Shown one piece after another: positions 1 through 64,000 of a stretch of 64,000 bases of DNA (the stretch's first letter is position 1; each line of letters starts with the position of its first letter). Origin of the DNA: Blattabacteriaceae bacterium (lineage in GTDB: Bacteria > Bacteroidota > Bacteroidia > Flavobacteriales > Blattabacteriaceae); contig DASWCM010000003.1 of the NCBI GenBank assembly GCA_036390115.1, positions 101,111 to 165,110 of the forward strand, read 5' to 3'. The translations under genes and the position numbers were made by a program. The notes beneath the pieces were generated by a model that saw only the letters and a program-made list of their open reading frames with translations, was not told the DNA's origin and ran no database searches.

Positions 1-356
1 CAGATCAACTTTCTTTTGAACTAGCTGCTAAAATAGGGTTTAAAGAATCTGCAAAAAATGCTAATCCTATTCTTTTAGAACCTATTATGAAGTTAGAAAT
101 TGTTTCACCCGAAGGGAATATTGGAGATATCGTCGGTGACATTAACCGACGTAGAGGAATAATGCAAGGCGTAGAAGATAAAAATAATACGAAGATAATC
201 AAAGCTAAAGTTCCTCTATCAGAAATGTTTGGTTATGTAACTTCTCTTCGTACACTTTCTTCTGGAAGAGCTATATCCACTATGGAATTTTCTCATTATG
301 AAAAGGTACCAACTAACATATCTGAAAAAATAATCGAAAAATCAAAAGTAAAATGA
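1..356 (+). CDS. fusA: Elongation factor G, C-terminal fragment (gene begins upstream of window)
   Basis: The frame is open from the window edge, in the phase of ORF 87..356. The translation ..LLEPIMKLEIVSPEGNIGDIVGDINRRRGIMQG..SEMFGYVTSLRTLSSGRA matches the EF-G C-terminal domains. It lies directly upstream of rpsJ. Confidence 0.88.
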   Translation, partial: DQLSFELAAKIGFKESAKNANPILLEPIMKLEIVSPEGNIGDIVGDINRRRGIMQGVEDKNNTKIIKAKVPLSEMFGYVTSLRTLSSGRAISTMEFSHYEKVPTNISEKIIEKSKVK

Positions 357-655
357 ATAAAAAAATTAAAATAAAATTGCAGTCATATGATCATATATTG
401 CTAGATAGATATGCTAATAAAATTTTAAAAACTGCATTATGTTCTGGATCTATTATTCATGGCCCTATTCCCTTACCTACTAAAAAAAAAATTTATACTG
501 TTTTGCGTTCTCCACATGTTAATAAAAAATCTAGGGAACAGTACTTATTGCCCAAACATAGGAGATATTTAGAAATAAACGCTAATTCAATAACTGTTGA
601 AGCTATGATGAAAATAGAATTGTATAGCGGGGTTGAACTTGAAATTAAAGTTTAA
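353..655 (+). CDS. rpsJ: 30S ribosomal protein S10
   Basis: 100 aa. KIKIKLQSYD..LD..A..I and RSPHVNKKSREQ are S10 hallmarks. First gene of the S10 operon. Confidence 0.95.
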   Translation: MNKKIKIKLQSYDHILLDRYANKILKTALCSGSIIHGPIPLPTKKKIYTVLRSPHVNKKSREQYLLPKHRRYLEINANSITVEAMMKIELYSGVELEIKV

Positions 656-675
656 GCATCTATTAATTTTTATTT

Positions 676-1305
676 ATGAAAAGTATAATAGGTAAAAACA
701 TTGGAATGACCAGTTTATTTGATGAACAAGGGAGAAACATCCCTTCTACAGTTATAGAAGCTGGTCCTTGCTCAATTATTCAGATAAAAACACTTGAAAA
801 AGACGGATATTCTTCGATCCAATTAGGATTTGAAGATAAAAAGAAAAAAAACATCAGTAAATCTTTACTGGGACATTTTAAAAAAGCAAATGTCTCTCCT
901 AAAAAAAAAATAGCAGAATTCTATGTAAATAAATGCGATAAATTAAGATTAGGAGAAAAAATTACTGTAAACTCCTTTAATGTAGGAGAATTTGTAGATG
1001 TAACTGGATTTTCCAAAGGAAGGGGCTTTCAAGGAGTTGTTAAGCGGCATGGTTTTTCTGGAGTGGGAGAAAGAACACACGGTCAACATAATAGACTTAG
1101 AGCTCCAGGATCTATTGGAGCAGGATCAGATCCTTCAAGGGTATTTAAGGGGGTTAGAATGTCTGGGAAAATGGGAAATAGAAGGGTTACAGTAAAAAAT
1201 CTCAGAATACTAAAAATAGACTTGGAAAAAAATCTTCTAATTGTTAAAGGTTCAGTACCTGGTACTAAATATTCCTACTTAATTATTAAAAAATATGGAG
1301 GTTAA
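676..1305 (+). CDS. rplC: 50S ribosomal protein L3
   Basis: 209 aa. [12 protein letters not shown] and [17 protein letters not shown] motifs; operon position. Confidence 0.95.
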
Positions 1306-1927
1306 AGTTTTTGATATAACTGGAAAAGAAACAGGACGTAAAGTAATTTTGCAGGACCAGGTTTTTGGTATAAATCCTAATACTCATGCTATTAGCATGG
1401 AAATAAAGAGATATTTATCTGCACAACGTCAAGGTACTCATAAAACTAAAGAACGTAGTGAAGTTTCTGGAAGTACTAGGAAGTTACATCGTCAAAAAGG
1501 AACAGGAGGGTCTAGAAAAGGAGATATCAATAATCCTTTATTTAGAGGAGGAGGGAGAGTTTTTGGCCCTATTCCAAAGAAATACCTTTTTAAATTGAAT
1601 AAATCATTTAAAAAATTGGCTAAACGTTCTATACTAAGTCAAAGATTGAAAGAAGGTAAATTAAAAGTAATAGAAAATTTTTTATTAAAAAATCCAAAAA
1701 CTAAGCTATTTTTAGGGATATTGAGTTTACTCAATCTAAGGAAAAAAAAGGTTTTGATGGTTTATGGAAAACCAAATAAAAATTTATTTCTTTCTTCTAG
1801 AAATCTAGAAAAGATTAAATTAGCAACCTATAATGAGGTAAGCAGTTATGATCTGTTAAATGCTTCGAACATTTTATTCATGGAAGATTCACTTGAAGAA
1901 GTCCATAAAAATTTAATGGAAGTATGA
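1295..1927 (+). CDS. rplD: 50S ribosomal protein L4
   Basis: 210 aa. [17 protein letters not shown] start and [12 protein letters not shown] motif. Confidence 0.95.
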
Positions 1928-2142
1928 TATTAATTAAATATTGGATTACAGAGAAATCTGTATATAATTTAGGGGCTTTTTACACTTTCTTAGTAAATCC
2001 TAATTCTAACAAAATGAAAATTAAAAATGAAATATCCAACTTGTATAATGTTACTGTTAAGCGAGTAAGAACCATAGTATGTCGGAATAAAAGAAAAAAG
2101 GCTATAGTAGAGCTTAAAAAAGGAGAGATTCTTAATATCTAA
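1924..2142 (+). CDS. rplW: 50S ribosomal protein L23 (short, 72 aa)
   Basis: Sits between rplD and rplB. L23-like [29 protein letters not shown]. Shorter than typical L23. Confidence 0.85.
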
Positions 2143-2161
2143 AAAAAATAAAAAAAATAAT

Positions 2162-2974
2162 ATGTCAGTAAAAAGACTTAAACCAACGACTCCATCTCAG
2201 AGATTTAAAGTCTTGAATAGTTTTAAAGAAATCACTAGCTGGACTCCAGAAAAGTCTCTAACTAAAGGAATCCGAAAGAGGGGAGGGAGAAATAATTATG
2301 GGAAAATGACTATTCGTAATGTTGGGGGAGGGCATAAGAGAAAATATAGGAAGATTGATTATAAAAGAAATAAATTTGGAATTCCTGCGATAGTGAAATC
2401 TATTGAATATGATCCTAATAGATCTTCTTTTATATCTTTATTATTCTATGTTGATGGAGAAAAAAGGTATATTATTACTACGGAGGGTATCCATATTGGA
2501 CAAAAAGTCATCTCTGGAAAAGAGATTACCCCTAAATTAGGAAATGCTGTTCCTTTATCTAAAATAGCGCTTGGAGCGTTAATTTCTTGCATAGAATTAA
2601 ACCCTGGTAAAGGTGCAGTTATTGCTAGGAGTGCAGGTTCATATGCACAATTATCTGCTAAAGAAGGAAAATACGCAACTGTTAAATTACCTTCAGGTGA
2701 AATTAGAAGGATTCTTGCTTCTTGTCTGGCAACTATAGGTTCTGTATCTAACTCAGAACATCAGCTTGTTAAATCAGGAAAAGCAGGAAGATCACGTCAT
2801 TTAGGAAGGAGGCCTCGTGTAAGAGGCGTAGCAATGAATCCTGTGGATCACCCAATGGGTGGTGGAGAAGGTAAAGCTTCAGGTGGTCTTCCACGTAGTA
2901 GAAAGGGATTATACTCCAAAGGATTAAGAACCAGATCTATTCGATACCAAAAATATTTTACAAATAAAAAGTAA
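2162..2974 (+). CDS. rplB: 50S ribosomal protein L2
   Basis: 270 aa. GGGHKRKYR and [14 protein letters not shown] motifs. Confidence 0.97.
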
Positions 2975-2978
2975 GTAT

Positions 2979-3275
2979 ATGGCACGTTCTTTAAAAAAAG
3001 GTCCGTTTGTATTTTACAAACTAATAGAAAAAGTTCTTTCAAATAAGAAATCTGGAAAAAAAGTTTTGATCAAAACTTGGTCTAGATCTTCTACAATTAT
3101 TCCTGAATTTGTGGGTCAAACTTTTGCCGTGCATAATGGTAAAAAACATATACCCGTGTATATAACGGAGAACATGGTTGGCCATAAGTTAGGAGAGTTT
3201 TCTCCAACACGAGTATTTCGTGGTCATTCAGGATCAAAAACTAGAACTAGTAAGATGAAAAAATTAAAAAAATAA
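2979..3275 (+). CDS. rpsS: 30S ribosomal protein S19
   Basis: [11 protein letters not shown] start and [31 protein letters not shown]. Confidence 0.97.
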
Positions 3276-3277
3276 AA

Positions 3278-3670
3278 ATGGGCATTTTAAATAAAAAAAG
3301 TTCAGAAAAACGGAAGAAAAAAAAAATAGTATATGCTTCTTTGAGAAGTAATCCAATATCTCCTAGAAAAATGCGTGTTATGGCTGATCTTATTAGAGGT
3401 GTAGGAATAGAGAACGCTTTAAGCATTTTGGAATTCAATAAAAAAAAGGCCTCTTACTTTTTGAGGAAACTTTTGTTTTCAGCTTTAGCTAATTGGAAAA
3501 TGAAAAACAAAGACATTAGCGAAGAATATTTGTACGTTAAAGAAATTAAAGTGGATAATTCTTACTTTTTGAAAAGACTGCGCCCTGTTCCTCAGGGACA
3601 AGGCCACCAAATAAGAAAAAGGTTTAACCACGTTAGAGTTAAAATAGAAAATAGAAAATATGGGAAATAA
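3278..3670 (+). CDS. rplV: 50S ribosomal protein L22
   Basis: 130 aa. [15 protein letters not shown] motif; operon position. Confidence 0.93.
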
Positions 3671-4328
3671 AACAAATCCTATATCTAATAGATTAGGTAT
3701 CATTTCTGGGTGGAAATCTAGTTGGTTTGGACGTTATCCAGAAAGAATACAAGAAGATTACAAAATAAGAAAACACATAGAAGCATCTTTATTAAAAGGA
3801 ATCGTTTCCCTCATTTACATAGAGAGGCGCCCTAAATTCCTAACCGTTACTATTTTTACTTCTCGTCCTTCTTTAGTTATAGGAAAAGGTGGAGAGGAAG
3901 TGGATAAGTTAAGAAGAGAGTTAAAAGTCATTACAAAAAAAAAATATATTCAAGTTAATATCCATGAAGTTAAACGGCCTGAGTTAGATGCTCGTTTAAT
4001 AGCTAAGAATGTTGCAAGTCAGATAGAGAAAAGAGTTTCGTTTAAGAAGGTAATTAAACAGGCCGTTTATGCCGCTATGCGAATTAGCGATGAGAATAAG
4101 GAGAATAGCGTGTATGGGATAAAAATTCAAGTTTCTGGACGTTTAAATGGAGCTGAAATTGCCCGTACTGAATCTTGCAAAGAGGGCAAAATTTCTCTTT
4201 CTACTTTCCGAATGGATATTGATTATGCTACAGCAGAAGCTCATACTACATATGGTAGAATAGGGATTAAAGTTTGGATAAATAAAGGGGAAGTTTATGG
4301 GAAAAGAGAATTTTCAACCATTAGCTAA
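3660..4328 (+). CDS. rpsC: 30S ribosomal protein S3
   Basis: [14 protein letters not shown] start, KH domain [11 protein letters not shown], and [13 protein letters not shown]. Confidence 0.96.
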
Positions 4329-4335
4329 TTGACTT

Positions 4336-4734
4336 ATGTTACAGCCTAACAAGACTAAATATAATAAAAAACAAAAAGGAAGGATAAAAGGAAAAGCAAT
4401 TAGGGGAACTCAACTTTCATATGGAATTTATGGTATTAAAGCGTTGAGGTTAACTTTGATAACCTCACGTCAAATAGAAGCTGCACGAATCGCTGCTACT
4501 AGATCTATGAAAAGAGAAGGAAAGTTAATCATTCGTATTTTCCCTGATAAACCAATGACAAAAAAGCCCCAAGAAGTTAGAATGGGGAAGGGGAAGGGAT
4601 CTGTAGAATTTTGGGCTGCAGTAGTTAAACCAGGTAGGATTATTTTCGAAGTTGATGGAGTTGATAGAACAACAGCTAAGGAAGCTCTTCGATTAGCCTC
4701 TCATAAATTACCTTTAAAAACTAAATTTATTTAA
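4336..4734 (+). CDS. rplP: 50S ribosomal protein L16
   Basis: [16 protein letters not shown] start and [24 protein letters not shown]. Confidence 0.96.
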
Positions 4735-4745
4735 CATTTTAAAAT

Positions 4746-5021
4746 ATGAAAAGAAATTCTAGAAAAGAAAGAATAGGGATAGTTTTAAAAAATAGAATGA
4801 ATAAGACTATCATAGTTTATGATGAGAAAAGGGTTCCCCATACCAGATATGGAAAAGGTATTTTTAAAACAAAAAAATACACTGTACATGATGAAGAAAA
4901 TAGTGCTAATAAGAATGATATTGTCAGAATTATGGAAACTAGACCTCTTAGCAAAAAAAAACGTTGGAGATTAATAAAAATTGAGAAAAAATGTTACAAC
5001 AAGAATCTAGACTTAGAGTAG
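4746..5021 (+). CDS. rpsQ: 30S ribosomal protein S17 (3' end runs 31 nt into rplN)
   Basis: [24 protein letters not shown] and [14 protein letters not shown]. It follows rplP with only 11 nt of spacer. Confidence 0.93.
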
Positions 5022-5359
5022 CAGATAATACAGGAGCTAAGATTGCGTTAATTATTCGTGTATTAGGGGGAAGTAAAAAAAGATATGCCTCTATAGGAGA
5101 TTCCATCATTGTTTCTGTGAAAGAAGCTTCTACTAAAGGAAGTGTAAAAGAAGGGCAGGTTTCTAAAGCTGTAATTGTTAGGATTAAAGAAAAAATACGA
5201 AGAAGTGATGGATCTTACATTAACTTCGATGATAATGCATGCATACTTTTACATGCTTCAGGCGAAATGCGAGGAACTCGCGTATTTGGACCAGTAGCTA
5301 GAGAATTAAGGAAAAAAGAATATATGAAAATTATTTCCCTAGCTACAGAAGTCTTTTGA
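4991..5359 (+). CDS. rplN: 50S ribosomal protein L14
   Basis: [17 protein letters not shown] start; 122 aa. Confidence 0.97.
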
Positions 5360-5375
5360 CTAAAAAATATTTTCA

Positions 5376-5924
5376 ATGAACTATTTTCCAAGACTTAAGA
5401 TCTTATACGAGGAAAAAATTATCCCCCTTTTAATGGAAGAGTTTGGGTATCGTTCTTTGATGGAAGCCCCAAGAGTTAAAAAGGTGGTTCTTAATCAAGG
5501 ACTCGGAGCATCTATTTATGATAAAAAAATTTTGGAACATGCTTTAAAAGAAATTACAGCGATAGCTGGACAAAAATCAGTTCCTTGTTTATCTAAACGG
5601 GATGAGTCTGGTTTTAAATTACGAAAAAATGTTCCAATAGGGTGTAAAGTTACTTTGCGTCATCTTAAAATGTATGAATTTATAGATAGGTTAATTACGG
5701 TAGCTTTGCCAAGGATTCGAGACTTTAACGGAGTTAAAACTATATTTGACGGAAAAGGAAATTATAACATGGGAATTTTAGAACAAATTATTTTTCCAGA
5801 AATAGATATTGATCATATTAAGAGAATATCAGGAATGAATATTACTTTTGTAACTTCTGCTAAAAGCGATAAAGAGGCAAGGTTTTTATTGTCTTTTTTG
5901 GGTATTCCTTTTAAAAAAAAATAA
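5376..5924 (+). CDS. rplE: 50S ribosomal protein L5
   Basis: 182 aa. PRIRDFNG and [17 protein letters not shown] motifs. Confidence 0.96.
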
Positions 5925-5928
5925 TCTT

Positions 5929-6198
5929 ATGGCAAAAGAATCTGTGAAAGCAAGACAAAGAAAAAGAGAAAAAATTGTGCAAAAGTATGCTAAAAAACGT
6001 AAAATATTAAAAAAATCTATGAATTATGAAGGATTGCAGCGGTTGCCAAAAAATGCTTCTCCTGTTCGATTATGTAATCGATGTAGTATTTCTGGTAGAA
6101 AAAGGGGGTATATGAGGGATTTTGGTATTTCTCGTATAAAATTTAGGGAATTAGCATCTCAGGGATTTATTCCTGGAGTTAGAAAGGCCAGTTGGTAA
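5929..6198 (+). CDS. rpsN: 30S ribosomal protein S14
   Basis: [15 protein letters not shown] start and C-terminal [18 protein letters not shown]. Confidence 0.96.
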
Positions 6199-6214
6199 AT
6201 TTAAAAAAAAAAAT

Positions 6215-6616
6215 ATGAATATAGATCCTATATCTGATTATTTAACCTGCATAAGGAATGCATATAAAGCTGGACATAGGATAGTCTCTATTCCTTCATC
6301 CAAGATGAAGAAGGAAATAACTAAGATTTTATTTTATCAAGGATATATTTCTGGATATAAATTTGAAGATGAGATAAAACCTATAAGGAAGATAAAAATT
6401 TATCTTAAATATGACCGAGTTACAAACAACCCCATTATAAAGTCTCTAAAGAGAGTAAGTAAGTCTGGGTTGAGAAAATATTGCGGTGCTGATAATTTAC
6501 CTCGTGTTTTGAATGGATTGGGTTTAGCTATCCTTTCGACTTCGAAAGGAATAATGACCAATAAAGAAGCCAAAAAAATAAACATAGGGGGGGAAATTAT
6601 ATGTTATATTTATTGA
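6215..6616 (+). CDS. rpsH: 30S ribosomal protein S8
   Basis: DPISDYLTCIRNA start and GLAILSTSKGIMTNKEAKK..GGEIICYIY end. Confidence 0.96.
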   Translation: MNIDPISDYLTCIRNAYKAGHRIVSIPSSKMKKEITKILFYQGYISGYKFEDEIKPIRKIKIYLKYDRVTNNPIIKSLKRVSKSGLRKYCGADNLPRVLNGLGLAILSTSKGIMTNKEAKKINIGGEIICYIY

Positions 6617-6628
6617 AATGAATCTCTA

Positions 6629-7174
6629 ATGTCTAGAATTGGTAAGCTTCCTATTACACTTCCAAAGGGAGTTATTGTAAAAATAGAGGAAGAGAGAATA
6701 AAGGTTATAGGAAAATTAGGAGAATTATCTAAAGAGATTCCTAATAATCTTCAATTAAGTATTGAAGGAGAAATGTTGTTGGTTAGAAGGTTCAGCAATA
6801 ACAAAAAGGATCGTGCATTTCATGGTTTATTTCGTGCACTTGTAAATAATATGATAATAGGCGTTAAGGAAGGATTTAAAAAAGAACTTGAATTAGTTGG
6901 AGTCGGATACAGAGCCTCTGCTAGAGAGAATATTCTGGAATTAAATTTGGGTTTTTCTCACAATATTATCATCAAATATCCTTCTGAAATAAAAATAGAA
7001 GCTTTAACTGAAAAAGGTAGAAATCCTTTTATTATTCTTACATCTTATGACAAACAACTTCTTGGAATAGTTTCTTCTAAAATTCGTTCCCTTAGAAAAC
7101 CTGAACCATACAAAGGAAAAGGAATAAGATATGTTGGAGAAATTATTCTAAGAAAAACTGGAAAATCAGCTTAA
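6629..7174 (+). CDS. rplF: 50S ribosomal protein L6
   Basis: MSRIGKLPITLPKGV start and PEPYKGKGIRY motif. Confidence 0.96.
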   Translation: MSRIGKLPITLPKGVIVKIEEERIKVIGKLGELSKEIPNNLQLSIEGEMLLVRRFSNNKKDRAFHGLFRALVNNMIIGVKEGFKKELELVGVGYRASARENILELNLGFSHNIIIKYPSEIKIEALTEKGRNPFIILTSYDKQLLGIVSSKIRSLRKPEPYKGKGIRYVGEIILRKTGKSA

Positions 7175-7177
7175 ATA

Positions 7178-7513
7178 ATGAAAAAGAAAAGTATAAAAAA
7201 TATAATTAGAAAGATTTTTGGAACTGCCGAAAGGCCAAGGATTTCTGTATTTAAAAGTAATAAAGAAATTTATGCTCAAATTATAGACGATATGAAAGGA
7301 ATAACTTTGATATCTGCTTCTTCAAGGGAAAAATGTTTTACATCATTAAATGGAACAAAAGTCTTCTTAGCTGGAGAAGTTGGGAAAGGTTTAGGGGAAA
7401 AAGCTAAAAAGTTTGGACTTGTAAAAGTAGTTTTTGATAGAAACGGATATAAATATCACGGAAGGATAAAATCTCTAGCTGAAGGAGCTAGAGAAATGGG
7501 ATTGGATTTTTGA
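7178..7513 (+). CDS. rplR: 50S ribosomal protein L18
   Basis: [20 protein letters not shown] and [21 protein letters not shown]. Confidence 0.95.
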
Positions 7514-8004
7514 ATATGCCATTTGAGTTTAAAGAAAGGTTAATTTCAGTAAAAAGAATATGTAAAGTAACTAAAGGGAGAAGATGTTTCAGTTTTAATG
7601 CTATTGTAGTTAGGGGAAATGGAAATGGAACTGTGGGATATGGTTTTGGAAAATCTAAAGAAGTTTCTGATGCTATTTATAAAGCTGGGGAAAATGCTAA
7701 AAAAAACCTGGTAAAAATCACCAGAATATCTATGGGGACAATCCCACATGAACAAGAAGCCAAATTTGGAGGGGTAAGAATTTTTCTTAAACCAGCTTCT
7801 ACAGGAACAGGAATACTTTCAAGCAGATCAATAAGAGCTGTTTTTGAATTAGCTGGAATTACAAATATCTTATCTAAATCTAAGGGTTCTTCGAATCCTT
7901 GCAATATGGTTAAAGCAGCTATAAAAGCCTTAGTTAAAATGAGAAGTGCTTCTGAAATTTCTAAGGGAAGGGGTATATCTATCGATAAAATGTACAATGG
8001 ATAG
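7510..8004 (+). CDS. rpsE: 30S ribosomal protein S5
   Basis: [39 protein letters not shown] is an S5 dsRBD-like signature. Confidence 0.96.
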
Positions 8005-8023
8005 TTTTTTAACTGTAAAAATT

Positions 8024-8482
8024 ATGAATTTAAGTAGTTTAAACCAAAGCAATAGAAAAAATAAAAAAAAAAGGCTTGGAAGAGGCCAAGGTTCTGGAAA
8101 AGGGGGAACATGTACTAGAGGCCATAAAGGAGCAAAGTCACGTTCAGGAAATTCTAGAAAATTAGGCTTCGAAGGAGGGCAGATGCCCTTGCATAGGAGA
8201 ATACCAAAAGTAGGATTTAAAAAAATTTCTAAAAAAAAGTCTACCGTAATTAATATAGATTTTTTACAGTACCTGGTAGATCAAGGAAGAATTAAGGAAG
8301 GGAAAAACGTATCGAAAAATGTTTTATTAGATTATGGAATAATAGGAAAAAATGATTTTATTAAAATTTTGGGTAGAGGTGAATTAAATGTAAGACTTAC
8401 AATATCAGCACATAAGTTTAGTCATAAAGCTGGAACAGCTATTAAAATTTATGGAGGAAAAATTCTATTTGACAATGTTTGA
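8024..8482 (+). CDS. rplO: 50S ribosomal protein L15
   Basis: I take the internal Met of ORF 7946..8482 as the start: MNLSSLNQSNRKNKKKRLGRGQGSGKGGT is the typical L15 N-terminus. The ATG at 8024 was verified in the sequence. Confidence 0.92.
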   Translation: MNLSSLNQSNRKNKKKRLGRGQGSGKGGTCTRGHKGAKSRSGNSRKLGFEGGQMPLHRRIPKVGFKKISKKKSTVINIDFLQYLVDQGRIKEGKNVSKNVLLDYGIIGKNDFIKILGRGELNVRLTISAHKFSHKAGTAIKIYGGKILFDNV

Positions 8483-9815
8483 ATACTTTTTCAGTTCTAT
8501 TAAAAAGATTTGTAAAATAGAGGATCTCCGCTTTAAGATAGGAATAACTTTAGGGTTTCTTCTAGTTTACAGATTTAGTTCTTATGTTCCACTTCCTGGA
8601 ATAAATCCACAAGGAGTTATTCATTTTATGGAAAATGGAAATACTGGGGAAAAAGGGCTACTGCAAATTATCTATTCGTTTTCTGGAGTAGCTTTTAGTA
8701 GAGCATCTGTTTTGGCTTTAGGAATTATGCCTTTTATATCTTCCTCCATTTTTGTACATTTAATTTCTTTAATTTTTCCTTCTCTTAAAAAAGATGGGGA
8801 GAGTGGCCGAATTAATAGGATTATACGGATGGTAACAATAATAGCTTGTTTTATACAAGCTCCCACTTATTGTGATATTCTTACCACAAAATTTATTCCT
8901 TTTTCCTATGCACCTAAAGCTTATCTCTTGGATCTTTCTATTTCTATGGAAAAAGTTTTTTTTTGGGTTATTTCTATCGTAGTTCTTACAGTTGGCACAT
9001 TTTTCACTATTTGGATAGGGGAAAATATTACGGATAAAGGAATAGGAAATGGGGTTTCTTTGATTATTATGTCTGGTATTGTGGACCGATTTCCTAACGC
9101 TCTTTATACTGAAATAGTTAGTCATTTAGGAGCAAGGGGAGGATTATTTTTTTTGTTTTTTGAATGTTTGTTATGGTTGCTGGTTGTTTGCTTTTGCGTA
9201 ACGTTGATACAGGCTGTAAGGAAAGTCCCCGTTCAATACGTTGGTCGAATTGAACAGAATTCTATACGTTTAATGACTAGACATTATATACCATTAAAGG
9301 TCATTAGTGTAGGCGTTATGCCAATTATATTTGCTCAGTCTATTATGCTTTTTACGATGATTCTTTCTGCTAATTTAAGAGAAACATTTAAAAATGTTTA
9401 TGGGTTTTGGTATAATTTAGTCTTTTCTATTTTTATTATATTTTTTACATTTTTTTATACAGCTGTTACGATTCCAGTTCATCAGATTGCAGATGATCTT
9501 AAAAGGGATGGAGGACATATTCCCAAAGTGAAACCTGGGAAAGAAACTTTGGATTATTTGGATTATATTTTGGCAGTAGTAACTATTCCTGGATCATTTT
9601 TACTAGTTATTATTGCTATACTCCCTTCTTTTATTGTTAAAATAGGGGTTACTAATAATTTAGCTTTATTCTATGGTGGGACTTCCCTACTAATCATAGT
9701 AGGATCTCTTTTAGATACCATGCAGCAGATTGATCCCTATTTTTTAAATGATCATTATGATCATCTTCTTAGCTTGTATCATCAAAAATTATGGATAGGA
9801 ATAAAGAATACATAG
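8475..9815 (+). CDS. secY: Preprotein translocase subunit SecY
   Basis: Multi-pass membrane protein with [34 protein letters not shown] and [10 protein letters not shown] motifs. The start at ATG 8475 is preferred over 8451. It follows rplO. Confidence 0.93.
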
Positions 9816-10009
9816 AAATTGACGGAAAAATTATTGAATCTCTCCCTAACGCAATGTTTCGCGTTGCGTTGGAAAATAAATCAATAATAACTGCTTATAT
9901 TTCAGGAAAAATGAGAATGCATTATATAAAGTTATACCCAGGTGATAAAGTGAAACTTGAAATTTCTGCTTATGATTTAAGCAAAGCTAGAATAAAGTAT
10001 AGATATTGA
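9791..10009 (+). CDS. infA: Translation initiation factor IF-1
   Basis: 72 aa. [45 protein letters not shown]. Confidence 0.96.
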
Positions 10010-10010
10010 A

Positions 10011-10127
10011 ATGAAAGTAAGAACATCATTAAAAAAAAGAAGCGATGATTGTAAATTCGTTAAACGAAAAGGGTGTCTACGAATAATCAATAAAAAAAAT
10101 CCTAAATTTAAACAAAAACAAGGTTAA
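10011..10127 (+). CDS. rpmJ: 50S ribosomal protein L36
   Basis: Absent from the ORF track because it is under 60 aa. My translation is [38 protein letters not shown], 38 aa, between infA and rpsM. Confidence 0.92.
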
Positions 10128-10129
10128 AG

Positions 10130-10507
10130 ATGGCTAGAATTTCAGGGGTAGATTTACCGAAAAACAAAAGGGGGATTATAGGATTAACCTATATCTATGG
10201 AATAGGAAAAAGTACAGCTAGAAAAATTTTAGCTAGGATAAACATTGATGAGAATATTAAGGTGAAAGATTGGTCAAATGACCAAATTAACCGTATTAGA
10301 ACCCATATTCTTAATCTGGTTAAGGTGGAAGGGGAATTACGTTCATATAATCAGATGAACATAAAAAGACTTATTGACATAAGATGTCGTAGAGGTATTA
10401 GGCATAAACTAGGTTTATCAGTTAGAGGTCAACGAACAAAAAATAATTGTCGAACTAGAAAAGGTAAGAGAAAAACTGTAGCCAATAAGAAAAAAGCTTT
10501 CAAGTAG
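10130..10507 (+). CDS. rpsM: 30S ribosomal protein S13
   Basis: [14 protein letters not shown] start and [19 protein letters not shown]. Confidence 0.96.
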
Positions 10508-10511
10508 AATT

Positions 10512-10883
10512 ATGAAAAAAAATAAAAAAGTTATTGTAGATTATGTTGGAGAGGCTCATATAAAGTCTACTTTTAATAATATTATCATTACTCTTACGAA
10601 TAAAAAAGGAGACGTTATTGCATGGGCTTCAGCTGGTAGAATAGGATTTAGGGGGGCAAAAAAAAATACTCCTTATGCGGCTAAAATTACAGCAGAAACC
10701 GTAGCCAAAGAAGGTATGGAATATGGATTAAAAAAAATCGACGTAATTATACAAGGCCCAGGTATTGGTAGAGATTCAGCTCTACGTGCATTAAGCAATA
10801 CAGGTATGAAAATCCTGGCAATTAGAGATGTAACTCCATTACCCCATAATGGATGTCGTCCTCCTAAAAAAAGAAGAGTTTAA
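10512..10883 (+). CDS. rpsK: 30S ribosomal protein S11
   Basis: [28 protein letters not shown] and [15 protein letters not shown]. Confidence 0.96.
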
Positions 10884-10893
10884 TTTAACAGTT

Positions 10894-11511
10894 ATGGCAA
10901 AATACATAGGACCTAGAGGAAAAATTGAACGAAAATTTGGAGAACCCTTATATGGTAAAACTAAAGCTTTTAGCAGAAAAAAATATCCTCCAGGCCAACA
11001 TGGCTTAAATAGAAAAAAAATAGGAATCGTAAAAAGATCGGAATATTCTATTCAGTTATCTGAAAAACAGAAAGTGAAGCATATATATGGTATATTAGAA
11101 CGGCAGTTTTTCAATATGTTTGAAAAAGCTTCTAAAAAAAAAGGTGTTACTGGTGAATTACTCTTGCAGAGTTGTGAATCTCGTTTAGACAATGTGGTCT
11201 ATAGACTTGGATTGGCTCCTTCAAGAGCTTCAGCTCGTCAATTAGTTTCTCATAGACACATTATGGTGGATGATAGAATAGTAAATATACCCTCTTATAG
11301 CCTAAAACCTAGAGATACTATAAAAGTTAGAGAAAAATCTAAAAAACATCCAATAATTCATAAATCTCTAAGTATGAGAACTCATCCTATAAATGATTGG
11401 TTGTTTTGGGATAGCAAAAAAATGACGGGGATTTTTCAAAGTATACCTAGAAGGGAACAGATTCCAGAAAATATTAAAGAACAATTAATTGTTGAACTTT
11501 TTTCCAAATAA
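10894..11511 (+). CDS. rpsD: 30S ribosomal protein S4
   Basis: I take the internal Met of ORF 10849..11511 as the start ([16 protein letters not shown]). S4 domain: [27 protein letters not shown]. Confidence 0.94.
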
Positions 11512-11525
11512 AAATAAATAAATAA

Positions 11526-12530
11526 ATGGATTTACAAAATTTCATTAAACCAGATAAACCTTTAGTTTTAAATTCAAACCAAGAATCTGGTCTTTTCCAG
11601 ATTAAACCTTTAGCTCCAGGTTTTGGTTGCACCATTGGAAATTCACTTAGAAGAGTTCTTTTGTCGTCTTTGGATGGATTTGCTGTTACCTCAATAAAAA
11701 TTGAGGGAGTAGGGCATGAATTTTCTACAATAAAAGGAGTTCTGGAAGATGTAACTGAAATTGTACTAAATTTTAAAAAAATCCGCTTTAAAAAAATAAA
11801 AAAAAGCGGTAATGAGAAAAACATTGAGACTGTTTATGCAAATCTTATTGATAATGACTGCGTCACTGCAGAGTCTCTAGAAAAATTCATTACTTCATTT
11901 AAAGTACTGAATCCAGATTTAATTATTTGTAACAAATATAAATCTGAACCGCTCTCTATTATTTTTACTATAGAAATAGGGATAGGATATGTTCCTGCTG
12001 AAAATAATAAGAAAAAAGAGTTGTCTCTAGGTACTATATTCATGGATTCTATCCATACCCCTATTAAAAATGTTAAATATTCTATAGAAGAAAAATATTG
12101 TTTGGCGAAAAAACATAACTTGGAGACCCTATTGTTAGAAATAAAAACGGATGGTTCCATTTCTCCAGAAGATGCCTTAAAAAAAGCTTCAAATATATTA
12201 ATGCAACATTTTTCTATTGTCTCTGACTCTGACGAGTTCAGAAAAACTTATGAAGAAGCTAAAAAGGAGGATACTGAAAAAATTTGGAGACTGTTAAAAA
12301 CAAATATTTCTGATGTAGAAAATTTAGGAAAACGTACTTTGAACTGCTTTAAAGCAGCAGGAATAAAGACTTTTTCAGATTTAGTTTATTATAATGAAGA
12401 GACTCTTCTTAAATTGAAGAATTTTGGTAGAAAATCTTTGGAAGAAGTAGAATATGAAATGAAGAAAAGAGGTTTATATTTCGGAATGGATCCATCGAAA
12501 GATCTTCTAAATAGAGACAATAATCCATGA
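11526..12530 (+). CDS. rpoA: DNA-directed RNA polymerase subunit alpha
   Basis: 334 aa. GFGCTIGNSLRRVLLSSL motif, and a C-terminal domain with RTLNCFKAAGIKTFSDL and NFGRKSLEEV. Confidence 0.96.
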   Translation: MDLQNFIKPDKPLVLNSNQESGLFQIKPLAPGFGCTIGNSLRRVLLSSLDGFAVTSIKIEGVGHEFSTIKGVLEDVTEIVLNFKKIRFKKIKKSGNEKNIETVYANLIDNDCVTAESLEKFITSFKVLNPDLIICNKYKSEPLSIIFTIEIGIGYVPAENNKKKELSLGTIFMDSIHTPIKNVKYSIEEKYCLAKKHNLETLLLEIKTDGSISPEDALKKASNILMQHFSIVSDSDEFRKTYEEAKKEDTEKIWRLLKTNISDVENLGKRTLNCFKAAGIKTFSDLVYYNEETLLKLKNFGRKSLEEVEYEMKKRGLYFGMDPSKDLLNRDNNP

Positions 12531-12934
12531 AACACGGAAAAAAAATAAATCACTTAGGAAAAAGTGCACCTCATAGAAAAATTCTTCTAGCTCATTTGGC
12601 GAATTCACTTCTCAAACATAAGAGGATAAATACTACTCTAGCAAAGGCTAAATCATTAAGGAGGTATATAGAACCAATAATTTCTAAAAGTAGAAAGGGA
12701 GATATTCATTCTATGCGAATGATATTTAAACGGTTACAAAATAAAGCTATGGTTGCAGAACTTTTTAACTCTATTTCAGAAAAAGTATCTAGTCGTCCAG
12801 GAGGTTATACAAGAATTATTAAAACAGGGTATAGATTGGGAGATGGAGCAGATACTGCTATTATTGAAATAGTTGATTTTAATGAAATATACAAAAAAAA
12901 CAAGAAAATCAGTAAAATAGATGAGCAAAATTAA
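12527..12934 (+). CDS. rplQ: 50S ribosomal protein L17
   Basis: MKHGKKINHLGKSAPHRK start and PGGYTRIIKTGYRLGDGA. Confidence 0.95.
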   Translation: MKHGKKINHLGKSAPHRKILLAHLANSLLKHKRINTTLAKAKSLRRYIEPIISKSRKGDIHSMRMIFKRLQNKAMVAELFNSISEKVSSRPGGYTRIIKTGYRLGDGADTAIIEIVDFNEIYKKNKKISKIDEQN

Positions 12935-13776
12935 AGATGTTTTTGCCCTTAAAATATTAGATTATACCCACTATTGAAGTGGATGGAAGCAGTGTGAATG
13001 AAATAATTGCTCCATAAATAAAGGGTCTCAAAGTCTTAGAGATCAATTAATGATTGATATTGACGTAACAGAAAATAAAAGTAGTCTTGGAGCTAATGCT
13101 ATTCTTTTCATTAGCTGATGCTAAAGCTGCCTCAGCTTATACTGTTACCATGATGAATATAGTTCCTCCTATTTATTTTCAATAATTTCTGATTGTTCCA
13201 GTATCTGCTAATAGCTTTTCGTAAACTGTTAGAATGGGAGTAACTCTTACGTAGTCTCAGTTGTAGATGAAGGTGGATTTTAATCAAAATTTGATAGTAC
13301 TGAAGAAGCATTAGATGCATAATCCATTGAAAAATCAGGATATAAACCTGTTGAAGAAATAATGCTTGCTTTAGATTGCGCTTCTTCCGAATTTTATTTA
13401 AACGTAAAATATGATTATACTCGTTTTGAAGGGGAAAAAGGTTGTTTACGTTCTAGTGAAGAACAAGTTAATTATTTAATTAAGCTTATTGAAAAGTATC
13501 CAATAATCTCTATTGAATATGGAATGGATCAAAACGATTGGGAAACTTTTAACTGAAAAAAATAGGAAAAAATGTCCAATTAGTAGGGGATGATCTATTC
13601 GTTACAAATCTTTCTAGATTAAAGGAAGGTAGGGTCATAATTATACGAACGATAATGTCTCATCGTTCTGTGAATATTATACGATATATGATTTATCGGT
13701 AGCTTTTAAAACTGGATCAGCTTCTCTCGCATGGCGAAGTATAATCAATTGATAATAATTGAATAAATGCTAGCTT
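12921..13776 (+). pseudogene. eno: Enolase pseudogene (multiple frameshifts, stops and deletions)
   Basis: Enolase-like peptides appear in collinear order but in different frames, separated by stops. They are MSKIKDVFALKILD (ATG 12921), PTIEVD, NKSSLGANAILFIS then [63 protein letters not shown] (ORF 13362..13556), VQLVGDDLFVTN (13574, another frame), MSHRS, and MAKYNQLIIIE stop (13776). Confidence 0.88.
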
Positions 13777-13870
13777 TTTGGGGCTTTGCTTCATTTCTGA
13801 CAGTAGCTTGCTTGTGTAGCTACAAAAAAAATAAGCAAATTAAAGTAAATGTATTAATTTTTCTAAAATT

Positions 13871-14941
13871 ATGGCTGGTAATACTTACGGTAAACTTTTT
13901 AAGCTGACCACTTTCGGGGAAAGTCACGGAGGAGCTATAGGTGGAATAATAGATGGATGCCCATCTGGGCTTTCAGTAAATTTTGAAAAAATCCAATACG
14001 AACTATCTAGAAGAAAACCTGGACAATCATCCATTGTTACTCAACGTAGAGAAGATGATTTTGTAACCTTCTTCTCTGGAATTTTTAATGGAATTACGAC
14101 AGGGACCCCTATTGGATTTTCTATTTACAATAGAAATCAAAAATCAATAGATTATGAGCATATAAAATCTGTATATAGACCTTCCCATTCGGATTTTACA
14201 TATGATAAAAAATATGGATTAAGAGATTATAGAGGAGGTGGCAGATCTTCTGCCAGAGAAACAGTTTGCAGAGTAGCCGCTGGATCTATTGCCAAACAAT
14301 TACTAATGCTAAAAAACGTAAAAATAATTGCTTACGTTTCCTCCGTTGAGGAGTTTAGCTTAGAGAAAAACTTTATAAATCTAGATCTCAACTCTATAGA
14401 ATCTAATCCTATTCGCTGTCCAAATCCATATATTTCCAGTAAAATGATAGATTTAATTAAAAAAGTGAGAAAATCTGGAGACTCCGTAGGAGGAGTAATA
14501 AGTTGTGTCATTAAAAATGTACCAATTGGACTAGGAGAGCCCATTTTTAATAAACTTCATGCAGAATTAGCTCACGCTATGTTATCTATTAATGCAGCTA
14601 AAGGGTTCGAATTCGGAAGTGGATTCTCTGGAACCCATATGAGGGGGTGTAATCACAATGATATTTTTAACGTTGATGGAACCTCGAAAAAAAATTTTTC
14701 TGGGGGAATTCAAGGTGGAATATCTAATGGGATTGACATATATTTTAGCGTAGCCTTCAAGCCCATAGCAACTTTGATGAGTACACAGATAACCTTAGAT
14801 AAAAATGAAAATATATGCCTTTCCAAAGGAAAAGGACGGCATGATCCTTGCGTTCTCCCTAGAGCAGTTCCTATTGTGGAAGCTATGGCTGCCTTAGTTT
14901 TAGCTGATTATTGGCTTTATGGAAAGCTAACAAAACTATGA
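13871..14941 (+). CDS. aroC: Chorismate synthase
   Basis: 356 aa. [45 protein letters not shown] and GRHDPCV motifs. Confidence 0.95.
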
Positions 14942-15837
14942 ATATAATATCAATATTCGGTCCTACAGCTATAGGCAAGACGTATCTTTCAATTTTACTA
15001 GCTAAAACCTTAGGGTTTGAAATTATTTCCTGTGATTCTAGGCAATTTTATAAAGAGCTTGTAATTGGAACAGCTAAACCTTCAAAAGAAGAACTTAAAA
15101 TAGTACCCCACCATTTCATAGAACACTTAAGCGTGTATCAAACCTATAATGCAGGAAGTTTTGAAAGAGATGCTTCAGAAAAGCTAGATGAAATCTTTTC
15201 AAGATCCAATGCAGTATTCGTTGTAGGTGGATCATGTTTATATGGAAAAGCTCTACTTGAAGGTTTAGATATTTTTCCAGAAGTATCTAGCGAAATAAAA
15301 AACTTATGGATTTCATTCTTTCAAAGAAAGGGATTGCATTTTTTACAAGATTCTCTTAAATGGAGAGATCCATGTTATTATAAAACGGTAGACTTGAATA
15401 ATCCACATAGGATGATTCGTGCTTTAAGTGTTATTGAATCTAGTGGGCGTCCGTTTTCTTATTTTCTAAAGAAAAGAAGAAGGAAAAACATAAAGGTTAT
15501 AAAAATTGGTCTTATATTGCCTAGGGTAGAACTTTATAAGAGAATAGATCAAAGAGTAGACAAAATGATAAAAAATGGTTTACTTGAAGAAACGCGTATA
15601 TGGTCTAATTGTAGGCATTTAAATGCCTTAAAAACTATAGGATATAAAGAATTTTTCGATTATCTAGACGGTCATTACGACTTTTATCAGGCTGTAAATG
15701 AAATAAAAAAAAATACTAGGAAATACGCGAAGAAACAAATTACCTGTTTAAGAAAAGATTCTTCTATTCTATGGTTTTCTCCTATAGAATACAAGGAAAT
15801 TTTGAATTTTATTCTAAAAGCACTTTATTCTCTCTAA
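14938..15837 (+). CDS. miaA: tRNA dimethylallyltransferase
   Basis: I take the internal Met as the start ([16 protein letters not shown]-loop). It overlaps the aroC stop as ATGA. Also contains [18 protein letters not shown]. Confidence 0.92.
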
Positions 15838-17145
15838 TCTTAATTTACATTTAAATACGTTCTTGGGATAAAGAGAATCCCAAGAAATACTCATCCAAGT
15901 AAAAATTGGATTTCCCACAATATGGTCTTCGGGTACAAACCCCCAAAAACGAGAATCCAATGAATTATACCAATTATCTCCTATCATGAAATAATAGTTT
16001 TGATTAAAAACATATTCAGAAGTTTCCATGTTGTTAATATAAAATTTTTTTCCTTTTATTTTTAAGTAGTTATTTTCATATATATTTATAATGTCTTTAT
16101 ACAGGTTGATATTATCATAATTTAGCATTACATGATCTCCTTTCTTAGGAATTTTTAACGGCCCGTAAAAGTCTAAATTCCAACTAAAATTTTTATTTCC
16201 TAAAAATTTTTGACTTTTGTATATTGGGAGAATATATCTGTTTACAGATCCTACTTCATTAAGGGTTCTGATTAATTTAGCTTCTAATTCTGTAAGCATT
16301 ATTTTGTTTAGAGACCTTAAGGTACTAAGAATATATAAATATTTTCTTTTTACATTTTTGGACAATCTTTCTTTTTTACCATTTATAAATAAAATAGATC
16401 TACGTATTTCTACAGTCTCTCCCGAAATAGCGATACATCGTTTTATATAATGATCTTTTCTATCTATCTCGGTATAAGATGAATGGGGAAAATTGAATAC
16501 GATAATATCAGAACGTTTAATGTTAGTTAAAGATGGAATACGCAGGTAGGGTAATCTGATCCACTTTAAATAAGTACGAATGCCAAAAAATGGTAATCTG
16601 TTATGCAAAAGTGGTAAACTTATTGGAGTTATTGGTAATCGTAATCCATAGTGGATTTTACTTACAAAAATAAAATCTCCAACTAATAAAGTTTTCTCCA
16701 TAGAAGAGGTTGGTATGGTAAATGGCTGAATAAGATATATGTGAATAAAAGATGATAAAATTATAGAAGAGAGAAAAATTGAAAAAATGGGCTCTTTTTT
16801 TGGAGCAAAAAAATTTATATTATTATTATAGTTAAAATAAAAAATATATAAACCTAATGTTAGGATTACTAGAATATAGTCTCTTTTCCTAGTTTTTCCA
16901 AAACATCGAATAAAATCAATCCATAATAGAGGGAACATTACTGTGCAAATAATTGGGACAAAGAAAATTGGAACCCAATAAATTGGACGATTAACAATTT
17001 TTAGTAATATAAAAATATTGTAAAAAGGCAAAGCAGCTTCCCAAGATTTTCTTCCAGCTTTTTTATATAACCTATAAGTTCCCAGAAAATGAATTCCTAG
17101 TATGATAAAAAAGACAAGAATATAATTACTCATAATCAAAAACAT
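15814..17145 (-). CDS. lepB: Signal peptidase I (long Bacteroidota-type)
   Basis: 443 aa. PFTIPTSSMEKTLLVGDFIFVSK (catalytic Ser box), YIKRCIAISGE, GDNWYNSLDSRFWGFVP, and an N-terminal YKKAGRKSWEAALPFYN segment. Confidence 0.9.
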   Translation of the reverse strand: MFLIMSNYILVFFIILGIHFLGTYRLYKKAGRKSWEAALPFYNIFILLKIVNRPIYWVPIFFVPIICTVMFPLLWIDFIRCFGKTRKRDYILVILTLGLYIFYFNYNNNINFFAPKKEPIFSIFLSSIILSSFIHIYLIQPFTIPTSSMEKTLLVGDFIFVSKIHYGLRLPITPISLPLLHNRLPFFGIRTYLKWIRLPYLRIPSLTNIKRSDIIVFNFPHSSYTEIDRKDHYIKRCIAISGETVEIRRSILFINGKKERLSKNVKRKYLYILSTLRSLNKIMLTELEAKLIRTLNEVGSVNRYILPIYKSQKFLGNKNFSWNLDFYGPLKIPKKGDHVMLNYDNINLYKDIINIYENNYLKIKGKKFYINNMETSEYVFNQNYYFMIGDNWYNSLDSRFWGFVPEDHIVGNPIFTWMSISWDSLYPKNVFKCKLRLERIKCF

Positions 17146-17830
17146 TCTTCATAGAAAAAAATCCCTTTTGATTTACAATCCACTCTGAAGCTAGTACTGC
17201 ACCTATAGCGAACCCTTTACGACTATAAGCTTTATGAGTAATTTTGATTTCATCATCTGCTGATTGGTAAGTAACCGTATGTATTCCTGGAACGTTTTCA
17301 ACCCGTTTTGAAAAAATAGATATTTTATCCCCTTTTTTTGATTTGCCAAAAATCCAACTATACTTTTTTCTACTTTCAGATACTATATCCTTAGCTAAGG
17401 ATATAGATGTTCCACTAGGGTAATCTAACTTTTGAAGATGATGAATTTCGAGTATTTCTACTTTAAACTCGTAAGTACTTACGAATCTAGCCAGTTTTCG
17501 ATTAATATCAAAAAATATATTCATTCCTAAACTAAAATTAGAAGAATACAAGAAAGATCCGTTATATTCCCTACAAATGGATTCCACCTCTTTAAACTTT
17601 TCTAACCATCCTGTAGTACCACACACAATAGGTATATTGTGTGTGATACATATTTTAATATTTTCAAAAGCTACTTCAGGCCTACTGAATTCTAGAACCA
17701 CCTCAGATGTATTCAGTTTCTGAGCTTCAGGAGTAGAAGAAGAAGCAAAAACTATTTTATGACCACGTTTTAAAGCAATCTCTTCAACAGCTTTTCCCAT
17801 TTTTCCATAACCAATCAATGCTATTTTCAT
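17126..17830 (-). CDS. dapB: 4-hydroxy-tetrahydrodipicolinate reductase
   Basis: I take the start at MKIALIGYGKMGKAV (NAD-binding). The longer ORF start would run into the tRNA-Leu gene. Also contains EIHHLQKLDYPSGT and HKAYSRKGFAIGA. Confidence 0.9.
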   Translation of the reverse strand: MKIALIGYGKMGKAVEEIALKRGHKIVFASSSTPEAQKLNTSEVVLEFSRPEVAFENIKICITHNIPIVCGTTGWLEKFKEVESICREYNGSFLYSSNFSLGMNIFFDINRKLARFVSTYEFKVEILEIHHLQKLDYPSGTSISLAKDIVSESRKKYSWIFGKSKKGDKISIFSKRVENVPGIHTVTYQSADDEIKITHKAYSRKGFAIGAVLASEWIVNQKGFFSMKNVFDYE

Positions 17831-17846
17831 TTTTTTTAAATTTTTT

Positions 17847-17930
17847 GTCCACGTGGTGAAATTGGTAGACACGCTATCTTGAGGGGATGGTATCTGAAAA
17901 GATGTGCTGGTTCAAATCCAGCCGTGGATA
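17847..17930 (+). tRNA. tRNA-Leu (anticodon GAG), type II with long variable arm
   Basis: Hand-folded. Acceptor gtccacg/cgtggat, anticodon stem ctatc/gatgg, loop ttGAGgg, long variable arm, T arm gctgg-ttcaaat-ccagc. No encoded CCA. Confidence 0.85.
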
Positions 17931-18056
17931 CATTAATTAATCTAACTCGCATAGATCTCTATTATTTTTAGACTTTTTTTAACAAAATTTGATTTTTTTC
18001 TTTTTAAATTTTGATTTTTTTCTAAAAATTATTATATTTATTTAAAATAAATGCAA

Positions 18057-18128
18057 TGCGGGGTTGAGCAGTGGTAGCTCAACGGGCTCATAACCCGTAG
18101 GCCGCAGGTTCGAATCCTGCCCCCGCTA
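18057..18128 (+). tRNA. Initiator tRNA-fMet (anticodon CAT)
   Basis: Near-collinear with the E. coli tRNA-fMet as I recall it. Three consecutive G-C pairs close the anticodon stem (acggg-ctCATaa-cccgt), positions 1:72 are unpaired, and the T arm is gcagg-ttcgaat-cctgc. No encoded CCA. Confidence 0.85.
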
Positions 18129-18195
18129 CAAATTTTATCTAGATAAAGATGATGAAAATCAAAAAAGAATGGCTCTGTAATAAAAAACTAAAAAA

Positions 18196-20058
18196 GTGGG
18201 GTTACGTAAAAATTTTTTAAAGGAAAAAAAATATAAAAAACATAGAAAAGAAAAATCAAAATTTAAAAAGAAAAAAAAGCTTAACCAAGTAGAAAGATTA
18301 CCAGTAAAAAAAAATTTAAAAAAAATAAAAGAAAAGAATTCTATTAAAAATAAAAAGGAGAATAATCTATTGAAAGTTCCCGAGTTTATTACGGTAAACG
18401 AGTTTTCTTGCATGATGCAAGTCTCTCCTACAGAAGTTATTGGGACCTGTATATCATTGGGAATTCCAGCAACAATGAATCAGAGACTGAATGCTGAAAC
18501 GATTCTGCTTGTTGCAGATGAATTTGGATACAAAATTGAGTTCATCGATTTTTTACATTCGGAAAAAGAAGGTAATGAAAAAGATCTAAAATCTAGACCT
18601 CCTGTTGTATCTGTAATGGGACATGTAGATCATGGAAAGACCTCATTACTAGACTATATTCTAAATACTAATCGAATTGCAGGAGAGCATGGTGGTATAA
18701 CTCAGCATATAGGAGCTTATAGTGTAAAAATAAAAAAAGGGATTGAGGTAACTTTTATTGATACTCCTGGACACGAAGCCTTCACTGCTATGCGAGCAAG
18801 AGGAGTTCTCATTACTGATATTGCTATTATTGTGATAGCAGTAGATGCGCAGGTTATGCCTCAAACTAAAGAAGTTATTAGTCACGCTATAACTGCAGGG
18901 GTCCCTATGATATTTGCTATAAATAAAATAGATAAAACTGGATATAAAATTGAAAAAATATATGAACAACTTGCTAATATGAATATACTTGTAGAAAAAT
19001 GGGGGGGGAAATATCCAACCCAAGAAATATCAGCTAAAACTGGATATGGTGTAGATAAATTAATGGAAAAAATTATCTCAACATCTCAGATGCTGAATCT
19101 GAAAGCTAATCCTAATAATTTATCATCAGGTACTGTACTGGAATCTTCCATAGATAAAGGAAGAGGATATGTTTCTACGGTTCTTATTCAGGAGGGAACC
19201 CTTAGAACTGGGTATTATTTATTAGCTGGATGTTTTTATGGTAAAGTGAAAGTTATTCTAGATGAACGTAGAAATTCTATTCAGGAAGCTGGACCATCAA
19301 AACCTGTTACCATTATAGGATTAAATGGGGCTCCTAATGCAGGAGAGAGATTTAGGGTTTTCAAGTCTGAAAAAGAAGTGAAGAGTATTGCTCTCCGTAG
19401 GGAGCATTTTCACAGAGAACAAAAGATGCAGATCCAAAAAAGGGTAATGTTGAATGAAGCGGAAAAACGCTTTTTCCTAAAAGATTTAAAAGAATTTAAA
19501 ATAATCCTTAAGGTAGATGTAGATGGATCTTTAGAAGCTTTGATAGATGCTCTGCTTCGTTTATCGACTGAAAAAATAAAAGTAAATATTATCCACAAGG
19601 AAGTTGGATCTATTAAAGAGTCAGATGTTCTTTTAGCTAAGTCTTCTAATGCTATGATTATTGGATTCAATGTACGACCTATTTTTAGGTCGAAAAATTA
19701 TGAAGGGGTTCAAATGAAACTTTATTCGGTGATTTATCACCTAATCGATGACATAAAAAGGATCATAGAAGATTTACATAAGCCTAAAGAGAAAATTATC
19801 GGAAAGGCTAAAATACGAGAAGTATTCAAAATCCCAAGTGTAGGATCCATAGCTGGATGTGTAGTTACACTTGGGAAAATAATAAGACCAGCTAAAGTTC
19901 GTCATATTAGAGGAGGAGTTGTTATTTATACTGGCGAACTCAGTTCTCTCAAAATCTTTAAAGAAGATGTAAAAGAAGTGAAAAATGGACAGGAATGCGG
20001 AGTGTCTATAAAAAATTACAACGATCTACTAAGTGGAGATGTTCTAGAATTCTTTTAG
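18196..20058 (+). CDS. infB: Translation initiation factor IF-2 (short, Lys-rich N-terminus; start uncertain, GTG in ORF track)
   Basis: GTPase motifs VMGHVDHGKTSLLD, DTPGHEAF and NKIDK, plus C-terminal IF-2 domains. The N-terminal 60 aa are K-rich low complexity. Confidence 0.93.
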   Translation: MGLRKNFLKEKKYKKHRKEKSKFKKKKKLNQVERLPVKKNLKKIKEKNSIKNKKENNLLKVPEFITVNEFSCMMQVSPTEVIGTCISLGIPATMNQRLNAETILLVADEFGYKIEFIDFLHSEKEGNEKDLKSRPPVVSVMGHVDHGKTSLLDYILNTNRIAGEHGGITQHIGAYSVKIKKGIEVTFIDTPGHEAFTAMRARGVLITDIAIIVIAVDAQVMPQTKEVISHAITAGVPMIFAINKIDKTGYKIEKIYEQLANMNILVEKWGGKYPTQEISAKTGYGVDKLMEKIISTSQMLNLKANPNNLSSGTVLESSIDKGRGYVSTVLIQEGTLRTGYYLLAGCFYGKVKVILDERRNSIQEAGPSKPVTIIGLNGAPNAGERFRVFKSEKEVKSIALRREHFHREQKMQIQKRVMLNEAEKRFFLKDLKEFKIILKVDVDGSLEALIDALLRLSTEKIKVNIIHKEVGSIKESDVLLAKSSNAMIIGFNVRPIFRSKNYEGVQMKLYSVIYHLIDDIKRIIEDLHKPKEKIIGKAKIREVFKIPSVGSIAGCVVTLGKIIRPAKVRHIRGGVVIYTGELSSLKIFKEDVKEVKNGQECGVSIKNYNDLLSGDVLEFF

Positions 20059-21282
20059 CTTAACTAGCATTTTTTTTGCTTTTAAAACTCCTTCGCATAA
20101 ATGGTCCACTTCTTCATCGTTATTATATACGCAAAAACTTACTCTTACAGTTCCTGCTACCCCTAAAAAACGCATTAAAGGTTGAGCGCAATGATGCCCA
20201 GTTCGCACTGCAATTCCAAGCTGGTCTAGAATACTTCCCACGTCAAATGGATGAACGTTTTTAAGGTTAAAAGAGATAATTCCAGATCTAGGTTCATTAG
20301 ATGAATATAAGAGAATTCCTTTTATATTTTTTAACCCCTCAAGAGTTCTATCCAAAAGGAACTTTTCATGTTTTTTTATTTTTTTCATTCTTATCTGCTT
20401 AATGAAAGCAATGGAAGCTGACAATGCTATTATTCCCTCTATATTTGGAGTTCCAGCTTCAAACCGTAAGGGTAAATCTGCATAAGTAGTTTTATTAAAA
20501 AGAACTTCTTTGATCATTTCCCCTCCACCGAGGAATGGATAAAGTTTTTCTAAAAAAAATTCTTTTCCATAAAGGACCCCAATACCAGTTGGTCCATACA
20601 TTTTATGTGCTGAAAATACGTAAAAATCCGTTTCTAAATCCTGAACATTTACGTAATCGTGACATACAGCTTGTGCTCCATCTATTAAAGTTATAATTCC
20701 ATATTGATGCGCTTTTTTAATGAAAGCTTTTATAGGATTAACTTTTCCTAAAACATTGGAAATATGACTAATCGCTAGTATTTTCACTTTATCTGAAAGA
20801 AGTTTTTCAAAACTTTCAATACATAATTGATTATTCTTATCTAGAGGGATGACTTTCAAAAGAGCTCCTATACCTTGGCACAGGATTTGCCAAGGTATAA
20901 TATTAGAATGGTGCCCCATTTGAGAAACGATTATCTCATCTCCCTCTTTTATGAGAGTTCTCATACCAGAAGCAACTAAATTAATCGCTTCAGTAGTTCC
21001 TCTAGTAAAAAGAATCTCGTTAGAATATTCAGCACAAATAAATTTTTGTATTTTGATTCTGCTTTTTTCCATAGTTTCAGTCGCTTTATGGCTCAGGTAA
21101 TGAGTACCCCTATGCACATTGGAATTTATTTCTTTGTAATAGTCTTCTATAGCTTTAATTACTTTTTTGGGTTTTTGAGTAGTAGCTGCATTATCTAGGT
21201 AAATGCATGGTCTTCCGTAAATATTTATTGACAAAATGGTAAATTGATTACGAATATTTATGAATTCTTCTTTTGAATACAT
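20044..21282 (-). CDS. sufS: Cysteine desulfurase SufS
   Basis: 412 aa. YLDNAATTQKP, SAHKMYGPTGIGVLYG (PLP Lys) and RTGHHCAQPL. Sits at the end of the suf cluster. Confidence 0.93.
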   Translation of the reverse strand: MYSKEEFINIRNQFTILSINIYGRPCIYLDNAATTQKPKKVIKAIEDYYKEINSNVHRGTHYLSHKATETMEKSRIKIQKFICAEYSNEILFTRGTTEAINLVASGMRTLIKEGDEIIVSQMGHHSNIIPWQILCQGIGALLKVIPLDKNNQLCIESFEKLLSDKVKILAISHISNVLGKVNPIKAFIKKAHQYGIITLIDGAQAVCHDYVNVQDLETDFYVFSAHKMYGPTGIGVLYGKEFFLEKLYPFLGGGEMIKEVLFNKTTYADLPLRFEAGTPNIEGIIALSASIAFIKQIRMKKIKKHEKFLLDRTLEGLKNIKGILLYSSNEPRSGIISFNLKNVHPFDVGSILDQLGIAVRTGHHCAQPLMRFLGVAGTVRVSFCVYNNDEEVDHLCEGVLKAKKMLVKLKEF

Positions 21283-21290
21283 TTTAGTTC

Positions 21291-22520
21291 TTATTCCAAG
21301 ATCTTGAGATTTTTAAGAACCATTTTACCAATGAACTCCATATCATTATCTAATATTTCTTTAATGAAAGAGAGTAGCATCAAATCCTTTGCTTTTTTTT
21401 CTGGTATACCTCTAGAGCGTAAATAAAATAAAACGGATTCGCTAAACTGCCCAACTGTACAACCATGAGAGCACTTAACATCGTTAGCAAATATTTCCAA
21501 TTGGGGTTTTGCAGTTATGCAAGATTCTTTAGATAGGAGAATATTAATACTTTTTTGAAAAGCATTAATATTTTTAGCTTTTTTACGGACGATTATTTTT
21601 CCATTAAAAACTCCTTTAGCTTTTCCAGAAAAAATGCTTTTGTAAAGTTCATAACTATTGCAAGTTGGATAAAGATGATCTACTAAAGTATGATGATCAA
21701 TTATCCCCTCTTTTAGAGAAATGCTTAATCCCTTTAATTGAGAATTAACTCCCTCATCTTTCTGATAAAGATGTAGATTGTTTCTAATTAAACTTCCTTG
21801 AAGTGAAAAAGTATGGATAGAGAAAGAACTGTTCTTTTTTTGTACAATGAAAGTATTGTCCATCAATGAACTTTTCAAATGACAATCTTGAATTTTAAGA
21901 TATTTTATTTTACTATTAGGAGAGGCATAAATTTCCGTTACTGAATTATTTAAAGCATTAGCTTCATTTTTATTGTTCAGACATTGATGTCTTTCAATAA
22001 TCTGAACAAAAGAACCTTCTTCTAAAACTATTAGATTTCTTGGAAAGTTAATAGTTTTAGAAGTAAAAAAATAAAGGATTTCAATAGGTTTTTTGACTAA
22101 TGTTTTATTGGGAAGATGTACATAAACTCCATCTTTAGCAAAAGATGTATTTAAAGCCACCAAAGATTCCTTTTTAGGTGCAATTTTTGCGTAAAATTTT
22201 TCAATGATTGATTGATGCCTTTTACTTTTCAAAGCATCATATAATCTAAATACGTTTTTATCAATTATCTTAGATAGGGAAGAATGGAAAACACCATTGA
22301 CAAAAATAATACGATAACTATCAAAATTCTTGAATAGATTTTTTTTTACATCTTCAGATCTATCTTCCTGTTTAAGAAAGAACCCATATTCCTTTCTAAG
22401 AATTTTTTTTAAATCAGTGAATTTCCAATCTTCTTCCATAGAAGAAGGAAAGCCCTTCTTTCTAAAGAAATCAAAAGCTATACATTGCAAACGATAAATA
22501 TATTCTGAGGTCTTTTCCAT
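21291..22520 (-). CDS. sufD: Fe-S cluster assembly protein SufD
   Basis: 409 aa between sufC and sufS. C-terminal PQLEIFANDVKCSHGCTVGQ is the SufB/D signature. Confidence 0.9.
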   Translation of the reverse strand: MEKTSEYIYRLQCIAFDFFRKKGFPSSMEEDWKFTDLKKILRKEYGFFLKQEDRSEDVKKNLFKNFDSYRIIFVNGVFHSSLSKIIDKNVFRLYDALKSKRHQSIIEKFYAKIAPKKESLVALNTSFAKDGVYVHLPNKTLVKKPIEILYFFTSKTINFPRNLIVLEEGSFVQIIERHQCLNNKNEANALNNSVTEIYASPNSKIKYLKIQDCHLKSSLMDNTFIVQKKNSSFSIHTFSLQGSLIRNNLHLYQKDEGVNSQLKGLSISLKEGIIDHHTLVDHLYPTCNSYELYKSIFSGKAKGVFNGKIIVRKKAKNINAFQKSINILLSKESCITAKPQLEIFANDVKCSHGCTVGQFSESVLFYLRSRGIPEKKAKDLMLLSFIKEILDNDMEFIGKMVLKNLKILE

Positions 22521-22523
22521 TAA

Positions 22524-23276
22524 CTAAACTTTATGCTCTTTTCGAAAACATTCATATCCCATTTTCTCAAGATTAAAAGCTATCTCTTTTCCCCCTGATT
22601 TTATAATCTTTCCATTATCCAAAATATGTACATAATCCGGGGTTACATATTCCAAAATTCTTTGATAATGAGTTATGATTAACATAGCAGTTTTAATACT
22701 TCTCATTCCATTAATGAGATTGGAAACCACACGAAGTGAATCTATATCTAATCCTGAATCCGTTTCATCAAGTATAATGAATTTAGGATTTAGAATACTC
22801 ATTTGAAGAATCTCATTACGCTTTTTCTCACCTCCAGAAAAACCTTCGTTTACAGATCTGTAAAGAATTTTTTCATCAATTCCTAGTATTTTAGAATACT
22901 TACGAACTTTTTTAAGTATTTCCCCTGATGGAATTTCTTCCATTTTTTTAGCCTTTCTGAAGGAATTCACAGAAGTTATGATAAAATTTATTACAGATAT
23001 TCCTGGAATATCTACTGGATCTTGAAAAGAAAGAAATATTCCCAAATGCGCTCTACTTTCAGGGGGCATATCTAAAATGTTTTTTTTTTCAAAAAAAAGA
23101 GCTCCCTTTGTAACCTTATACTCTTTTTTTCCAGCAATTACTGATGAAAGCGTACTTTTTCCAGAACCGTTTGGTCCCATTATAGCATGGACTTGATTCG
23201 CTTGTATTTCTAGATTAATACCTTTTAGAATTTCTTTCTTTTCTAAAGAAACATGCAAATCAATAATTTTTAACAT
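22524..23276 (-). CDS. sufC: Fe-S cluster assembly ATPase SufC
   Basis: Walker A GPNGSGKSTL, ABC signature FSGGEKKRNEI, Walker B ILDETDSGLD. Confidence 0.95.
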   Translation of the reverse strand: MLKIIDLHVSLEKKEILKGINLEIQANQVHAIMGPNGSGKSTLSSVIAGKKEYKVTKGALFFEKKNILDMPPESRAHLGIFLSFQDPVDIPGISVINFIITSVNSFRKAKKMEEIPSGEILKKVRKYSKILGIDEKILYRSVNEGFSGGEKKRNEILQMSILNPKFIILDETDSGLDIDSLRVVSNLINGMRSIKTAMLIITHYQRILEYVTPDYVHILDNGKIIKSGGKEIAFNLEKMGYECFRKEHKV

Positions 23277-23281
23277 AATAC

Positions 23282-24721
23282 CTAACCTATTGTTCCTTCT
23301 AAAGAAATTTCTAAAAGTTTCTGTGCTTCTACTGCGAATTCCAGTGGCAACTTTTTAAGAACGATACGACTAAATCCCCCAATAATAAGTGATATAGCTT
23401 TTTCTTTATCGATTCCTCTTTGAGTACAATAAAAAATTTGTTCTTCCTCTATTTTTGAGGTCGTTGCTTCATGCTCAACCATAGACTCGGGGTTTTTTAC
23501 TTCTATAAAAGGAAAAGTATGGGCTCCACACTTATTACCGAGTAGCAAAGAATCACATTGAGAAAAATTTCTTGCATTCTTTGCTTTTGTAGATATTTTA
23601 ACTAAACCTCTATAATTATTTTGCGCTTTTCCAGATGAAACTCCTTTGGAAATTATAGTACTTCTAGTGTTTTTACCAATGTGGATCATTTTAGTACCTG
23701 TATCAGCCTGCTGAAAATTCCTAGTTATCGACAAAGAATAAAATTCTCCTAAAGAGTTATCCCCTTTTAAAATGCAAGATGGATATTTCCATGTAATAGA
23801 TGATCCAGTTTCTATTTGAGTCCAAGAAATTTTAGCATTTTTTTCACATAAACCTCTTTTAGTGACAAAATTATATACTCCTCCCTTGCCTTTTTTATTT
23901 CCTGGATACCAATTTTGAATAGTAGAATACTTTATTTCTGAATTTTCTAAGGCAATAAGTTCTACTACAGCTGCGTGTAATTGGGTTTCATTTCGTATAG
24001 GAGCTGTACATCCCTCAAGATAGCTTACATAAGAATTTTTATCTGCTATAATAAGAGTCCTTTCGAACTGGCCTGTTCCACTTTCATTGATTCTAAAATA
24101 GGTAGAAAGCTCTACTGGACATCGGACTCCTAGCGGGATATAACAAAAAGATCCGTCAGAAAACACAGCAGAATTAAGTGCCGAATAAAAATTGTCCTCT
24201 TTTGGCACTACTTTTCCTATGTATTTTTTTATCAATTCTGGATATTTTCTAATAGCTTCGCTAATTGAGCAAAAAATTATACCTTTTTCAAAAAGAATTT
24301 TTTTAAGGGTTGTTCCTAACGAAACTGAATCCATTACGACATCGACTGCAACTACACCTGAAAGTATTTTTTGTTCATCAATAGAAATCCCAAGTTTGTT
24401 AAAAGTATCCATCAATTCTGGATCAACTTCCTCCAAGCTATTAAATATAGTTTTAGGTGCAGAATAATAACTAATCTCTTGAAAATTTTGCCTTTTATAT
24501 TTTATATTACCCCATTTAGGCTCTGAAATTTTTTTCCAAATGGAAAAGGCATCTAACCTCCATTGTAGCATCCATTCTGGTTCTTTTTTTTTTTGAGAAA
24601 TAGAATGGATAACCTTCTCATTTAGCCCTTTTGCAAACTTATCGCATTCAATATTTGTATAGAAACCGTATTTATATTCAGATTCGATAACTTCTTGAAG
24701 AAGTTTATCTCTTTTTCTCAT
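23282..24721 (-). CDS. sufB: Fe-S cluster assembly scaffold SufB
   Basis: 479 aa. YKYGF start region, and [21 protein letters not shown] and [13 protein letters not shown]-terminal signatures. Confidence 0.95.
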
Positions 24722-24731
24722 TGAAGCATTT

Positions 24732-25715
24732 ATGATAAAAAAAATAAAAGAAATTCAAAAAGAAGCGTCAGTTTTCCAAGCTGTAAAACTTCAAGATATA
24801 GAAGATTTTCGGATTAAGTACCTAGGTAAAAATGGGCTAATTCCAGCCCTATTTGGAGAATTAAAAAATATTTCAAAAACAGAAAAAAAAAGGGTTGGAG
24901 GTAGCATTAATTTGCTAAAAAGAATTGTATTGGATATAATCCAGAAGAATAAGAAAGAACTTTCAGAGGAAGAAAAAAAATCAGAGGAAATGGACTTCAC
25001 CCTTCCAGGCTATTCTTGGGAACTAGGAGCTAGACATCCTATTTCTTTAGTGAAAAATAAAATTGTTAAAATTTTTGAAAGAATTGGCTTTATTTTAAGC
25101 CAAGGTCCAGAAATTGAAGATGATTGGCATAATTTTACTGCTTTAAATTTTCCTGAACTGCATCCTGCTAGAGAAATGCAAGATACTTTTTTTATTGAAA
25201 AAAATCCAGATATTTTATTGAGGACACATACTTCTTCTGTTCAAATTAGATTTATGAAAAATACTCCCCCTCCAATTAGGATTATTTCTTATGGAAGAGT
25301 TTATAGAAATGAAGTAATATCCTCTCATTCGCATTGCGTGTTCCATCAAATTGAAGGGTTATTTGTGGATAAAGGGGTTTCTTTCGCAGATCTAAAACAA
25401 ACCATTCAATATTTGAAACATTCTATTTTTGGAAATTCAAAAATTAGAGAAAGACCTTCCTATTTTCCATTTACTACGCCTAGTGCAGAAATAGATATAC
25501 AATTATCTAGTAACGGTCCTTGGTTAGAAGTTATGGGTTGCGGTTTGGTAAATCCAAAGGTTTTGAAAAATGTTGGAATAAACCCAGAAGTTTACTCTGG
25601 ATTTGCTTTTGGTATAGGGATTGAACGTATTGCACTTTTGCTATATCAAATAAACGATATACGATTATATTTTGATAATGATATTCGATTTTTGACTCAA
25701 TTTAGGAGCGAATAG
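24732..25715 (+). CDS. pheS: Phenylalanyl-tRNA synthetase alpha subunit
   Basis: 327 aa. [23 protein letters not shown] and [14 protein letters not shown] are class II motifs. Confidence 0.95.
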
Positions 25716-26424
25716 TACGCTGTCTCAATGTTTCATATAAGATAATCCCACACGCAGTGGAAACGTTTAGTGAATTAACTCCATGCACAGGAATTTTTAT
25801 TTTATCATCGCAAATAGTTATATATTTATTATGGATTCCATTTTTTTCACTACCCAGAAGGAAGGCTAATGGAACGGTAAGATTTTCTTCCCACAAAAGT
25901 CTTTTAGCTTTTTCAGTTGCTGCTAAAATTCTAATACCGGAATTTTTTAACAAAAAAATCGTCTTTTTTAGATCATTTTCTTTACAAATAGGTATTCTGA
26001 AAATGGCACCTGAAGAAGTTTTTATAGAGTCTGCTCCAATATAGGGAGTTTCTTTAGTGGAAATTATAACTGCATCTGTACCTACGCAGACAGCAGTTCG
26101 AAGTATTGCCCCAAAATTTAGTACATCAGTAATCCCATCTAGGATTAAGAGAAAAGGAGTTTTACCATTTTTAGAAAAAATAGGTAACAAATTTTCAATT
26201 CTATGAAAATTAATTGGAGAAATTAACGCTAGAACACCTTGATGATTTTTTCTAGTGAGTCTGTTTAGTTTATCTAAAGGAACCATTTGAAGAGGAATTT
26301 CATTGCTTTTTATCAAAAGCATAAGCTTTTGATGATTAAAACTTTTTTTCATTAATATCTTATAGATCCTTACACCTGATTGAATAGCCTCTATTAATGG
26401 ATGGATACCGTATATAAAGTTCAT
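25702..26424 (-). CDS. rlmB: SpoU/TrmH-family rRNA 2'-O-methyltransferase (RlmB-like)
   Basis: I take the internal Met as the start (MNFIYGIHPLIEAIQSG). NHQGVLA, NFGAILRTA, LGSEKNGI and SLNVSTACGIILYE are the SpoU motifs. Confidence 0.85.
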   Translation of the reverse strand: MNFIYGIHPLIEAIQSGVRIYKILMKKSFNHQKLMLLIKSNEIPLQMVPLDKLNRLTRKNHQGVLALISPINFHRIENLLPIFSKNGKTPFLLILDGITDVLNFGAILRTAVCVGTDAVIISTKETPYIGADSIKTSSGAIFRIPICKENDLKKTIFLLKNSGIRILAATEKAKRLLWEENLTVPLAFLLGSEKNGIHNKYITICDDKIKIPVHGVNSLNVSTACGIILYETLRQRTIRS

Positions 26425-26520
26425 AGTAAAAACTACCTTAGTATATAAAATAATTTTTAACCAGTTTTCCCCAGTAATTATCATAAAACATAGAGGTATA
26501 TAAAATTTCAACCCTTAAAT

Positions 26521-27489
26521 ATGAAAGAAGTAACTTTTAGAGAAGCTATCTCGGAAGCTATGAGTGAAGAAATGAGAAGGGATCCAACCGTTTATTTAAT
26601 GGGAGAAGAAGTAGCTGAATACAACGGAGCTTATAAAACTTCTAAAGGAATGCTGGAGGAGTTTGGCTCAGCAAGAGTAATAGATACCCCAATTTCAGAA
26701 CTGGGATTTTCTGGTATCGGAATTGGTTCATCAATGAATGGATGCAGACCAATCATTGAATTTATGACATTTAATTTTTCTTTAATAGCGATTGATCAGA
26801 TTATCAATAATGCTGCTAAGATTTATCAAATGAGTGGGGGGCAGTGGAATATTCCTATAGTTTTTAGAGGTCCCACTGCATCAGCTGGACAATTAGGTGC
26901 CACGCATTCTCAATCTTTTGAAAATTGGTATGCTAACTGCCCTGGATTAAAGGTGATTGTTCCCTCAAATCCTTATGATGCGAAAGGCCTTTTAAAGGCT
27001 GCTATTAGAGATGATGATCCTGTTATTTTTATGGAATCTGAACAAATGTATAGTGACACTATGTTCCTTCCAGATGAAGAATATCTTGTTCCTATTGGTC
27101 TAGCTAGTGTAAAAAAAAAAGGAGATGACGTAACGCTAGTTTCATTTGGAAAAATTTTAAAAGTAGCTTTTAAAGCTATTGAAAAATTATCTGAAGATAA
27201 TGTTGAAGTTGAGTTAATTGATCTCAGAACGGTCCGTCCCTTAGACTATGAAACAATATTATCTTCTGTGAAGAAAACCAATAGACTAGTTATACTTGAA
27301 GAATCATGGCCATTAGCTTCTATTTCTGCTGAAATCTCCTATATTTTGCAACAAAAAGCTAGTCTTTATGCTCCGATAAAAAGGATAACATTACCAGATG
27401 TTCCAGCTATTTATTCATCTGCTTTGATGGAATATTGGTTCCCAGCTCTAGAAGAAGTAGTCTCTACCGTAAAAGAGGTTTTAAAATAA
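26521..27489 (+). CDS. pdhB: Pyruvate (2-oxoacid) dehydrogenase E1 component beta subunit
   Basis: 322 aa. FREAISEAMSEEMRRDPTVYLMGEEVAEYNGAYK.SKG and VIDTPISELGF indicate a transketolase-like E1 beta. Confidence 0.9.
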   Translation: MKEVTFREAISEAMSEEMRRDPTVYLMGEEVAEYNGAYKTSKGMLEEFGSARVIDTPISELGFSGIGIGSSMNGCRPIIEFMTFNFSLIAIDQIINNAAKIYQMSGGQWNIPIVFRGPTASAGQLGATHSQSFENWYANCPGLKVIVPSNPYDAKGLLKAAIRDDDPVIFMESEQMYSDTMFLPDEEYLVPIGLASVKKKGDDVTLVSFGKILKVAFKAIEKLSEDNVEVELIDLRTVRPLDYETILSSVKKTNRLVILEESWPLASISAEISYILQQKASLYAPIKRITLPDVPAIYSSALMEYWFPALEEVVSTVKEVLK

Positions 27490-27496
27490 CAAACTT

Positions 27497-27870
27497 TTGA
27501 AGATATTTTTTTATTATGTTTCCTTTCTTCTCTTTTTTTTTAGAGCTTCTCCGCCTAAATCAAATAATTTTGATCCATCTAAGGGCATCTTAGATAATAT
27601 AAAAGATTCTCATGAATGGCATCTTTTTGTAAAAGAAAAGATAATTTATCTTCCGATAATTTTATGGTATAGAGGGTTTCGTATTTTTCTTTCGTCATGA
27701 TTTAATCATGGAAATAAATTCATAGAAGGCAATCATTGCTACTACAGATTCTTTAAAGAAAGAATCTACAAAACTAATTATTACAGCTGCTTAGTTTTCT
27801 ATTTACCCAAAACCCACATTGAAATATTGGCAATCTTTTATTTTTACAGCTTTATCTTCTTTGTGGAATG
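27497..27870 (+). pseudogene. atpB: ATP synthase F0 subunit a remnant (in-frame stop, then most of the gene deleted)
   Basis: ORF 27497..27700 has a TTG start and reads ..FDPSKGILDNIKDSHEWHLF..IIYLPIILWYRGFRIFLSS. A TGA at 27698 is followed in the same frame by FNHGNKFIEGNHCYYRFFKERIYKT. From memory this matches the conserved N-terminal segment of Bacteroidota AtpB (..DSH....LPLPVILW..GL..F.SSKF.HG....GNH....IYKT). The C-terminal roughly 250 aa are absent. Boundaries are approximate. Confidence 0.6.
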
Positions 27871-27879
27871 ACTCTTGTG

Positions 27880-27995
27880 GAACATCATCAGCTAGAAGAG
27901 TATAATCGCTACAGAAGCTTCTGTCAGGCATTTATGATCTCTTAGATATGTTCTTAAATAGCAATTTATGTTATGGATTTGTTCCGTTGGTTTAA
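27880..27995 (+). pseudogene. atpE: Possible ATP synthase F0 subunit c remnant
   Basis: There are short frame-broken matches to the c-subunit core. IIATEAS resembles AIARQPEAS. SG.. and FMIS.. in neighbouring frames resemble MIIAAAL. The fragment lies between the atpB and atpF remnants as in atpBEFH. Evidence is weak. Confidence 0.35.
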
Positions 27996-28340
27996 TTATT
28001 TGGCAAAAAATTATTTTTATTATTTTATTAGTTTTACTAAGGAGATTTGCTTGGAGTATCTTATAGAAATTATTGAAAAACGCGAAAAAAAATATTCTCT
28101 GACTTAGAGAGACAAGCTCTTAAAAAAGAGAAAATTTTAAGAGAAGCTTGCATAGAACGAGATTTTCTTTTAAAAGAGGCTCTCTCCATAAAAGATAGAG
28201 TTAGAGGAAAAATCCCAAATTGAAAGGATGCTTGAACAAGCTATATAGGTTATAAAAACCGATAAATCTGTTGCTAGAGTTTTCGTCCTTGAAAAAGTTT
28301 GTTGTGGAGAGTTGTGTAGAAGAAGATTATGTCTGTGTGT
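27996..28340 (+). pseudogene. atpF: ATP synthase F0 subunit b remnant (frameshifted, with stops)
   Basis: LIIWQKIIFIILLVLLRRFAWSIL then a stop (frame of tgg at 28001). A different frame, starting at 28083, reads RKKIFSDLERQALKKEKILREACIERDFLLKEALSIKDRV. This matches the Bacteroidota AtpF pattern FWQ..IF..LL.LL.KFAWKPIL...RE..I...L..A......L.EA..ERD.ILKEA..IK. Confidence 0.6.
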
Positions 28341-28379
28341 AGGTCCTTCACGATAAGCCTGTCAAAGAGCAATCGATAT

Positions 28380-28893
28380 TATAGTCCTAATAGTATGATA
28401 GGAGGAGATACAGCCTAGCAATTGACATTATCCTTAATAAAAAAAGACTTTATGAAAGTGGTAATCCCATATATTGTACATAAGTCAAAAAGGTACTGGT
28501 AAAAACTCTTATAGATCATGGGGGGGATGGACAAATTTTTCTTGAGTCAGATTTGTTCAATGCTGTACAGCAATTAATGAAGGAACTAGGGAGAAGCTCA
28601 GATTGCATCGATGAAAAAACTATCTGGAACATTTAAATTGGATGAGGGATTTTCCAAATTTAGTTCTGATTTAGATACCACAACTTTATCAATAATTCAT
28701 AAAGGTCGTTGGAATGTATAAATCAAGCAATTAATTCACTAGATAAAATATCTGATCAAATAGCACTTGTATATGCGAGTACAAAAAATCATTATTCGTT
28801 GTATTTTCCTATAATAAAGGATTATTTGGAACTTTTAACACTTCCATCTTCTGGATGAAGGAAAATTTTTTAAAGACAAAATCTTCCAAATAA
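28380..28893 (+). pseudogene. atpH: Possible ATP synthase delta subunit remnant
   Basis: Collinear weak matches: RRRYSLAIDIIL resembles the N-terminal [40 protein letters not shown] resembles the central L..LL.EN.R...L..I...F segment. The C-terminal FNTSIFWMKENFLKTKSSK stop resembles Y(D/N)ASV...L..LK..L. All are broken by stops. Confidence 0.3.
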
Positions 28894-29358
28894 ATTCATA
28901 TAATGATATAGGAAAAAAAGGAATATATTTTAAAAAAAAATATAAAATATTAAACGAAAATAAAATTTAGAAAATATCTCTTCTGTAAAAGAAACTTACG
29001 CAAAAGTTTTTTAACATGGATTTTTTATCAATATATTTAGTGTATAATACACCAAAAAGTCTGAAATATCACATTATAAAGCAATGCTACTTTATCATCT
29101 GGAGCAGATATTAACTTTCTTTTTGAACCTTCAAAAGAAAGAATTTTTGATTATATTATATCAATGATATTAAGAATAAATTTTATCAAAGCTTTTTTGG
29201 AATCAACTGTATAGGAAAATACAGCTTGAATGACATCCATGAATATAGCAACTGAAAATGCCTCATATTTAAAATATGAGCTAACATTGAGATATAACAA
29301 AATAAGACAAGAAGCTATTACCAAAGATATTTTATAACTTATTGGAGTAACAAAAAAA

Positions 29359-30318
29359 ATGATGAGAGTTCTAACTGGGATCCAAAGTACTGGAACCCCA
29401 CATATCGGTAATTTACTTGGAGCTATTTTACCAACCATTAAAATGACCAAGATTTATTCAAATCCTTCTTTTATACTGATCGCTGATTTACACAGTTTAA
29501 CGAATATTAAAGATTCAGAAATTATAAAAGAGAATACTTATCGAGTTTTATCAGCTTTTTTAGCCTTTGGTTTACCCTTGGATAAAGTAGTCTGTTACAA
29601 ACAATCTGATGTGCCAGAGGTAACTGAGTTAGCTTGGTATTTGAGTTGTTTTTTTTCTTATAAACGTCTGACTTTATCTCATTCTTTTAAAGAAAAGTAT
29701 AACCAAGATATAAGCGTAGGACTTTTCTCTTATCCCCTATTGATGGCTTCTGACATTTTACTTTTTAATGCTAAAATAGTTACCGTAGGAAAAGATCAGT
29801 TGCAACATTTAGAGATTACTCGTAATATCGCTGATCGTTTCAATAGAAAAATGGGAAAAATTTTTGTCCTACCTGAGGCTAAGATACAAGAAGAAGCGAA
29901 ATCTGTGCCTGGTACAGATGGATATAAAATGAGTAAATCCCTAGGTAATGCTATTGATATCTTTTGCTCTAAAGAGGATTTAAAAAATCAGATTATGAGT
30001 ATACAAACTGATAGTAAATCTTTAAAAGATCCTAAGGATCCTGATGTTGACAGGATTTTTTCTATTTATAAATTGCTCGCTTCTAAAGAAGAAGTGGAGG
30101 AAATGAGAGAACGTTATTTAAATGGTGGGTATGGATATAGTCAAGCAAAGAAAGTCTTGTATGAACTTATTTTAAATAGATTTTCTTTTGAACGAAAAAA
30201 GTTTCATATTTTTCTAAAAAAAATAAATTATCTAGATGATATTCTCCACTTTGGAGCTAAAAAAGCTAGAAAAATTGCCATTAATACGATATGCAAAGTT
30301 CGTAAAGCTTTACTTTAG
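29359..30318 (+). CDS. trpS: Tryptophanyl-tRNA synthetase
   Basis: 319 aa. GIQSTGTPHIGNLLG (HIGH) and KMSKS (YKMSKSLGN) class I motifs. Confidence 0.95.
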   Translation: MMRVLTGIQSTGTPHIGNLLGAILPTIKMTKIYSNPSFILIADLHSLTNIKDSEIIKENTYRVLSAFLAFGLPLDKVVCYKQSDVPEVTELAWYLSCFFSYKRLTLSHSFKEKYNQDISVGLFSYPLLMASDILLFNAKIVTVGKDQLQHLEITRNIADRFNRKMGKIFVLPEAKIQEEAKSVPGTDGYKMSKSLGNAIDIFCSKEDLKNQIMSIQTDSKSLKDPKDPDVDRIFSIYKLLASKEEVEEMRERYLNGGYGYSQAKKVLYELILNRFSFERKKFHIFLKKINYLDDILHFGAKKARKIAINTICKVRKALL

Positions 30319-30331
30319 TTTATTAAAGAAC

Positions 30332-30830
30332 ATGGATAGAGAAAGAATGATAAAATTTTTAAAGGAAATTTATATATCCCGGGTAGTAGATTAATATTGT
30401 AGATAATCAATCTCTTATTGATATTTTTTTTTAGGAGATTGTGCTTGCTTAGAAAGCGCAAAAAAAAAACTTTAATATGATATTCCTAAAGCAAGGAACA
30501 CAAAAATAAAAATTAATACAGTAATTACTCATCAGAGTCTGGAGTAAAAGTATATAATACTTCTGAGTAAATATTCCATAACTTATCTAAAATGGGTGTG
30601 ACGTTTATAGGCCTTCTATTCCTATAATGTTTAATTAGGAAAATGTTTTCTATCTTTAGATAAGGAAAAGAAAAAATAAAACCTTATGAAAATTATGGAG
30701 TAAAGATGTTATCTTTAGGTTTTTTGCTCATATTAGCAGTTTTATGACGTGCTATTAAAGCATTGAAAGAGATTCTTATTGGGGTTTTAGTTGTATGGGG
30801 GCTAAAGGAGCTATACTTGGAATAGGATAA
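30332..30830 (+). pseudogene. pdhA: Possible pyruvate dehydrogenase E1 alpha remnant (tentative)
   Basis: Stop-riddled fragments lie at roughly the spacing expected for E1 alpha. MDRERMIKFLKEIYISRVVD (30332) resembles Y..M...R.FE. VITHQSLE (30521) resembles ITAYR.H. GKCFLSLDKEKKK (30638) resembles GGSMH.F.KE. YENYGVKMLSLGFLLILA (30685, shifted frame) resembles YGG.GIVG.Q..LG.G.AFA. ALKEILIGVLVVWGL resembles L.E..N.A.LW.LP. Identities are low. Confidence 0.35.
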
Positions 30831-31056
30831 AATATGGCTTTTTTAAAAATAAAAGAAAAAATATTTTACATTTGGAAAAAATGGGCTAAAAAACTTTCTA
30901 TTGAACTTGTCTCTCTTCATGCCAATAAAGTTTAAAAAAAAATTTTTAAAAATATTTTACTAGGCTAAAAAGCAATAAATTTATTTTTTTCTTTCTAAAA
31001 AGAGATCTTTTTGCAACCTTTCACACAATTCGTACATTTGAGTAAATGAAAGAAAA

Positions 31057-32694
31057 TTAGAACACTTTATTCTTCAAACAAACAGTTTTGTTAAACACCA
31101 GTTTACCCTTTGAGCTATCAGGATCAACACAAAAATAACCTAAGCGTTGGAATTGGTATTTATCCCCCTCTTTAGCCAACATTAAAGAGGGTTCAGCGTA
31201 ACCATGTACAATTTTTAGAGAATTTGGATTTAAAAAATCCATAAAGTCTCTTCCCTTATTTCCTTCTGGATTTTCTTCTAAAAAAAGATTATTATATAAA
31301 CGTACTTCTATTTCAAAAGAATGCTTTATAGAGACCCAATGCAAAGTTCCTTTAATATTTCTATTCTTTTTTATTACACTACCTGATTTCCTATTAGGAT
31401 CATACAAACAGTGGACTCTTACAATTTTTCCATTAATATCTTTAACGGCTTTAACTGCTTTTATAATATAGGCATTTTTTAGCCTAACTTCTTGATCTAG
31501 AGTTAAACGAAAAAATCTTTTCGAAGCATTTTCCATAAAGTCATCTCTTTCTATAAATAAAAACTTTGAAAAAGGAATTTTTTCTGTCTGATTTATTTCC
31601 CCAGAAACCCATTCCACATAATTATCTGGTAAATTATCTATTACCAACTCAATAGGATCTAGAACCACCATAACTCTAGGCGTGATTTCGTTCAAATGTT
31701 CACGAATAAAAAATTCGAGTAAAGATAGGTTAATTAAGTTATCCCGTTTTGCCACCCCTATTCTATTACAAAAATCTCTTATAGATTTAGCTGTATATCC
31801 TCTTCTTCTTAAACCTCTTAAAGTTGGCATCCTAGGATCATCCCATCCACTGACTACCCCTTCTTCCACTATACGATGAAGCTTTCTTTTACTCAAAAGA
31901 GTATAACTTAGGTTAAGTCTAGAAAATTCTATTTGCGTAGGACGGATTTGGTCTTCTTTTTTAGGGATCTGATCCAGATACCAATCATATAGTGGCCTGT
32001 GATTTTCAAATTCAAGAGAACATAAAGAATGGGATATTTTTTCGATATAGTCTGATTGACCATGTGCCCAATCATAAGTTGGATAAATGCACCACTTATT
32101 TTTAGCATGGTGATGTTCTTTTTTAATAATTCGATACATGATTGGGTCACGCAAATTCATGTTAGAAGAACTCATGTCTATCTTTGCTCTAAGTACATAA
32201 CTTCCTTCTTCAAATTCCCCTGATTTCATCCTTTTAAATAAATTTAGGTTTTCTTCTATAGAACGAGACCTAAAAGGACTTGAAATTCCAACTTCAAAAG
32301 GCGTCTTTCTATTATAGTTAATAATATCTTTTGTTTGTTCCTCCACGTACGCCTTGCCAAATTTTATAAGAGATTTACTCCATTTGTATAAATCTTCGAA
32401 ATAATCGGAAGCGTAACATTCCTTATACCATTTAAAACCTAGCCATTGGATGTCTTTTTTAATTTCTTCTACATAATAATTTTTCTCTTTTGTTGGATTG
32501 GTGTCATCAAACCTCAAATTTACGGGTACTCTATATTTTTCCCCAAATCCGAAATTTAAACAAATCGCCTTAGCGTGGCCTATATGAAGGTAACCGTTAG
32601 GTTCTGGAGGAAAACGAAAGTGAAGCTTTTCTTTAGGGAACCCCTTTCTTAAATCTTCTTCTAGAATTTTTTCAATGAAGTTTTTTTCATTCAT
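31057..32694 (-). CDS. glnS: Glutaminyl-tRNA synthetase
   Basis: 545 aa. RFPPEPNGYLHIGHAKA (HIGH), LSKRKL (KMSKS-like) and RFDDTNP. Confidence 0.95.
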   Translation of the reverse strand: MNEKNFIEKILEEDLRKGFPKEKLHFRFPPEPNGYLHIGHAKAICLNFGFGEKYRVPVNLRFDDTNPTKEKNYYVEEIKKDIQWLGFKWYKECYASDYFEDLYKWSKSLIKFGKAYVEEQTKDIINYNRKTPFEVGISSPFRSRSIEENLNLFKRMKSGEFEEGSYVLRAKIDMSSSNMNLRDPIMYRIIKKEHHHAKNKWCIYPTYDWAHGQSDYIEKISHSLCSLEFENHRPLYDWYLDQIPKKEDQIRPTQIEFSRLNLSYTLLSKRKLHRIVEEGVVSGWDDPRMPTLRGLRRRGYTAKSIRDFCNRIGVAKRDNLINLSLLEFFIREHLNEITPRVMVVLDPIELVIDNLPDNYVEWVSGEINQTEKIPFSKFLFIERDDFMENASKRFFRLTLDQEVRLKNAYIIKAVKAVKDINGKIVRVHCLYDPNRKSGSVIKKNRNIKGTLHWVSIKHSFEIEVRLYNNLFLEENPEGNKGRDFMDFLNPNSLKIVHGYAEPSLMLAKEGDKYQFQRLGYFCVDPDSSKGKLVFNKTVCLKNKVF

Positions 32695-32739
32695 TTTATA
32701 TCATTTATAATTAAAAAATATTAGGTTTATATAAAAACT

Positions 32740-34536
32740 ATGAGGGAATACATACGTAATTTTTGCATAATTGCACATATAGATCACGGAAAAAGTACTC
32801 TGGCTGATCGTTTGCTTGAGTTTACTAAAACCGTTTCTGATAAAGAAAAAAAAGATCAACTTCTTGATGACATGGAACTAGAGAGAGAGAGAGGAATTAC
32901 TATAAAAAGTCACGCTATACAAATGACATATACTTATAGAGGTAAAACTTACATTCTCAATTTGATTGATACACCTGGACACTCAGATTTTTCCTCTGAG
33001 GTATCTCGCTCTATTTCTTCCTGCGAAGGAGCTATACTTGTTGTAGATGCTTCTCAAAGTATACAAGCTCAAACGATTTCTAACCTATACTTAGCTTTGG
33101 AGAATAATTTAACCATTATTCCAGTTTTGAATAAGATTGATCTTCCTGTATCTAGAACTTATGAAGTAATCGATGATGTTGTTGAATTGACTTCTTGTCA
33201 TCCTAAAGAAATTATATTAGCTAGTGCTAAAAAAGGACTGGGAATTGAAGAAATTCTTCAAGCCATAATGACACGAATTCCTCCACCTAATGGACTTCCA
33301 TTAGAGCCGCTCCAGGCGTTTATATTTGATTCAAATTATAATCCTTTCAAAGGTGTAGAAATTTATTTTCGCATTATACATGGCTTTATGGTAAAAGGCC
33401 AAAAACTAAAGTTTTTAGCCTCTGGCCAAACATATTCTGCTAATGAGATTGGGATCCTTAAATTGAAAAAAATTTCCAGAGAGTGTATTCAAACAGGTGA
33501 TGTAGGATATGTGATATCTGGAATTAAAGAAGCTAAAGATGTAAAAGTTGGGGATACCTTTACTTCTTCAGAAAACCCAGCTATTTTTCCTTTAAAAAAA
33601 TTTGTAGAATCTAAACCAATGCTTTTTGCAGGCATTTATCCCCTACATAATAAGGATTATGAAGAGTTGAGAACTTCTATGGAAAAATTACGTTTAAATG
33701 ATGCTTCTTTAAGTTTCGTTTCTGAAACTTCAACTGTTTTAGGGTTTGGGTTTCGATGTGGATTACTTGGAAGGCTTCACATGGAAATAGTTAAAGAAAG
33801 GCTTGAAAAAGAATATAATATGACCGTAATTATTTCCATTCCGAATGTTTCTTATCATGTATTTTTAAAAAAAAAAACTAAAAAAGCTATAATAGTTAAA
33901 AATCCATCAGATTTTCCTGATTTAAGTAAATTGGATCGTGTAGAGGAGCCTTATATCCGTGCTGAAATTATTACGATGTACGATTATGTAGGATCCATAA
34001 TATCCTTGTGCTTGGAAAAAAGAGGTGTGATAAAAAATCAATTGCATATTACTTTGCATCGTGTTAAATTGGTTTTTGAAATGCCTTTATCTGAAGTAGT
34101 TTTTGATTTTTATGATCGTTTAAAACAACTTTCTAAAGGGTATGCTTCTTTCGATTATACTCTTTTAGAGTATAGACCTTCCAATTTGGTCAAAATAGAT
34201 ATTCTGATAAATCACCAAGTAGTTGATTCGCTTTCCTTCTTGTCTCATCGAAGTATTTCATTTAAAATGGGAAAAAAAATATGTGAAAAATTACGGGAAC
34301 TCATTCCACGCCATCAATTCGATATTCCTATTCAAGCAACTCTTGGAAGTAAAACTCTTGCTAGAGAAACGATAAAATCTTTTCGAAAAGATGTAACAGC
34401 TAAATGCTATGGGGGAGATTTCTCTAGAAAGAGAAAGTTACTTGAGCAGCAAAAACTAGGAAAAAATAAAATGCGAAATATTGGTAAAATAGAGATTCCA
34501 CAGTCAGCTTTCATAGAAATTTTTAAATTTTCATAG
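32740..34536 (+). CDS. lepA: Elongation factor 4 (LepA)
   Basis: 598 aa. IRNFCIIAHIDHGKSTLADR, DTPGHSDF, NKIDL and the C-terminal LepA domain ..KCYGGDFSRKRKLLEQQK.GK. Confidence 0.96.
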   Translation: MREYIRNFCIIAHIDHGKSTLADRLLEFTKTVSDKEKKDQLLDDMELERERGITIKSHAIQMTYTYRGKTYILNLIDTPGHSDFSSEVSRSISSCEGAILVVDASQSIQAQTISNLYLALENNLTIIPVLNKIDLPVSRTYEVIDDVVELTSCHPKEIILASAKKGLGIEEILQAIMTRIPPPNGLPLEPLQAFIFDSNYNPFKGVEIYFRIIHGFMVKGQKLKFLASGQTYSANEIGILKLKKISRECIQTGDVGYVISGIKEAKDVKVGDTFTSSENPAIFPLKKFVESKPMLFAGIYPLHNKDYEELRTSMEKLRLNDASLSFVSETSTVLGFGFRCGLLGRLHMEIVKERLEKEYNMTVIISIPNVSYHVFLKKKTKKAIIVKNPSDFPDLSKLDRVEEPYIRAEIITMYDYVGSIISLCLEKRGVIKNQLHITLHRVKLVFEMPLSEVVFDFYDRLKQLSKGYASFDYTLLEYRPSNLVKIDILINHQVVDSLSFLSHRSISFKMGKKICEKLRELIPRHQFDIPIQATLGSKTLARETIKSFRKDVTAKCYGGDFSRKRKLLEQQKLGKNKMRNIGKIEIPQSAFIEIFKFS

Positions 34537-34578
34537 AAAAATAAATTTTCTCTTCTTAGATTTTTAAAAGAATGTAAC

Positions 34579-34899
34579 GTGTATGCCATAGTAGATATTG
34601 GAGGATTTCAATGTAAAGTTTTTAATGGAAAATTATCATTCGTTCCTCTTCTAGATTCTGAAATTAATTCAGAAGTATTTTTTGATCTCGTTTATCTAAT
34701 AAACAAAGAAGTAGGAACCCCTATAATAGGGTACCCTTTTATACAAGGATCTTTTGTACAAGTAAAAGTACTGAAACATATAAAAGGGGATAAAATACTT
34801 ATTTTCAAAAAAAAAAGAAGAAAAGGATTTAAAGTTAAACGTGGATATAGAAAAAAAAATACACTAATTAAAGTGATTTCTATTCTTTTGGTAAAATAA
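34579..34899 (+). CDS. rplU: 50S ribosomal protein L21 (GTG start)
   Basis: (M)YAIVDIGGFQCKV is the typical L21 N-terminus. The only in-frame start is GTG at 34579. Confidence 0.92.
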   Translation: MYAIVDIGGFQCKVFNGKLSFVPLLDSEINSEVFFDLVYLINKEVGTPIIGYPFIQGSFVQVKVLKHIKGDKILIFKKKRRKGFKVKRGYRKKNTLIKVISILLVK

Positions 34900-34905
34900 T
34901 ATTTT

Positions 34906-35157
34906 ATGGCTCATAAAAAGGGTGTCGGTAGTTCTAGAAATGGAAGAGATTCGAAAAGTAAGCGATTAGGGGTTAAAATTTTTGGGGGTCAGTTAGCTAA
35001 AGTAGGAAATATAATAGTACGACAACGAGGGACAAAATATTTATCTGGTAGATGGGTAGGGGTTGGAAGAGATCACACTTTATATGCAAAAGCAGAAGGA
35101 AAGGTTTTTTTCAGAAAGAAAGCGAATATTTCTTTCGTTTCTATAGAAACAATATGA
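34906..35157 (+). CDS. rpmA: 50S ribosomal protein L27
   Basis: [24 protein letters not shown] start; follows rplU. Confidence 0.96.
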
Positions 35158-35161
35158 TCTG

Positions 35162-35236
35162 GACTGGGTAGCTCAGATAGGACAGAGCTGCAGTTTCCTA
35201 AACTGTAGGCCGCAGGTTCGAATCCTGCCCTGGTTG
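35162..35236 (+). tRNA. tRNA-Arg (anticodon CCT), acceptor stem with three G-U pairs
   Basis: Hand-folded. Acceptor gactggg/cctggtt, D arm tagctcagataggacagagc, anticodon stem gcagt/actgt, loop ttCCTaa, T arm gcagg-ttcgaat-cctgc. No complete CCA is encoded. Confidence 0.75.
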
Positions 35237-35262
35237 CCTACATACATAAAAAAAATATAAAT

Positions 35263-36654
35263 ATGCTGCCTATTCAGTATAGATACAAAAGGAGGAAATT
35301 GTATATAGAAAATTACGGATGTCAAATGAATTTTTCTGATAGCGAAATAGTAACTTCGTTCTTAAAAGAAGATGGATTTGAACCAACTAATAATTTTGAA
35401 GAAGCGGATTTATTATTTATAAATACTTGTTCAATACGAGAAAAAGCTGAAAAAAACGTAAAAAATCGTTTAAAAATATTTAATATTTTAAAAAAAAAAA
35501 AACCGAAGCTTATAATAGGAATGCTTGGCTGCATGGCCGAACGTTTAAAGTTCAAACTCTTAGAAGAAGAAAAACTCGTTGATTTAATCGTAGGGCCTGA
35601 CTCTTATAGAAACATTCCTCACTTAATTAAGTTAGTTGAATCTAAAAATGCTGGGAATGTTTCTATTTCTTCTTATAAAGAAGAGACATATGCAGATATT
35701 AAACCAGTTAGGGAAAATGGAGTTACTGCTTTCATAAGTATTACGCGTGGTTGTGATAATATGTGTAGTTTTTGCATAGTTCCTTTTACTCGAGGAAGAG
35801 AGAGAAGTAGAGATCCTAAAAGTATTATAGAAGAATGCGAAGAATTATGGAAAAAATCTTACCAAGAAATTACTCTTCTAGGGCAAAATGTGGATTCTTA
35901 TATTTGGTACGGAGGTGGGGTAAAAAAAGATTTTCATAAAGCTTCAAATTTAAAAAAATATAAATCTATAAATTTTGCTAAACTCCTTGAGTTTATCGCT
36001 AAAGCTGTTCCATCCATGCGTATCCGTTTTTCTACATCCAATCCTTGTGATATGTCGGAAGAAGTTTTGGAAACCATTTCTCGGAATACGAATATTTGCC
36101 AGCACATACATTTACCAGTCCAATCTGGAAGCACTAGAGTACTTCAACGAATGAATCGCAAATACACTCGCATTGAATACCTTTCTTTAATTAGAAGGAT
36201 TAGAACAATCCTTCCTGATTGTTCGATCTCTCAGGATATAATTACAGGTTTTTGTGGAGAAAGGGACCAAGATCATATTGATACATTGAGTTTAATGGAA
36301 TTCGTTAAGTATGACTTTGGCTATATGTTCGCCTATTCATCTCGTCCTGGAACCTTTGCTGAAAAAAACCTTAAAGATGATGTTCCTGAAAAAATTAAAA
36401 AACGTAGACTTTCTGAAATTATAGATTTACAACGAAAACATTCTTATGAACGAATACAGAGACATGTTGGAAAGGTACAGGAAGTTTTAATTGAGGGTGA
36501 ATCAAAGAAAAGTAAATATCATTGGTATGGAAGAAACTCTCAAAACGCAGTTGTAGTTTTTCCAAAAGATAATTCTCATTTAGGAGACTTGGTTAAAGTA
36601 AAAATTAATGATTGTACGGCTGCTACATTAATAGGGGAAGTTTTAAACCATTAG
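35263..36654 (+). CDS. miaB: tRNA-i6A37 methylthiotransferase MiaB
   Basis: 463 aa. YIENYGCQMNFSDSE (UPF0004 domain), radical SAM CDNMCSFCIVPFTRG, and a C-terminal TRAM domain. Confidence 0.93.
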   Translation: MLPIQYRYKRRKLYIENYGCQMNFSDSEIVTSFLKEDGFEPTNNFEEADLLFINTCSIREKAEKNVKNRLKIFNILKKKKPKLIIGMLGCMAERLKFKLLEEEKLVDLIVGPDSYRNIPHLIKLVESKNAGNVSISSYKEETYADIKPVRENGVTAFISITRGCDNMCSFCIVPFTRGRERSRDPKSIIEECEELWKKSYQEITLLGQNVDSYIWYGGGVKKDFHKASNLKKYKSINFAKLLEFIAKAVPSMRIRFSTSNPCDMSEEVLETISRNTNICQHIHLPVQSGSTRVLQRMNRKYTRIEYLSLIRRIRTILPDCSISQDIITGFCGERDQDHIDTLSLMEFVKYDFGYMFAYSSRPGTFAEKNLKDDVPEKIKKRRLSEIIDLQRKHSYERIQRHVGKVQEVLIEGESKKSKYHWYGRNSQNAVVVFPKDNSHLGDLVKVKINDCTAATLIGEVLNH

Positions 36655-36741
36655 TATATATGGTAACGATTTTTTGCTAAACGAATATAAATTGATTTAA
36701 TCTAAGGTAATATGGGAATTCTTGAAAAGAGAAAACATTTT

Positions 36742-36981
36742 ATGTTTCTTTATGTATTTTTGGCGGTAATTCTTATTTTTACTTGTTTACTACTTACCGT
36801 AGTGATAACAATACAAAATCCTAAAAGAGATTCTCTTTCTTATTCTTCTTTAGGAGATAAAAGCATTCAAATATTCGGGGTTCAACGTGTTATAAATTTT
36901 TGGGAAAAGCTTACTTGTATTTTAGCGATTTTAATTTTTATTTTTATTTATTTTTTTAATAAAATTTTAAAAAACAGATAG
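36742..36981 (+). CDS. secG: Preprotein translocase subunit SecG (probable)
   Basis: Small two-TM protein directly upstream of groES. VVITIQNPKRDSLS resembles the flavobacterial SecG motif V.QNPKGGGLS. ..FGVQRVINFWEKLTCILAILIF resembles GV.K..DFL...TW.LA. The start could also be 36712. Confidence 0.65.
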   Translation: MFLYVFLAVILIFTCLLLTVVITIQNPKRDSLSYSSLGDKSIQIFGVQRVINFWEKLTCILAILIFIFIYFFNKILKNR

Positions 36982-36996
36982 TATAAAATAATTTAT

Positions 36997-37275
36997 ATGG
37001 AAGAGTTAAAAATTAAACCTTTAGCAGATCGCGTAATTGTGGAACCTGCGCCAGTAGAAAGTAAAACCGCTTCAGGGCTTATTATTCCTGATACAGCAAA
37101 GGAGAAACCTCAAGAAGGGGTAGTTGTAGCTGTAGGACCTGGAAAAAGAAATGAATCTATGACAGTAAAGGAGGGTAATAAAGTATTGTATGGAAAATAT
37201 TCAGGCACTGAATTGAGAATATACGGGAAAGATTACCTGATTATGCGTGAATCGGACATTTTTGCAATTATTTAA
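36997..37275 (+). CDS. groES: Co-chaperonin GroES
   Basis: 92 aa. [40 protein letters not shown]. Confidence 0.97.
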
Positions 37276-37286
37276 ATTAAATTCTT

Positions 37287-38915
37287 GTGGCTAAAGATAT
37301 AAAATTTGATGTAGGGGCCAGAGACAGATTGAAAACAGGTGTAGATATCCTAGCTAATGCTGTAAAAGTAACTTTAGGTCCGAAAGGAAGAAATGTAGTT
37401 TTCCAAAAATCTTTTGGAAGTCCTCACGTAACGAAAGATGGGGTTACTGTTGCAAAAGAAATTGAATTAGAAGATGCCATTGAAAACTTAGGGGCGCAGA
37501 TGGTTAAAGAGGTTGCATCAAAAACCAACGATGTGGCTGGGGATGGAACTACGACAGCTACGGTATTAGCACAAGCTCTCATACGAGAGGGTTTAAAAAA
37601 TGTTGCAGCTGGTGCAAATCCTATGGATTTGAAAAGAGGTATCGATAAAGCTGTGGAGGTAGTGGTAGAAAATCTAAAAAGTCAATCCCAAAAAGTAGGT
37701 GAAAAAGGAGAAAAAATTAAACAAGTAGCTTCTATATCTGCTAATAATGATGAAGAAATAGGTTCTTTAATAGCTAATGCTTTCGAAAAGGTAAAAAAAG
37801 AAGGGGTAATTACTGTAGAAGAGGCAAAAAGCATGGAAACCACTGTAGATGTTGTTGAAGGTATGCAATTTGACCGAGGATATCAATCTCCATATTTTGT
37901 TACTAATTCAGAAAAAATGGTGACTGAGCTAGATAATCCATACATACTTATCTACGATAAAAAGATATCTTCAATGAAAGATCTTATGCCGATATTAGAA
38001 TCGGTAGCTCAATCTGGAAAACCTTTTTTAATCATTTCTGAAGAAGTTGAAGGGGAAGCTTTAGCCACTTTGGTTGTTAATAAGCTTAGAGGGATTTTAA
38101 AAGTAGCTGCTGTTAAAGCTCCAGGTTTTGGAGATCGTAGGGAAGCAATGCTTGAAGATCTTGCGATCCTCACTAGAGGAATACTGGTTTCTGAAAAAAC
38201 TGGGCAAAAGCTTGAAGATGTGAAAATAGATATGCTAGGACGTGCAGAAAGAGTTACCATAGACAAAGACAATACAACTATTGTCAATGGATATGGAAAT
38301 AAAGAAAGTATAAAAGGAAGGATTAATGAAATAAAAACTCAGATAGAGAATACCACTTCTGATTATGATAAAGAAAAACTTCAAGAACGTTTAGCTAAAT
38401 TAGCAGGGGGGGTAGCCGTTCTTTACGTTGGAGCAGCTTCTGAAGTAGAAATGAAAGAGAAGAAAGATAGAGTAAATGATGCACTAAATGCTACTCGTGC
38501 AGCTGTAGAGGAAGGAATTGTAGCTGGAGGGGGGGTAGCTTTAGTAAGAGCTGTAAAAGCTCTTCAAAATATCCAAACTGATAATGTAGATCAAAATACA
38601 GGAGTTAAAATAGTTAAACGAGCTTTAGAAGAACCTTTACGTCAAATTGTTGCGAATGCTGGAGAAGAAGGATCAGTAGTAGTAGCAAAAGTGGCAGAGG
38701 GAATAGACGATTTTGGATATGATGCTAAGTCAGGTCAATATAAAAATATGATTAAGGCTGGAATAATCGATCCTACAAAGGTAACCCGCGTAGCATTGGA
38801 AAATGCTTCTTCAGTAGGTTCCATGCTTTTAACTACTGAATGTGTAGTTACAGAAATTAAAAAAGATGAACCTGCTACGCCACCTGGCGTAGGAATGGGA
38901 GGTGGAATGATTTAA
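37287..38915 (+). CDS. groEL: Chaperonin GroEL (GTG start)
   Basis: 542 aa. (M)[18 protein letters not shown], and the C-terminal GGM-type tail [10 protein letters not shown]. Confidence 0.98.
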
Positions 38916-38954
38916 TATTATAACTTTTTAGCAAACTGCCAAGAATATTATCTA

Positions 38955-40514
38955 TTATTGGGTATAATGTGAGACTATTATTCTTTTTAATTCCTTATTA
39001 AATTCAATAATTTTAAATTTATCATTTTTTTTAATTTTTTTTTCTAAAAAACGAGCTGGAGCAAAAGCTTCTACCAAAAATTTTTTTTGACTTCCTAATA
39101 GGATTGTTACTCCTTTATCAAAAACCTCTATCGGTACTCCGAAATGGAGACTATCCAAGACATATATTTTTTCATATAGATCCCATGTATTCTCCATAAG
39201 CTGTTTATGTCCTAAATTTATACGTCTATTATTAACATCTAAATTTAAGATAACCACCTCCATTTTATCTCCTTTTTTGCAAAATCCTGAAGGATGTTTT
39301 ATCTTTTTGTACCAAGTAAGATCTTTAGACGATACGACCCCACTAATCCCTTTTTCCAATTCTACAAAAACCCCAAAATTAGCAAAACTGTGAATAATTC
39401 CAGTATGTTTTGAATTTATGGGATATTTATCGTAAATATTCATCCAAGGATCTGGAGTTATCCTTTTTATACTCAAATATATTTTTTTTTCTTTACGGTC
39501 TATTCCTGTAATTATAGCATCTACTTTATCCCCTATTTTTAGAAAATCTTGTGCAGAAAGAAGATGGAAATCCCAAGATATTTCACTCGTATGGATCAAT
39601 CCTTCAATTCCAGGAAAAATTTCTACCAAAGCCCCATAATCAGACAGTAAAGTTACTACGCCCTTTACTTTATATCCAACCCCAATGTTAGGATCCAAGG
39701 CATCCCACGGATGGGGAAGTAGCTGTTTTAATCCAAGTTGAATTCTATTATTGGTATAATCGACATTTAGTACAACACATTTAACCTTTTGACCAATCTC
39801 TACTAACTCTGAAGGATGATCAATTCGATTCCATTTCATATCAGTAATATGAATCAAAGCATCTATTCCTCCTATTTTAGCAAAAACCCCGTAATTAGTA
39901 ATATTTTTTACCGTACCTTCAACTACTTGCCCTTTTTCCATACAAGCGATTATCTCTTTTTTATGTTCTTCAATATCTCGCTCCATTAATATTTTATGAG
40001 AAACAACAATATTTTTCGTTTTTTTATTGATTTTGACTACTTTTACAGCAATAGGTTTTCCAACGAATTGGTCAAAATCTCGTATGGGCTTCACATTTAT
40101 ATGTGAACCAGGTAAAAAACATTCAATTTCTAGAGCTTTTACTAGCAATCCCCCTTTAGTTCTAGCTAATACTATTCCTAAAAGGATTTCATCTTTTTCA
40201 TAACTAAAGTTAATACGTTCCCAATTTTTAAGAATTTTTGCTTTTTTATGGGAGAATATGCATTGACCTTTATAATCCATCTTCTCAATCATTACATCTA
40301 CAATGCTCCCAATTTTTAGCTCTTGTTTTTTTTTAAATTCTCTTAAGGGAATCACCCCTTCAGATTTAAAACCAATATCCACTATTGCTTCTCTATTGGA
40401 AAGATGGGATATAACTCCTTTATATATTTTACATTCTTGAATATCTGGGATAGTTTCCGTATAGATTTTTTTTAAATTTACCTCTACACCTGTTATTTTT
40501 TTATTGTTTTTCAT
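38955..40514 (-). CDS. rpsA: 30S ribosomal protein S1
   Basis: 519 aa with repeated S1 (OB) domains, e.g. G.V..I...GA.V....IEGLIH.SE. Confidence 0.92.
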   Translation of the reverse strand: MKNNKKITGVEVNLKKIYTETIPDIQECKIYKGVISHLSNREAIVDIGFKSEGVIPLREFKKKQELKIGSIVDVMIEKMDYKGQCIFSHKKAKILKNWERINFSYEKDEILLGIVLARTKGGLLVKALEIECFLPGSHINVKPIRDFDQFVGKPIAVKVVKINKKTKNIVVSHKILMERDIEEHKKEIIACMEKGQVVEGTVKNITNYGVFAKIGGIDALIHITDMKWNRIDHPSELVEIGQKVKCVVLNVDYTNNRIQLGLKQLLPHPWDALDPNIGVGYKVKGVVTLLSDYGALVEIFPGIEGLIHTSEISWDFHLLSAQDFLKIGDKVDAIITGIDRKEKKIYLSIKRITPDPWMNIYDKYPINSKHTGIIHSFANFGVFVELEKGISGVVSSKDLTWYKKIKHPSGFCKKGDKMEVVILNLDVNNRRINLGHKQLMENTWDLYEKIYVLDSLHFGVPIEVFDKGVTILLGSQKKFLVEAFAPARFLEKKIKKNDKFKIIEFNKELKRIIVSHYTQ

Positions 40515-40525
40515 GGTTATTATTT

Positions 40526-41077
40526 TTATAAATTTTTAAAAAAACTAAAATAAGTATCTCCGTATTTCTTAGTCCCCCTATAATAGGGGAGACTCATAAC
40601 AAAATAATTTTTCTTAGCTGAATGTTCCAAAATAATTAAACCATTTGTTTTAATACACCCATTTTTTTTCAAAACTAATTGAAACAATAACTCCAAATTA
40701 CTATTCTCTATATGGTAAGGAGGATCAGCAAAAATTATATCGAAAGTAGGAATATTTTTATTAAAAAAATGAAAAGCGTTTTCACAAAATATTTGCATTT
40801 TCTTGGAAATTTTAAACTTCTTAGAAGTTTCCTTTATATACTTTGTGCAAAGGCAATTTACGTCAACGCAATAAACCATCAAAGCTCCTCGAGAAATAAA
40901 TTCAAAACTAATACTTCCTGTTCCGCTGAATATATCTAGAACAAGAAGATTATTTTCTAAATAATTAGATAATACGTTGAATAAAGATTCTTTAGCTTTA
41001 TCCATAGTCGGTCTAACGTAAATATTTTTAGGGGGATAAAATTTTCTACCTTTTAATTTTCCTGAAATAATTCGCAT
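40526..41077 (-). CDS. rsmD: 16S rRNA (guanine966-N2)-methyltransferase RsmD
   Basis: I take the internal Met as the start (MRIISGKLKGRKF). RPTMDKAKESLFNVL, LDIFSGTGSISFE and FADPPY motifs. Confidence 0.88.
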   Translation of the reverse strand: MRIISGKLKGRKFYPPKNIYVRPTMDKAKESLFNVLSNYLENNLLVLDIFSGTGSISFEFISRGALMVYCVDVNCLCTKYIKETSKKFKISKKMQIFCENAFHFFNKNIPTFDIIFADPPYHIENSNLELLFQLVLKKNGCIKTNGLIILEHSAKKNYFVMSLPYYRGTKKYGDTYFSFFKNL

Positions 41078-41078
41078 A

Positions 41079-43505
41079 TTACGTTTCAATAGTAGCCACT
41101 GCAGCAATTTTATCCTTTTTAAGATTGATCAATCGGACTCCTTGCGTATTTCTCCCCATAACACGCATCACTGATACAGGTATGCGAAGGGTAATACCAG
41201 ATTTATTAATAATCATTAAATCATTTTTATCAGTTACATTCTTAACAGCTATTAATTTTCCAGTTTTTTCAGTTATATTGATTGTTTTTATTCCCTTTCC
41301 AATTCTATCAGTTCTGCGATAAGTTCCTAAATTAGAACGTTTTCCATATCCATTTTCTGAAACTACCAATATATTTTCTTTTTCCTTCGGTTTAACGCAA
41401 ACCACCCCAATAACAGAATCTTTATCATCGGCTAATGATATACTTTTAACTCCGTAAGAAGTTCTCCCCATTAAACGAATTTTTTTTTCAGAAAATCTAA
41501 TAGATTTTCCACTTTTTTTTGCTATAAAAATGTCACTGTTTCCAGTTGTAAGTTTTGCTTCTATTAGAGAATCACCAGGTCGAATTATTGTTGCCTGTAT
41601 TCCTCTTTTTCTAGGATGAGAATAGCTTTTAAGTGGGGTTCTTTTTACGATTCCTTTTTCTGTTACTAGAATTACGTAATGACTATTGATATAGTCAAAG
41701 TTCTTTAGATTTCCACTTAAAATATAAGCTTTAACTTGATCATCACTATCAAGTTCGATAAAATTTTGTATAGCTCTCCCCTTAGACGTTTTTGCACTTT
41801 CGGGTATATCAATCACCCTAAGCCAAAAACATTTTCCTTTTTTCGTAAATAAAAGCATATATGGCATATTTTGAGCTACGAGTAAGTGTTCCATAAAGTC
41901 CTTTTCATGAACACCAGCTCCAATATTTCCAATTACGCCTCTAGATTGACGTTTATACGCCGATAAAGTAGTGCGTTTTATATATCCTTTATGAGATAAA
42001 GTAAATACTCCAGTGATATCATCCACAAATTCCTCAGCGTTTCCTGAATAATCAATTTCAGTTCTCCGTTTATCGCTATATTTTTCTTTGATTTCTATTA
42101 GTTCACTTTTTATAAGTTGCAATCGCAGCATTTCCTTATTTAGGATATTGTTAAGTTTTTTTATAATTTTCTTCACCTCTTCATATTCTGATCTAATTTT
42201 GTTCCTTTCAAGGCTAGTAAAGCGATGCAAACGCATTTCCAGAATAGATCGTACTTGAATTTCTGAAAAATTGAATTCTTTTGTAAGTGCTTTTATAGCA
42301 TCCTTTGGGTTTTTTGAATTACTCACCAGCTGAAAAACTAGATCAAAGCTATCTAAAGCAGTAATAAATCCTTTAAGGATATGAAGACGTTCTTTAGCAT
42401 TACGTAGATCATGCCTGGAACGTCTCATAATAACATTATTTCTATGATCTACAAAATATTGAATAATCTCTTTAAGATTTAACTGAACAGGTTTTCCTTT
42501 AACTAAAGCAATATTGTTAACACTAAACGAAGTCTGAAGATCAGTGTATTTATAAAGTTTATTCAAAATTATTTGAGGTTCAGTCCCTTGCTTTAGCAAA
42601 TATACAATACGCATTCCACGCCTATCTGATTCATCCCTAATCTGCGACAAGTTTTCTATTTTACCTTCTTTTACAAGATTTTTAGTTTTTTCTATCATGT
42701 CCTCCTTGTTCACTTGATATGGTATTTCGTCTACAATAAGGCATTTACGTCCTTGAATATCTTCAAAATGCACCCGAGCTCTTAGTAAAATACGACCTTT
42801 TCCTACGTGAAAAGCTTCTTTAACTCCTTGAGATCCATAAATAACCCCCCCTGTAGGGAAATCTGGCGCTTTAATATAATTAATTAATTCGTCAATACTA
42901 ATATTTTTGTTATCAATGTATGCGCAAATAGCTTCAATGGATTCTTTCAAATTATGAGGTGCCATATTTGTAGCCATTCCAACTGCTATTCCAGAGGCTC
43001 CGTTAATAAGGAGATTCGGAATACGAGTAGGAAGGACGGTAGGCTCTTCCATTGAATCATCAAAGTTTAGTTGCATATCCACCGTTTCCTTTTCAATATC
43101 AACAAGCATATCTTCTGAAAAATTACTTAATCGAATTTCTGTATACCTCATTGCAGCTGGAGGATCGTTATCTAATGATCCGAAATTTCCTTGACCATCA
43201 ATTAACGTATGGCGTAAAGACCAATATTGCGCCATACGAACAATAGCATCATAAACAGAACTATCACCATGTGGATGAAATTTCCCTAATACTTCCCCAA
43301 CTATCCTAGCAGATTTTTTATATGCACTATTAGAGAGAACATTAAGTTTATACATTCCATAAAGCACACGTCTATGCACAGGCTTAAGCCCATCCCTTAC
43401 GTCTGGTAGAGCTCTTGAAATAATTACTGACATCGAATAATCGATGTATGAAGATTTCATTTCATTTACTATATCAATAGGAATTACTCTACTCTTCAGA
43501 TTCAT
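41079..43505 (-). CDS. gyrA: DNA gyrase subunit A
   Basis: 808 aa. [35 protein letters not shown] (QRDR) and AAMRYTE (catalytic Tyr), plus C-terminal beta-pinwheel repeats. Confidence 0.97.
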
Positions 43506-43507
43506 TT

Positions 43508-44581
43508 TTAATCATATTTTACTAAACTTTTTAGTTGTTCCAAACTTTCTTGAATGATTACATCGCCTACTTTTTTATCGTAGTAACAATCTCCTATAGT
43601 TCTAAGAAGGGAAAAGCAAATTTTTCCTATCTCATTTTTTTTATCATTTAGCATTAAACTCCGAAGAGTTTCTGCGGTTTTTTGGTCAATTTCCTTTACT
43701 GGATAAGTATTCGAAAGATTTTTACTGATTTCATCATATTGTTTTTCTGTAAGGCAATTTATTTTCCAAGAAATCCAAGATTCGCAAATCATTCCAAAAG
43801 CAATTGCTTCTCCATGTGAAACAGGAGAATACCGATCAAGAAAAAAAGCTTCTAAAGCGTGGCCTATAGTGTGCCCAAAATTAAGAATTTTTCTTGATCC
43901 AAATTTCTCTTTTGGATCAATACGAACCATTCTGGTTTTTATAAGAATGGATCTTTCAATAAAAGATCTCCCAATTAAATTATTGGATAAAATATTTACT
44001 TCTTTCCAAAAAGAATAATCTGCAACTAGTCCATATTTAAAGATTTCTGCCATTCCTGATTTTAACTCCCTTTTTCCTAAAGTTTTTAGATAATTAAGAT
44101 CAATTAAAACTAATTCCGCTTCTTTGAAAATACCAATTTCATTTTTTACTCCGTTAAAATCAATCCCAGTTTTGCCTCCTATAGAAGCATCTACCATAGA
44201 AAGAAGGGTTGTTGGAACATTTAAAAAACTTATTCCTCTTTTGAAAACTGAAGCTGAAAACCCCCCCATATCAGTAATAACACCACCACCAAGATTAATA
44301 AGAAGACTCTTTCTATCGGCATTTTGTTTTTCAAATTCTTTCCAAATTTTTATACAATTCTGTATATTTTTTTCTTTTTCGCCAGTAGGTACCTCTACAA
44401 TTTTAGCTGTTCTTAAAAATGTTACGCGATTATACAAATATGGAAGACAATATTCTCTTGTATTTGAATCAACCAAAATAAAAATATTCGATAGATCCCT
44501 TTTATGGGAAAAAATATGCAATTGTTTGTATGCCTCTTCCCCAAAAAACACAGATGAGGGGAGTATAGAGATATTTTTCAC
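43508..44581 (-). CDS. aroB: 3-dehydroquinate synthase
   Basis: 357 aa. [38 protein letters not shown] and [12 protein letters not shown]. Confidence 0.94.
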
Positions 44582-45002
44582 GTTTGTTATGGCTTTATAC
44601 TATATTTTTTCATTTAAATATGAAATGTAAGTAACAGAGAAAATTCTTTTTATTTTTGTTTAATAAATATTTGCATATTCATATTACGTTTTTTATGGGG
44701 GTAAATATATTGGTAAATTGTATGGTTAAAGATTCTAATGGTAGACAGATAGAGAAACTTCTAATGTTATTTGGGCAATCGTGCACTAATAGATGGTTTT
44801 GATTCTTACAAAATAGAAAAGGTATTAGTGGATTCTTTCAATCGTGTATTCCTCAGCCTGCTATCCTTGGTATAAGGTAAAGAAATGCATCCTAAAGATA
44901 TGGAAGCTGTTTACTAAATTTAGTGTCACTCTATGAAGTTGGAAGGAATAGAATGATAACTTTAACAAGTTGGATCATTCATAGAAGTCTTATTATTAAT
45001 AG

Positions 45003-45086
45003 CGGAGAGAAAGGGATTCGAACCCTTGACACATAAAGTGAACATACTTTCCAAGCATGCGCCTTTAACCCCTCGGCCACCTCTCC
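45003..45086 (-). tRNA. tRNA-Ser (anticodon GGA), type II
   Basis: The reverse complement folds. Acceptor ggagagg/tctctcc, anticodon stem catgc/gtatg, loop ttGGAaa, long variable arm, T arm aaggg-ttcgaat-ccctt. No encoded CCA. Confidence 0.88.
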
Positions 45087-45090
45087 TTCT

Positions 45091-46446
45091 TTAAAATTCT
45101 GCGTTTCCAGGTGTTCTGGGATAGGGAACGACGTCACGAATATTCCTCATTCCTGTAACAAATTGAGTAAATCTGTCAAATCCCATACCGAACCCTGAAT
45201 GTGGGGCTGATCCAAAACGCCTCGTATCCAGATACCACCATAAATTTTTTTTATTAATTCCACAATCTCCCATACGCTGTGCTAAGATTTCATAACGATC
45301 TTCTCTTTGAGAACCCCCTATTATTTCTCCAATAATGGGAAATAAAATATCCATAGCACTAACAGTTCTTTCATCATCATTCAACCGCATATAAAAAGGT
45401 TTAACTATTTTTGGATAGTTAAATAAGATTAATGGGGATTTAAAATACTTATCGGTTAAATACCTTTCATGTTCTGAAAGTAAATCCATGCCCCATTGAA
45501 TGGGGCATGTAAATTTTCTATTGCTTTTTTTAAGTATTTTTATAGCTTCAGTATAACTGAGTTTTTTAAAAGGAAGCATCAATGCTATACTCAATTGATC
45601 TAAAAGCGATTTATTTTTCTGTTTTTCTTCAAAAGAATGATATATTTCTAGATATTGCAGGTCTTCTTTGCAATTTTCGCATATATGCGAAATGAGATAT
45701 TTTAAAAACATCTCAGCTAAGGTCATACTATCTTTAAGTGTGCAAAAAGCTATTTCTGGTTCAACCATCCAAAATTCAGCTAAATGTCTAGGCGTGTTAG
45801 AATTTTCTGCTCGGAAAGTTGGGCCAAAAGTATAAACCTTTCCAAAAGCTAAAGCAGCTGTTTCTGCTTCTAATTGACCTGATACAGTTAGATAAGCTTG
45901 TTTACCAAAAAAATCATTTGATACACTAAACATTTTTCCAGCACCTTCAGCATCAGCTGAAGTGATGATAGGAGTATGAATGTAAAAAAAATCGTTTTGG
46001 TGAAAAAATTCATGTACAGAAAAAGAAAGATGATGGCGTATTCGCATAATAGCACCAAAAAGATTTGTGCGAAATCTCAGATGAGATTGTTCCCTAAGTT
46101 TTTCCAAACTATGGATCTTTGGTTGCAAAATAGTTTCTAGTATATCCTCCTTTTTAGCTTCTCCGCATATTTCAATTTCTTCCGTAGATATTTCAATAAA
46201 CTGTTCTTTTCCAGGACTCTTAACGAGTCTCCCTTTTACTTTAAGGGAAGTTCCTATGTTCATTTTTCTCAAAAAAGATTCATTAAAGGATGATCTCTCT
46301 ATGAGAATCTGCAAATTTTTTATAGATGAACCGTCATTGAGTATAATGAATCTCTTATTTCTAAAACTCCGTATCCATCCTTTTGTTCGGATTTTATTAG
46401 AAATATTTTCTTTACTTAGAATTTCTTTTACACTAGATATTTTCAT
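45091..46446 (-). CDS. asnS: Asparaginyl-tRNA synthetase
   Basis: 451 aa. Class IIb motifs FRAENSNTPRHLAEFWMVEPE and GSAPHSGFGMGFDR. The N-terminal OB fold has RTKGWIRSFR. Confidence 0.94.
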   Translation of the reverse strand: MKISSVKEILSKENISNKIRTKGWIRSFRNKRFIILNDGSSIKNLQILIERSSFNESFLRKMNIGTSLKVKGRLVKSPGKEQFIEISTEEIEICGEAKKEDILETILQPKIHSLEKLREQSHLRFRTNLFGAIMRIRHHLSFSVHEFFHQNDFFYIHTPIITSADAEGAGKMFSVSNDFFGKQAYLTVSGQLEAETAALAFGKVYTFGPTFRAENSNTPRHLAEFWMVEPEIAFCTLKDSMTLAEMFLKYLISHICENCKEDLQYLEIYHSFEEKQKNKSLLDQLSIALMLPFKKLSYTEAIKILKKSNRKFTCPIQWGMDLLSEHERYLTDKYFKSPLILFNYPKIVKPFYMRLNDDERTVSAMDILFPIIGEIIGGSQREDRYEILAQRMGDCGINKKNLWWYLDTRRFGSAPHSGFGMGFDRFTQFVTGMRNIRDVVPYPRTPGNAEF

Positions 46447-46464
46447 TATCTGAATAAAAATGCA

Positions 46465-47013
46465 TTAAATGCTCATAATTTCCTTTTCTTTTATTGTGTA
46501 GAGATCTTCCACTTTTTTCATGTATTCATTAGTTATTTTTTGAATCCTTTCTTCGGCACTTTTCATATTGTCTTTAGAAATACCTTCTAATTTTTTAAGA
46601 TTTTTGTGTACCTCCTTTCGTAGATTTCTGATTCTAACTTTAATAGTTTCCAACTCAGCTTTTGTTTTCTTTACGAGATTTTTCCTGCCATCTTCAGTTA
46701 TCCTAGACAAACGAATTAGTATATTTTCCCCATTGTTTATTGGGGAATAATTAGCATTAATTATGGATTTTTCTATAAATGAAAGCATAGAACGATCCCA
46801 AGGTTGAATTTTTAGTGTCATTGAATCTGGAGAACTTACATTAGCTATTTTTTTAAGAGGAATCATTTTTCCGTTACATTCAATTTTTACGCCTTCTAAG
46901 AGAATTGGGTTAGAGTTGCCTGAACGGATTCTAACAAAGACCATCTTTAGGTATTCTAGAGATTTTTCCATATTTTTTTCTCCAGATTTTATGATTAAAT
47001 CTAATTTTTCCAT
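46465..47013 (-). CDS. frr: Ribosome recycling factor
   Basis: 182 aa. RSGNSNPILLEGVKIE, PWDRSML, and coiled-coil C-terminal half. Confidence 0.93.
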   Translation of the reverse strand: MEKLDLIIKSGEKNMEKSLEYLKMVFVRIRSGNSNPILLEGVKIECNGKMIPLKKIANVSSPDSMTLKIQPWDRSMLSFIEKSIINANYSPINNGENILIRLSRITEDGRKNLVKKTKAELETIKVRIRNLRKEVHKNLKKLEGISKDNMKSAEERIQKITNEYMKKVEDLYTIKEKEIMSI

Positions 47014-47022
47014 ATTTTAAAT

Positions 47023-47889
47023 TTATTGATAGATCATTTGAATAATTTTGCCAATATTATTATAACGGCCCATAGTATAATAATGAATTATTTCTACTCC
47101 AGAATCTTTTAATTCTTTAGATTGTTTTAGCCCCCATTCTATTCCTATTTTTTCTATATATTTTTCGTTTTTAGCTTCTTTTACAAGCTCATTTGGAAGA
47201 GCTACATAAAAATTATATGGCAAACGTTTTAAATGATATTTGCAGTATATTGGTTTAATACCTGGAATTATTGGTAAGGATATACCTTTCTCTCTGCAGA
47301 TTTTGACAAATTCAAAATATTTTTTGTTCTCAAAAAACATTTGAGTTATTATATAATTAGCCCCAGCTTCAATTTTTTTATTTAGATAATGTAAATCCAT
47401 TTCTGGATTAGGAGATTCAAAATGTTTTTCAATATATCCAGCTACTCCAAGACATAAATCAAATGTTTTACTATTTATAGTATCAGGTACTTGCTTCAGT
47501 AAATCCAGGGCATATAATTTTTTTTTACCCACTTTTTCGCAGTTGATAGAATCGCCTCTTAGGCAGAATAAATTTTCTATTCCCATAAACTGGAGGTTCA
47601 TAAAAGTATCTTCGATGTTATTCTTGTAAAATACAGAAGAAAGCAAATGAGGGACAGTTTCAACATTATATTTTTTCGTTACAGCAGCACAACTCCCTAT
47701 AGTTCCTTGCCTACTTTTTCTAAAACACTCAGAACGATGATAGGTAATATTGATAAAGGGTGGATAAAATTCCATTAAAGAATCTAAAGTATCGAAAACA
47801 ATTTCTATTGATCCCTTAAAGAGAGGAGGAAGTATTTCAAAGGAAAATAATGTTTTTTTAGTTCTGGTAATATGTTCAATTACTTTCAT
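47023..47889 (-). CDS. metF: 5,10-methylenetetrahydrofolate reductase
   Basis: 288 aa. FSFEILPP start, CLRGD, ANYIITQMFF and GIPIIPGIKP motifs. Confidence 0.88.
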   Translation of the reverse strand: MKVIEHITRTKKTLFSFEILPPLFKGSIEIVFDTLDSLMEFYPPFINITYHRSECFRKSRQGTIGSCAAVTKKYNVETVPHLLSSVFYKNNIEDTFMNLQFMGIENLFCLRGDSINCEKVGKKKLYALDLLKQVPDTINSKTFDLCLGVAGYIEKHFESPNPEMDLHYLNKKIEAGANYIITQMFFENKKYFEFVKICREKGISLPIIPGIKPIYCKYHLKRLPYNFYVALPNELVKEAKNEKYIEKIGIEWGLKQSKELKDSGVEIIHYYTMGRYNNIGKIIQMIYQ

Positions 47890-49121
47890 TTTTTAATAAC
47901 TTCAAAATCTGTATAAGGTATTAGCTCCTTAGGTAGGGTAATATATTCTTTTTTTTGATTATTCTCCATCAAAGCAGCTAAAACTCTTGGTAGTGCAAAA
48001 GCACTACCATTTAAGGTATGACAAAGTGTTTTTTTTCCTTCATCTGTTCTATATCGAAGTTGAAGACGAGTACTTTGATAATCTGTGCAATTAGATAAAG
48101 AGCTTACTTCTACCCATCTATGCTGGACTGCTGAATAAATTTCAAAATCATAAGTTATTGAAGCGGTGATTCCCATATTCCCCCCGCAAAGTCTTAACAC
48201 ACGAAAAGGTAGTTCTAAACTTCTTAAAAGTATTAGAAGATGTTCTTTCATTTCTTCAAAAGCATAATTTGACTTTTTAGGTTCAGTAATTTGTATAATT
48301 TCCACTTTATGAAATTGATGGATCCTGTTTAAGCCTCGAACTAGATTTCCATAAGATCCAGCTTCTCTCCTAAAACAAGGAGTATAAGTGGCTGCTTTAA
48401 TGGGTAGTTGTTTTTTTTCCAATATTTTATTTCTAAAAATGTTCATTAAAGGAACTTCTCCAGTTGGTATTAAGTAAAGATCGTCCATTGGAATATGGTA
48501 CATTTGGACTTCTTTATCTGGAAGTTGGCCAGTACTTCGTACACTTATTTCGTTCACAAGGTAAGGAAGCTCATATTCAAAATACCCAGATTCTGTGTTT
48601 TTATCTAGAAAGTATTTAATTAACCCACGCTGTAATAGTGCCCCTTGTCCTAAATAAATAGGGAATCCTTTTTGGCTAATCTTTGTTCCAGTTTCAAAAT
48701 CGAAAATTCTAAATTTTTTTTCCAAATTCCAGTGTGGAAGAGATGATTCACTCAGAGTTGGAAAATCTCCATATTGATAAATAAGTTCATTATCTTCTTT
48801 TGATTTACCTATTTTAACGCATTCGTCAGGAATGTTGGGAATTTGCAAGAGTTTTTCTGAAAGTTTTTCAAAAATATCTACCAATTTGTATCTTAGATAC
48901 TTAATTTCTTTTTTTAATTTCAACTCAACTGAGTTTATTTTATAAAATTTATCTAAATTTTTAGATTTAGATAAAAGATGTTCTAATTTTATTTGTAATT
49001 TTTTTTTTTTTTCGTCCAAAATTAATACTTCATTAAGTAGATCAGTTTTAGTAAAAAATCGTTTATTCAGTCCAATAAAGACCTTTTTTTTATATTCTCT
49101 AATGAAAGAAGTTCGTAACAT
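47886..49121 (-). CDS. serS: Seryl-tRNA synthetase
   Basis: 411 aa. N-terminal coiled coil, then class II motifs CFRREAGS, HQFHKVE and TLNGSAFALPRVLAAL. Confidence 0.94.
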   Translation of the reverse strand: MLRTSFIREYKKKVFIGLNKRFFTKTDLLNEVLILDEKKKKLQIKLEHLLSKSKNLDKFYKINSVELKLKKEIKYLRYKLVDIFEKLSEKLLQIPNIPDECVKIGKSKEDNELIYQYGDFPTLSESSLPHWNLEKKFRIFDFETGTKISQKGFPIYLGQGALLQRGLIKYFLDKNTESGYFEYELPYLVNEISVRSTGQLPDKEVQMYHIPMDDLYLIPTGEVPLMNIFRNKILEKKQLPIKAATYTPCFRREAGSYGNLVRGLNRIHQFHKVEIIQITEPKKSNYAFEEMKEHLLILLRSLELPFRVLRLCGGNMGITASITYDFEIYSAVQHRWVEVSSLSNCTDYQSTRLQLRYRTDEGKKTLCHTLNGSAFALPRVLAALMENNQKKEYITLPKELIPYTDFEVIKK

Positions 49122-49179
49122 TTGTTTATATTATTGAGCATGTCGTTACATAGCAATTTAATTTATCATAGATAAAAAA

Positions 49180-49398
49180 ATGTCTAAAATTTGTCAAATA
49201 ACAGGAAAACGATTGATTATAGGAAATAGGGTTTCTCATTCCAATAAAAAGACGAAGCGTTATTTCAGTATTAACATAAGTAAGAAGAGATTTTTCCTAA
49301 CATCTGAGGATCGTTGGATTACTCTGAAAGTTTCAGCTTCAGGGATAAAGACCATAAATAAGGTGGGTATAGAGAAAGCTTTGAAAAAAAAAACGTAA
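49180..49398 (+). CDS. rpmB: 50S ribosomal protein L28
   Basis: [11 protein letters not shown]...[12 protein letters not shown] start. Confidence 0.95.
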
Positions 49399-49399
49399 G

Positions 49400-49585
49400 G
49401 TGTCTAAAAAAAAATCTAATAGGATCCAAGTGATCCTTGAGTGTATGGAGCATAGAAGAAGTAATATTCCTGGAATATCTCGTTATATAACGATGAAAAA
49501 TAGGAAGAATACGCTTAATAGAATGGAATTAAAAAAATATAATCCCATTCTTAGAAGACATACTATACACAAAGAGATAAAGTAA
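49400..49585 (+). CDS. rpmG: 50S ribosomal protein L33 (GTG start)
   Basis: (M)[17 protein letters not shown]...[33 protein letters not shown]. Confidence 0.95.
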
Positions 49586-49592
49586 TCTCATT

Positions 49593-49730
49593 ATGAAAAA
49601 AAAAAAGTGCAAGGTAATTATTTTTTTTAAATCTTCTAAAACGAAAGCTTATTCTTTCGAAGAAAGGATCCTTGATGCGGATCAAGTGAGCATTTTCTTG
49701 GATGATAAAAAACGAGAAAATACAAAATAA
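49593..49730 (+). CDS. Small basic protein, DUF4295-like (45 aa)
   Basis: Absent from the ORF track. My translation is MKKKKCKVIIFFKSSKTKAYSFEERILDADQVSIFLDDKKRENTK. From memory, its position right after rpmB-rpmG and before ftsY, and the K..K..K.GAY.F.E......V..FL pattern, fit the Bacteroidota DUF4295 family. Confidence 0.45.
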   Translation: MKKKKCKVIIFFKSSKTKAYSFEERILDADQVSIFLDDKKRENTK

Positions 49731-49738
49731 AAATAAAT

Positions 49739-50533
49739 ATGAGTATTTATGGAAATTTATTCTCATCTGCAAAAAATCTTTTAAATAGAGGCCTATAAAA
49801 CTAGGATTCTTTTTTTTTTCTAATTTGGAAAAAATTATAATAGGAAAATCTAAGATAGAGGAAAAATTCCTAGAGTAGGTGTTGATTTATTCTGATGTTG
49901 GAGTAAAGACTAGTCTAAAAATCATTTAAAATATAAAAAATATCGCAGAAAAAGATAAATACTTGAACCTTGAAGACATTCAAGGTCTTCCTTAAGGAAG
50001 AAGTCTATTTGCTTTTGTAAGAAAAAGAAATTCCTAGCAAAGGGTCATTATGATTGTTGGGAGTGTTCAATTACTGGAAAATTAGCCTGGAAGTTTAAAA
50101 AATCCAGGCTTAAGATTTGTCAGATCGTGCAGAAGTTCCTTTAATAAAACATAATATGGGATCTGATCCAGCTTCAGTAGCTTTTGATACGCTCAGCTAA
50201 ATATAGAAAGGATGATCTAGTTTTAATAAATACGGCAGTACGGTTGCATAATAAAGTAAATCTTCTGAAAGAGCTTTCTAAAATTAAACGAGTTATGCAA
50301 AAATTGATTCCTAAAGCTCCACAGTAGGTAATGCTAGTCTTAGATGGAACTATCGGACAGAATTCTTTTGAACAAGTGTACTGGAGTTTATTCTTTAGCA
50401 ATCACAAAACTAGATGGCTCTGCTAAGGGAGGAATTTTTGATTAAGATACCGATAAAGTATCTTGGAATAGGAGAGGGACAACCTTTCGATAGAGATTTG
50501 TTTATTGATTCACTTTTCAATAAAGAATATTAG
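49739..50533 (+). pseudogene. ftsY: SRP receptor FtsY pseudogene
   Basis: Collinear FtsY peptides appear in several frames, broken by many stops. They are MSIYGNLFSSAKNLLNRGL stop, GKSKIEEKFLE, SDVGVKTSLKII stop, GSDPASVAFDTLS stop, ITKLDGSAKGGIFD stop, and IKIPIKYLGIGEGQPFDRDLFIDSLFNKEY stop. The GxxGxGKT and DTAGR regions are unrecognisable. Confidence 0.88.
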
Positions 50534-50650
50534 TTGTCCTAATCCTAATAATAAGGAAAAAATTAGAGTAATTATAGACACTTTATTAAATTCAGAAGAA
50601 AATTTTTTCTCTTCTTTCGTTAGAATAACTTTTTTAATATGAATTTCCAT
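50510..50650 (-). CDS. Hypothetical 46-aa ORF with C-terminal hydrophobic segment (may be noise or a ghost fragment)
   Basis: My translation of the reverse strand is MEIHIKKVILTKEEKKFSSEFNKVSIITLIFSLLLGLGQLIFFIEK. No family recognised. Confidence 0.15.
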   Translation of the reverse strand: MEIHIKKVILTKEEKKFSSEFNKVSIITLIFSLLLGLGQLIFFIEK

Positions 50651-50800
50651 AGGAAAAAATAATCTTAAAAAGATAAATTGATAGATATTCCTAGGATTTT
50701 TTTTTCATTAACTTTAAGCCTCAAGGCTCCAAAAACTATTAAAGTATGGTATATTTTAGCTACTAATCTTGCTGCTAAAGTATTCTTACCATTTTTTATA

Positions 50801-51097
50801 TCACTTTTTATATCTATTATTTAAGTTTAGAACTTCCATACTTAAAAGACCTACAGAGGCAGCAGGTAGAAAAAGATCATATTCAAAATATATGAGAAGA
50901 TAGATAAAAAGTTCCATTAACGTAACTAATCCAAAAAAAATTAACACAGAGACATTTACCACATATTGATAAGGGCCTATAGTGTATTTTATTGCTCCTA
51001 CATTACCAAAAATGGTAAAAGATTGGGATCTTAAAATTGAAGAATAAATAATAGATATAAAAATTAATAAGTAGATATACTTTATCATTTTTTGCAT
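50801..51097 (-). CDS. Hypothetical hydrophobic protein, 98 aa (possibly a gene remnant)
   Basis: ORF-track protein with a signal-peptide-like N-terminus (MQKMIKYIYLLIFISIIYSSILRSQ) and a further hydrophobic stretch. No family recognised. It sits in an otherwise eroded region. Confidence 0.3.
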   Translation of the reverse strand: MQKMIKYIYLLIFISIIYSSILRSQSFTIFGNVGAIKYTIGPYQYVVNVSVLIFFGLVTLMELFIYLLIYFEYDLFLPAASVGLLSMEVLNLNNRYKK

Positions 51098-51218
51098 AAC
51101 TATTTTTTATCCACGTAGTCATTAGAAAAATTGTGATAGCTGACCAAAAAAAACTTTACACTTAGCTTTCCTCCTACCTAAAGGTAGGATCAAATCTTTC
51201 ATAGCTTAAATAGTTAAG

Positions 51219-51294
51219 TGACCTCGGAGGGACTTGAACCCCCAAACCTTCTGATCCGTATTCAGATGCTCTCTCCAAATTAAGCTACGAGGCC
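51219..51294 (-). tRNA. tRNA-Arg (anticodon ACG)
   Basis: The reverse complement folds. Acceptor ggcctcg/cgaggtc, D arm tagcttaatttggagagagc, anticodon stem tctga/tcaga, loop atACGga, T arm. No encoded CCA. Confidence 0.88.
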
Positions 51295-51735
51295 TCGTAG
51301 CTTAAAGTATAATAAAAAATTCATATTGATGCAAGTTTTAGATAAACCTAGAATAATAAATGTTCTTCCTCTTATGATAGGAGATAGTAAGGCAAGAGTA
51401 ATGCTTTATTTTGTATAAATCATAGATACTACTAATAGTAAATATGTTACCAATTCTATAACATCTATTTTTAAAAAATTTACACTTCTATAAGCCGTAG
51501 AATACGGAGCTGTAATGATTCACGATTCATCTGTAGGTGAGGTTAGTCGTTTAAAACGACCATTTAAAAATAAAAATTATTTTCTCTTTTAAAAGATAAG
51601 GGAATTAATTTATTTATCACATAGATTTACGTTTTATTAGTATCTATCTTTAATGGCCCTATACAATTTTTTTTCATCTCGAAGAGATCAAAAATTCGTT
51701 ACTTTGCATTTTTATTTTTTTATTCGGGTAGACAG

Positions 51736-51757
51736 TTCCAAAGAAGCTTCTTTGGAA
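51736..51757. repeat. Perfect 22-nt palindrome ttccaaagaag/cttctttggaa, 44 nt upstream of the rpsU start
   Basis: Read directly from the sequence. The first 11 nt are the exact reverse complement of the last 11 nt, and the flanking bases do not extend it. Confidence 0.95.
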
Positions 51758-51800
51758 AAGTGCATAGAATTAATCAATATAGGTAAAAAAATCAATAAAT

Positions 51801-51998
51801 ATGAAATTAACTACATTTCTTAAAGAAGGAGAATCTATCGATAAAGCTTTAAAAAAGTACAAAAAAAAGATTGAAAAGATTCATCTTCTGAAAGAGATAA
51901 GGGATCGGAAATACTATATAAAGCCTTCTTCTATACGAAGAAGTGAAATAAACAGAGCTAAATATAGGGAGTATTTGAGGTGTAAACGAGAGGAATAA
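51801..51998 (+). CDS. rpsU: 30S ribosomal protein S21
   Basis: 65 aa. ..KEGESIDKALKKYKKK....LLKEIRDRKYYIKPS..RR is the S21 pattern. Confidence 0.92.
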   Translation: MKLTTFLKEGESIDKALKKYKKKIEKIHLLKEIRDRKYYIKPSSIRRSEINRAKYREYLRCKREE

Positions 51999-51999
51999 T

Positions 52000-53358
52000 A
52001 TGATTAATAAAGAAACTATAGCAGCTCCAGCTACATCAAGTGGGGCTCTTTTTCTAGTTAGGATATCTGGAAAAGAATCTATCGATATAGTAGAAAATAT
52101 TTTTAGACCAGTTAATTCAAGAAAAATTTTGAGAAATCAAAAATCTCATAGTGTCCATTTAGGATATTTATCAAATAATGGCAAGGATTTAGATAAAGTG
52201 TTAGTTTCTTTATTCAGGTCTCCACATTCCTACACAGGGGAAGATATGGTAGAAATTTCTTGTCATGGATCTTCTTATATACGAGATAAGCTTTTACAGT
52301 TGCTTCTAGAAAAAGGAGCTAGAATGGCTCGTCCTGGAGAATTTACTATGCGAGCTTTTATAAATGGAAAAATGGATCTATCTCAGGCAGAAGCTGTCGC
52401 AGATCTTATTTCTGCAGAATCTGAGTCCTCTCATCGAATTGCTATGATGCAGATGAGAGGAGGCATTTTTCCTCTTATTAAAGAGTTGCGTAAAGAACTT
52501 CTTCAATTCGCTTCTATTATTGAGCTGGAGTTGGATTTTTCTGAAGAAAATGTAGAATTTTCCAGTAAGGAAGATCTATATAAGCTTTTGGATAAGCTTG
52601 AAAATAAATTAAAAGGTTTGATTGATTCTTTTTCCTTAGGAAATGCTATAAAGCAGGGAGTTTCTGTCGTGCTAGTTGGGGCTCCAAACTCTGGAAAATC
52701 CACATTGTTTAATGCTCTATTGAAGGAAAATAGATCTATAGTTTCAAAAATTCCAGGAACTACACGTGACGTTATTGAAGAGAGTCTTATTTTAGATGGG
52801 ATCCGTTTTAGGTTTATAGACACTGCGGGCATAAGACAAACAGAGGATGATATTGAGAAAATAAGTATTCAAAAAACTATTGAAATAGTTAGTAAATCAC
52901 AATTGATTATTTATCTTTTTGACGCAACTTCTTTTGAAGAAGAAAGAATCCTTAATGATATTTCTAAAATTAGAGCTTCTAGAATCTTTATTGTGGCTAA
53001 TAAGATTGATATAGTTAATAAGATTGATCTAAAGATGATTGATCTTTCTTATTTTTTCCAAATATCTGCTAAATTAGGGATAGGGATTAATGGATTGAAG
53101 AATGCTCTGTCTAATTTTGTATCTAGTAAAATTTTAGATCAAAAGATGGTGATTTCACAATGGAGGCATTATGAAGCATTTATAGGAACTTTGGACTCTA
53201 TTTATGAAATACGAAAAGGTCTTGAACTAGGTCTTTCAGAAGACCTTGTAGCAATGGACATTCGTCAGGCTTTACATTTTTTAGGAGAAGTGACAGGAGA
53301 TGTCAGTCCAGATAATTTATTGGAAAACATTTTTTCAAAATTTTGTATAGGGAAATAA
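52000..53358 (+). CDS. mnmE: tRNA modification GTPase MnmE
   Basis: 452 aa. TIAAPATSSG start, G domain GAPNSGKSTLFNAL and DTAGIR, and the C-terminal FCIGK tetrapeptide. Confidence 0.95.
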   Translation: MINKETIAAPATSSGALFLVRISGKESIDIVENIFRPVNSRKILRNQKSHSVHLGYLSNNGKDLDKVLVSLFRSPHSYTGEDMVEISCHGSSYIRDKLLQLLLEKGARMARPGEFTMRAFINGKMDLSQAEAVADLISAESESSHRIAMMQMRGGIFPLIKELRKELLQFASIIELELDFSEENVEFSSKEDLYKLLDKLENKLKGLIDSFSLGNAIKQGVSVVLVGAPNSGKSTLFNALLKENRSIVSKIPGTTRDVIEESLILDGIRFRFIDTAGIRQTEDDIEKISIQKTIEIVSKSQLIIYLFDATSFEEERILNDISKIRASRIFIVANKIDIVNKIDLKMIDLSYFFQISAKLGIGINGLKNALSNFVSSKILDQKMVISQWRHYEAFIGTLDSIYEIRKGLELGLSEDLVAMDIRQALHFLGEVTGDVSPDNLLENIFSKFCIGK

Positions 53359-53387
53359 TAGATCATAAAATAAAAAAGCATTTGCTT

Positions 53388-53732
53388 ATGCAAAGTCTTA
53401 TAAAATACGTGCAAGAAAAATATGTAATAAAGGAAAGAAAATTCCCAGTTTTCCAATCAGGTGATACTATTACAGTTCACTATGAAGTTATTGAAGGAGA
53501 AAAGAATAGAACTCAGTCTTTTAAGGGGGTAGTTATTCAGAAAAAAGGAAAAAAATTTGTAAAAACCTTTACTCTTCGTAAAAAGAGTGGGGATATTGGT
53601 ATAGAGCGAATATTTATGATAAATCAACCGTCAATTAAAAAAATTGAAATAAACAAAAAAGGTAAAGTGAGAAGATCTAGGATTTATTATTTACGAAACC
53701 TAAAAGGAAAGAAAATTAAAGAAAAAAGGTAA
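53388..53732 (+). CDS. rplS: 50S ribosomal protein L19
   Basis: I take the internal Met as the start (MQSLIKYVQEKY....FPVFQSGDTITVHY.V.EG.K.R.Q.F.GVVI). ERIF and SP-like motifs are present. Confidence 0.93.
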   Translation: MQSLIKYVQEKYVIKERKFPVFQSGDTITVHYEVIEGEKNRTQSFKGVVIQKKGKKFVKTFTLRKKSGDIGIERIFMINQPSIKKIEINKKGKVRRSRIYYLRNLKGKKIKEKR

Positions 53733-54557
53733 TCATAAAGAGACTTTATATTCCCTTAAAGCTTCATTTAAAGAGGTTTTTTTATCGGTGCTCTCTTTTC
53801 TCTTTCCAAGAATTAGAGCACATGGAATATGATAAATACCTGCAGCAGGTAATTCCTTAGGATAAGATCCAGGAATTACCACAGAACGAGATGGAATGAT
53901 TCCTTTCATTAGTTTGGATTGAGATTTTGTAACATCGAAAATTTTAGTGGATGAGGTCAAAACTACATTAGCTCCTAAAACAGCTTCTTTCTTTATATGG
54001 ACTCCTTCAACTACAATACATCTTGAACCGACAAAGACATCATCTTCAATAATTACTGGTGATTTATGAATAGGTTCTAAAACGCCTCCTATCCCGACTC
54101 CTCCACTAATATGGACCCTTTCCCCAATTTGAGCACAACTCCCTATAGTGGCCCAAGTATCTATCATAGTAGATGCTCCAATATAAGCTCCAATATTTAC
54201 ATAGGAAGGCATTAGCACAACTCCAGAAGAGATATAAGATCCATATCGTGCAATAGCTGGAGGGACCACTCTAATATTTTTTTCTCTATATCTCCCCTTT
54301 AATGGTATTTTATCATTAAATTCTAAATTTACTGATTTAAATACTTCCATTTTTTGGATCCAAAAAAACATTAATATGGATTTTTTTATCCATTCGTTAA
54401 CCTTCCATGTTTCTGGGTTTAATGGCTCAGATACTCTAAGAGTTCCTTGATCAAGTTTTTCAATTATTTCAAAAACAACATTTTTCACAGAATCTTCTTT
54501 CCATGATTTATTATCAATCCAGTTTTCCTCTATTACCTTTTTAAATCTTTTTTTCAT
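53733..54557 (-). CDS. dapD: 2,3,4,5-tetrahydropyridine-2,6-dicarboxylate N-succinyltransferase
   Basis: 274 aa. Left-handed beta-helix hexapeptide repeats (GAYIG..TMIDTWATIGSCAQIGE.VHISGGVGIGGVLEP) and an N-terminal DapD-type helical domain. Confidence 0.9.
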   Translation of the reverse strand: MKKRFKKVIEENWIDNKSWKEDSVKNVVFEIIEKLDQGTLRVSEPLNPETWKVNEWIKKSILMFFWIQKMEVFKSVNLEFNDKIPLKGRYREKNIRVVPPAIARYGSYISSGVVLMPSYVNIGAYIGASTMIDTWATIGSCAQIGERVHISGGVGIGGVLEPIHKSPVIIEDDVFVGSRCIVVEGVHIKKEAVLGANVVLTSSTKIFDVTKSQSKLMKGIIPSRSVVIPGSYPKELPAAGIYHIPCALILGKRKESTDKKTSLNEALREYKVSL

Positions 54558-54561
54558 TAAA

Positions 54562-55014
54562 ATGTCAAAAATATTAGGAATAGATTATGGGGTGAAAAGG
54601 ACTGGAATATCCATTACGGATGAGTTTAATTTTATTGCTTGCGGGTTAACTACAGTCCCAACAAAAAAGTTATTTTACTTCTTAAACGAATATTTAAAGA
54701 AAGAATCTATAAAAAAAATTGTTATAGGTCTTCCTAGACAAGAATTCTCTTTGGAAAGAGTTATTCAAAAATTTATTAATGATTTTAGAAAAAAACATTC
54801 TGAAGAACTTACAATAGTTCGTATTGACGAATGTTTTACTTCAAAATTAGCTAAATATGCACTTGCAAAAAGTTATCTAAAAAAGAAAAAAAGAATGGAT
54901 AAATCTATTGTAGATAAAATAAGTGCTGCAATTATTTTGCAGTCTTTTCTAGATAGAGAAAGATTAATCTCTAATAAATTAGATGATGATTCTCCCAATC
55001 ATACTTTACGGTAA
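54562..55014 (+). CDS. ruvX: Putative pre-16S rRNA nuclease / Holliday junction resolvase-like YqgF
   Basis: ILGIDYGVKRTGISITD start and DECFTSKLA and AAIILQSFLD motifs. Confidence 0.88.
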   Translation: MSKILGIDYGVKRTGISITDEFNFIACGLTTVPTKKLFYFLNEYLKKESIKKIVIGLPRQEFSLERVIQKFINDFRKKHSEELTIVRIDECFTSKLAKYALAKSYLKKKKRMDKSIVDKISAAIILQSFLDRERLISNKLDDDSPNHTLR

Positions 55015-55492
55015 TCCTATCTTGAGAAGAAAATGTAAAGATATAAACCCCCATTATCCTTTTTTAAAAAAAATGATTGAAGATATGTTTGAAACGATGG
55101 ATAAAGCAGAAGGTATAGGCTTAGCTGCACCTCAAATTGGGCAGAATGTTCGATTATTTATTATCGATACTAAAGTTTTCATAAACTCTAAAGTTTTAAA
55201 TAAATATGGTAAAAATTATAAATACCAAGAAGGCTGTTTAAGCATCCCATCTCTCTTTGAAGAGATAGAAAGACCCTCACATATAGAAATTGAGTATTTT
55301 GACGAACATTGGATAAAACATAAAGAAATTTTAGATGGCTTAAACTCCAGAGTAATTCAACATGAATATGATCATATTGAAGGTAAACTATTTATCGATT
55401 ATCTTGCCCCTATAAAAATGGGATTACTAAAAAATAAGCTAAAAGAAATCTATCTAGGTAAAGTAAAAACAAAATATAAAATAATGAAGTAA
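54983..55492 (+). CDS. def: Peptide deformylase
   Basis: GIGLAAPQIG, EGCLSIP and HEYDHIEG metal-binding motifs. It is shorter than typical because of an internal gap before the EGCLS box. Confidence 0.93.
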   Translation: MMILPIILYGNPILRRKCKDINPHYPFLKKMIEDMFETMDKAEGIGLAAPQIGQNVRLFIIDTKVFINSKVLNKYGKNYKYQEGCLSIPSLFEEIERPSHIEIEYFDEHWIKHKEILDGLNSRVIQHEYDHIEGKLFIDYLAPIKMGLLKNKLKEIYLGKVKTKYKIMK

Positions 55493-55494
55493 AA

Positions 55495-55854
55495 TTATTC
55501 ACTTCTTCTATAAGTTACAGATTCTACTATTTCCTTAAAAACTTCAGGAAAATTAGTCGCTAAATCAGATAGTACTTTTCGGTTTAATCCAATATTTACC
55601 TTCTTTATTTTATTCATAAAACTTGAATAAGATACCCCATGAATACGAACCCCTGCATTTATACGCTGTATCCACAAAGATCTAAAAAATCTCTTTTTTT
55701 TTTTTCTACCTGTATAAGCATATTGAAGAGCCCTTTCTACAGCATTTTTAGCTACAGTATACACTTTACTTCTAGCTCCATAATAACCTTTTGCTAAATT
55801 TAAAATTTTTTTTCTTCTATTTCTAGAAGCTACAGAATTTACTGATCTTGCCAT
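55495..55854 (-). CDS. rplT: 50S ribosomal protein L20
   Basis: [28 protein letters not shown] start. Confidence 0.96.
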
Positions 55855-55858
55855 AGTT

Positions 55859-56053
55859 TTACGGCAAAAGTTGCCTTTTGATATTTTTAAAATCTGCCCG
55901 GTTTACTAACGTAAACTGGGTCAGTCTTTTTTTTCTTTTAGGTGTTTTTTTAGTTAGAATGTGATTTTTAAATGCATGCTTTCTCTTAATATTTCCATTA
56001 TATGTTAACTGGAAGCGTTTTTTGGCACCTGATTTACTTTTCAATTTTGGCAT
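55859..56053 (-). CDS. rpmI: 50S ribosomal protein L35
   Basis: [14 protein letters not shown] start; lies between infC and rplT. Confidence 0.95.
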
Positions 56054-56062
56054 ACTAAATTT

Positions 56063-56611
56063 TTATTTAGGAGATAGAATTATAAACATTCGTTTACCCT
56101 CCGTTCTTATTGCTTGTTCTATCCGTCCAAATGGACTCAAAACATCAACAAATCTATTGATCATTTCCTCGCCCTTCCCTTTATGGAGAATAGTCCTACC
56201 CTTAAAGAATAGAGAAACTTTAACTCTTTCTTTCGATTTCAAAAATCTTTCAGCACTTTTTATCTTGAATTCTAGATCATGGGAACTGGTTTGAACCCCA
56301 AAGCGGATTTCCTTTATGATCCGTTTTTTATCTCTATTTAACTGCTTTTTCTTTTTCTTTTGTTCGTATAAAAACTTTTTATAACTTAGAATCCTACAAA
56401 CTGGGGGCCTTGATACTGAATCAACTTCAACAAGATCTAACTCTTGCTCTTTAGCTATTTTTAGAGCTTCTAAAATAGGAAGAACCCCTCCCCCACTTCC
56501 ATCTTCACTAATTAACCTAACCTCTTTTGAGTAAATATGCTCATTAATTGGGTGAAGATTTTTTTTATTATTAATCCTATTACTTTTTTTCTTATAAAAT
56601 TTTCTATGCAA
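56063..56611 (-). CDS. infC: Translation initiation factor IF-3 (no in-frame ATG; non-canonical start)
   Basis: INEHIYSKEVRLISEDG N-domain and a C-domain with KEIRFGVQTSSHDLEFK. The ORF-track start at 56611 is TTG. There is no ATG upstream of the conserved core. Confidence 0.93.
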   Translation of the reverse strand: MHRKFYKKKSNRINNKKNLHPINEHIYSKEVRLISEDGSGGGVLPILEALKIAKEQELDLVEVDSVSRPPVCRILSYKKFLYEQKKKKKQLNRDKKRIIKEIRFGVQTSSHDLEFKIKSAERFLKSKERVKVSLFFKGRTILHKGKGEEMINRFVDVLSPFGRIEQAIRTEGKRMFIILSPK

Positions 56612-56614
56612 TAT

Positions 56615-58515
56615 TTAAATATTTTTAAAAAAATTAATTTCTTTTCTTAGAAAGTCTAGAAAGAGACTTATCGAAATAGATCCCAAATTTCCTATTATAT
56701 GTCGGCGTATAGAGATGATACCTTTTTCTTGTTCAAAATCTCCAATTACTCCTAAAATAGGTATTTTATAGTTCTCTGCGTCTCTAATTTTTTTTGATAT
56801 ATTTTCATTTCTCTCATCCAAGAGAGCCCTAACACCATAAATATATAGCAAATCTAAAACTTTTTTTGCAAATTTAAGATTTTTTTTTTTATTGTTAGCA
56901 ACATAACTTGGGTTGGTGCAAGCCAAAGTGGTAGATTTCCTACCGTGTGTTCCAAAAGAATAGCTGAAAATCTCTCCAAAGAACCAAAATGTGCACGATG
57001 AATTATAACTGGTCGATGAAACTTATTATCTATTCCTTTATAAGATAAATCAAAACATTCAGGTAGATTGTAGTCCACTTGGATGGTACCTAATTGCCAA
57101 TTTCTACCTAGAGAATCTTTAACCATAAAATCTAGTTTAGGTCCATAGAAAGCTGCTTCTCCATATGCTAAAATAGTTTTTAAGTTTTTCATTCTTGAAG
57201 AGTGAATAATAGCTTCTTCTGATTTTTTCCAATTTTCTTCAGAACCTATATAAGAATTTCTCTTGTCTCTTAGAGATATTTTTGCCGTATATTCTTTAAA
57301 TCCAAAGACCCTAAATACATAAAAGATCATATCAATCACTTTTTGAATTTCAACTGACAACTGATTTTGTGTGCAAAATATGTGTGCATCATCTTGAGTA
57401 AAGGATCTAGTACGAGAAATCCCATGTAACTCTCCGCTTTTTTCATAACGATATACCGTACCGAATTCAGCTAAACGTTTTGGCAAATCTCTGTATGAGA
57501 ATTTTTTATTTCGATAAATTTCACAGTGATGTGGACAATTCATTGGCCTTAAAAGAAATTCCTCTTCTTTATTAGGAGTCCTTATTGGTTTAAAAGAATT
57601 TTTTCCATACTTTTTCCAGTGCCCTGAAGTTTCATAAAGTATTTTATGCCCAATATGGGGCGTGGTCACCATTTCATACCCAGATTTTTTTTGCAACTTT
57701 ATTAGAAAATTTTCCATAAGTTTAAGTAAGTCAGTACCTTTAGGAAGCCATAATGGCAATCCAAGTCCTACCCGTTCAGAAAAAATAAATAAACCAAGTT
57801 CTTTACCTAATTTCCTATGATCACGCTTTTTAGTTTCCTCCAAAATAAGAAGATACTCTTCTAAATATTCTTTTCTAGGGAAAGAAATACCGTAAATACG
57901 GGTAAGCTGTTCATTTACCTTCCAATAGGATCCTGATGTATTGATAATTTTTACTGATTTTATCAATCCAGTATGCGGAATATGTACGCCCAGGCATAAA
58001 TCTGTGAAATCTCCATAAGTGCAAAAAGTAATAACTTGAAAACTTTCGATTAATTCAATTTTATATTTGTTTCCTTCATAATGTTTTATAGCTTCATTTT
58101 TTGAAAATGTATCACTTTTAAAAGTGTTTGATTTTAGAGCGTTTTCCAGAATTTTTTTCTCAATCTTATGGAAATCTTTTAAATGAGCTTCTCCAAAATC
58201 TATATCATAGTAAAACCCATTATCAATGGGATTACCAATATGTAAATTTGCTTTAGGATAAAAATTTAAAAGAGCTTGAGTTAACAAATGAGCTGAAGAA
58301 TGCCAAAAAGCCTTTTTACCTAGGGCATTATCCCATGTATAAAAAGATAATTCAGAATCTTCGAAGATTTCTATATCAAATTCAACTTGTTGTCCGTTAA
58401 GACTGGCTGATAAAACTCTTTTTGAAAAACTGTGACTAATACCTTTAATTATTTTAGCGGGAGTTATTCCTTTGGAATACTTTCTAACCTTTCCATAAGT
58501 AAAACGAATCATCAT
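56615..58515 (-). CDS. thrS: Threonyl-tRNA synthetase, reading frame interrupted in an A11 tract (ORFs 56854..58515 and 56615..56926)
   Basis: The N-terminal ORF carries the TGS, editing and class II catalytic core (..HRPVIIHRAHFGSLERF..LWLAPTQVMLLTIKKK) and stops 8 codons after the tract. The anticodon-binding domain (NLKFAKKVLDLLYIYGVRALLDERNENISKKIRDAE..KIPILGVIG) continues in another frame. The frames switch at the plus-strand T11 run 56880..56890. Confidence 0.9.
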
Positions 58516-58534
58516 ATTTTTCGAATTATTTTCT

Positions 58535-59280
58535 TTATATACTGAAATTTTTCAAAAGATCATCTACTTCTTCGATAGAATTTCCAGATCCTTTGGAAAT
58601 ACGAATATTGCGATTTTCATTTATGAGTTATGGATTTTTACGTTCTTTTTCCGACATAGAGTATATAATTGATTCGGTCTTTATCCCCTTTTAAGTCAAT
58701 TTAATGAAAAATATTTCCCATACCCATCACATATTTTTAACCTTATGAATTTGACTTAAAAAATCATTAAGATCAAATTTATTTTGATCAATCTTCCTTC
58801 TTATGCTTGTTCTTTACTAAATTACTCATTAACTTTTTACACCATAGAGATTACATCCTCCATTACAAGGAGGCTTTTCGCTATTATAGCAGTATAGAAA
58901 ATATCTAAATACTCTTACAGTTCCAATAAACTTTATTGGCTTTTTATAAATGGAACAAACTGTGAGTATAGCATCATACTCCGTTAAAATACAGTACATC
59001 TTTAAAATTTTTTGCAGTATTAGCAGAATCTTGTCCATTCATAGCATCTACAATAAAAAGGCTTTCGGATGGACGAATCGCTTTATAAATACGCTCCATT
59101 TCATCCATCATTACTTTCAATCTTCCAGCTGGATCAATAATTAGCACGTCATAATTACCTTCTTTAGCAAAAGCGACAGACTATCCAAGAACTTTTATTT
59201 TCTGAATAGCTGCTGGTCTGTTGTCGATAGAAGTGTTTTTTTTCTTTTTTTTCTAACTTCCATTATACTTTATTAAACAA
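58535..59280 (-). pseudogene. ffh: Signal recognition particle protein Ffh pseudogene (5'-truncated, frameshifted)
   Basis: Reverse-strand translation gives several Ffh peptides. KKNTSIDNRPAAIQKIKVLG then a stop. FAKEGNYDVLIIDPAGRLKVMMDEMERIYKAIRPSESLFIVDAMNGQDSANTAKNF, where DTAG reads DPAG. LTEYDA..KKPIKFIGT (ORF 58829..59038). DFLSQI, and RNIRISKGSGNSIEEVDDLLKNFSI then a stop. The frames are broken by stops, and the N-domain and P-loop region are missing. Boundaries are approximate. Confidence 0.85.
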
Positions 59281-59493
59281 CTCTAAGTAATTCTCATCTT
59301 TACAATTAAGAATAAAATATTCAAAAATATCTGTGTTAATACAGAATTTCCAACTTATTTTCCTACCCTAATTTGGTGTACTTAATTTCTTGCCTTAAAT
59401 AAGTAATATTGTAGCATTGATGTAGAGCTTTTCTATTTTTCAGATAAAAATTAGTTTATCAATAACATAAAAGATTCTATGTAGTGTAGGCAT

Positions 59494-60381
59494 TTAAAAT
59501 CTGGGGCTTTTTATTTTTCTGAATATTTCAAGTACTTTTTGTCCAATTTCTGAAGGAGAAACTACTATATGTATTCCGCATTTTATCATTATTTTTATTT
59601 TGGATTTAGCAGTATCTTCTTCTCCCCCAACAATAGCTCCAGCATGTCCCATGATTCTTCCTTTTGGAGCTGTTTGGCCAGCTATGAACCCAATAACAGG
59701 TTTCTTATTACCTATTTCTCTAACCCCTATCGCAGCGTCTTTTTCCATTTTTCCCCCAATTTCCCCTATAATAACAATCACTTCGGTTTCATCATCTTCC
59801 ATAAATAACGAAACAATTTCTTGCATACTGCTACCAATAATAGGATCTCCCCCAACTCCAACAGCTGTTGATATTCCAAGTCCAGATGCCACTATTTGAT
59901 CAGCTGCTTCATAAGTTAGCGTTCCAGATTTTGACACTATCCCAATAGTACCTCTCTCAAAAATAAATCCAGGCATAATTCCTACTTTGGATTCTCCAAC
60001 TGTTATTACACCTGGACAATTTGGTCCAATTAGTCTAGATTTTTTAAGGTATCTTTTCACCTTAATCATATCAGAAATAGGAATCCCTTCCGTAATACAA
60101 ACAATAAGGGAAATATTAGATTCTGCCGCCTCCATAATAGCATCAACTGCAAATGCAGCTGGAACAAAAATAACACTAACATCTGCGTTAGTTTCTCTAA
60201 CAGCTTTCTCCACTGTATCAAATACAGGTATCCCTAGATGTTTTTCTCCCCCTTTTCCTGGAGTCACTCCCCCAACAATAGAACTTCCATATGCAAGCAT
60301 TTGCTCAGAATGAAAGCTTCCTTCTTTTCCCGTGAATCCTTGTATAATAATTCTAGAATTTTTATTAACTAGTATGCTCAT
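59494..60381 (-). CDS. sucD: Succinyl-CoA synthetase alpha subunit
   Basis: 295 aa. IIQGFTGKEGSFH, LIGPNCPGVI, SKSGTLTYEA and MGHAGAIV (catalytic His). Confidence 0.95.
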   Translation of the reverse strand: MSILVNKNSRIIIQGFTGKEGSFHSEQMLAYGSSIVGGVTPGKGGEKHLGIPVFDTVEKAVRETNADVSVIFVPAAFAVDAIMEAAESNISLIVCITEGIPISDMIKVKRYLKKSRLIGPNCPGVITVGESKVGIMPGFIFERGTIGIVSKSGTLTYEAADQIVASGLGISTAVGVGGDPIIGSSMQEIVSLFMEDDETEVIVIIGEIGGKMEKDAAIGVREIGNKKPVIGFIAGQTAPKGRIMGHAGAIVGGEEDTAKSKIKIMIKCGIHIVVSPSEIGQKVLEIFRKIKSPRF

Positions 60382-60618
60382 AATTTCTCCTTTCTTAAAG
60401 GTTAAGTAACCATTAATATTTTACTTAATAACTAAGTTATTAAAAACGTATTACATACGATTTTTTTAAAGAGTTTAGGGTTATTTTCTTTGGGAGTTAT
60501 TTTAGGATTGATTCTCATGTAAAGAGTTTTGAATGATCTAAGCTTTTCCAGCGTGGAAAAATAAAGTACCAGAAAATAAATAGGGATAAAACTGCAATAA
60601 TTCAAAGTGTGAAAAAAT

Positions 60619-60750
60619 ATGAAAAGAACATATCAACCTTCTAGAATAAAAAGAGCCAATAAACATGGTTTTCTGAAAAGAATGAGTACTAAAAGTAGTA
60701 AAAAAGTATTGAAAAGAAGAAGATCAAAAGGGAGGAAAATATTAGTTTAA
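60619..60750 (+). CDS. rpmH: 50S ribosomal protein L34
   Basis: Absent from the ORF track. My translation is [43 protein letters not shown], 43 aa. Confidence 0.93.
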
Positions 60751-60796
60751 AGTTATCCTTTTCAGAGATTTTTTATTACTTTTTAATTTTTGTGGT

Positions 60797-61633
60797 ATGT
60801 TTTGGAATTTTTTTCTAATTTGGAAAAAACTCTTAAGTTGGAGAGTTATAGGATACTTGTTCGAAAGTTTATCCATTTTACTTGGAGCTTTTCTAAAAAT
60901 TTTAACGTTTAATAACAAATTTGATAAAACAAAATCCTCTGTTTTAAGGAATTACAACCTACTATTTTTCCTATCAATAATTTTCATATTCCCCCCTTTG
61001 AAAAATTTTGGGTATAAACTCCTAACTGTATCTGCAATTTTGATATTAGTATATCAAAAGTTTTTTATTGACTTTTCTAGTAGCATTTCTCTTTTAATAT
61101 CTCAACCTTTTCGGTTTGGGGATTACTTTGAAACATCAAAAGGTTTTTCTGGATATGTTCAGGAAATAACATTAAGACACACAGTTATAAGAACTGTAAA
61201 TAATAATAAAATTGTTTTTCCTGTTAGAACTCTAAACGAAGAGTTTATTATAAATAATAATATTGGAGACATAATAGTTAGAAAAAATATAAATATTAAA
61301 ATTTATTATAGCTTTAAGCTAAATTTGGCTATAAAGATTATCAAAGAAGAAGTAGAAAAACATCCTTTTTGTATTGACGGAAGAACATACGAAGAAAAAA
61401 AAAATTATCTCCCTTTAGTTCTTGTTAAAATAACAAGTTTTAATGATTTTTCTCTAAATCTTAGAACCTTTGTATGGGCAGAAGATAATAGTAAAGGAAT
61501 TCAACTTGAATGGGATTGCCTTAATAAAATAATAAATAGATTTGAAAAAGAAGAAGTTTTCCTTTCTCTCCCAAAAATAATTATATTAAAAAATTTTTCA
61601 TACAAAGGCTTCTGTTTTATAGAAAATGTTTAA
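60797..61633 (+). CDS. Mechanosensitive ion channel family protein (MscS-like)
   Basis: 278 aa. N-terminal TM helices, then ISQPFRFGDYFETSKGFSGYVQEITLRHTVIRTVNNNKIVFPVRTLNEEFIINN, the MscS beta-domain signature. The start codon is uncertain. Confidence 0.8.
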   Translation: MFWNFFLIWKKLLSWRVIGYLFESLSILLGAFLKILTFNNKFDKTKSSVLRNYNLLFFLSIIFIFPPLKNFGYKLLTVSAILILVYQKFFIDFSSSISLLISQPFRFGDYFETSKGFSGYVQEITLRHTVIRTVNNNKIVFPVRTLNEEFIINNNIGDIIVRKNINIKIYYSFKLNLAIKIIKEEVEKHPFCIDGRTYEEKKNYLPLVLVKITSFNDFSLNLRTFVWAEDNSKGIQLEWDCLNKIINRFEKEEVFLSLPKIIILKNFSYKGFCFIENV

Positions 61634-63035
61634 AATATTTTACATGAATCTCAATAAAGCTCTTGATAAAAAAGTATTTAAAATTATAAGACAATCTTTT
61701 CAAGAAGTTGGAAATCACGGTTATGTTATTGGTGGATATGTCCGAGATTATATAATCGGAAGAATAAAAGAAACAAAATACATAGATATTTTCACTATAG
61801 GCGATGTAATTCTTTTAGCCAAACTAGTTTCTAAAAAAATAGAAGGATCTACTAGAATTCGTATTTCCCGACGTTTTGGGACAGCTTTCCTTAAATATGA
61901 GAATAAAGAAATAAAATTTTTAAAAACTTTGGATGCTTTAGGGGCATATCAAAAAAGACGTGATTTTACCATAAATTCTTTGGCTATAGGATTAAATAGA
62001 AATGATTTCGGACAATTGATCGATCCTTTTAATGGGTTTAAAGATTTGAAAGATAAAATAATCCGAACGCCTTTAGATCCAGATTTAACCTATTTAGAGT
62101 CTCCATTAAGGATGATCCGTGCTCTAAGTTTGGGTTCTAAATTAAGGTTTAGAATAGAAAAATCTTCGTTCTATTCCATAAAAAAAAATATCAATCGTAT
62201 ATCGATCGTTCCTATAAAACCCATTATGGATGAATTCCATAAAATTCTTTTATCTGACCAACCGTCTAAAGGCATTCGTTTACTTTATGGAGCTGGATTG
62301 CTGTCTATTCTTCTTCCAGAAGTAACAGACCTTCAAGGTATAGAAGAAAAGGATGGATATAGTCATAAAGACAATTTTTTCCATACAATAGAAGTAGTTG
62401 ATAATGTTAGCAGAAAAAGTTCTTCTTTGTGGTTAAGATGGGCTGCCCTTTTGCACGATATAGGAAAAAAGATAACAAAAAAATATCTGCCCAATATAGG
62501 GTGGAGTTTTCATTCTCATGAATTCGTTGGTTCTAATATGATCCCTAAAATCTTTAAAAGGTTAAAATTACCCCCAGAAACGCAAATGAGATTTGTTAAA
62601 AAAATAGTCAGATACAGTTCTAGACCAGTTTCTTTAGTAGACTGTCATACCACAGATTCTGCTCTACGCAGATTTATTTTTGATGCTGGAAATGAATTGG
62701 AAGATCTTATGCTTCTCTGTAAATCAGATATCACTACAAAAAATGTAATGAAAAAGCGTCAATATAAAAATAATTTTACTTTAGTTTCCTTCAAGTTTCA
62801 GAAACTTGAAGAAAAAGATAGACTCAGAAATTGGAGATCTCCCCTATCTGGAAATGATATTATGAATCTATTTAAGATTCACCCTTGTAAGCAAGTTGGA
62901 CTCATTAAAAAATATCTAAAAGCAGCAATTTTAGAAGGGGAAATTTCTAATGAATTTGACGCTGCTTATAAATTTATATTGAGGAAGGGAGAGGAGTTAG
63001 GGTTAGTTAACATGCTTATATGCGTTGTAAGATGA
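61626..63035 (+). CDS. cca: tRNA nucleotidyltransferase (CCA-adding enzyme) with HD domain
   Basis: GGYVRDYIIGR, RRDFTINSLA and an HD region (FHTIEV..LLHDIGK). The start may be the Met at 61644. Confidence 0.88.
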   Translation: MFKIFYMNLNKALDKKVFKIIRQSFQEVGNHGYVIGGYVRDYIIGRIKETKYIDIFTIGDVILLAKLVSKKIEGSTRIRISRRFGTAFLKYENKEIKFLKTLDALGAYQKRRDFTINSLAIGLNRNDFGQLIDPFNGFKDLKDKIIRTPLDPDLTYLESPLRMIRALSLGSKLRFRIEKSSFYSIKKNINRISIVPIKPIMDEFHKILLSDQPSKGIRLLYGAGLLSILLPEVTDLQGIEEKDGYSHKDNFFHTIEVVDNVSRKSSSLWLRWAALLHDIGKKITKKYLPNIGWSFHSHEFVGSNMIPKIFKRLKLPPETQMRFVKKIVRYSSRPVSLVDCHTTDSALRRFIFDAGNELEDLMLLCKSDITTKNVMKKRQYKNNFTLVSFKFQKLEEKDRLRNWRSPLSGNDIMNLFKIHPCKQVGLIKKYLKAAILEGEISNEFDAAYKFILRKGEELGLVNMLICVVR

Positions 63036-63848
63036 ACGTATTAGAGCTCCGCTTTCTACATGACGGAACCCCATATCTATTCCTATTTCTTTGTATTTTT
63101 TAAATTGATCTGGATGAATAAAATCGTGCACGGATATACGCCCATTTTTTGGTTTCAAATACTGCCCAATAGTTATAATATCTACTTGAGCTTTTTTGAT
63201 ATCAATCATCGCTTGATATACTTCTTCTTTATTTTCGCCCAGTCCAAGCATAATGCTTGTTTTCGTCCTTATTTTCCCATTTTCTTTCAAATAGCGAAGT
63301 ACATTTAAACTTCTATCATATTTAGCTTGAATTCTCACTTTTTTAGTTAATCTTCGCACAGTTTCCAAATTATGGGATATAACTTCAGGTTTTACGTAAA
63401 TTATTCTATCAATAATAGATTTATTTTCTTGGAAATCAGGAATGAGTGTTTCAATAGAAGTTCCAGGGCTAATTCTACGAATTGCTTGAACAGTTTCTGT
63501 CCATATTAAAGATCCCATATCTTTTAGATCGTCTCTATCTACCGATGTAATAACAGCGTGTTTAATTTTCATGCTTTTTATGGAATAAGCAACTCTTTCA
63601 GGTTCTTCCCAATTTACTGTATTAGGCTGCCCAGTTTTCACTCCACAAAAACTGCATGATCTGGTACAAATATTACCCAATATCATTAAAGTTGCCACTC
63701 CTTTATTCCAACACTCTCCCATGTTTGGACAACTGCCACTTTGGCATATCGTATTAAGTTTATAATTTACAATGGTTTCTTTTATCTTTCGATAATTTTC
63801 TCCCATTGTAAATTTTGCCCTAATCCATTCAGGCTTTTCAAAAGGCAT
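63003..63848 (-). CDS. lipA: Lipoyl synthase
   Basis: 281 aa. CQSGSCPNMGECW and radical SAM CTRSCSFCGV clusters. Confidence 0.95.
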   Translation of the reverse strand: MPFEKPEWIRAKFTMGENYRKIKETIVNYKLNTICQSGSCPNMGECWNKGVATLMILGNICTRSCSFCGVKTGQPNTVNWEEPERVAYSIKSMKIKHAVITSVDRDDLKDMGSLIWTETVQAIRRISPGTSIETLIPDFQENKSIIDRIIYVKPEVISHNLETVRRLTKKVRIQAKYDRSLNVLRYLKENGKIRTKTSIMLGLGENKEEVYQAMIDIKKAQVDIITIGQYLKPKNGRISVHDFIHPDQFKKYKEIGIDMGFRHVESGALIRSSYNAYKHVN

Positions 63849-63869
63849 CCATCTAATAATTTTAAAAAT

Positions 63870-64000
63870 ATGAAAACAGTGGAAAAAAAATTGAGAGCCT
63901 TATACAGGCTTCAATTAGTGGATTCTCAAATAGATAAATTAAGGGGACTAGTTCAAGTTCTTCCTTTAGAAATACAAGTATTGGAAGATAAACTAAAGGA
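63870..64000 (+). CDS. Coiled-coil protein, N-terminal fragment (COG1579/zinc-ribbon-type, runs off window)
   Basis: MKTVEKKLRALYRLQLVDSQIDKLRGLVQVLPLEIQVLEDKLK. From memory this resembles the N-terminus of the conserved Bacteroidota coiled-coil plus C4 zinc-ribbon protein. It is truncated by the window end. Confidence 0.5.
   Translation, partial: MKTVEKKLRALYRLQLVDSQIDKLRGLVQVLPLEIQVLEDKLK

What the first reader, a model, noticed from the sequence alone, without database searches (positions are those of the whole stretch)
58535..59280. SRP54 homolog ffh is a truncated, frameshifted pseudogene
Reverse-strand translation shows the G-domain and M-domain of Ffh broken by stops and frameshifts. 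The DTAG box has mutated to DPAG. The N-domain and P-loop are missing because sucD begins only about 200 nt upstream. Parallel decay of ffh and ftsY implies loss of the whole SRP pathway rather than a random hit. This raises the question of how SecY-dependent inner-membrane proteins (SecY itself, the MscS-like channel, LepB) are targeted.
Basis: partly seen in the sequence, partly recalled or inferred. Interest (0 to 1): 0.7.

Follow-up and report, generated by a model that had tools for sequence, protein, structure and literature searches.

The report
Decayed SRP genes in tiny symbiont
A tiny-genome Flavobacteriales symbiont, known only from metagenomes, has reduced both protein genes of its signal recognition particle pathway (ffh and ftsY) to dead remnants, while its closest relatives keep them intact; this kind of loss is already known in extremely reduced symbionts.

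Summary
Window 58524..59256 (- strand) is an ffh remnant. Against the intact ortholog of the closest relative, it lacks codons 1 to about 120 (N domain and P-loop). It also carries nine internal deletions, no insertions, and five or six nonsense substitutions. DTAG has become DPAG, and the G4 NKLD box is deleted.

ftsY (49739..50537, +) is decayed to the same degree. The spacer is byte-identical in two independent public assemblies, so the lesions are real.

It is an argS remnant, fused to ffh by a deletion of about 1.8 kb at an A-rich tract. ahpC is gone entirely.

Three related lineages were recovered from metagenomes, at 3-7% nucleotide divergence. All keep ffh, and the two whose ftsY locus was seen keep ftsY. 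Two lineages show purifying selection on ffh; one shows relaxed constraint.

In the window lineage both genes evolve almost uniformly across codon positions. SecY, SecG and LepB remain intact, whereas ATP synthase, ubiA, eno and argS are also decaying.

SRP RNA, YidC and SecA could not be checked, because only about 80 kb of a genome of at least 202 kb was readable. Verdict: a real, well-dated SRP loss and a new member of a known kind. Interest is moderate.

The parts
58524..59256 (-). ffh (SRP54 homolog) pseudogene remnant, corresponding to codons ~118-421 of the 424-434-codon intact orthologs
   Evidence: tblastn. Pfam SRP54 and SRP_SPB fragments. DNA alignments to L088, L169 and L172 ffh with the lesion list.
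59124..59135 (-). Mutated G3 motif: GAT CCA GCT GGA (DPAG) where relatives have GAT ACG GCT GGA (DTAG)
59236..59435 (-). argS pseudogene remnant (codons ~5-26 and ~51-102 of a 572-604-codon gene). Its 3' end is an A-rich tract (59236..59256) that is also the junction with ffh.
   Evidence: tblastn. blastn to L088 and L169 at 95% and 73% identity.
49739..50537 (+). ftsY (SRP receptor) pseudogene remnant, downstream of rpmB-rpmG-DUF4295
   Evidence: tblastn. Alignments to the intact 301-aa FtsY genes of L088 and L172: 10 deletions, at least 3 nonsense substitutions, P-loop deleted.
50229..50243 (+). Mutated ftsY G3 motif, NTAVR instead of DTAGR
50528..51100 (-). ubiA/menA-type prenyltransferase pseudogene (a polytopic membrane protein). 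Intact in L088 and L172, between the tRNA and ftsY.
   Evidence: 55% aa identity, stops in frame. (14 deletions against L172, 85.6% nt identity).
59494..60381 (-). sucD, intact. Upstream neighbour of the decayed ahpC-argS-ffh block.
56615..58515 (-). thrS, downstream neighbour. Intact except for one frameshift in an A11 tract (~56880..56890).
8451..9815 (+). secY, intact, with full-length Pfam SecY match
36712..36981 (+). secG, intact
15814..17145 (-). Signal peptidase I (lepB-like: DUF5684 + Peptidase_S26), intact ORF
27490..29358 (+). ATP synthase operon remnant: atpG fragment with in-frame stops, plus faint atpF and atpA traces
   Evidence: ATP-synt gamma E=1e-22; ATP-synt_B and ATP-synt_ab_C weak

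Best explanation
**What it is.** The region is the dead remnant of ffh in an eroding, tiny-genome Flavobacteriales symbiont. Its partner gene ftsY, about 8 kb away, is dead too, so this lineage no longer makes the protein components of the bacterial SRP targeting pathway.

**Shown**
- Both genes carry many frameshifting deletions and nonsense substitutions.
- Both have lost GTPase motifs.
- Both have accumulated substitutions almost evenly over the three codon positions on this lineage's terminal branch.
- The closest sister lineage, at 5.5% nucleotide divergence, keeps both genes under purifying selection.
- Decay is deletion-biased: ffh has ten deletions and no insertions. It includes one deletion of about 1.8 kb at an A-rich tract that removed most of argS and the 5' third of ffh.

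**Inferred**
- Selection on SRP relaxed because its clients shrank. The polytopic membrane protein UbiA/MenA decayed on the same branch, and the ATP synthase operon is also a wreck.
- The few remaining SecYEG clients probably reach the translocon without SRP. Possible routes are direct ribosome-SecYEG/YidC affinity, SecA, and slow translation.
- Slow translation has an experimental precedent: in E. coli it suppresses complete SRP loss (PMC7844537, PMC8299109). Mitochondria offer another precedent, having dispensed with SRP (PMC8321541).
For: - **Homology and lesions:** for ffh; for ftsY.
- **Independent assemblies:** identical.
- **Synteny:** relatives have intact genes at the orthologous positions. 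L088 has ffh of 394 aa and ftsY of 301 aa. L169 has ffh of 434 aa. L172/L173 have ffh of 424 aa, ftsY of 301 aa and intact ubiA.
- **Relationships:** the four-point distances group the window with L172.
- **Terminal-branch substitutions, codon positions 1/2/3:**

| Gene and lineage | Pos 1 | Pos 2 | Pos 3 |
|---|---|---|---|
| Window, 8 intact genes (2,498 codons) | 2.5% | 1.8% | 5.4% |
| Window ffh | 5.1% | 3.7% | 6.8% |
| Window ftsY | 6.2% | 3.7% | 5.0% |
| L172 ffh | 0.5% | 0% | 2.7% |
| L172 ftsY | 1.6% | 0% | 5.0% |

- **No other ffh found:** a search with the intact clade Ffh returned only the three syntenic orthologs above 60% identity, and none was seen in the samples that carry the window organism.
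- **Genetic code:** TGA is an ordinary stop (10 of 62 genes), so the stops are not a recoding artefact.
- **Sec machinery and clients:** SecY, SecG and LepB are intact. ubiA and the atp operon are decayed.
Against: - Only about 80 kb (the window plus flanks) of a contig of at least 202 kb could be read. A second ffh/ftsY pair, SRP RNA, YidC, SecA and SecE are therefore untested.
- The protein search has imperfect recall. One search missed the L169 and L172 Ffh proteins that later found.
- Substitution counts are small: 34 on the ffh branch and 36 on the ftsY branch.
- The 'shrinking clientele' cause and the SRP-independent targeting route are inference. It is not known whether the atp operon is intact in the SRP-positive sisters.
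Confidence: 0.92

Rival explanations
1. The lesions are sequencing or assembly artefacts, and the gene is really intact.
For: The source is metagenomic assembly. Homopolymer length does vary between samples at one poly-A tract elsewhere in the window.
Against: The 978-nt spacer is byte-identical in two independent assemblies. The ftsY remnant is identical in a third. The lesions are mostly 7-63-nt deletions, a 1.8-kb deletion and point nonsense changes, not homopolymer slips. The substitution pattern is neutral-like.
Confidence: 0.01
2. An intact ffh, with or without ftsY, exists elsewhere in the same genome. The pathway would then be retained and this locus would be a dead duplicate.
For: About 60% of the contig of at least 202 kb was not readable. 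The protein search has imperfect recall.
Against: The remnant sits at the single orthologous position occupied by ffh in all three relatives. ftsY at its own orthologous position is dead too. No further clade Ffh was found. Gene duplicates are very rare in genomes of 200-300 kb (general knowledge).
Confidence: 0.04
3. The fragments still function, either as separately translated pieces or after rescue by transcriptional slippage. Candidates are the 57-aa G-domain ORF at 58974..59147 or a stand-alone M domain.
For: Gene callers annotate the 57-aa ORF with an SRP54 Pfam hit. Slippage rescue at poly-A tracts is known in endosymbionts (Tamas et al. 2008, as cited in PMC3971599) and is plausible for thrS here.
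Against: The G1 P-loop and the G4 box are physically deleted, and G3 is mutated. The M-domain region has three or more stops and three frameshifting deletions. Positions 1 and 2 evolve at about twice the background rate. Most frameshifts are multi-nucleotide deletions outside homopolymers.
Confidence: 0.02
4. SRP function is still needed but is supplied from outside, by a host-encoded or co-symbiont-encoded targeting factor imported into the symbiont.
For: No direct evidence. Host and co-symbiont complementation is a recurring theme for symbionts of this genome size (PMC3971599; PMC13099577).
Against: No host or partner is known for this organism. Nothing in the window bears on import. SRP-free targeting has simpler precedents (PMC7844537, PMC8299109, PMC8321541).
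Confidence: 0.07

Closest known systems
Loss of ffh and ftsY in extremely reduced insect endosymbionts (Carsonella, Portiera; retained in their relative Evansia)
   Same: Tiny AT-rich symbiont genomes in which the SRP protein genes are dispensable, while a close relative still keeps them (PMC4122945).
   Different: In those genomes the genes are simply absent and SecY is gone as well. Here both genes are caught as recognisable remnants, datable against sister lineages at 3-7% divergence. SecY, SecG and LepB are still intact.
Candidatus Walczuchella monophlebidarum and relatives (Flavobacteriales symbionts of giant scale insects, about 0.3 Mb)
   Same: Similar GC (32.6%), similar size, and many pseudogenes, including atpABG. 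They retain the 2-oxoglutarate-to-succinate segment and men genes, have Sec present, and have lost some aminoacyl-tRNA synthetases (PMC3971599; PMC12188211).
   Different: The window clade is not demonstrably Walczuchella. None of its proteins carries an NCBI source or name. After the clade itself, the best ThrRS hits are a 'Flavobacteriales bacterium Tduv' MAG at 65-66% and Weeksellaceae at about 63%. Neither paper's main text mentions ffh or ftsY.
Experimental SRP-null E. coli rescued by suppressors that slow translation
   Same: Cells keep SecYEG and survive without Ffh when translation is slowed, which lengthens the targeting time window (PMC7844537; PMC8299109).
   Different: That is a laboratory result in a fast-growing free-living bacterium. 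Here the loss is natural and fixed, and no compensatory change has been identified.
Mitochondria, which lost bacterial SRP in most eukaryotes
   Same: An endosymbiont-derived compartment that inserts a small set of membrane proteins without Ffh or FtsY (PMC8321541).
   Different: Mitochondria encode almost only membrane proteins and tether their ribosomes to the membrane. This symbiont still encodes mostly soluble proteins.

Membership tests
Functional Ffh / SRP54 GTPase | N-terminal four-helix N domain (Pfam SRP54_N) | tested here: not met
   No SRP54_N match in the remnant, whereas P0001, L169 and L172 have it. Codons 1 to about 120 are deleted.
Functional Ffh / SRP54 GTPase | Complete G domain with G1 P-loop (GxxGxGKT), G3 DTAGR and G4 (T/N)KxD | tested here: not met
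   The Pfam SRP54 match covers only profile positions 74-175 of 196. G1 is deleted, G3 reads DPAGR, and the NKLDGD box is removed by a deletion that aligns as 20 nt + 12 nt or as one 32-nt gap.
Functional Ffh / SRP54 GTPase | M domain (SRP_SPB) in one open reading frame continuous with the G domain | tested here: not met
   SRP_SPB similarity is present (E=9e-15) only after stops are removed and frames are joined. The M region has at least 3 stops and deletions of 25, 8 and 1 nt.
ffh-derived pseudogene (orthologous remnant) | Same genomic position as the intact gene in close relatives | tested here: met
   It lies immediately upstream of thrS, as in L088, L169 and L172.
ffh-derived pseudogene (orthologous remnant) | Nucleotide-level homology to the intact ortholog, with disabling lesions | tested here: met
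   92.5% identity over 751 nt to L172 ffh, 10 deletions, and about 5-6 nonsense substitutions.
ffh-derived pseudogene (orthologous remnant) | Loss of purifying selection (substitutions spread evenly over codon positions) | tested here: met
   5.1/3.7/6.8% against a background of 2.5/1.8/5.4% on the same branch. The sister L172 shows 0.5/0/2.7%. Counts are small (34 substitutions).
Functional FtsY (SRP receptor) | Intact NG domain ORF with P-loop and DTAGR | tested here: not met
   The GVNGVGKTT region is deleted, the G3 motif reads NTAVR, and there are 10 deletions and at least 3 nonsense substitutions.
Complete loss of the SRP pathway | No SRP (4.5S) RNA gene in the genome | tested here: inconclusive
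   No Bacteria_small_SRP hit in the window at gathering score or at E<=5, nor in about 16 kb of flanks or the relatives' loci. Only about 40% of the known contig was searched.
Complete loss of the SRP pathway | No second ffh or ftsY copy anywhere in the genome | tested here: inconclusive
   No further clade Ffh turned up in the 5.8-billion-protein search. That search has imperfect recall, and the whole genome could not be scanned.
Retained Sec translocon | secY, secG and signal peptidase I intact; secE, secA and yidC present | tested here: inconclusive
   SecY (full Pfam model), SecG and LepB are intact in the window. secE, secA and yidC are not in the readable 80 kb.

The most novel reading that the evidence does not exclude
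This clade offers a natural before-and-after series for SRP loss in cells that still use SecYEG.
- One lineage has ffh and ftsY under purifying selection (L172).
- One lineage has conserved ffh, but its ftsY locus was not recovered (L169).
- One lineage has an open ffh that is shortened and evolving almost neutrally (L088).
- One lineage has both genes dead (the window).

All four lie within about 7% nucleotide divergence. If the full genomes confirm that SecYEG and YidC persist and 4.5S RNA is gone, comparing them could show what makes SRP dispensable. Candidates are prior loss of polytopic clients such as ATP synthase Fo and MenA/UbiA, loss of the tunnel-exit proteins uL24 and uL29, and compensatory changes in SecY, YidC or uL23. 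That would address in nature the question the E. coli suppressor screens address in the laboratory.
Probability: 0.35. Interest if true: 0.55.

Novelty: new member of a known kind. Interest (0 to 1): 0.4.

Why it matters
SRP is nearly universal and is essential in E. coli. Cases where it is lost while the Sec channel is kept show what the pathway is really needed for. Here the loss is caught in progress, in an undescribed symbiont clade with SRP-positive sisters only about 5% diverged. That makes the order of events and any compensatory changes directly testable once the full contigs are compared. For annotation, it also shows that the small 'SRP54' ORF called in public assemblies is a pseudogene fragment, and that the spacer hides a second dead essential gene, argS.

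Tried and rejected
1. A blastn of the spacer against E. coli genomes gave no hit, as expected.
They returned only free-living Bacteroidota at 58-70% identity, and none of the low-GC loci inspected had clade synteny. Both single-use scans were therefore spent without finding clade members. The clade was found instead through protein searches and exact look-ups.
3. I first read the thrS 'split' as an in-frame stop and considered stop-codon reassignment. I rejected this. It is a frameshift in an A11 tract, and TGA ends 10 of 62 genes.
4. I first thought L088 was the window's sister because both share the thrS frameshift. Distances show ((window, L172), (L088, L169)), so that frameshift is homoplasy at a slippery tract.
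5. An exact look-up of IF-1, meant to reach the relatives' secY and ribosomal operon, returned only the window organism's own contigs.
6. Literature searches for the sample accessions found nothing, so host and habitat remain unknown.
7. Candidatus Insignibacter (0.86 Mb) was considered as the source and rejected on genome size.
8. Rfam at a permissive E-value gave no SRP RNA candidate.

Full report
**1. What is at the coordinates**

The window has about 31% GC and is densely packed with housekeeping genes. Gene calls from public assemblies that carry exactly the same DNA give the annotation. Between sucD (59494..60381, -) and thrS (56854..58515, -) lies a 978-nt stretch with no long ORF.

Three-frame translation of the minus strand shows recognisable Ffh peptides scattered over all three frames and interrupted by stops. 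Examples are RPAAIQKIKVLG, YDVLIIDPAGRL, ESLFIVDAMNGQD, KPIKFIGT, FDLNDFLSQIHKVKNM and GSGNSIEEVDDLL.

- Pfam finds SRP54 GTPase positions 74-175 of 196 and SRP_SPB positions 1-84 of 91. It finds no SRP54_N and no P-loop segment.

**2. The lesions are not artefacts**

The same organism occurs in at least three public assemblies:
- Logan SRR10360616, contig of 147 kb.
- JGI 3300012208, Ga0137376_10000001, 202 kb.
- JGI 3300012200, Ga0137382_10000001, 155 kb.

The 978-nt spacer is byte-identical in the first two. Over 14.5 kb the JGI copy differs from the window by one base. In the third sample the ftsY region differs by one SNP just upstream of the remnant and one poly-A length change at the rpmB-rpmG junction. 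TGA terminates 10 of 62 genes, so the standard code applies and the stops are genuine.

**3. Relatives with intact genes**

Searching the protein collection with the stop-free remnant found a 394-aa Ffh (P0001) at 58% identity. Further searches with ThrRS and with an intact clade Ffh found two more lineages. Exact look-ups gave their loci.

| Locus | Source | Gene order and state |
|---|---|---|
| L088 | JGI 3300073944 | sucD-ahpC-argS-ffh(394)-thrS ... rpsU-tRNA-ubiA-ftsY(301)-DUF4295-rpmG-rpmB |
| L169 | Logan ERR3200793 | sucD-ahpC-argS(604)-ffh(434)-thrS(633) |
| L172/L173 | Logan SRR4142417, 202.5 kb; JGI 3300027718, 250 kb | sucD-[decayed ahpC and argS]-ffh(424)-thrS(629) ... ubiA-ftsY(301) |

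Over eight shared genes (7,494 sites) the window differs from L172 by 5.5%, from L169 by 6.9% and from L088 by 7.4%. L088 and L169 differ by 3.3%. The four-point condition gives ((window, L172), (L088, L169)).

None of these proteins carries an NCBI source or name. Outside the clade, the best ThrRS hits are Flavobacteriales MAGs (one of them 'Flavobacteriales bacterium Tduv') at 65-66% and Weeksellaceae at about 63%. The organism is therefore an undescribed Flavobacteriales lineage with a genome of at least 200-250 kb. Its host is unknown.

**4. Anatomy of the spacer**

DNA comparison shows the following:
- 59435..59372 matches argS codons ~5-26 at 95% identity.
- 59365..59236 matches argS codons ~51-102 at 73% identity.
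- 59256..58524 matches ffh from about codon 118 to its end.
- ahpC is absent.
- The argS and ffh matches overlap in an A-rich tract (about 59256..59236). This tract is the junction of a deletion of about 1.8 kb that removed the rest of argS together with the ffh N domain and G1 P-loop.

Against the nearest intact ortholog (L172), the ffh remnant has the following:
- Internal deletions of 10, 63, 9, 32, 8, 7, 25, 8 and 1 nt, and no insertions.
- Nonsense substitutions at codons ~303, 308, 315, 359 and 386, plus a TGA at a deletion edge.
- ACG->CCA in the G3 motif, turning DTAG into DPAG (59135..59124).
- Loss of the NKLDGD G4 box.
- 92.5% identity over the 751 nt that remain alignable.

The upstream 240 nt is a second pseudogene.

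**5. ftsY and neighbours**

Downstream of rpmB-rpmG-DUF4295, where relatives have ftsY, the window has a remnant at 49739..50537 (+). It carries:
- Ten deletions of 2-55 nt.
- Three or more nonsense substitutions.
- Loss of the GVNGVGKTT P-loop.
- DTAGR changed to NTAVR.
- 92.3% identity over 763 nt to L172.

The adjacent ubiA/menA-type gene, intact in L088 and L172, is also decayed. It has 14 deletions, in-frame stops and 85.6% identity. Three genes within 10 kb thus show similar degrees of decay on the same terminal branch.

**6. Selection analysis**

I counted substitutions unique to each terminal branch, by codon position.

| Gene and lineage | Pos 1 | Pos 2 | Pos 3 |
|---|---|---|---|
| Background, window (8 intact genes, 2,498 codons) | 2.5% | 1.8% | 5.4% |
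| Background, L172 | 0.9% | 0.8% | 2.6% |
| Window ffh | 5.1% | 3.7% | 6.8% |
| Window ftsY | 6.2% | 3.7% | 5.0% |
| L172 ffh | 0.5% | 0% | 2.7% |
| L172 ftsY | 1.6% | 0% | 5.0% |
| L169 ffh | 0.9% | 0% | 1.4% |

The window's ffh and ftsY are close to uniform across positions. Positions 1 and 2 run at about twice the background rate. L172 and L169 show clear purifying selection.

By rough interpolation at position 2, both window genes have been free of constraint for roughly half or more of the terminal branch. The counts are small (34 and 36 substitutions), so this is only indicative.

L088's ffh is still an open frame of 394 aa. It has lost 57 nt of the G-M linker and helix M1 and has a shortened C-terminus. 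Over its full length it shows 1.8/2.3/3.1% against a background of 1.0/0.8/2.6%. This points to relaxed constraint in a second lineage.

**7. Rest of the pathway**

SecY (full Pfam model), SecG and signal peptidase I are intact in the window. No SRP RNA was detected in:
- the window at gathering score or at E<=5;
- about 16 kb of flanks, or L088;
- L169, L170 or L172.

Because ffs was not located even in the SRP-positive relatives' loci, its absence from the window says little. YidC, SecA and SecE are not in the readable 80 kb. Tool restrictions prevented reading the rest of the contig.

The search with intact clade Ffh returned only the three syntenic orthologs above 60% identity. The places shown in the look-up of P0185 are in other samples, with orthologous but diverged flanks. 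A second copy in the window genome is therefore unlikely but not formally excluded. One search missed proteins that one search found, so recall is imperfect.

**8. Explanation**

*Shown:* ffh and ftsY are orthologous pseudogenes, fixed in the population. They are decaying by a strongly deletion-biased process in a genome that is eroding elsewhere too. The window also holds an ATP synthase operon remnant (27490..29358), an eno remnant (12935..13870), and the ubiA and argS remnants. ahpC has been deleted.

*Inferred:* SRP became dispensable as its main clients disappeared. These were polytopic inner-membrane proteins such as UbiA/MenA and the ATP synthase Fo subunits. The few remaining SecYEG substrates probably reach the membrane without SRP. 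Precedents:
- E. coli lacking SRP is rescued by mutations that slow translation and widen the targeting time window (PMC7844537, PMC8299109).
- Mitochondria generally lack SRP (PMC8321541).
- Carsonella and Portiera lack ffh and ftsY, while Evansia keeps them (PMC4122945).

The ribosomal tunnel-exit proteins uL29 and uL24 are also missing from their canonical slots in the S10-spc cluster. These proteins are frequently lost in tiny genomes (PMC7782861). Whether that loss preceded the SRP loss is unknown.

**9. Comparison with known systems, and novelty**

Gene content and GC resemble Walczuchella: 0.31 Mb, 32.6% GC, atpABG pseudogenes, Sec present, and missing aminoacyl-tRNA synthetases (PMC3971599, PMC12188211). 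Sequence relationships do not place the clade with any named symbiont.

SRP loss in highly reduced symbionts is known, so this is a new member of a known kind. Its added value is the fine-grained comparative series and the retention of the Sec core. Interest is moderate, about 0.4.

Noticed in passing
window 59236..59493 (-): argS (arginyl-tRNA synthetase) survives only as about 200 nt, and ahpC is completely deleted. Relatives L088 and L169 have both genes intact between sucD and ffh. The sister L172 also has both decayed, so the argS loss probably predates the ffh loss. Whether another argS exists elsewhere in the genome is unknown.
   Followed up: partly
window ~56880..56890 (-), within thrS (56615..58515): thrS is broken by a single frameshift in an A11 tract, separating the anticodon-binding domain. 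The same frameshift is in L088 but not in L169 or L172, so it is homoplasy at a slippery site. It is a candidate for rescue by transcriptional slippage, as described for other endosymbionts.
   Followed up: partly
window 27490..29358 (+): An ORF-free 1.9 kb holds ATP synthase operon remnants: an atpG fragment (Pfam E=1e-22) with in-frame stops, plus faint atpF and atpA traces. F1Fo ATP synthase appears to be lost, as reported for Walczuchella.
   Followed up: partly
window 12935..13870 (+): Enolase pseudogene: Enolase_C (E=1e-24) and Enolase_N fragments in broken frames. Gene callers annotate only a 64-aa piece.
   Followed up: partly
window 50528..51100 (-): The ubiA/menA-type prenyltransferase gene is a pseudogene with 14 deletions and in-frame stops. 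It is intact in L088 and L172. The 98-aa ORF at 50801..51097 is a fragment of it.
   Followed up: yes
window 4734..4746 and 5359..5376 (+): rpmC (uL29) and rplX (uL24) are absent from their canonical slots between rplP-rpsQ and rplN-rplE; only 11-16 nt separate the neighbours. Both proteins line the ribosomal tunnel exit, where SRP and trigger factor dock. It is not known whether the SRP-positive relatives also lack them.
   Followed up: partly
L088 10001..11185: The ffh of relative L088 is still open (394 aa). It has lost 57 nt of the G-M linker and helix M1, and it accumulates substitutions almost evenly across codon positions. It may be a second, independent SRP loss in progress.
   Followed up: partly
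window ~49384..49393 (+): Poly-A length polymorphism (A10 against A9) between samples at the rpmB-rpmG junction. One assembly therefore calls a fused L28/L33 protein.
   Followed up: partly
window 30319..31056: An ORF-free 740-nt stretch between the tRNA-synt_1b (class Ib aminoacyl-tRNA synthetase) gene at 29359..30318 and the tRNA-synt_1c (GlnRS/GluRS-type) gene at 31057..32694. It has no Pfam hit in any frame. It may be a fully eroded gene.
   Followed up: partly
whole window; loci L001, L002, L083, L088, L169, L172, L173: The organism and three close relatives occur only in metagenome or SRA assemblies, on contigs of 147-250 kb, with no NCBI-named counterpart. This appears to be an undescribed clade of tiny-genome Flavobacteriales symbionts whose host is unknown.
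   Followed up: partly
window 9791..9815 (+): The secY ORF overlaps the start of infA by 25 nt. A secY-infA fusion has been reported in some Walczuchella genomes (PMC12188211).
   Followed up: no
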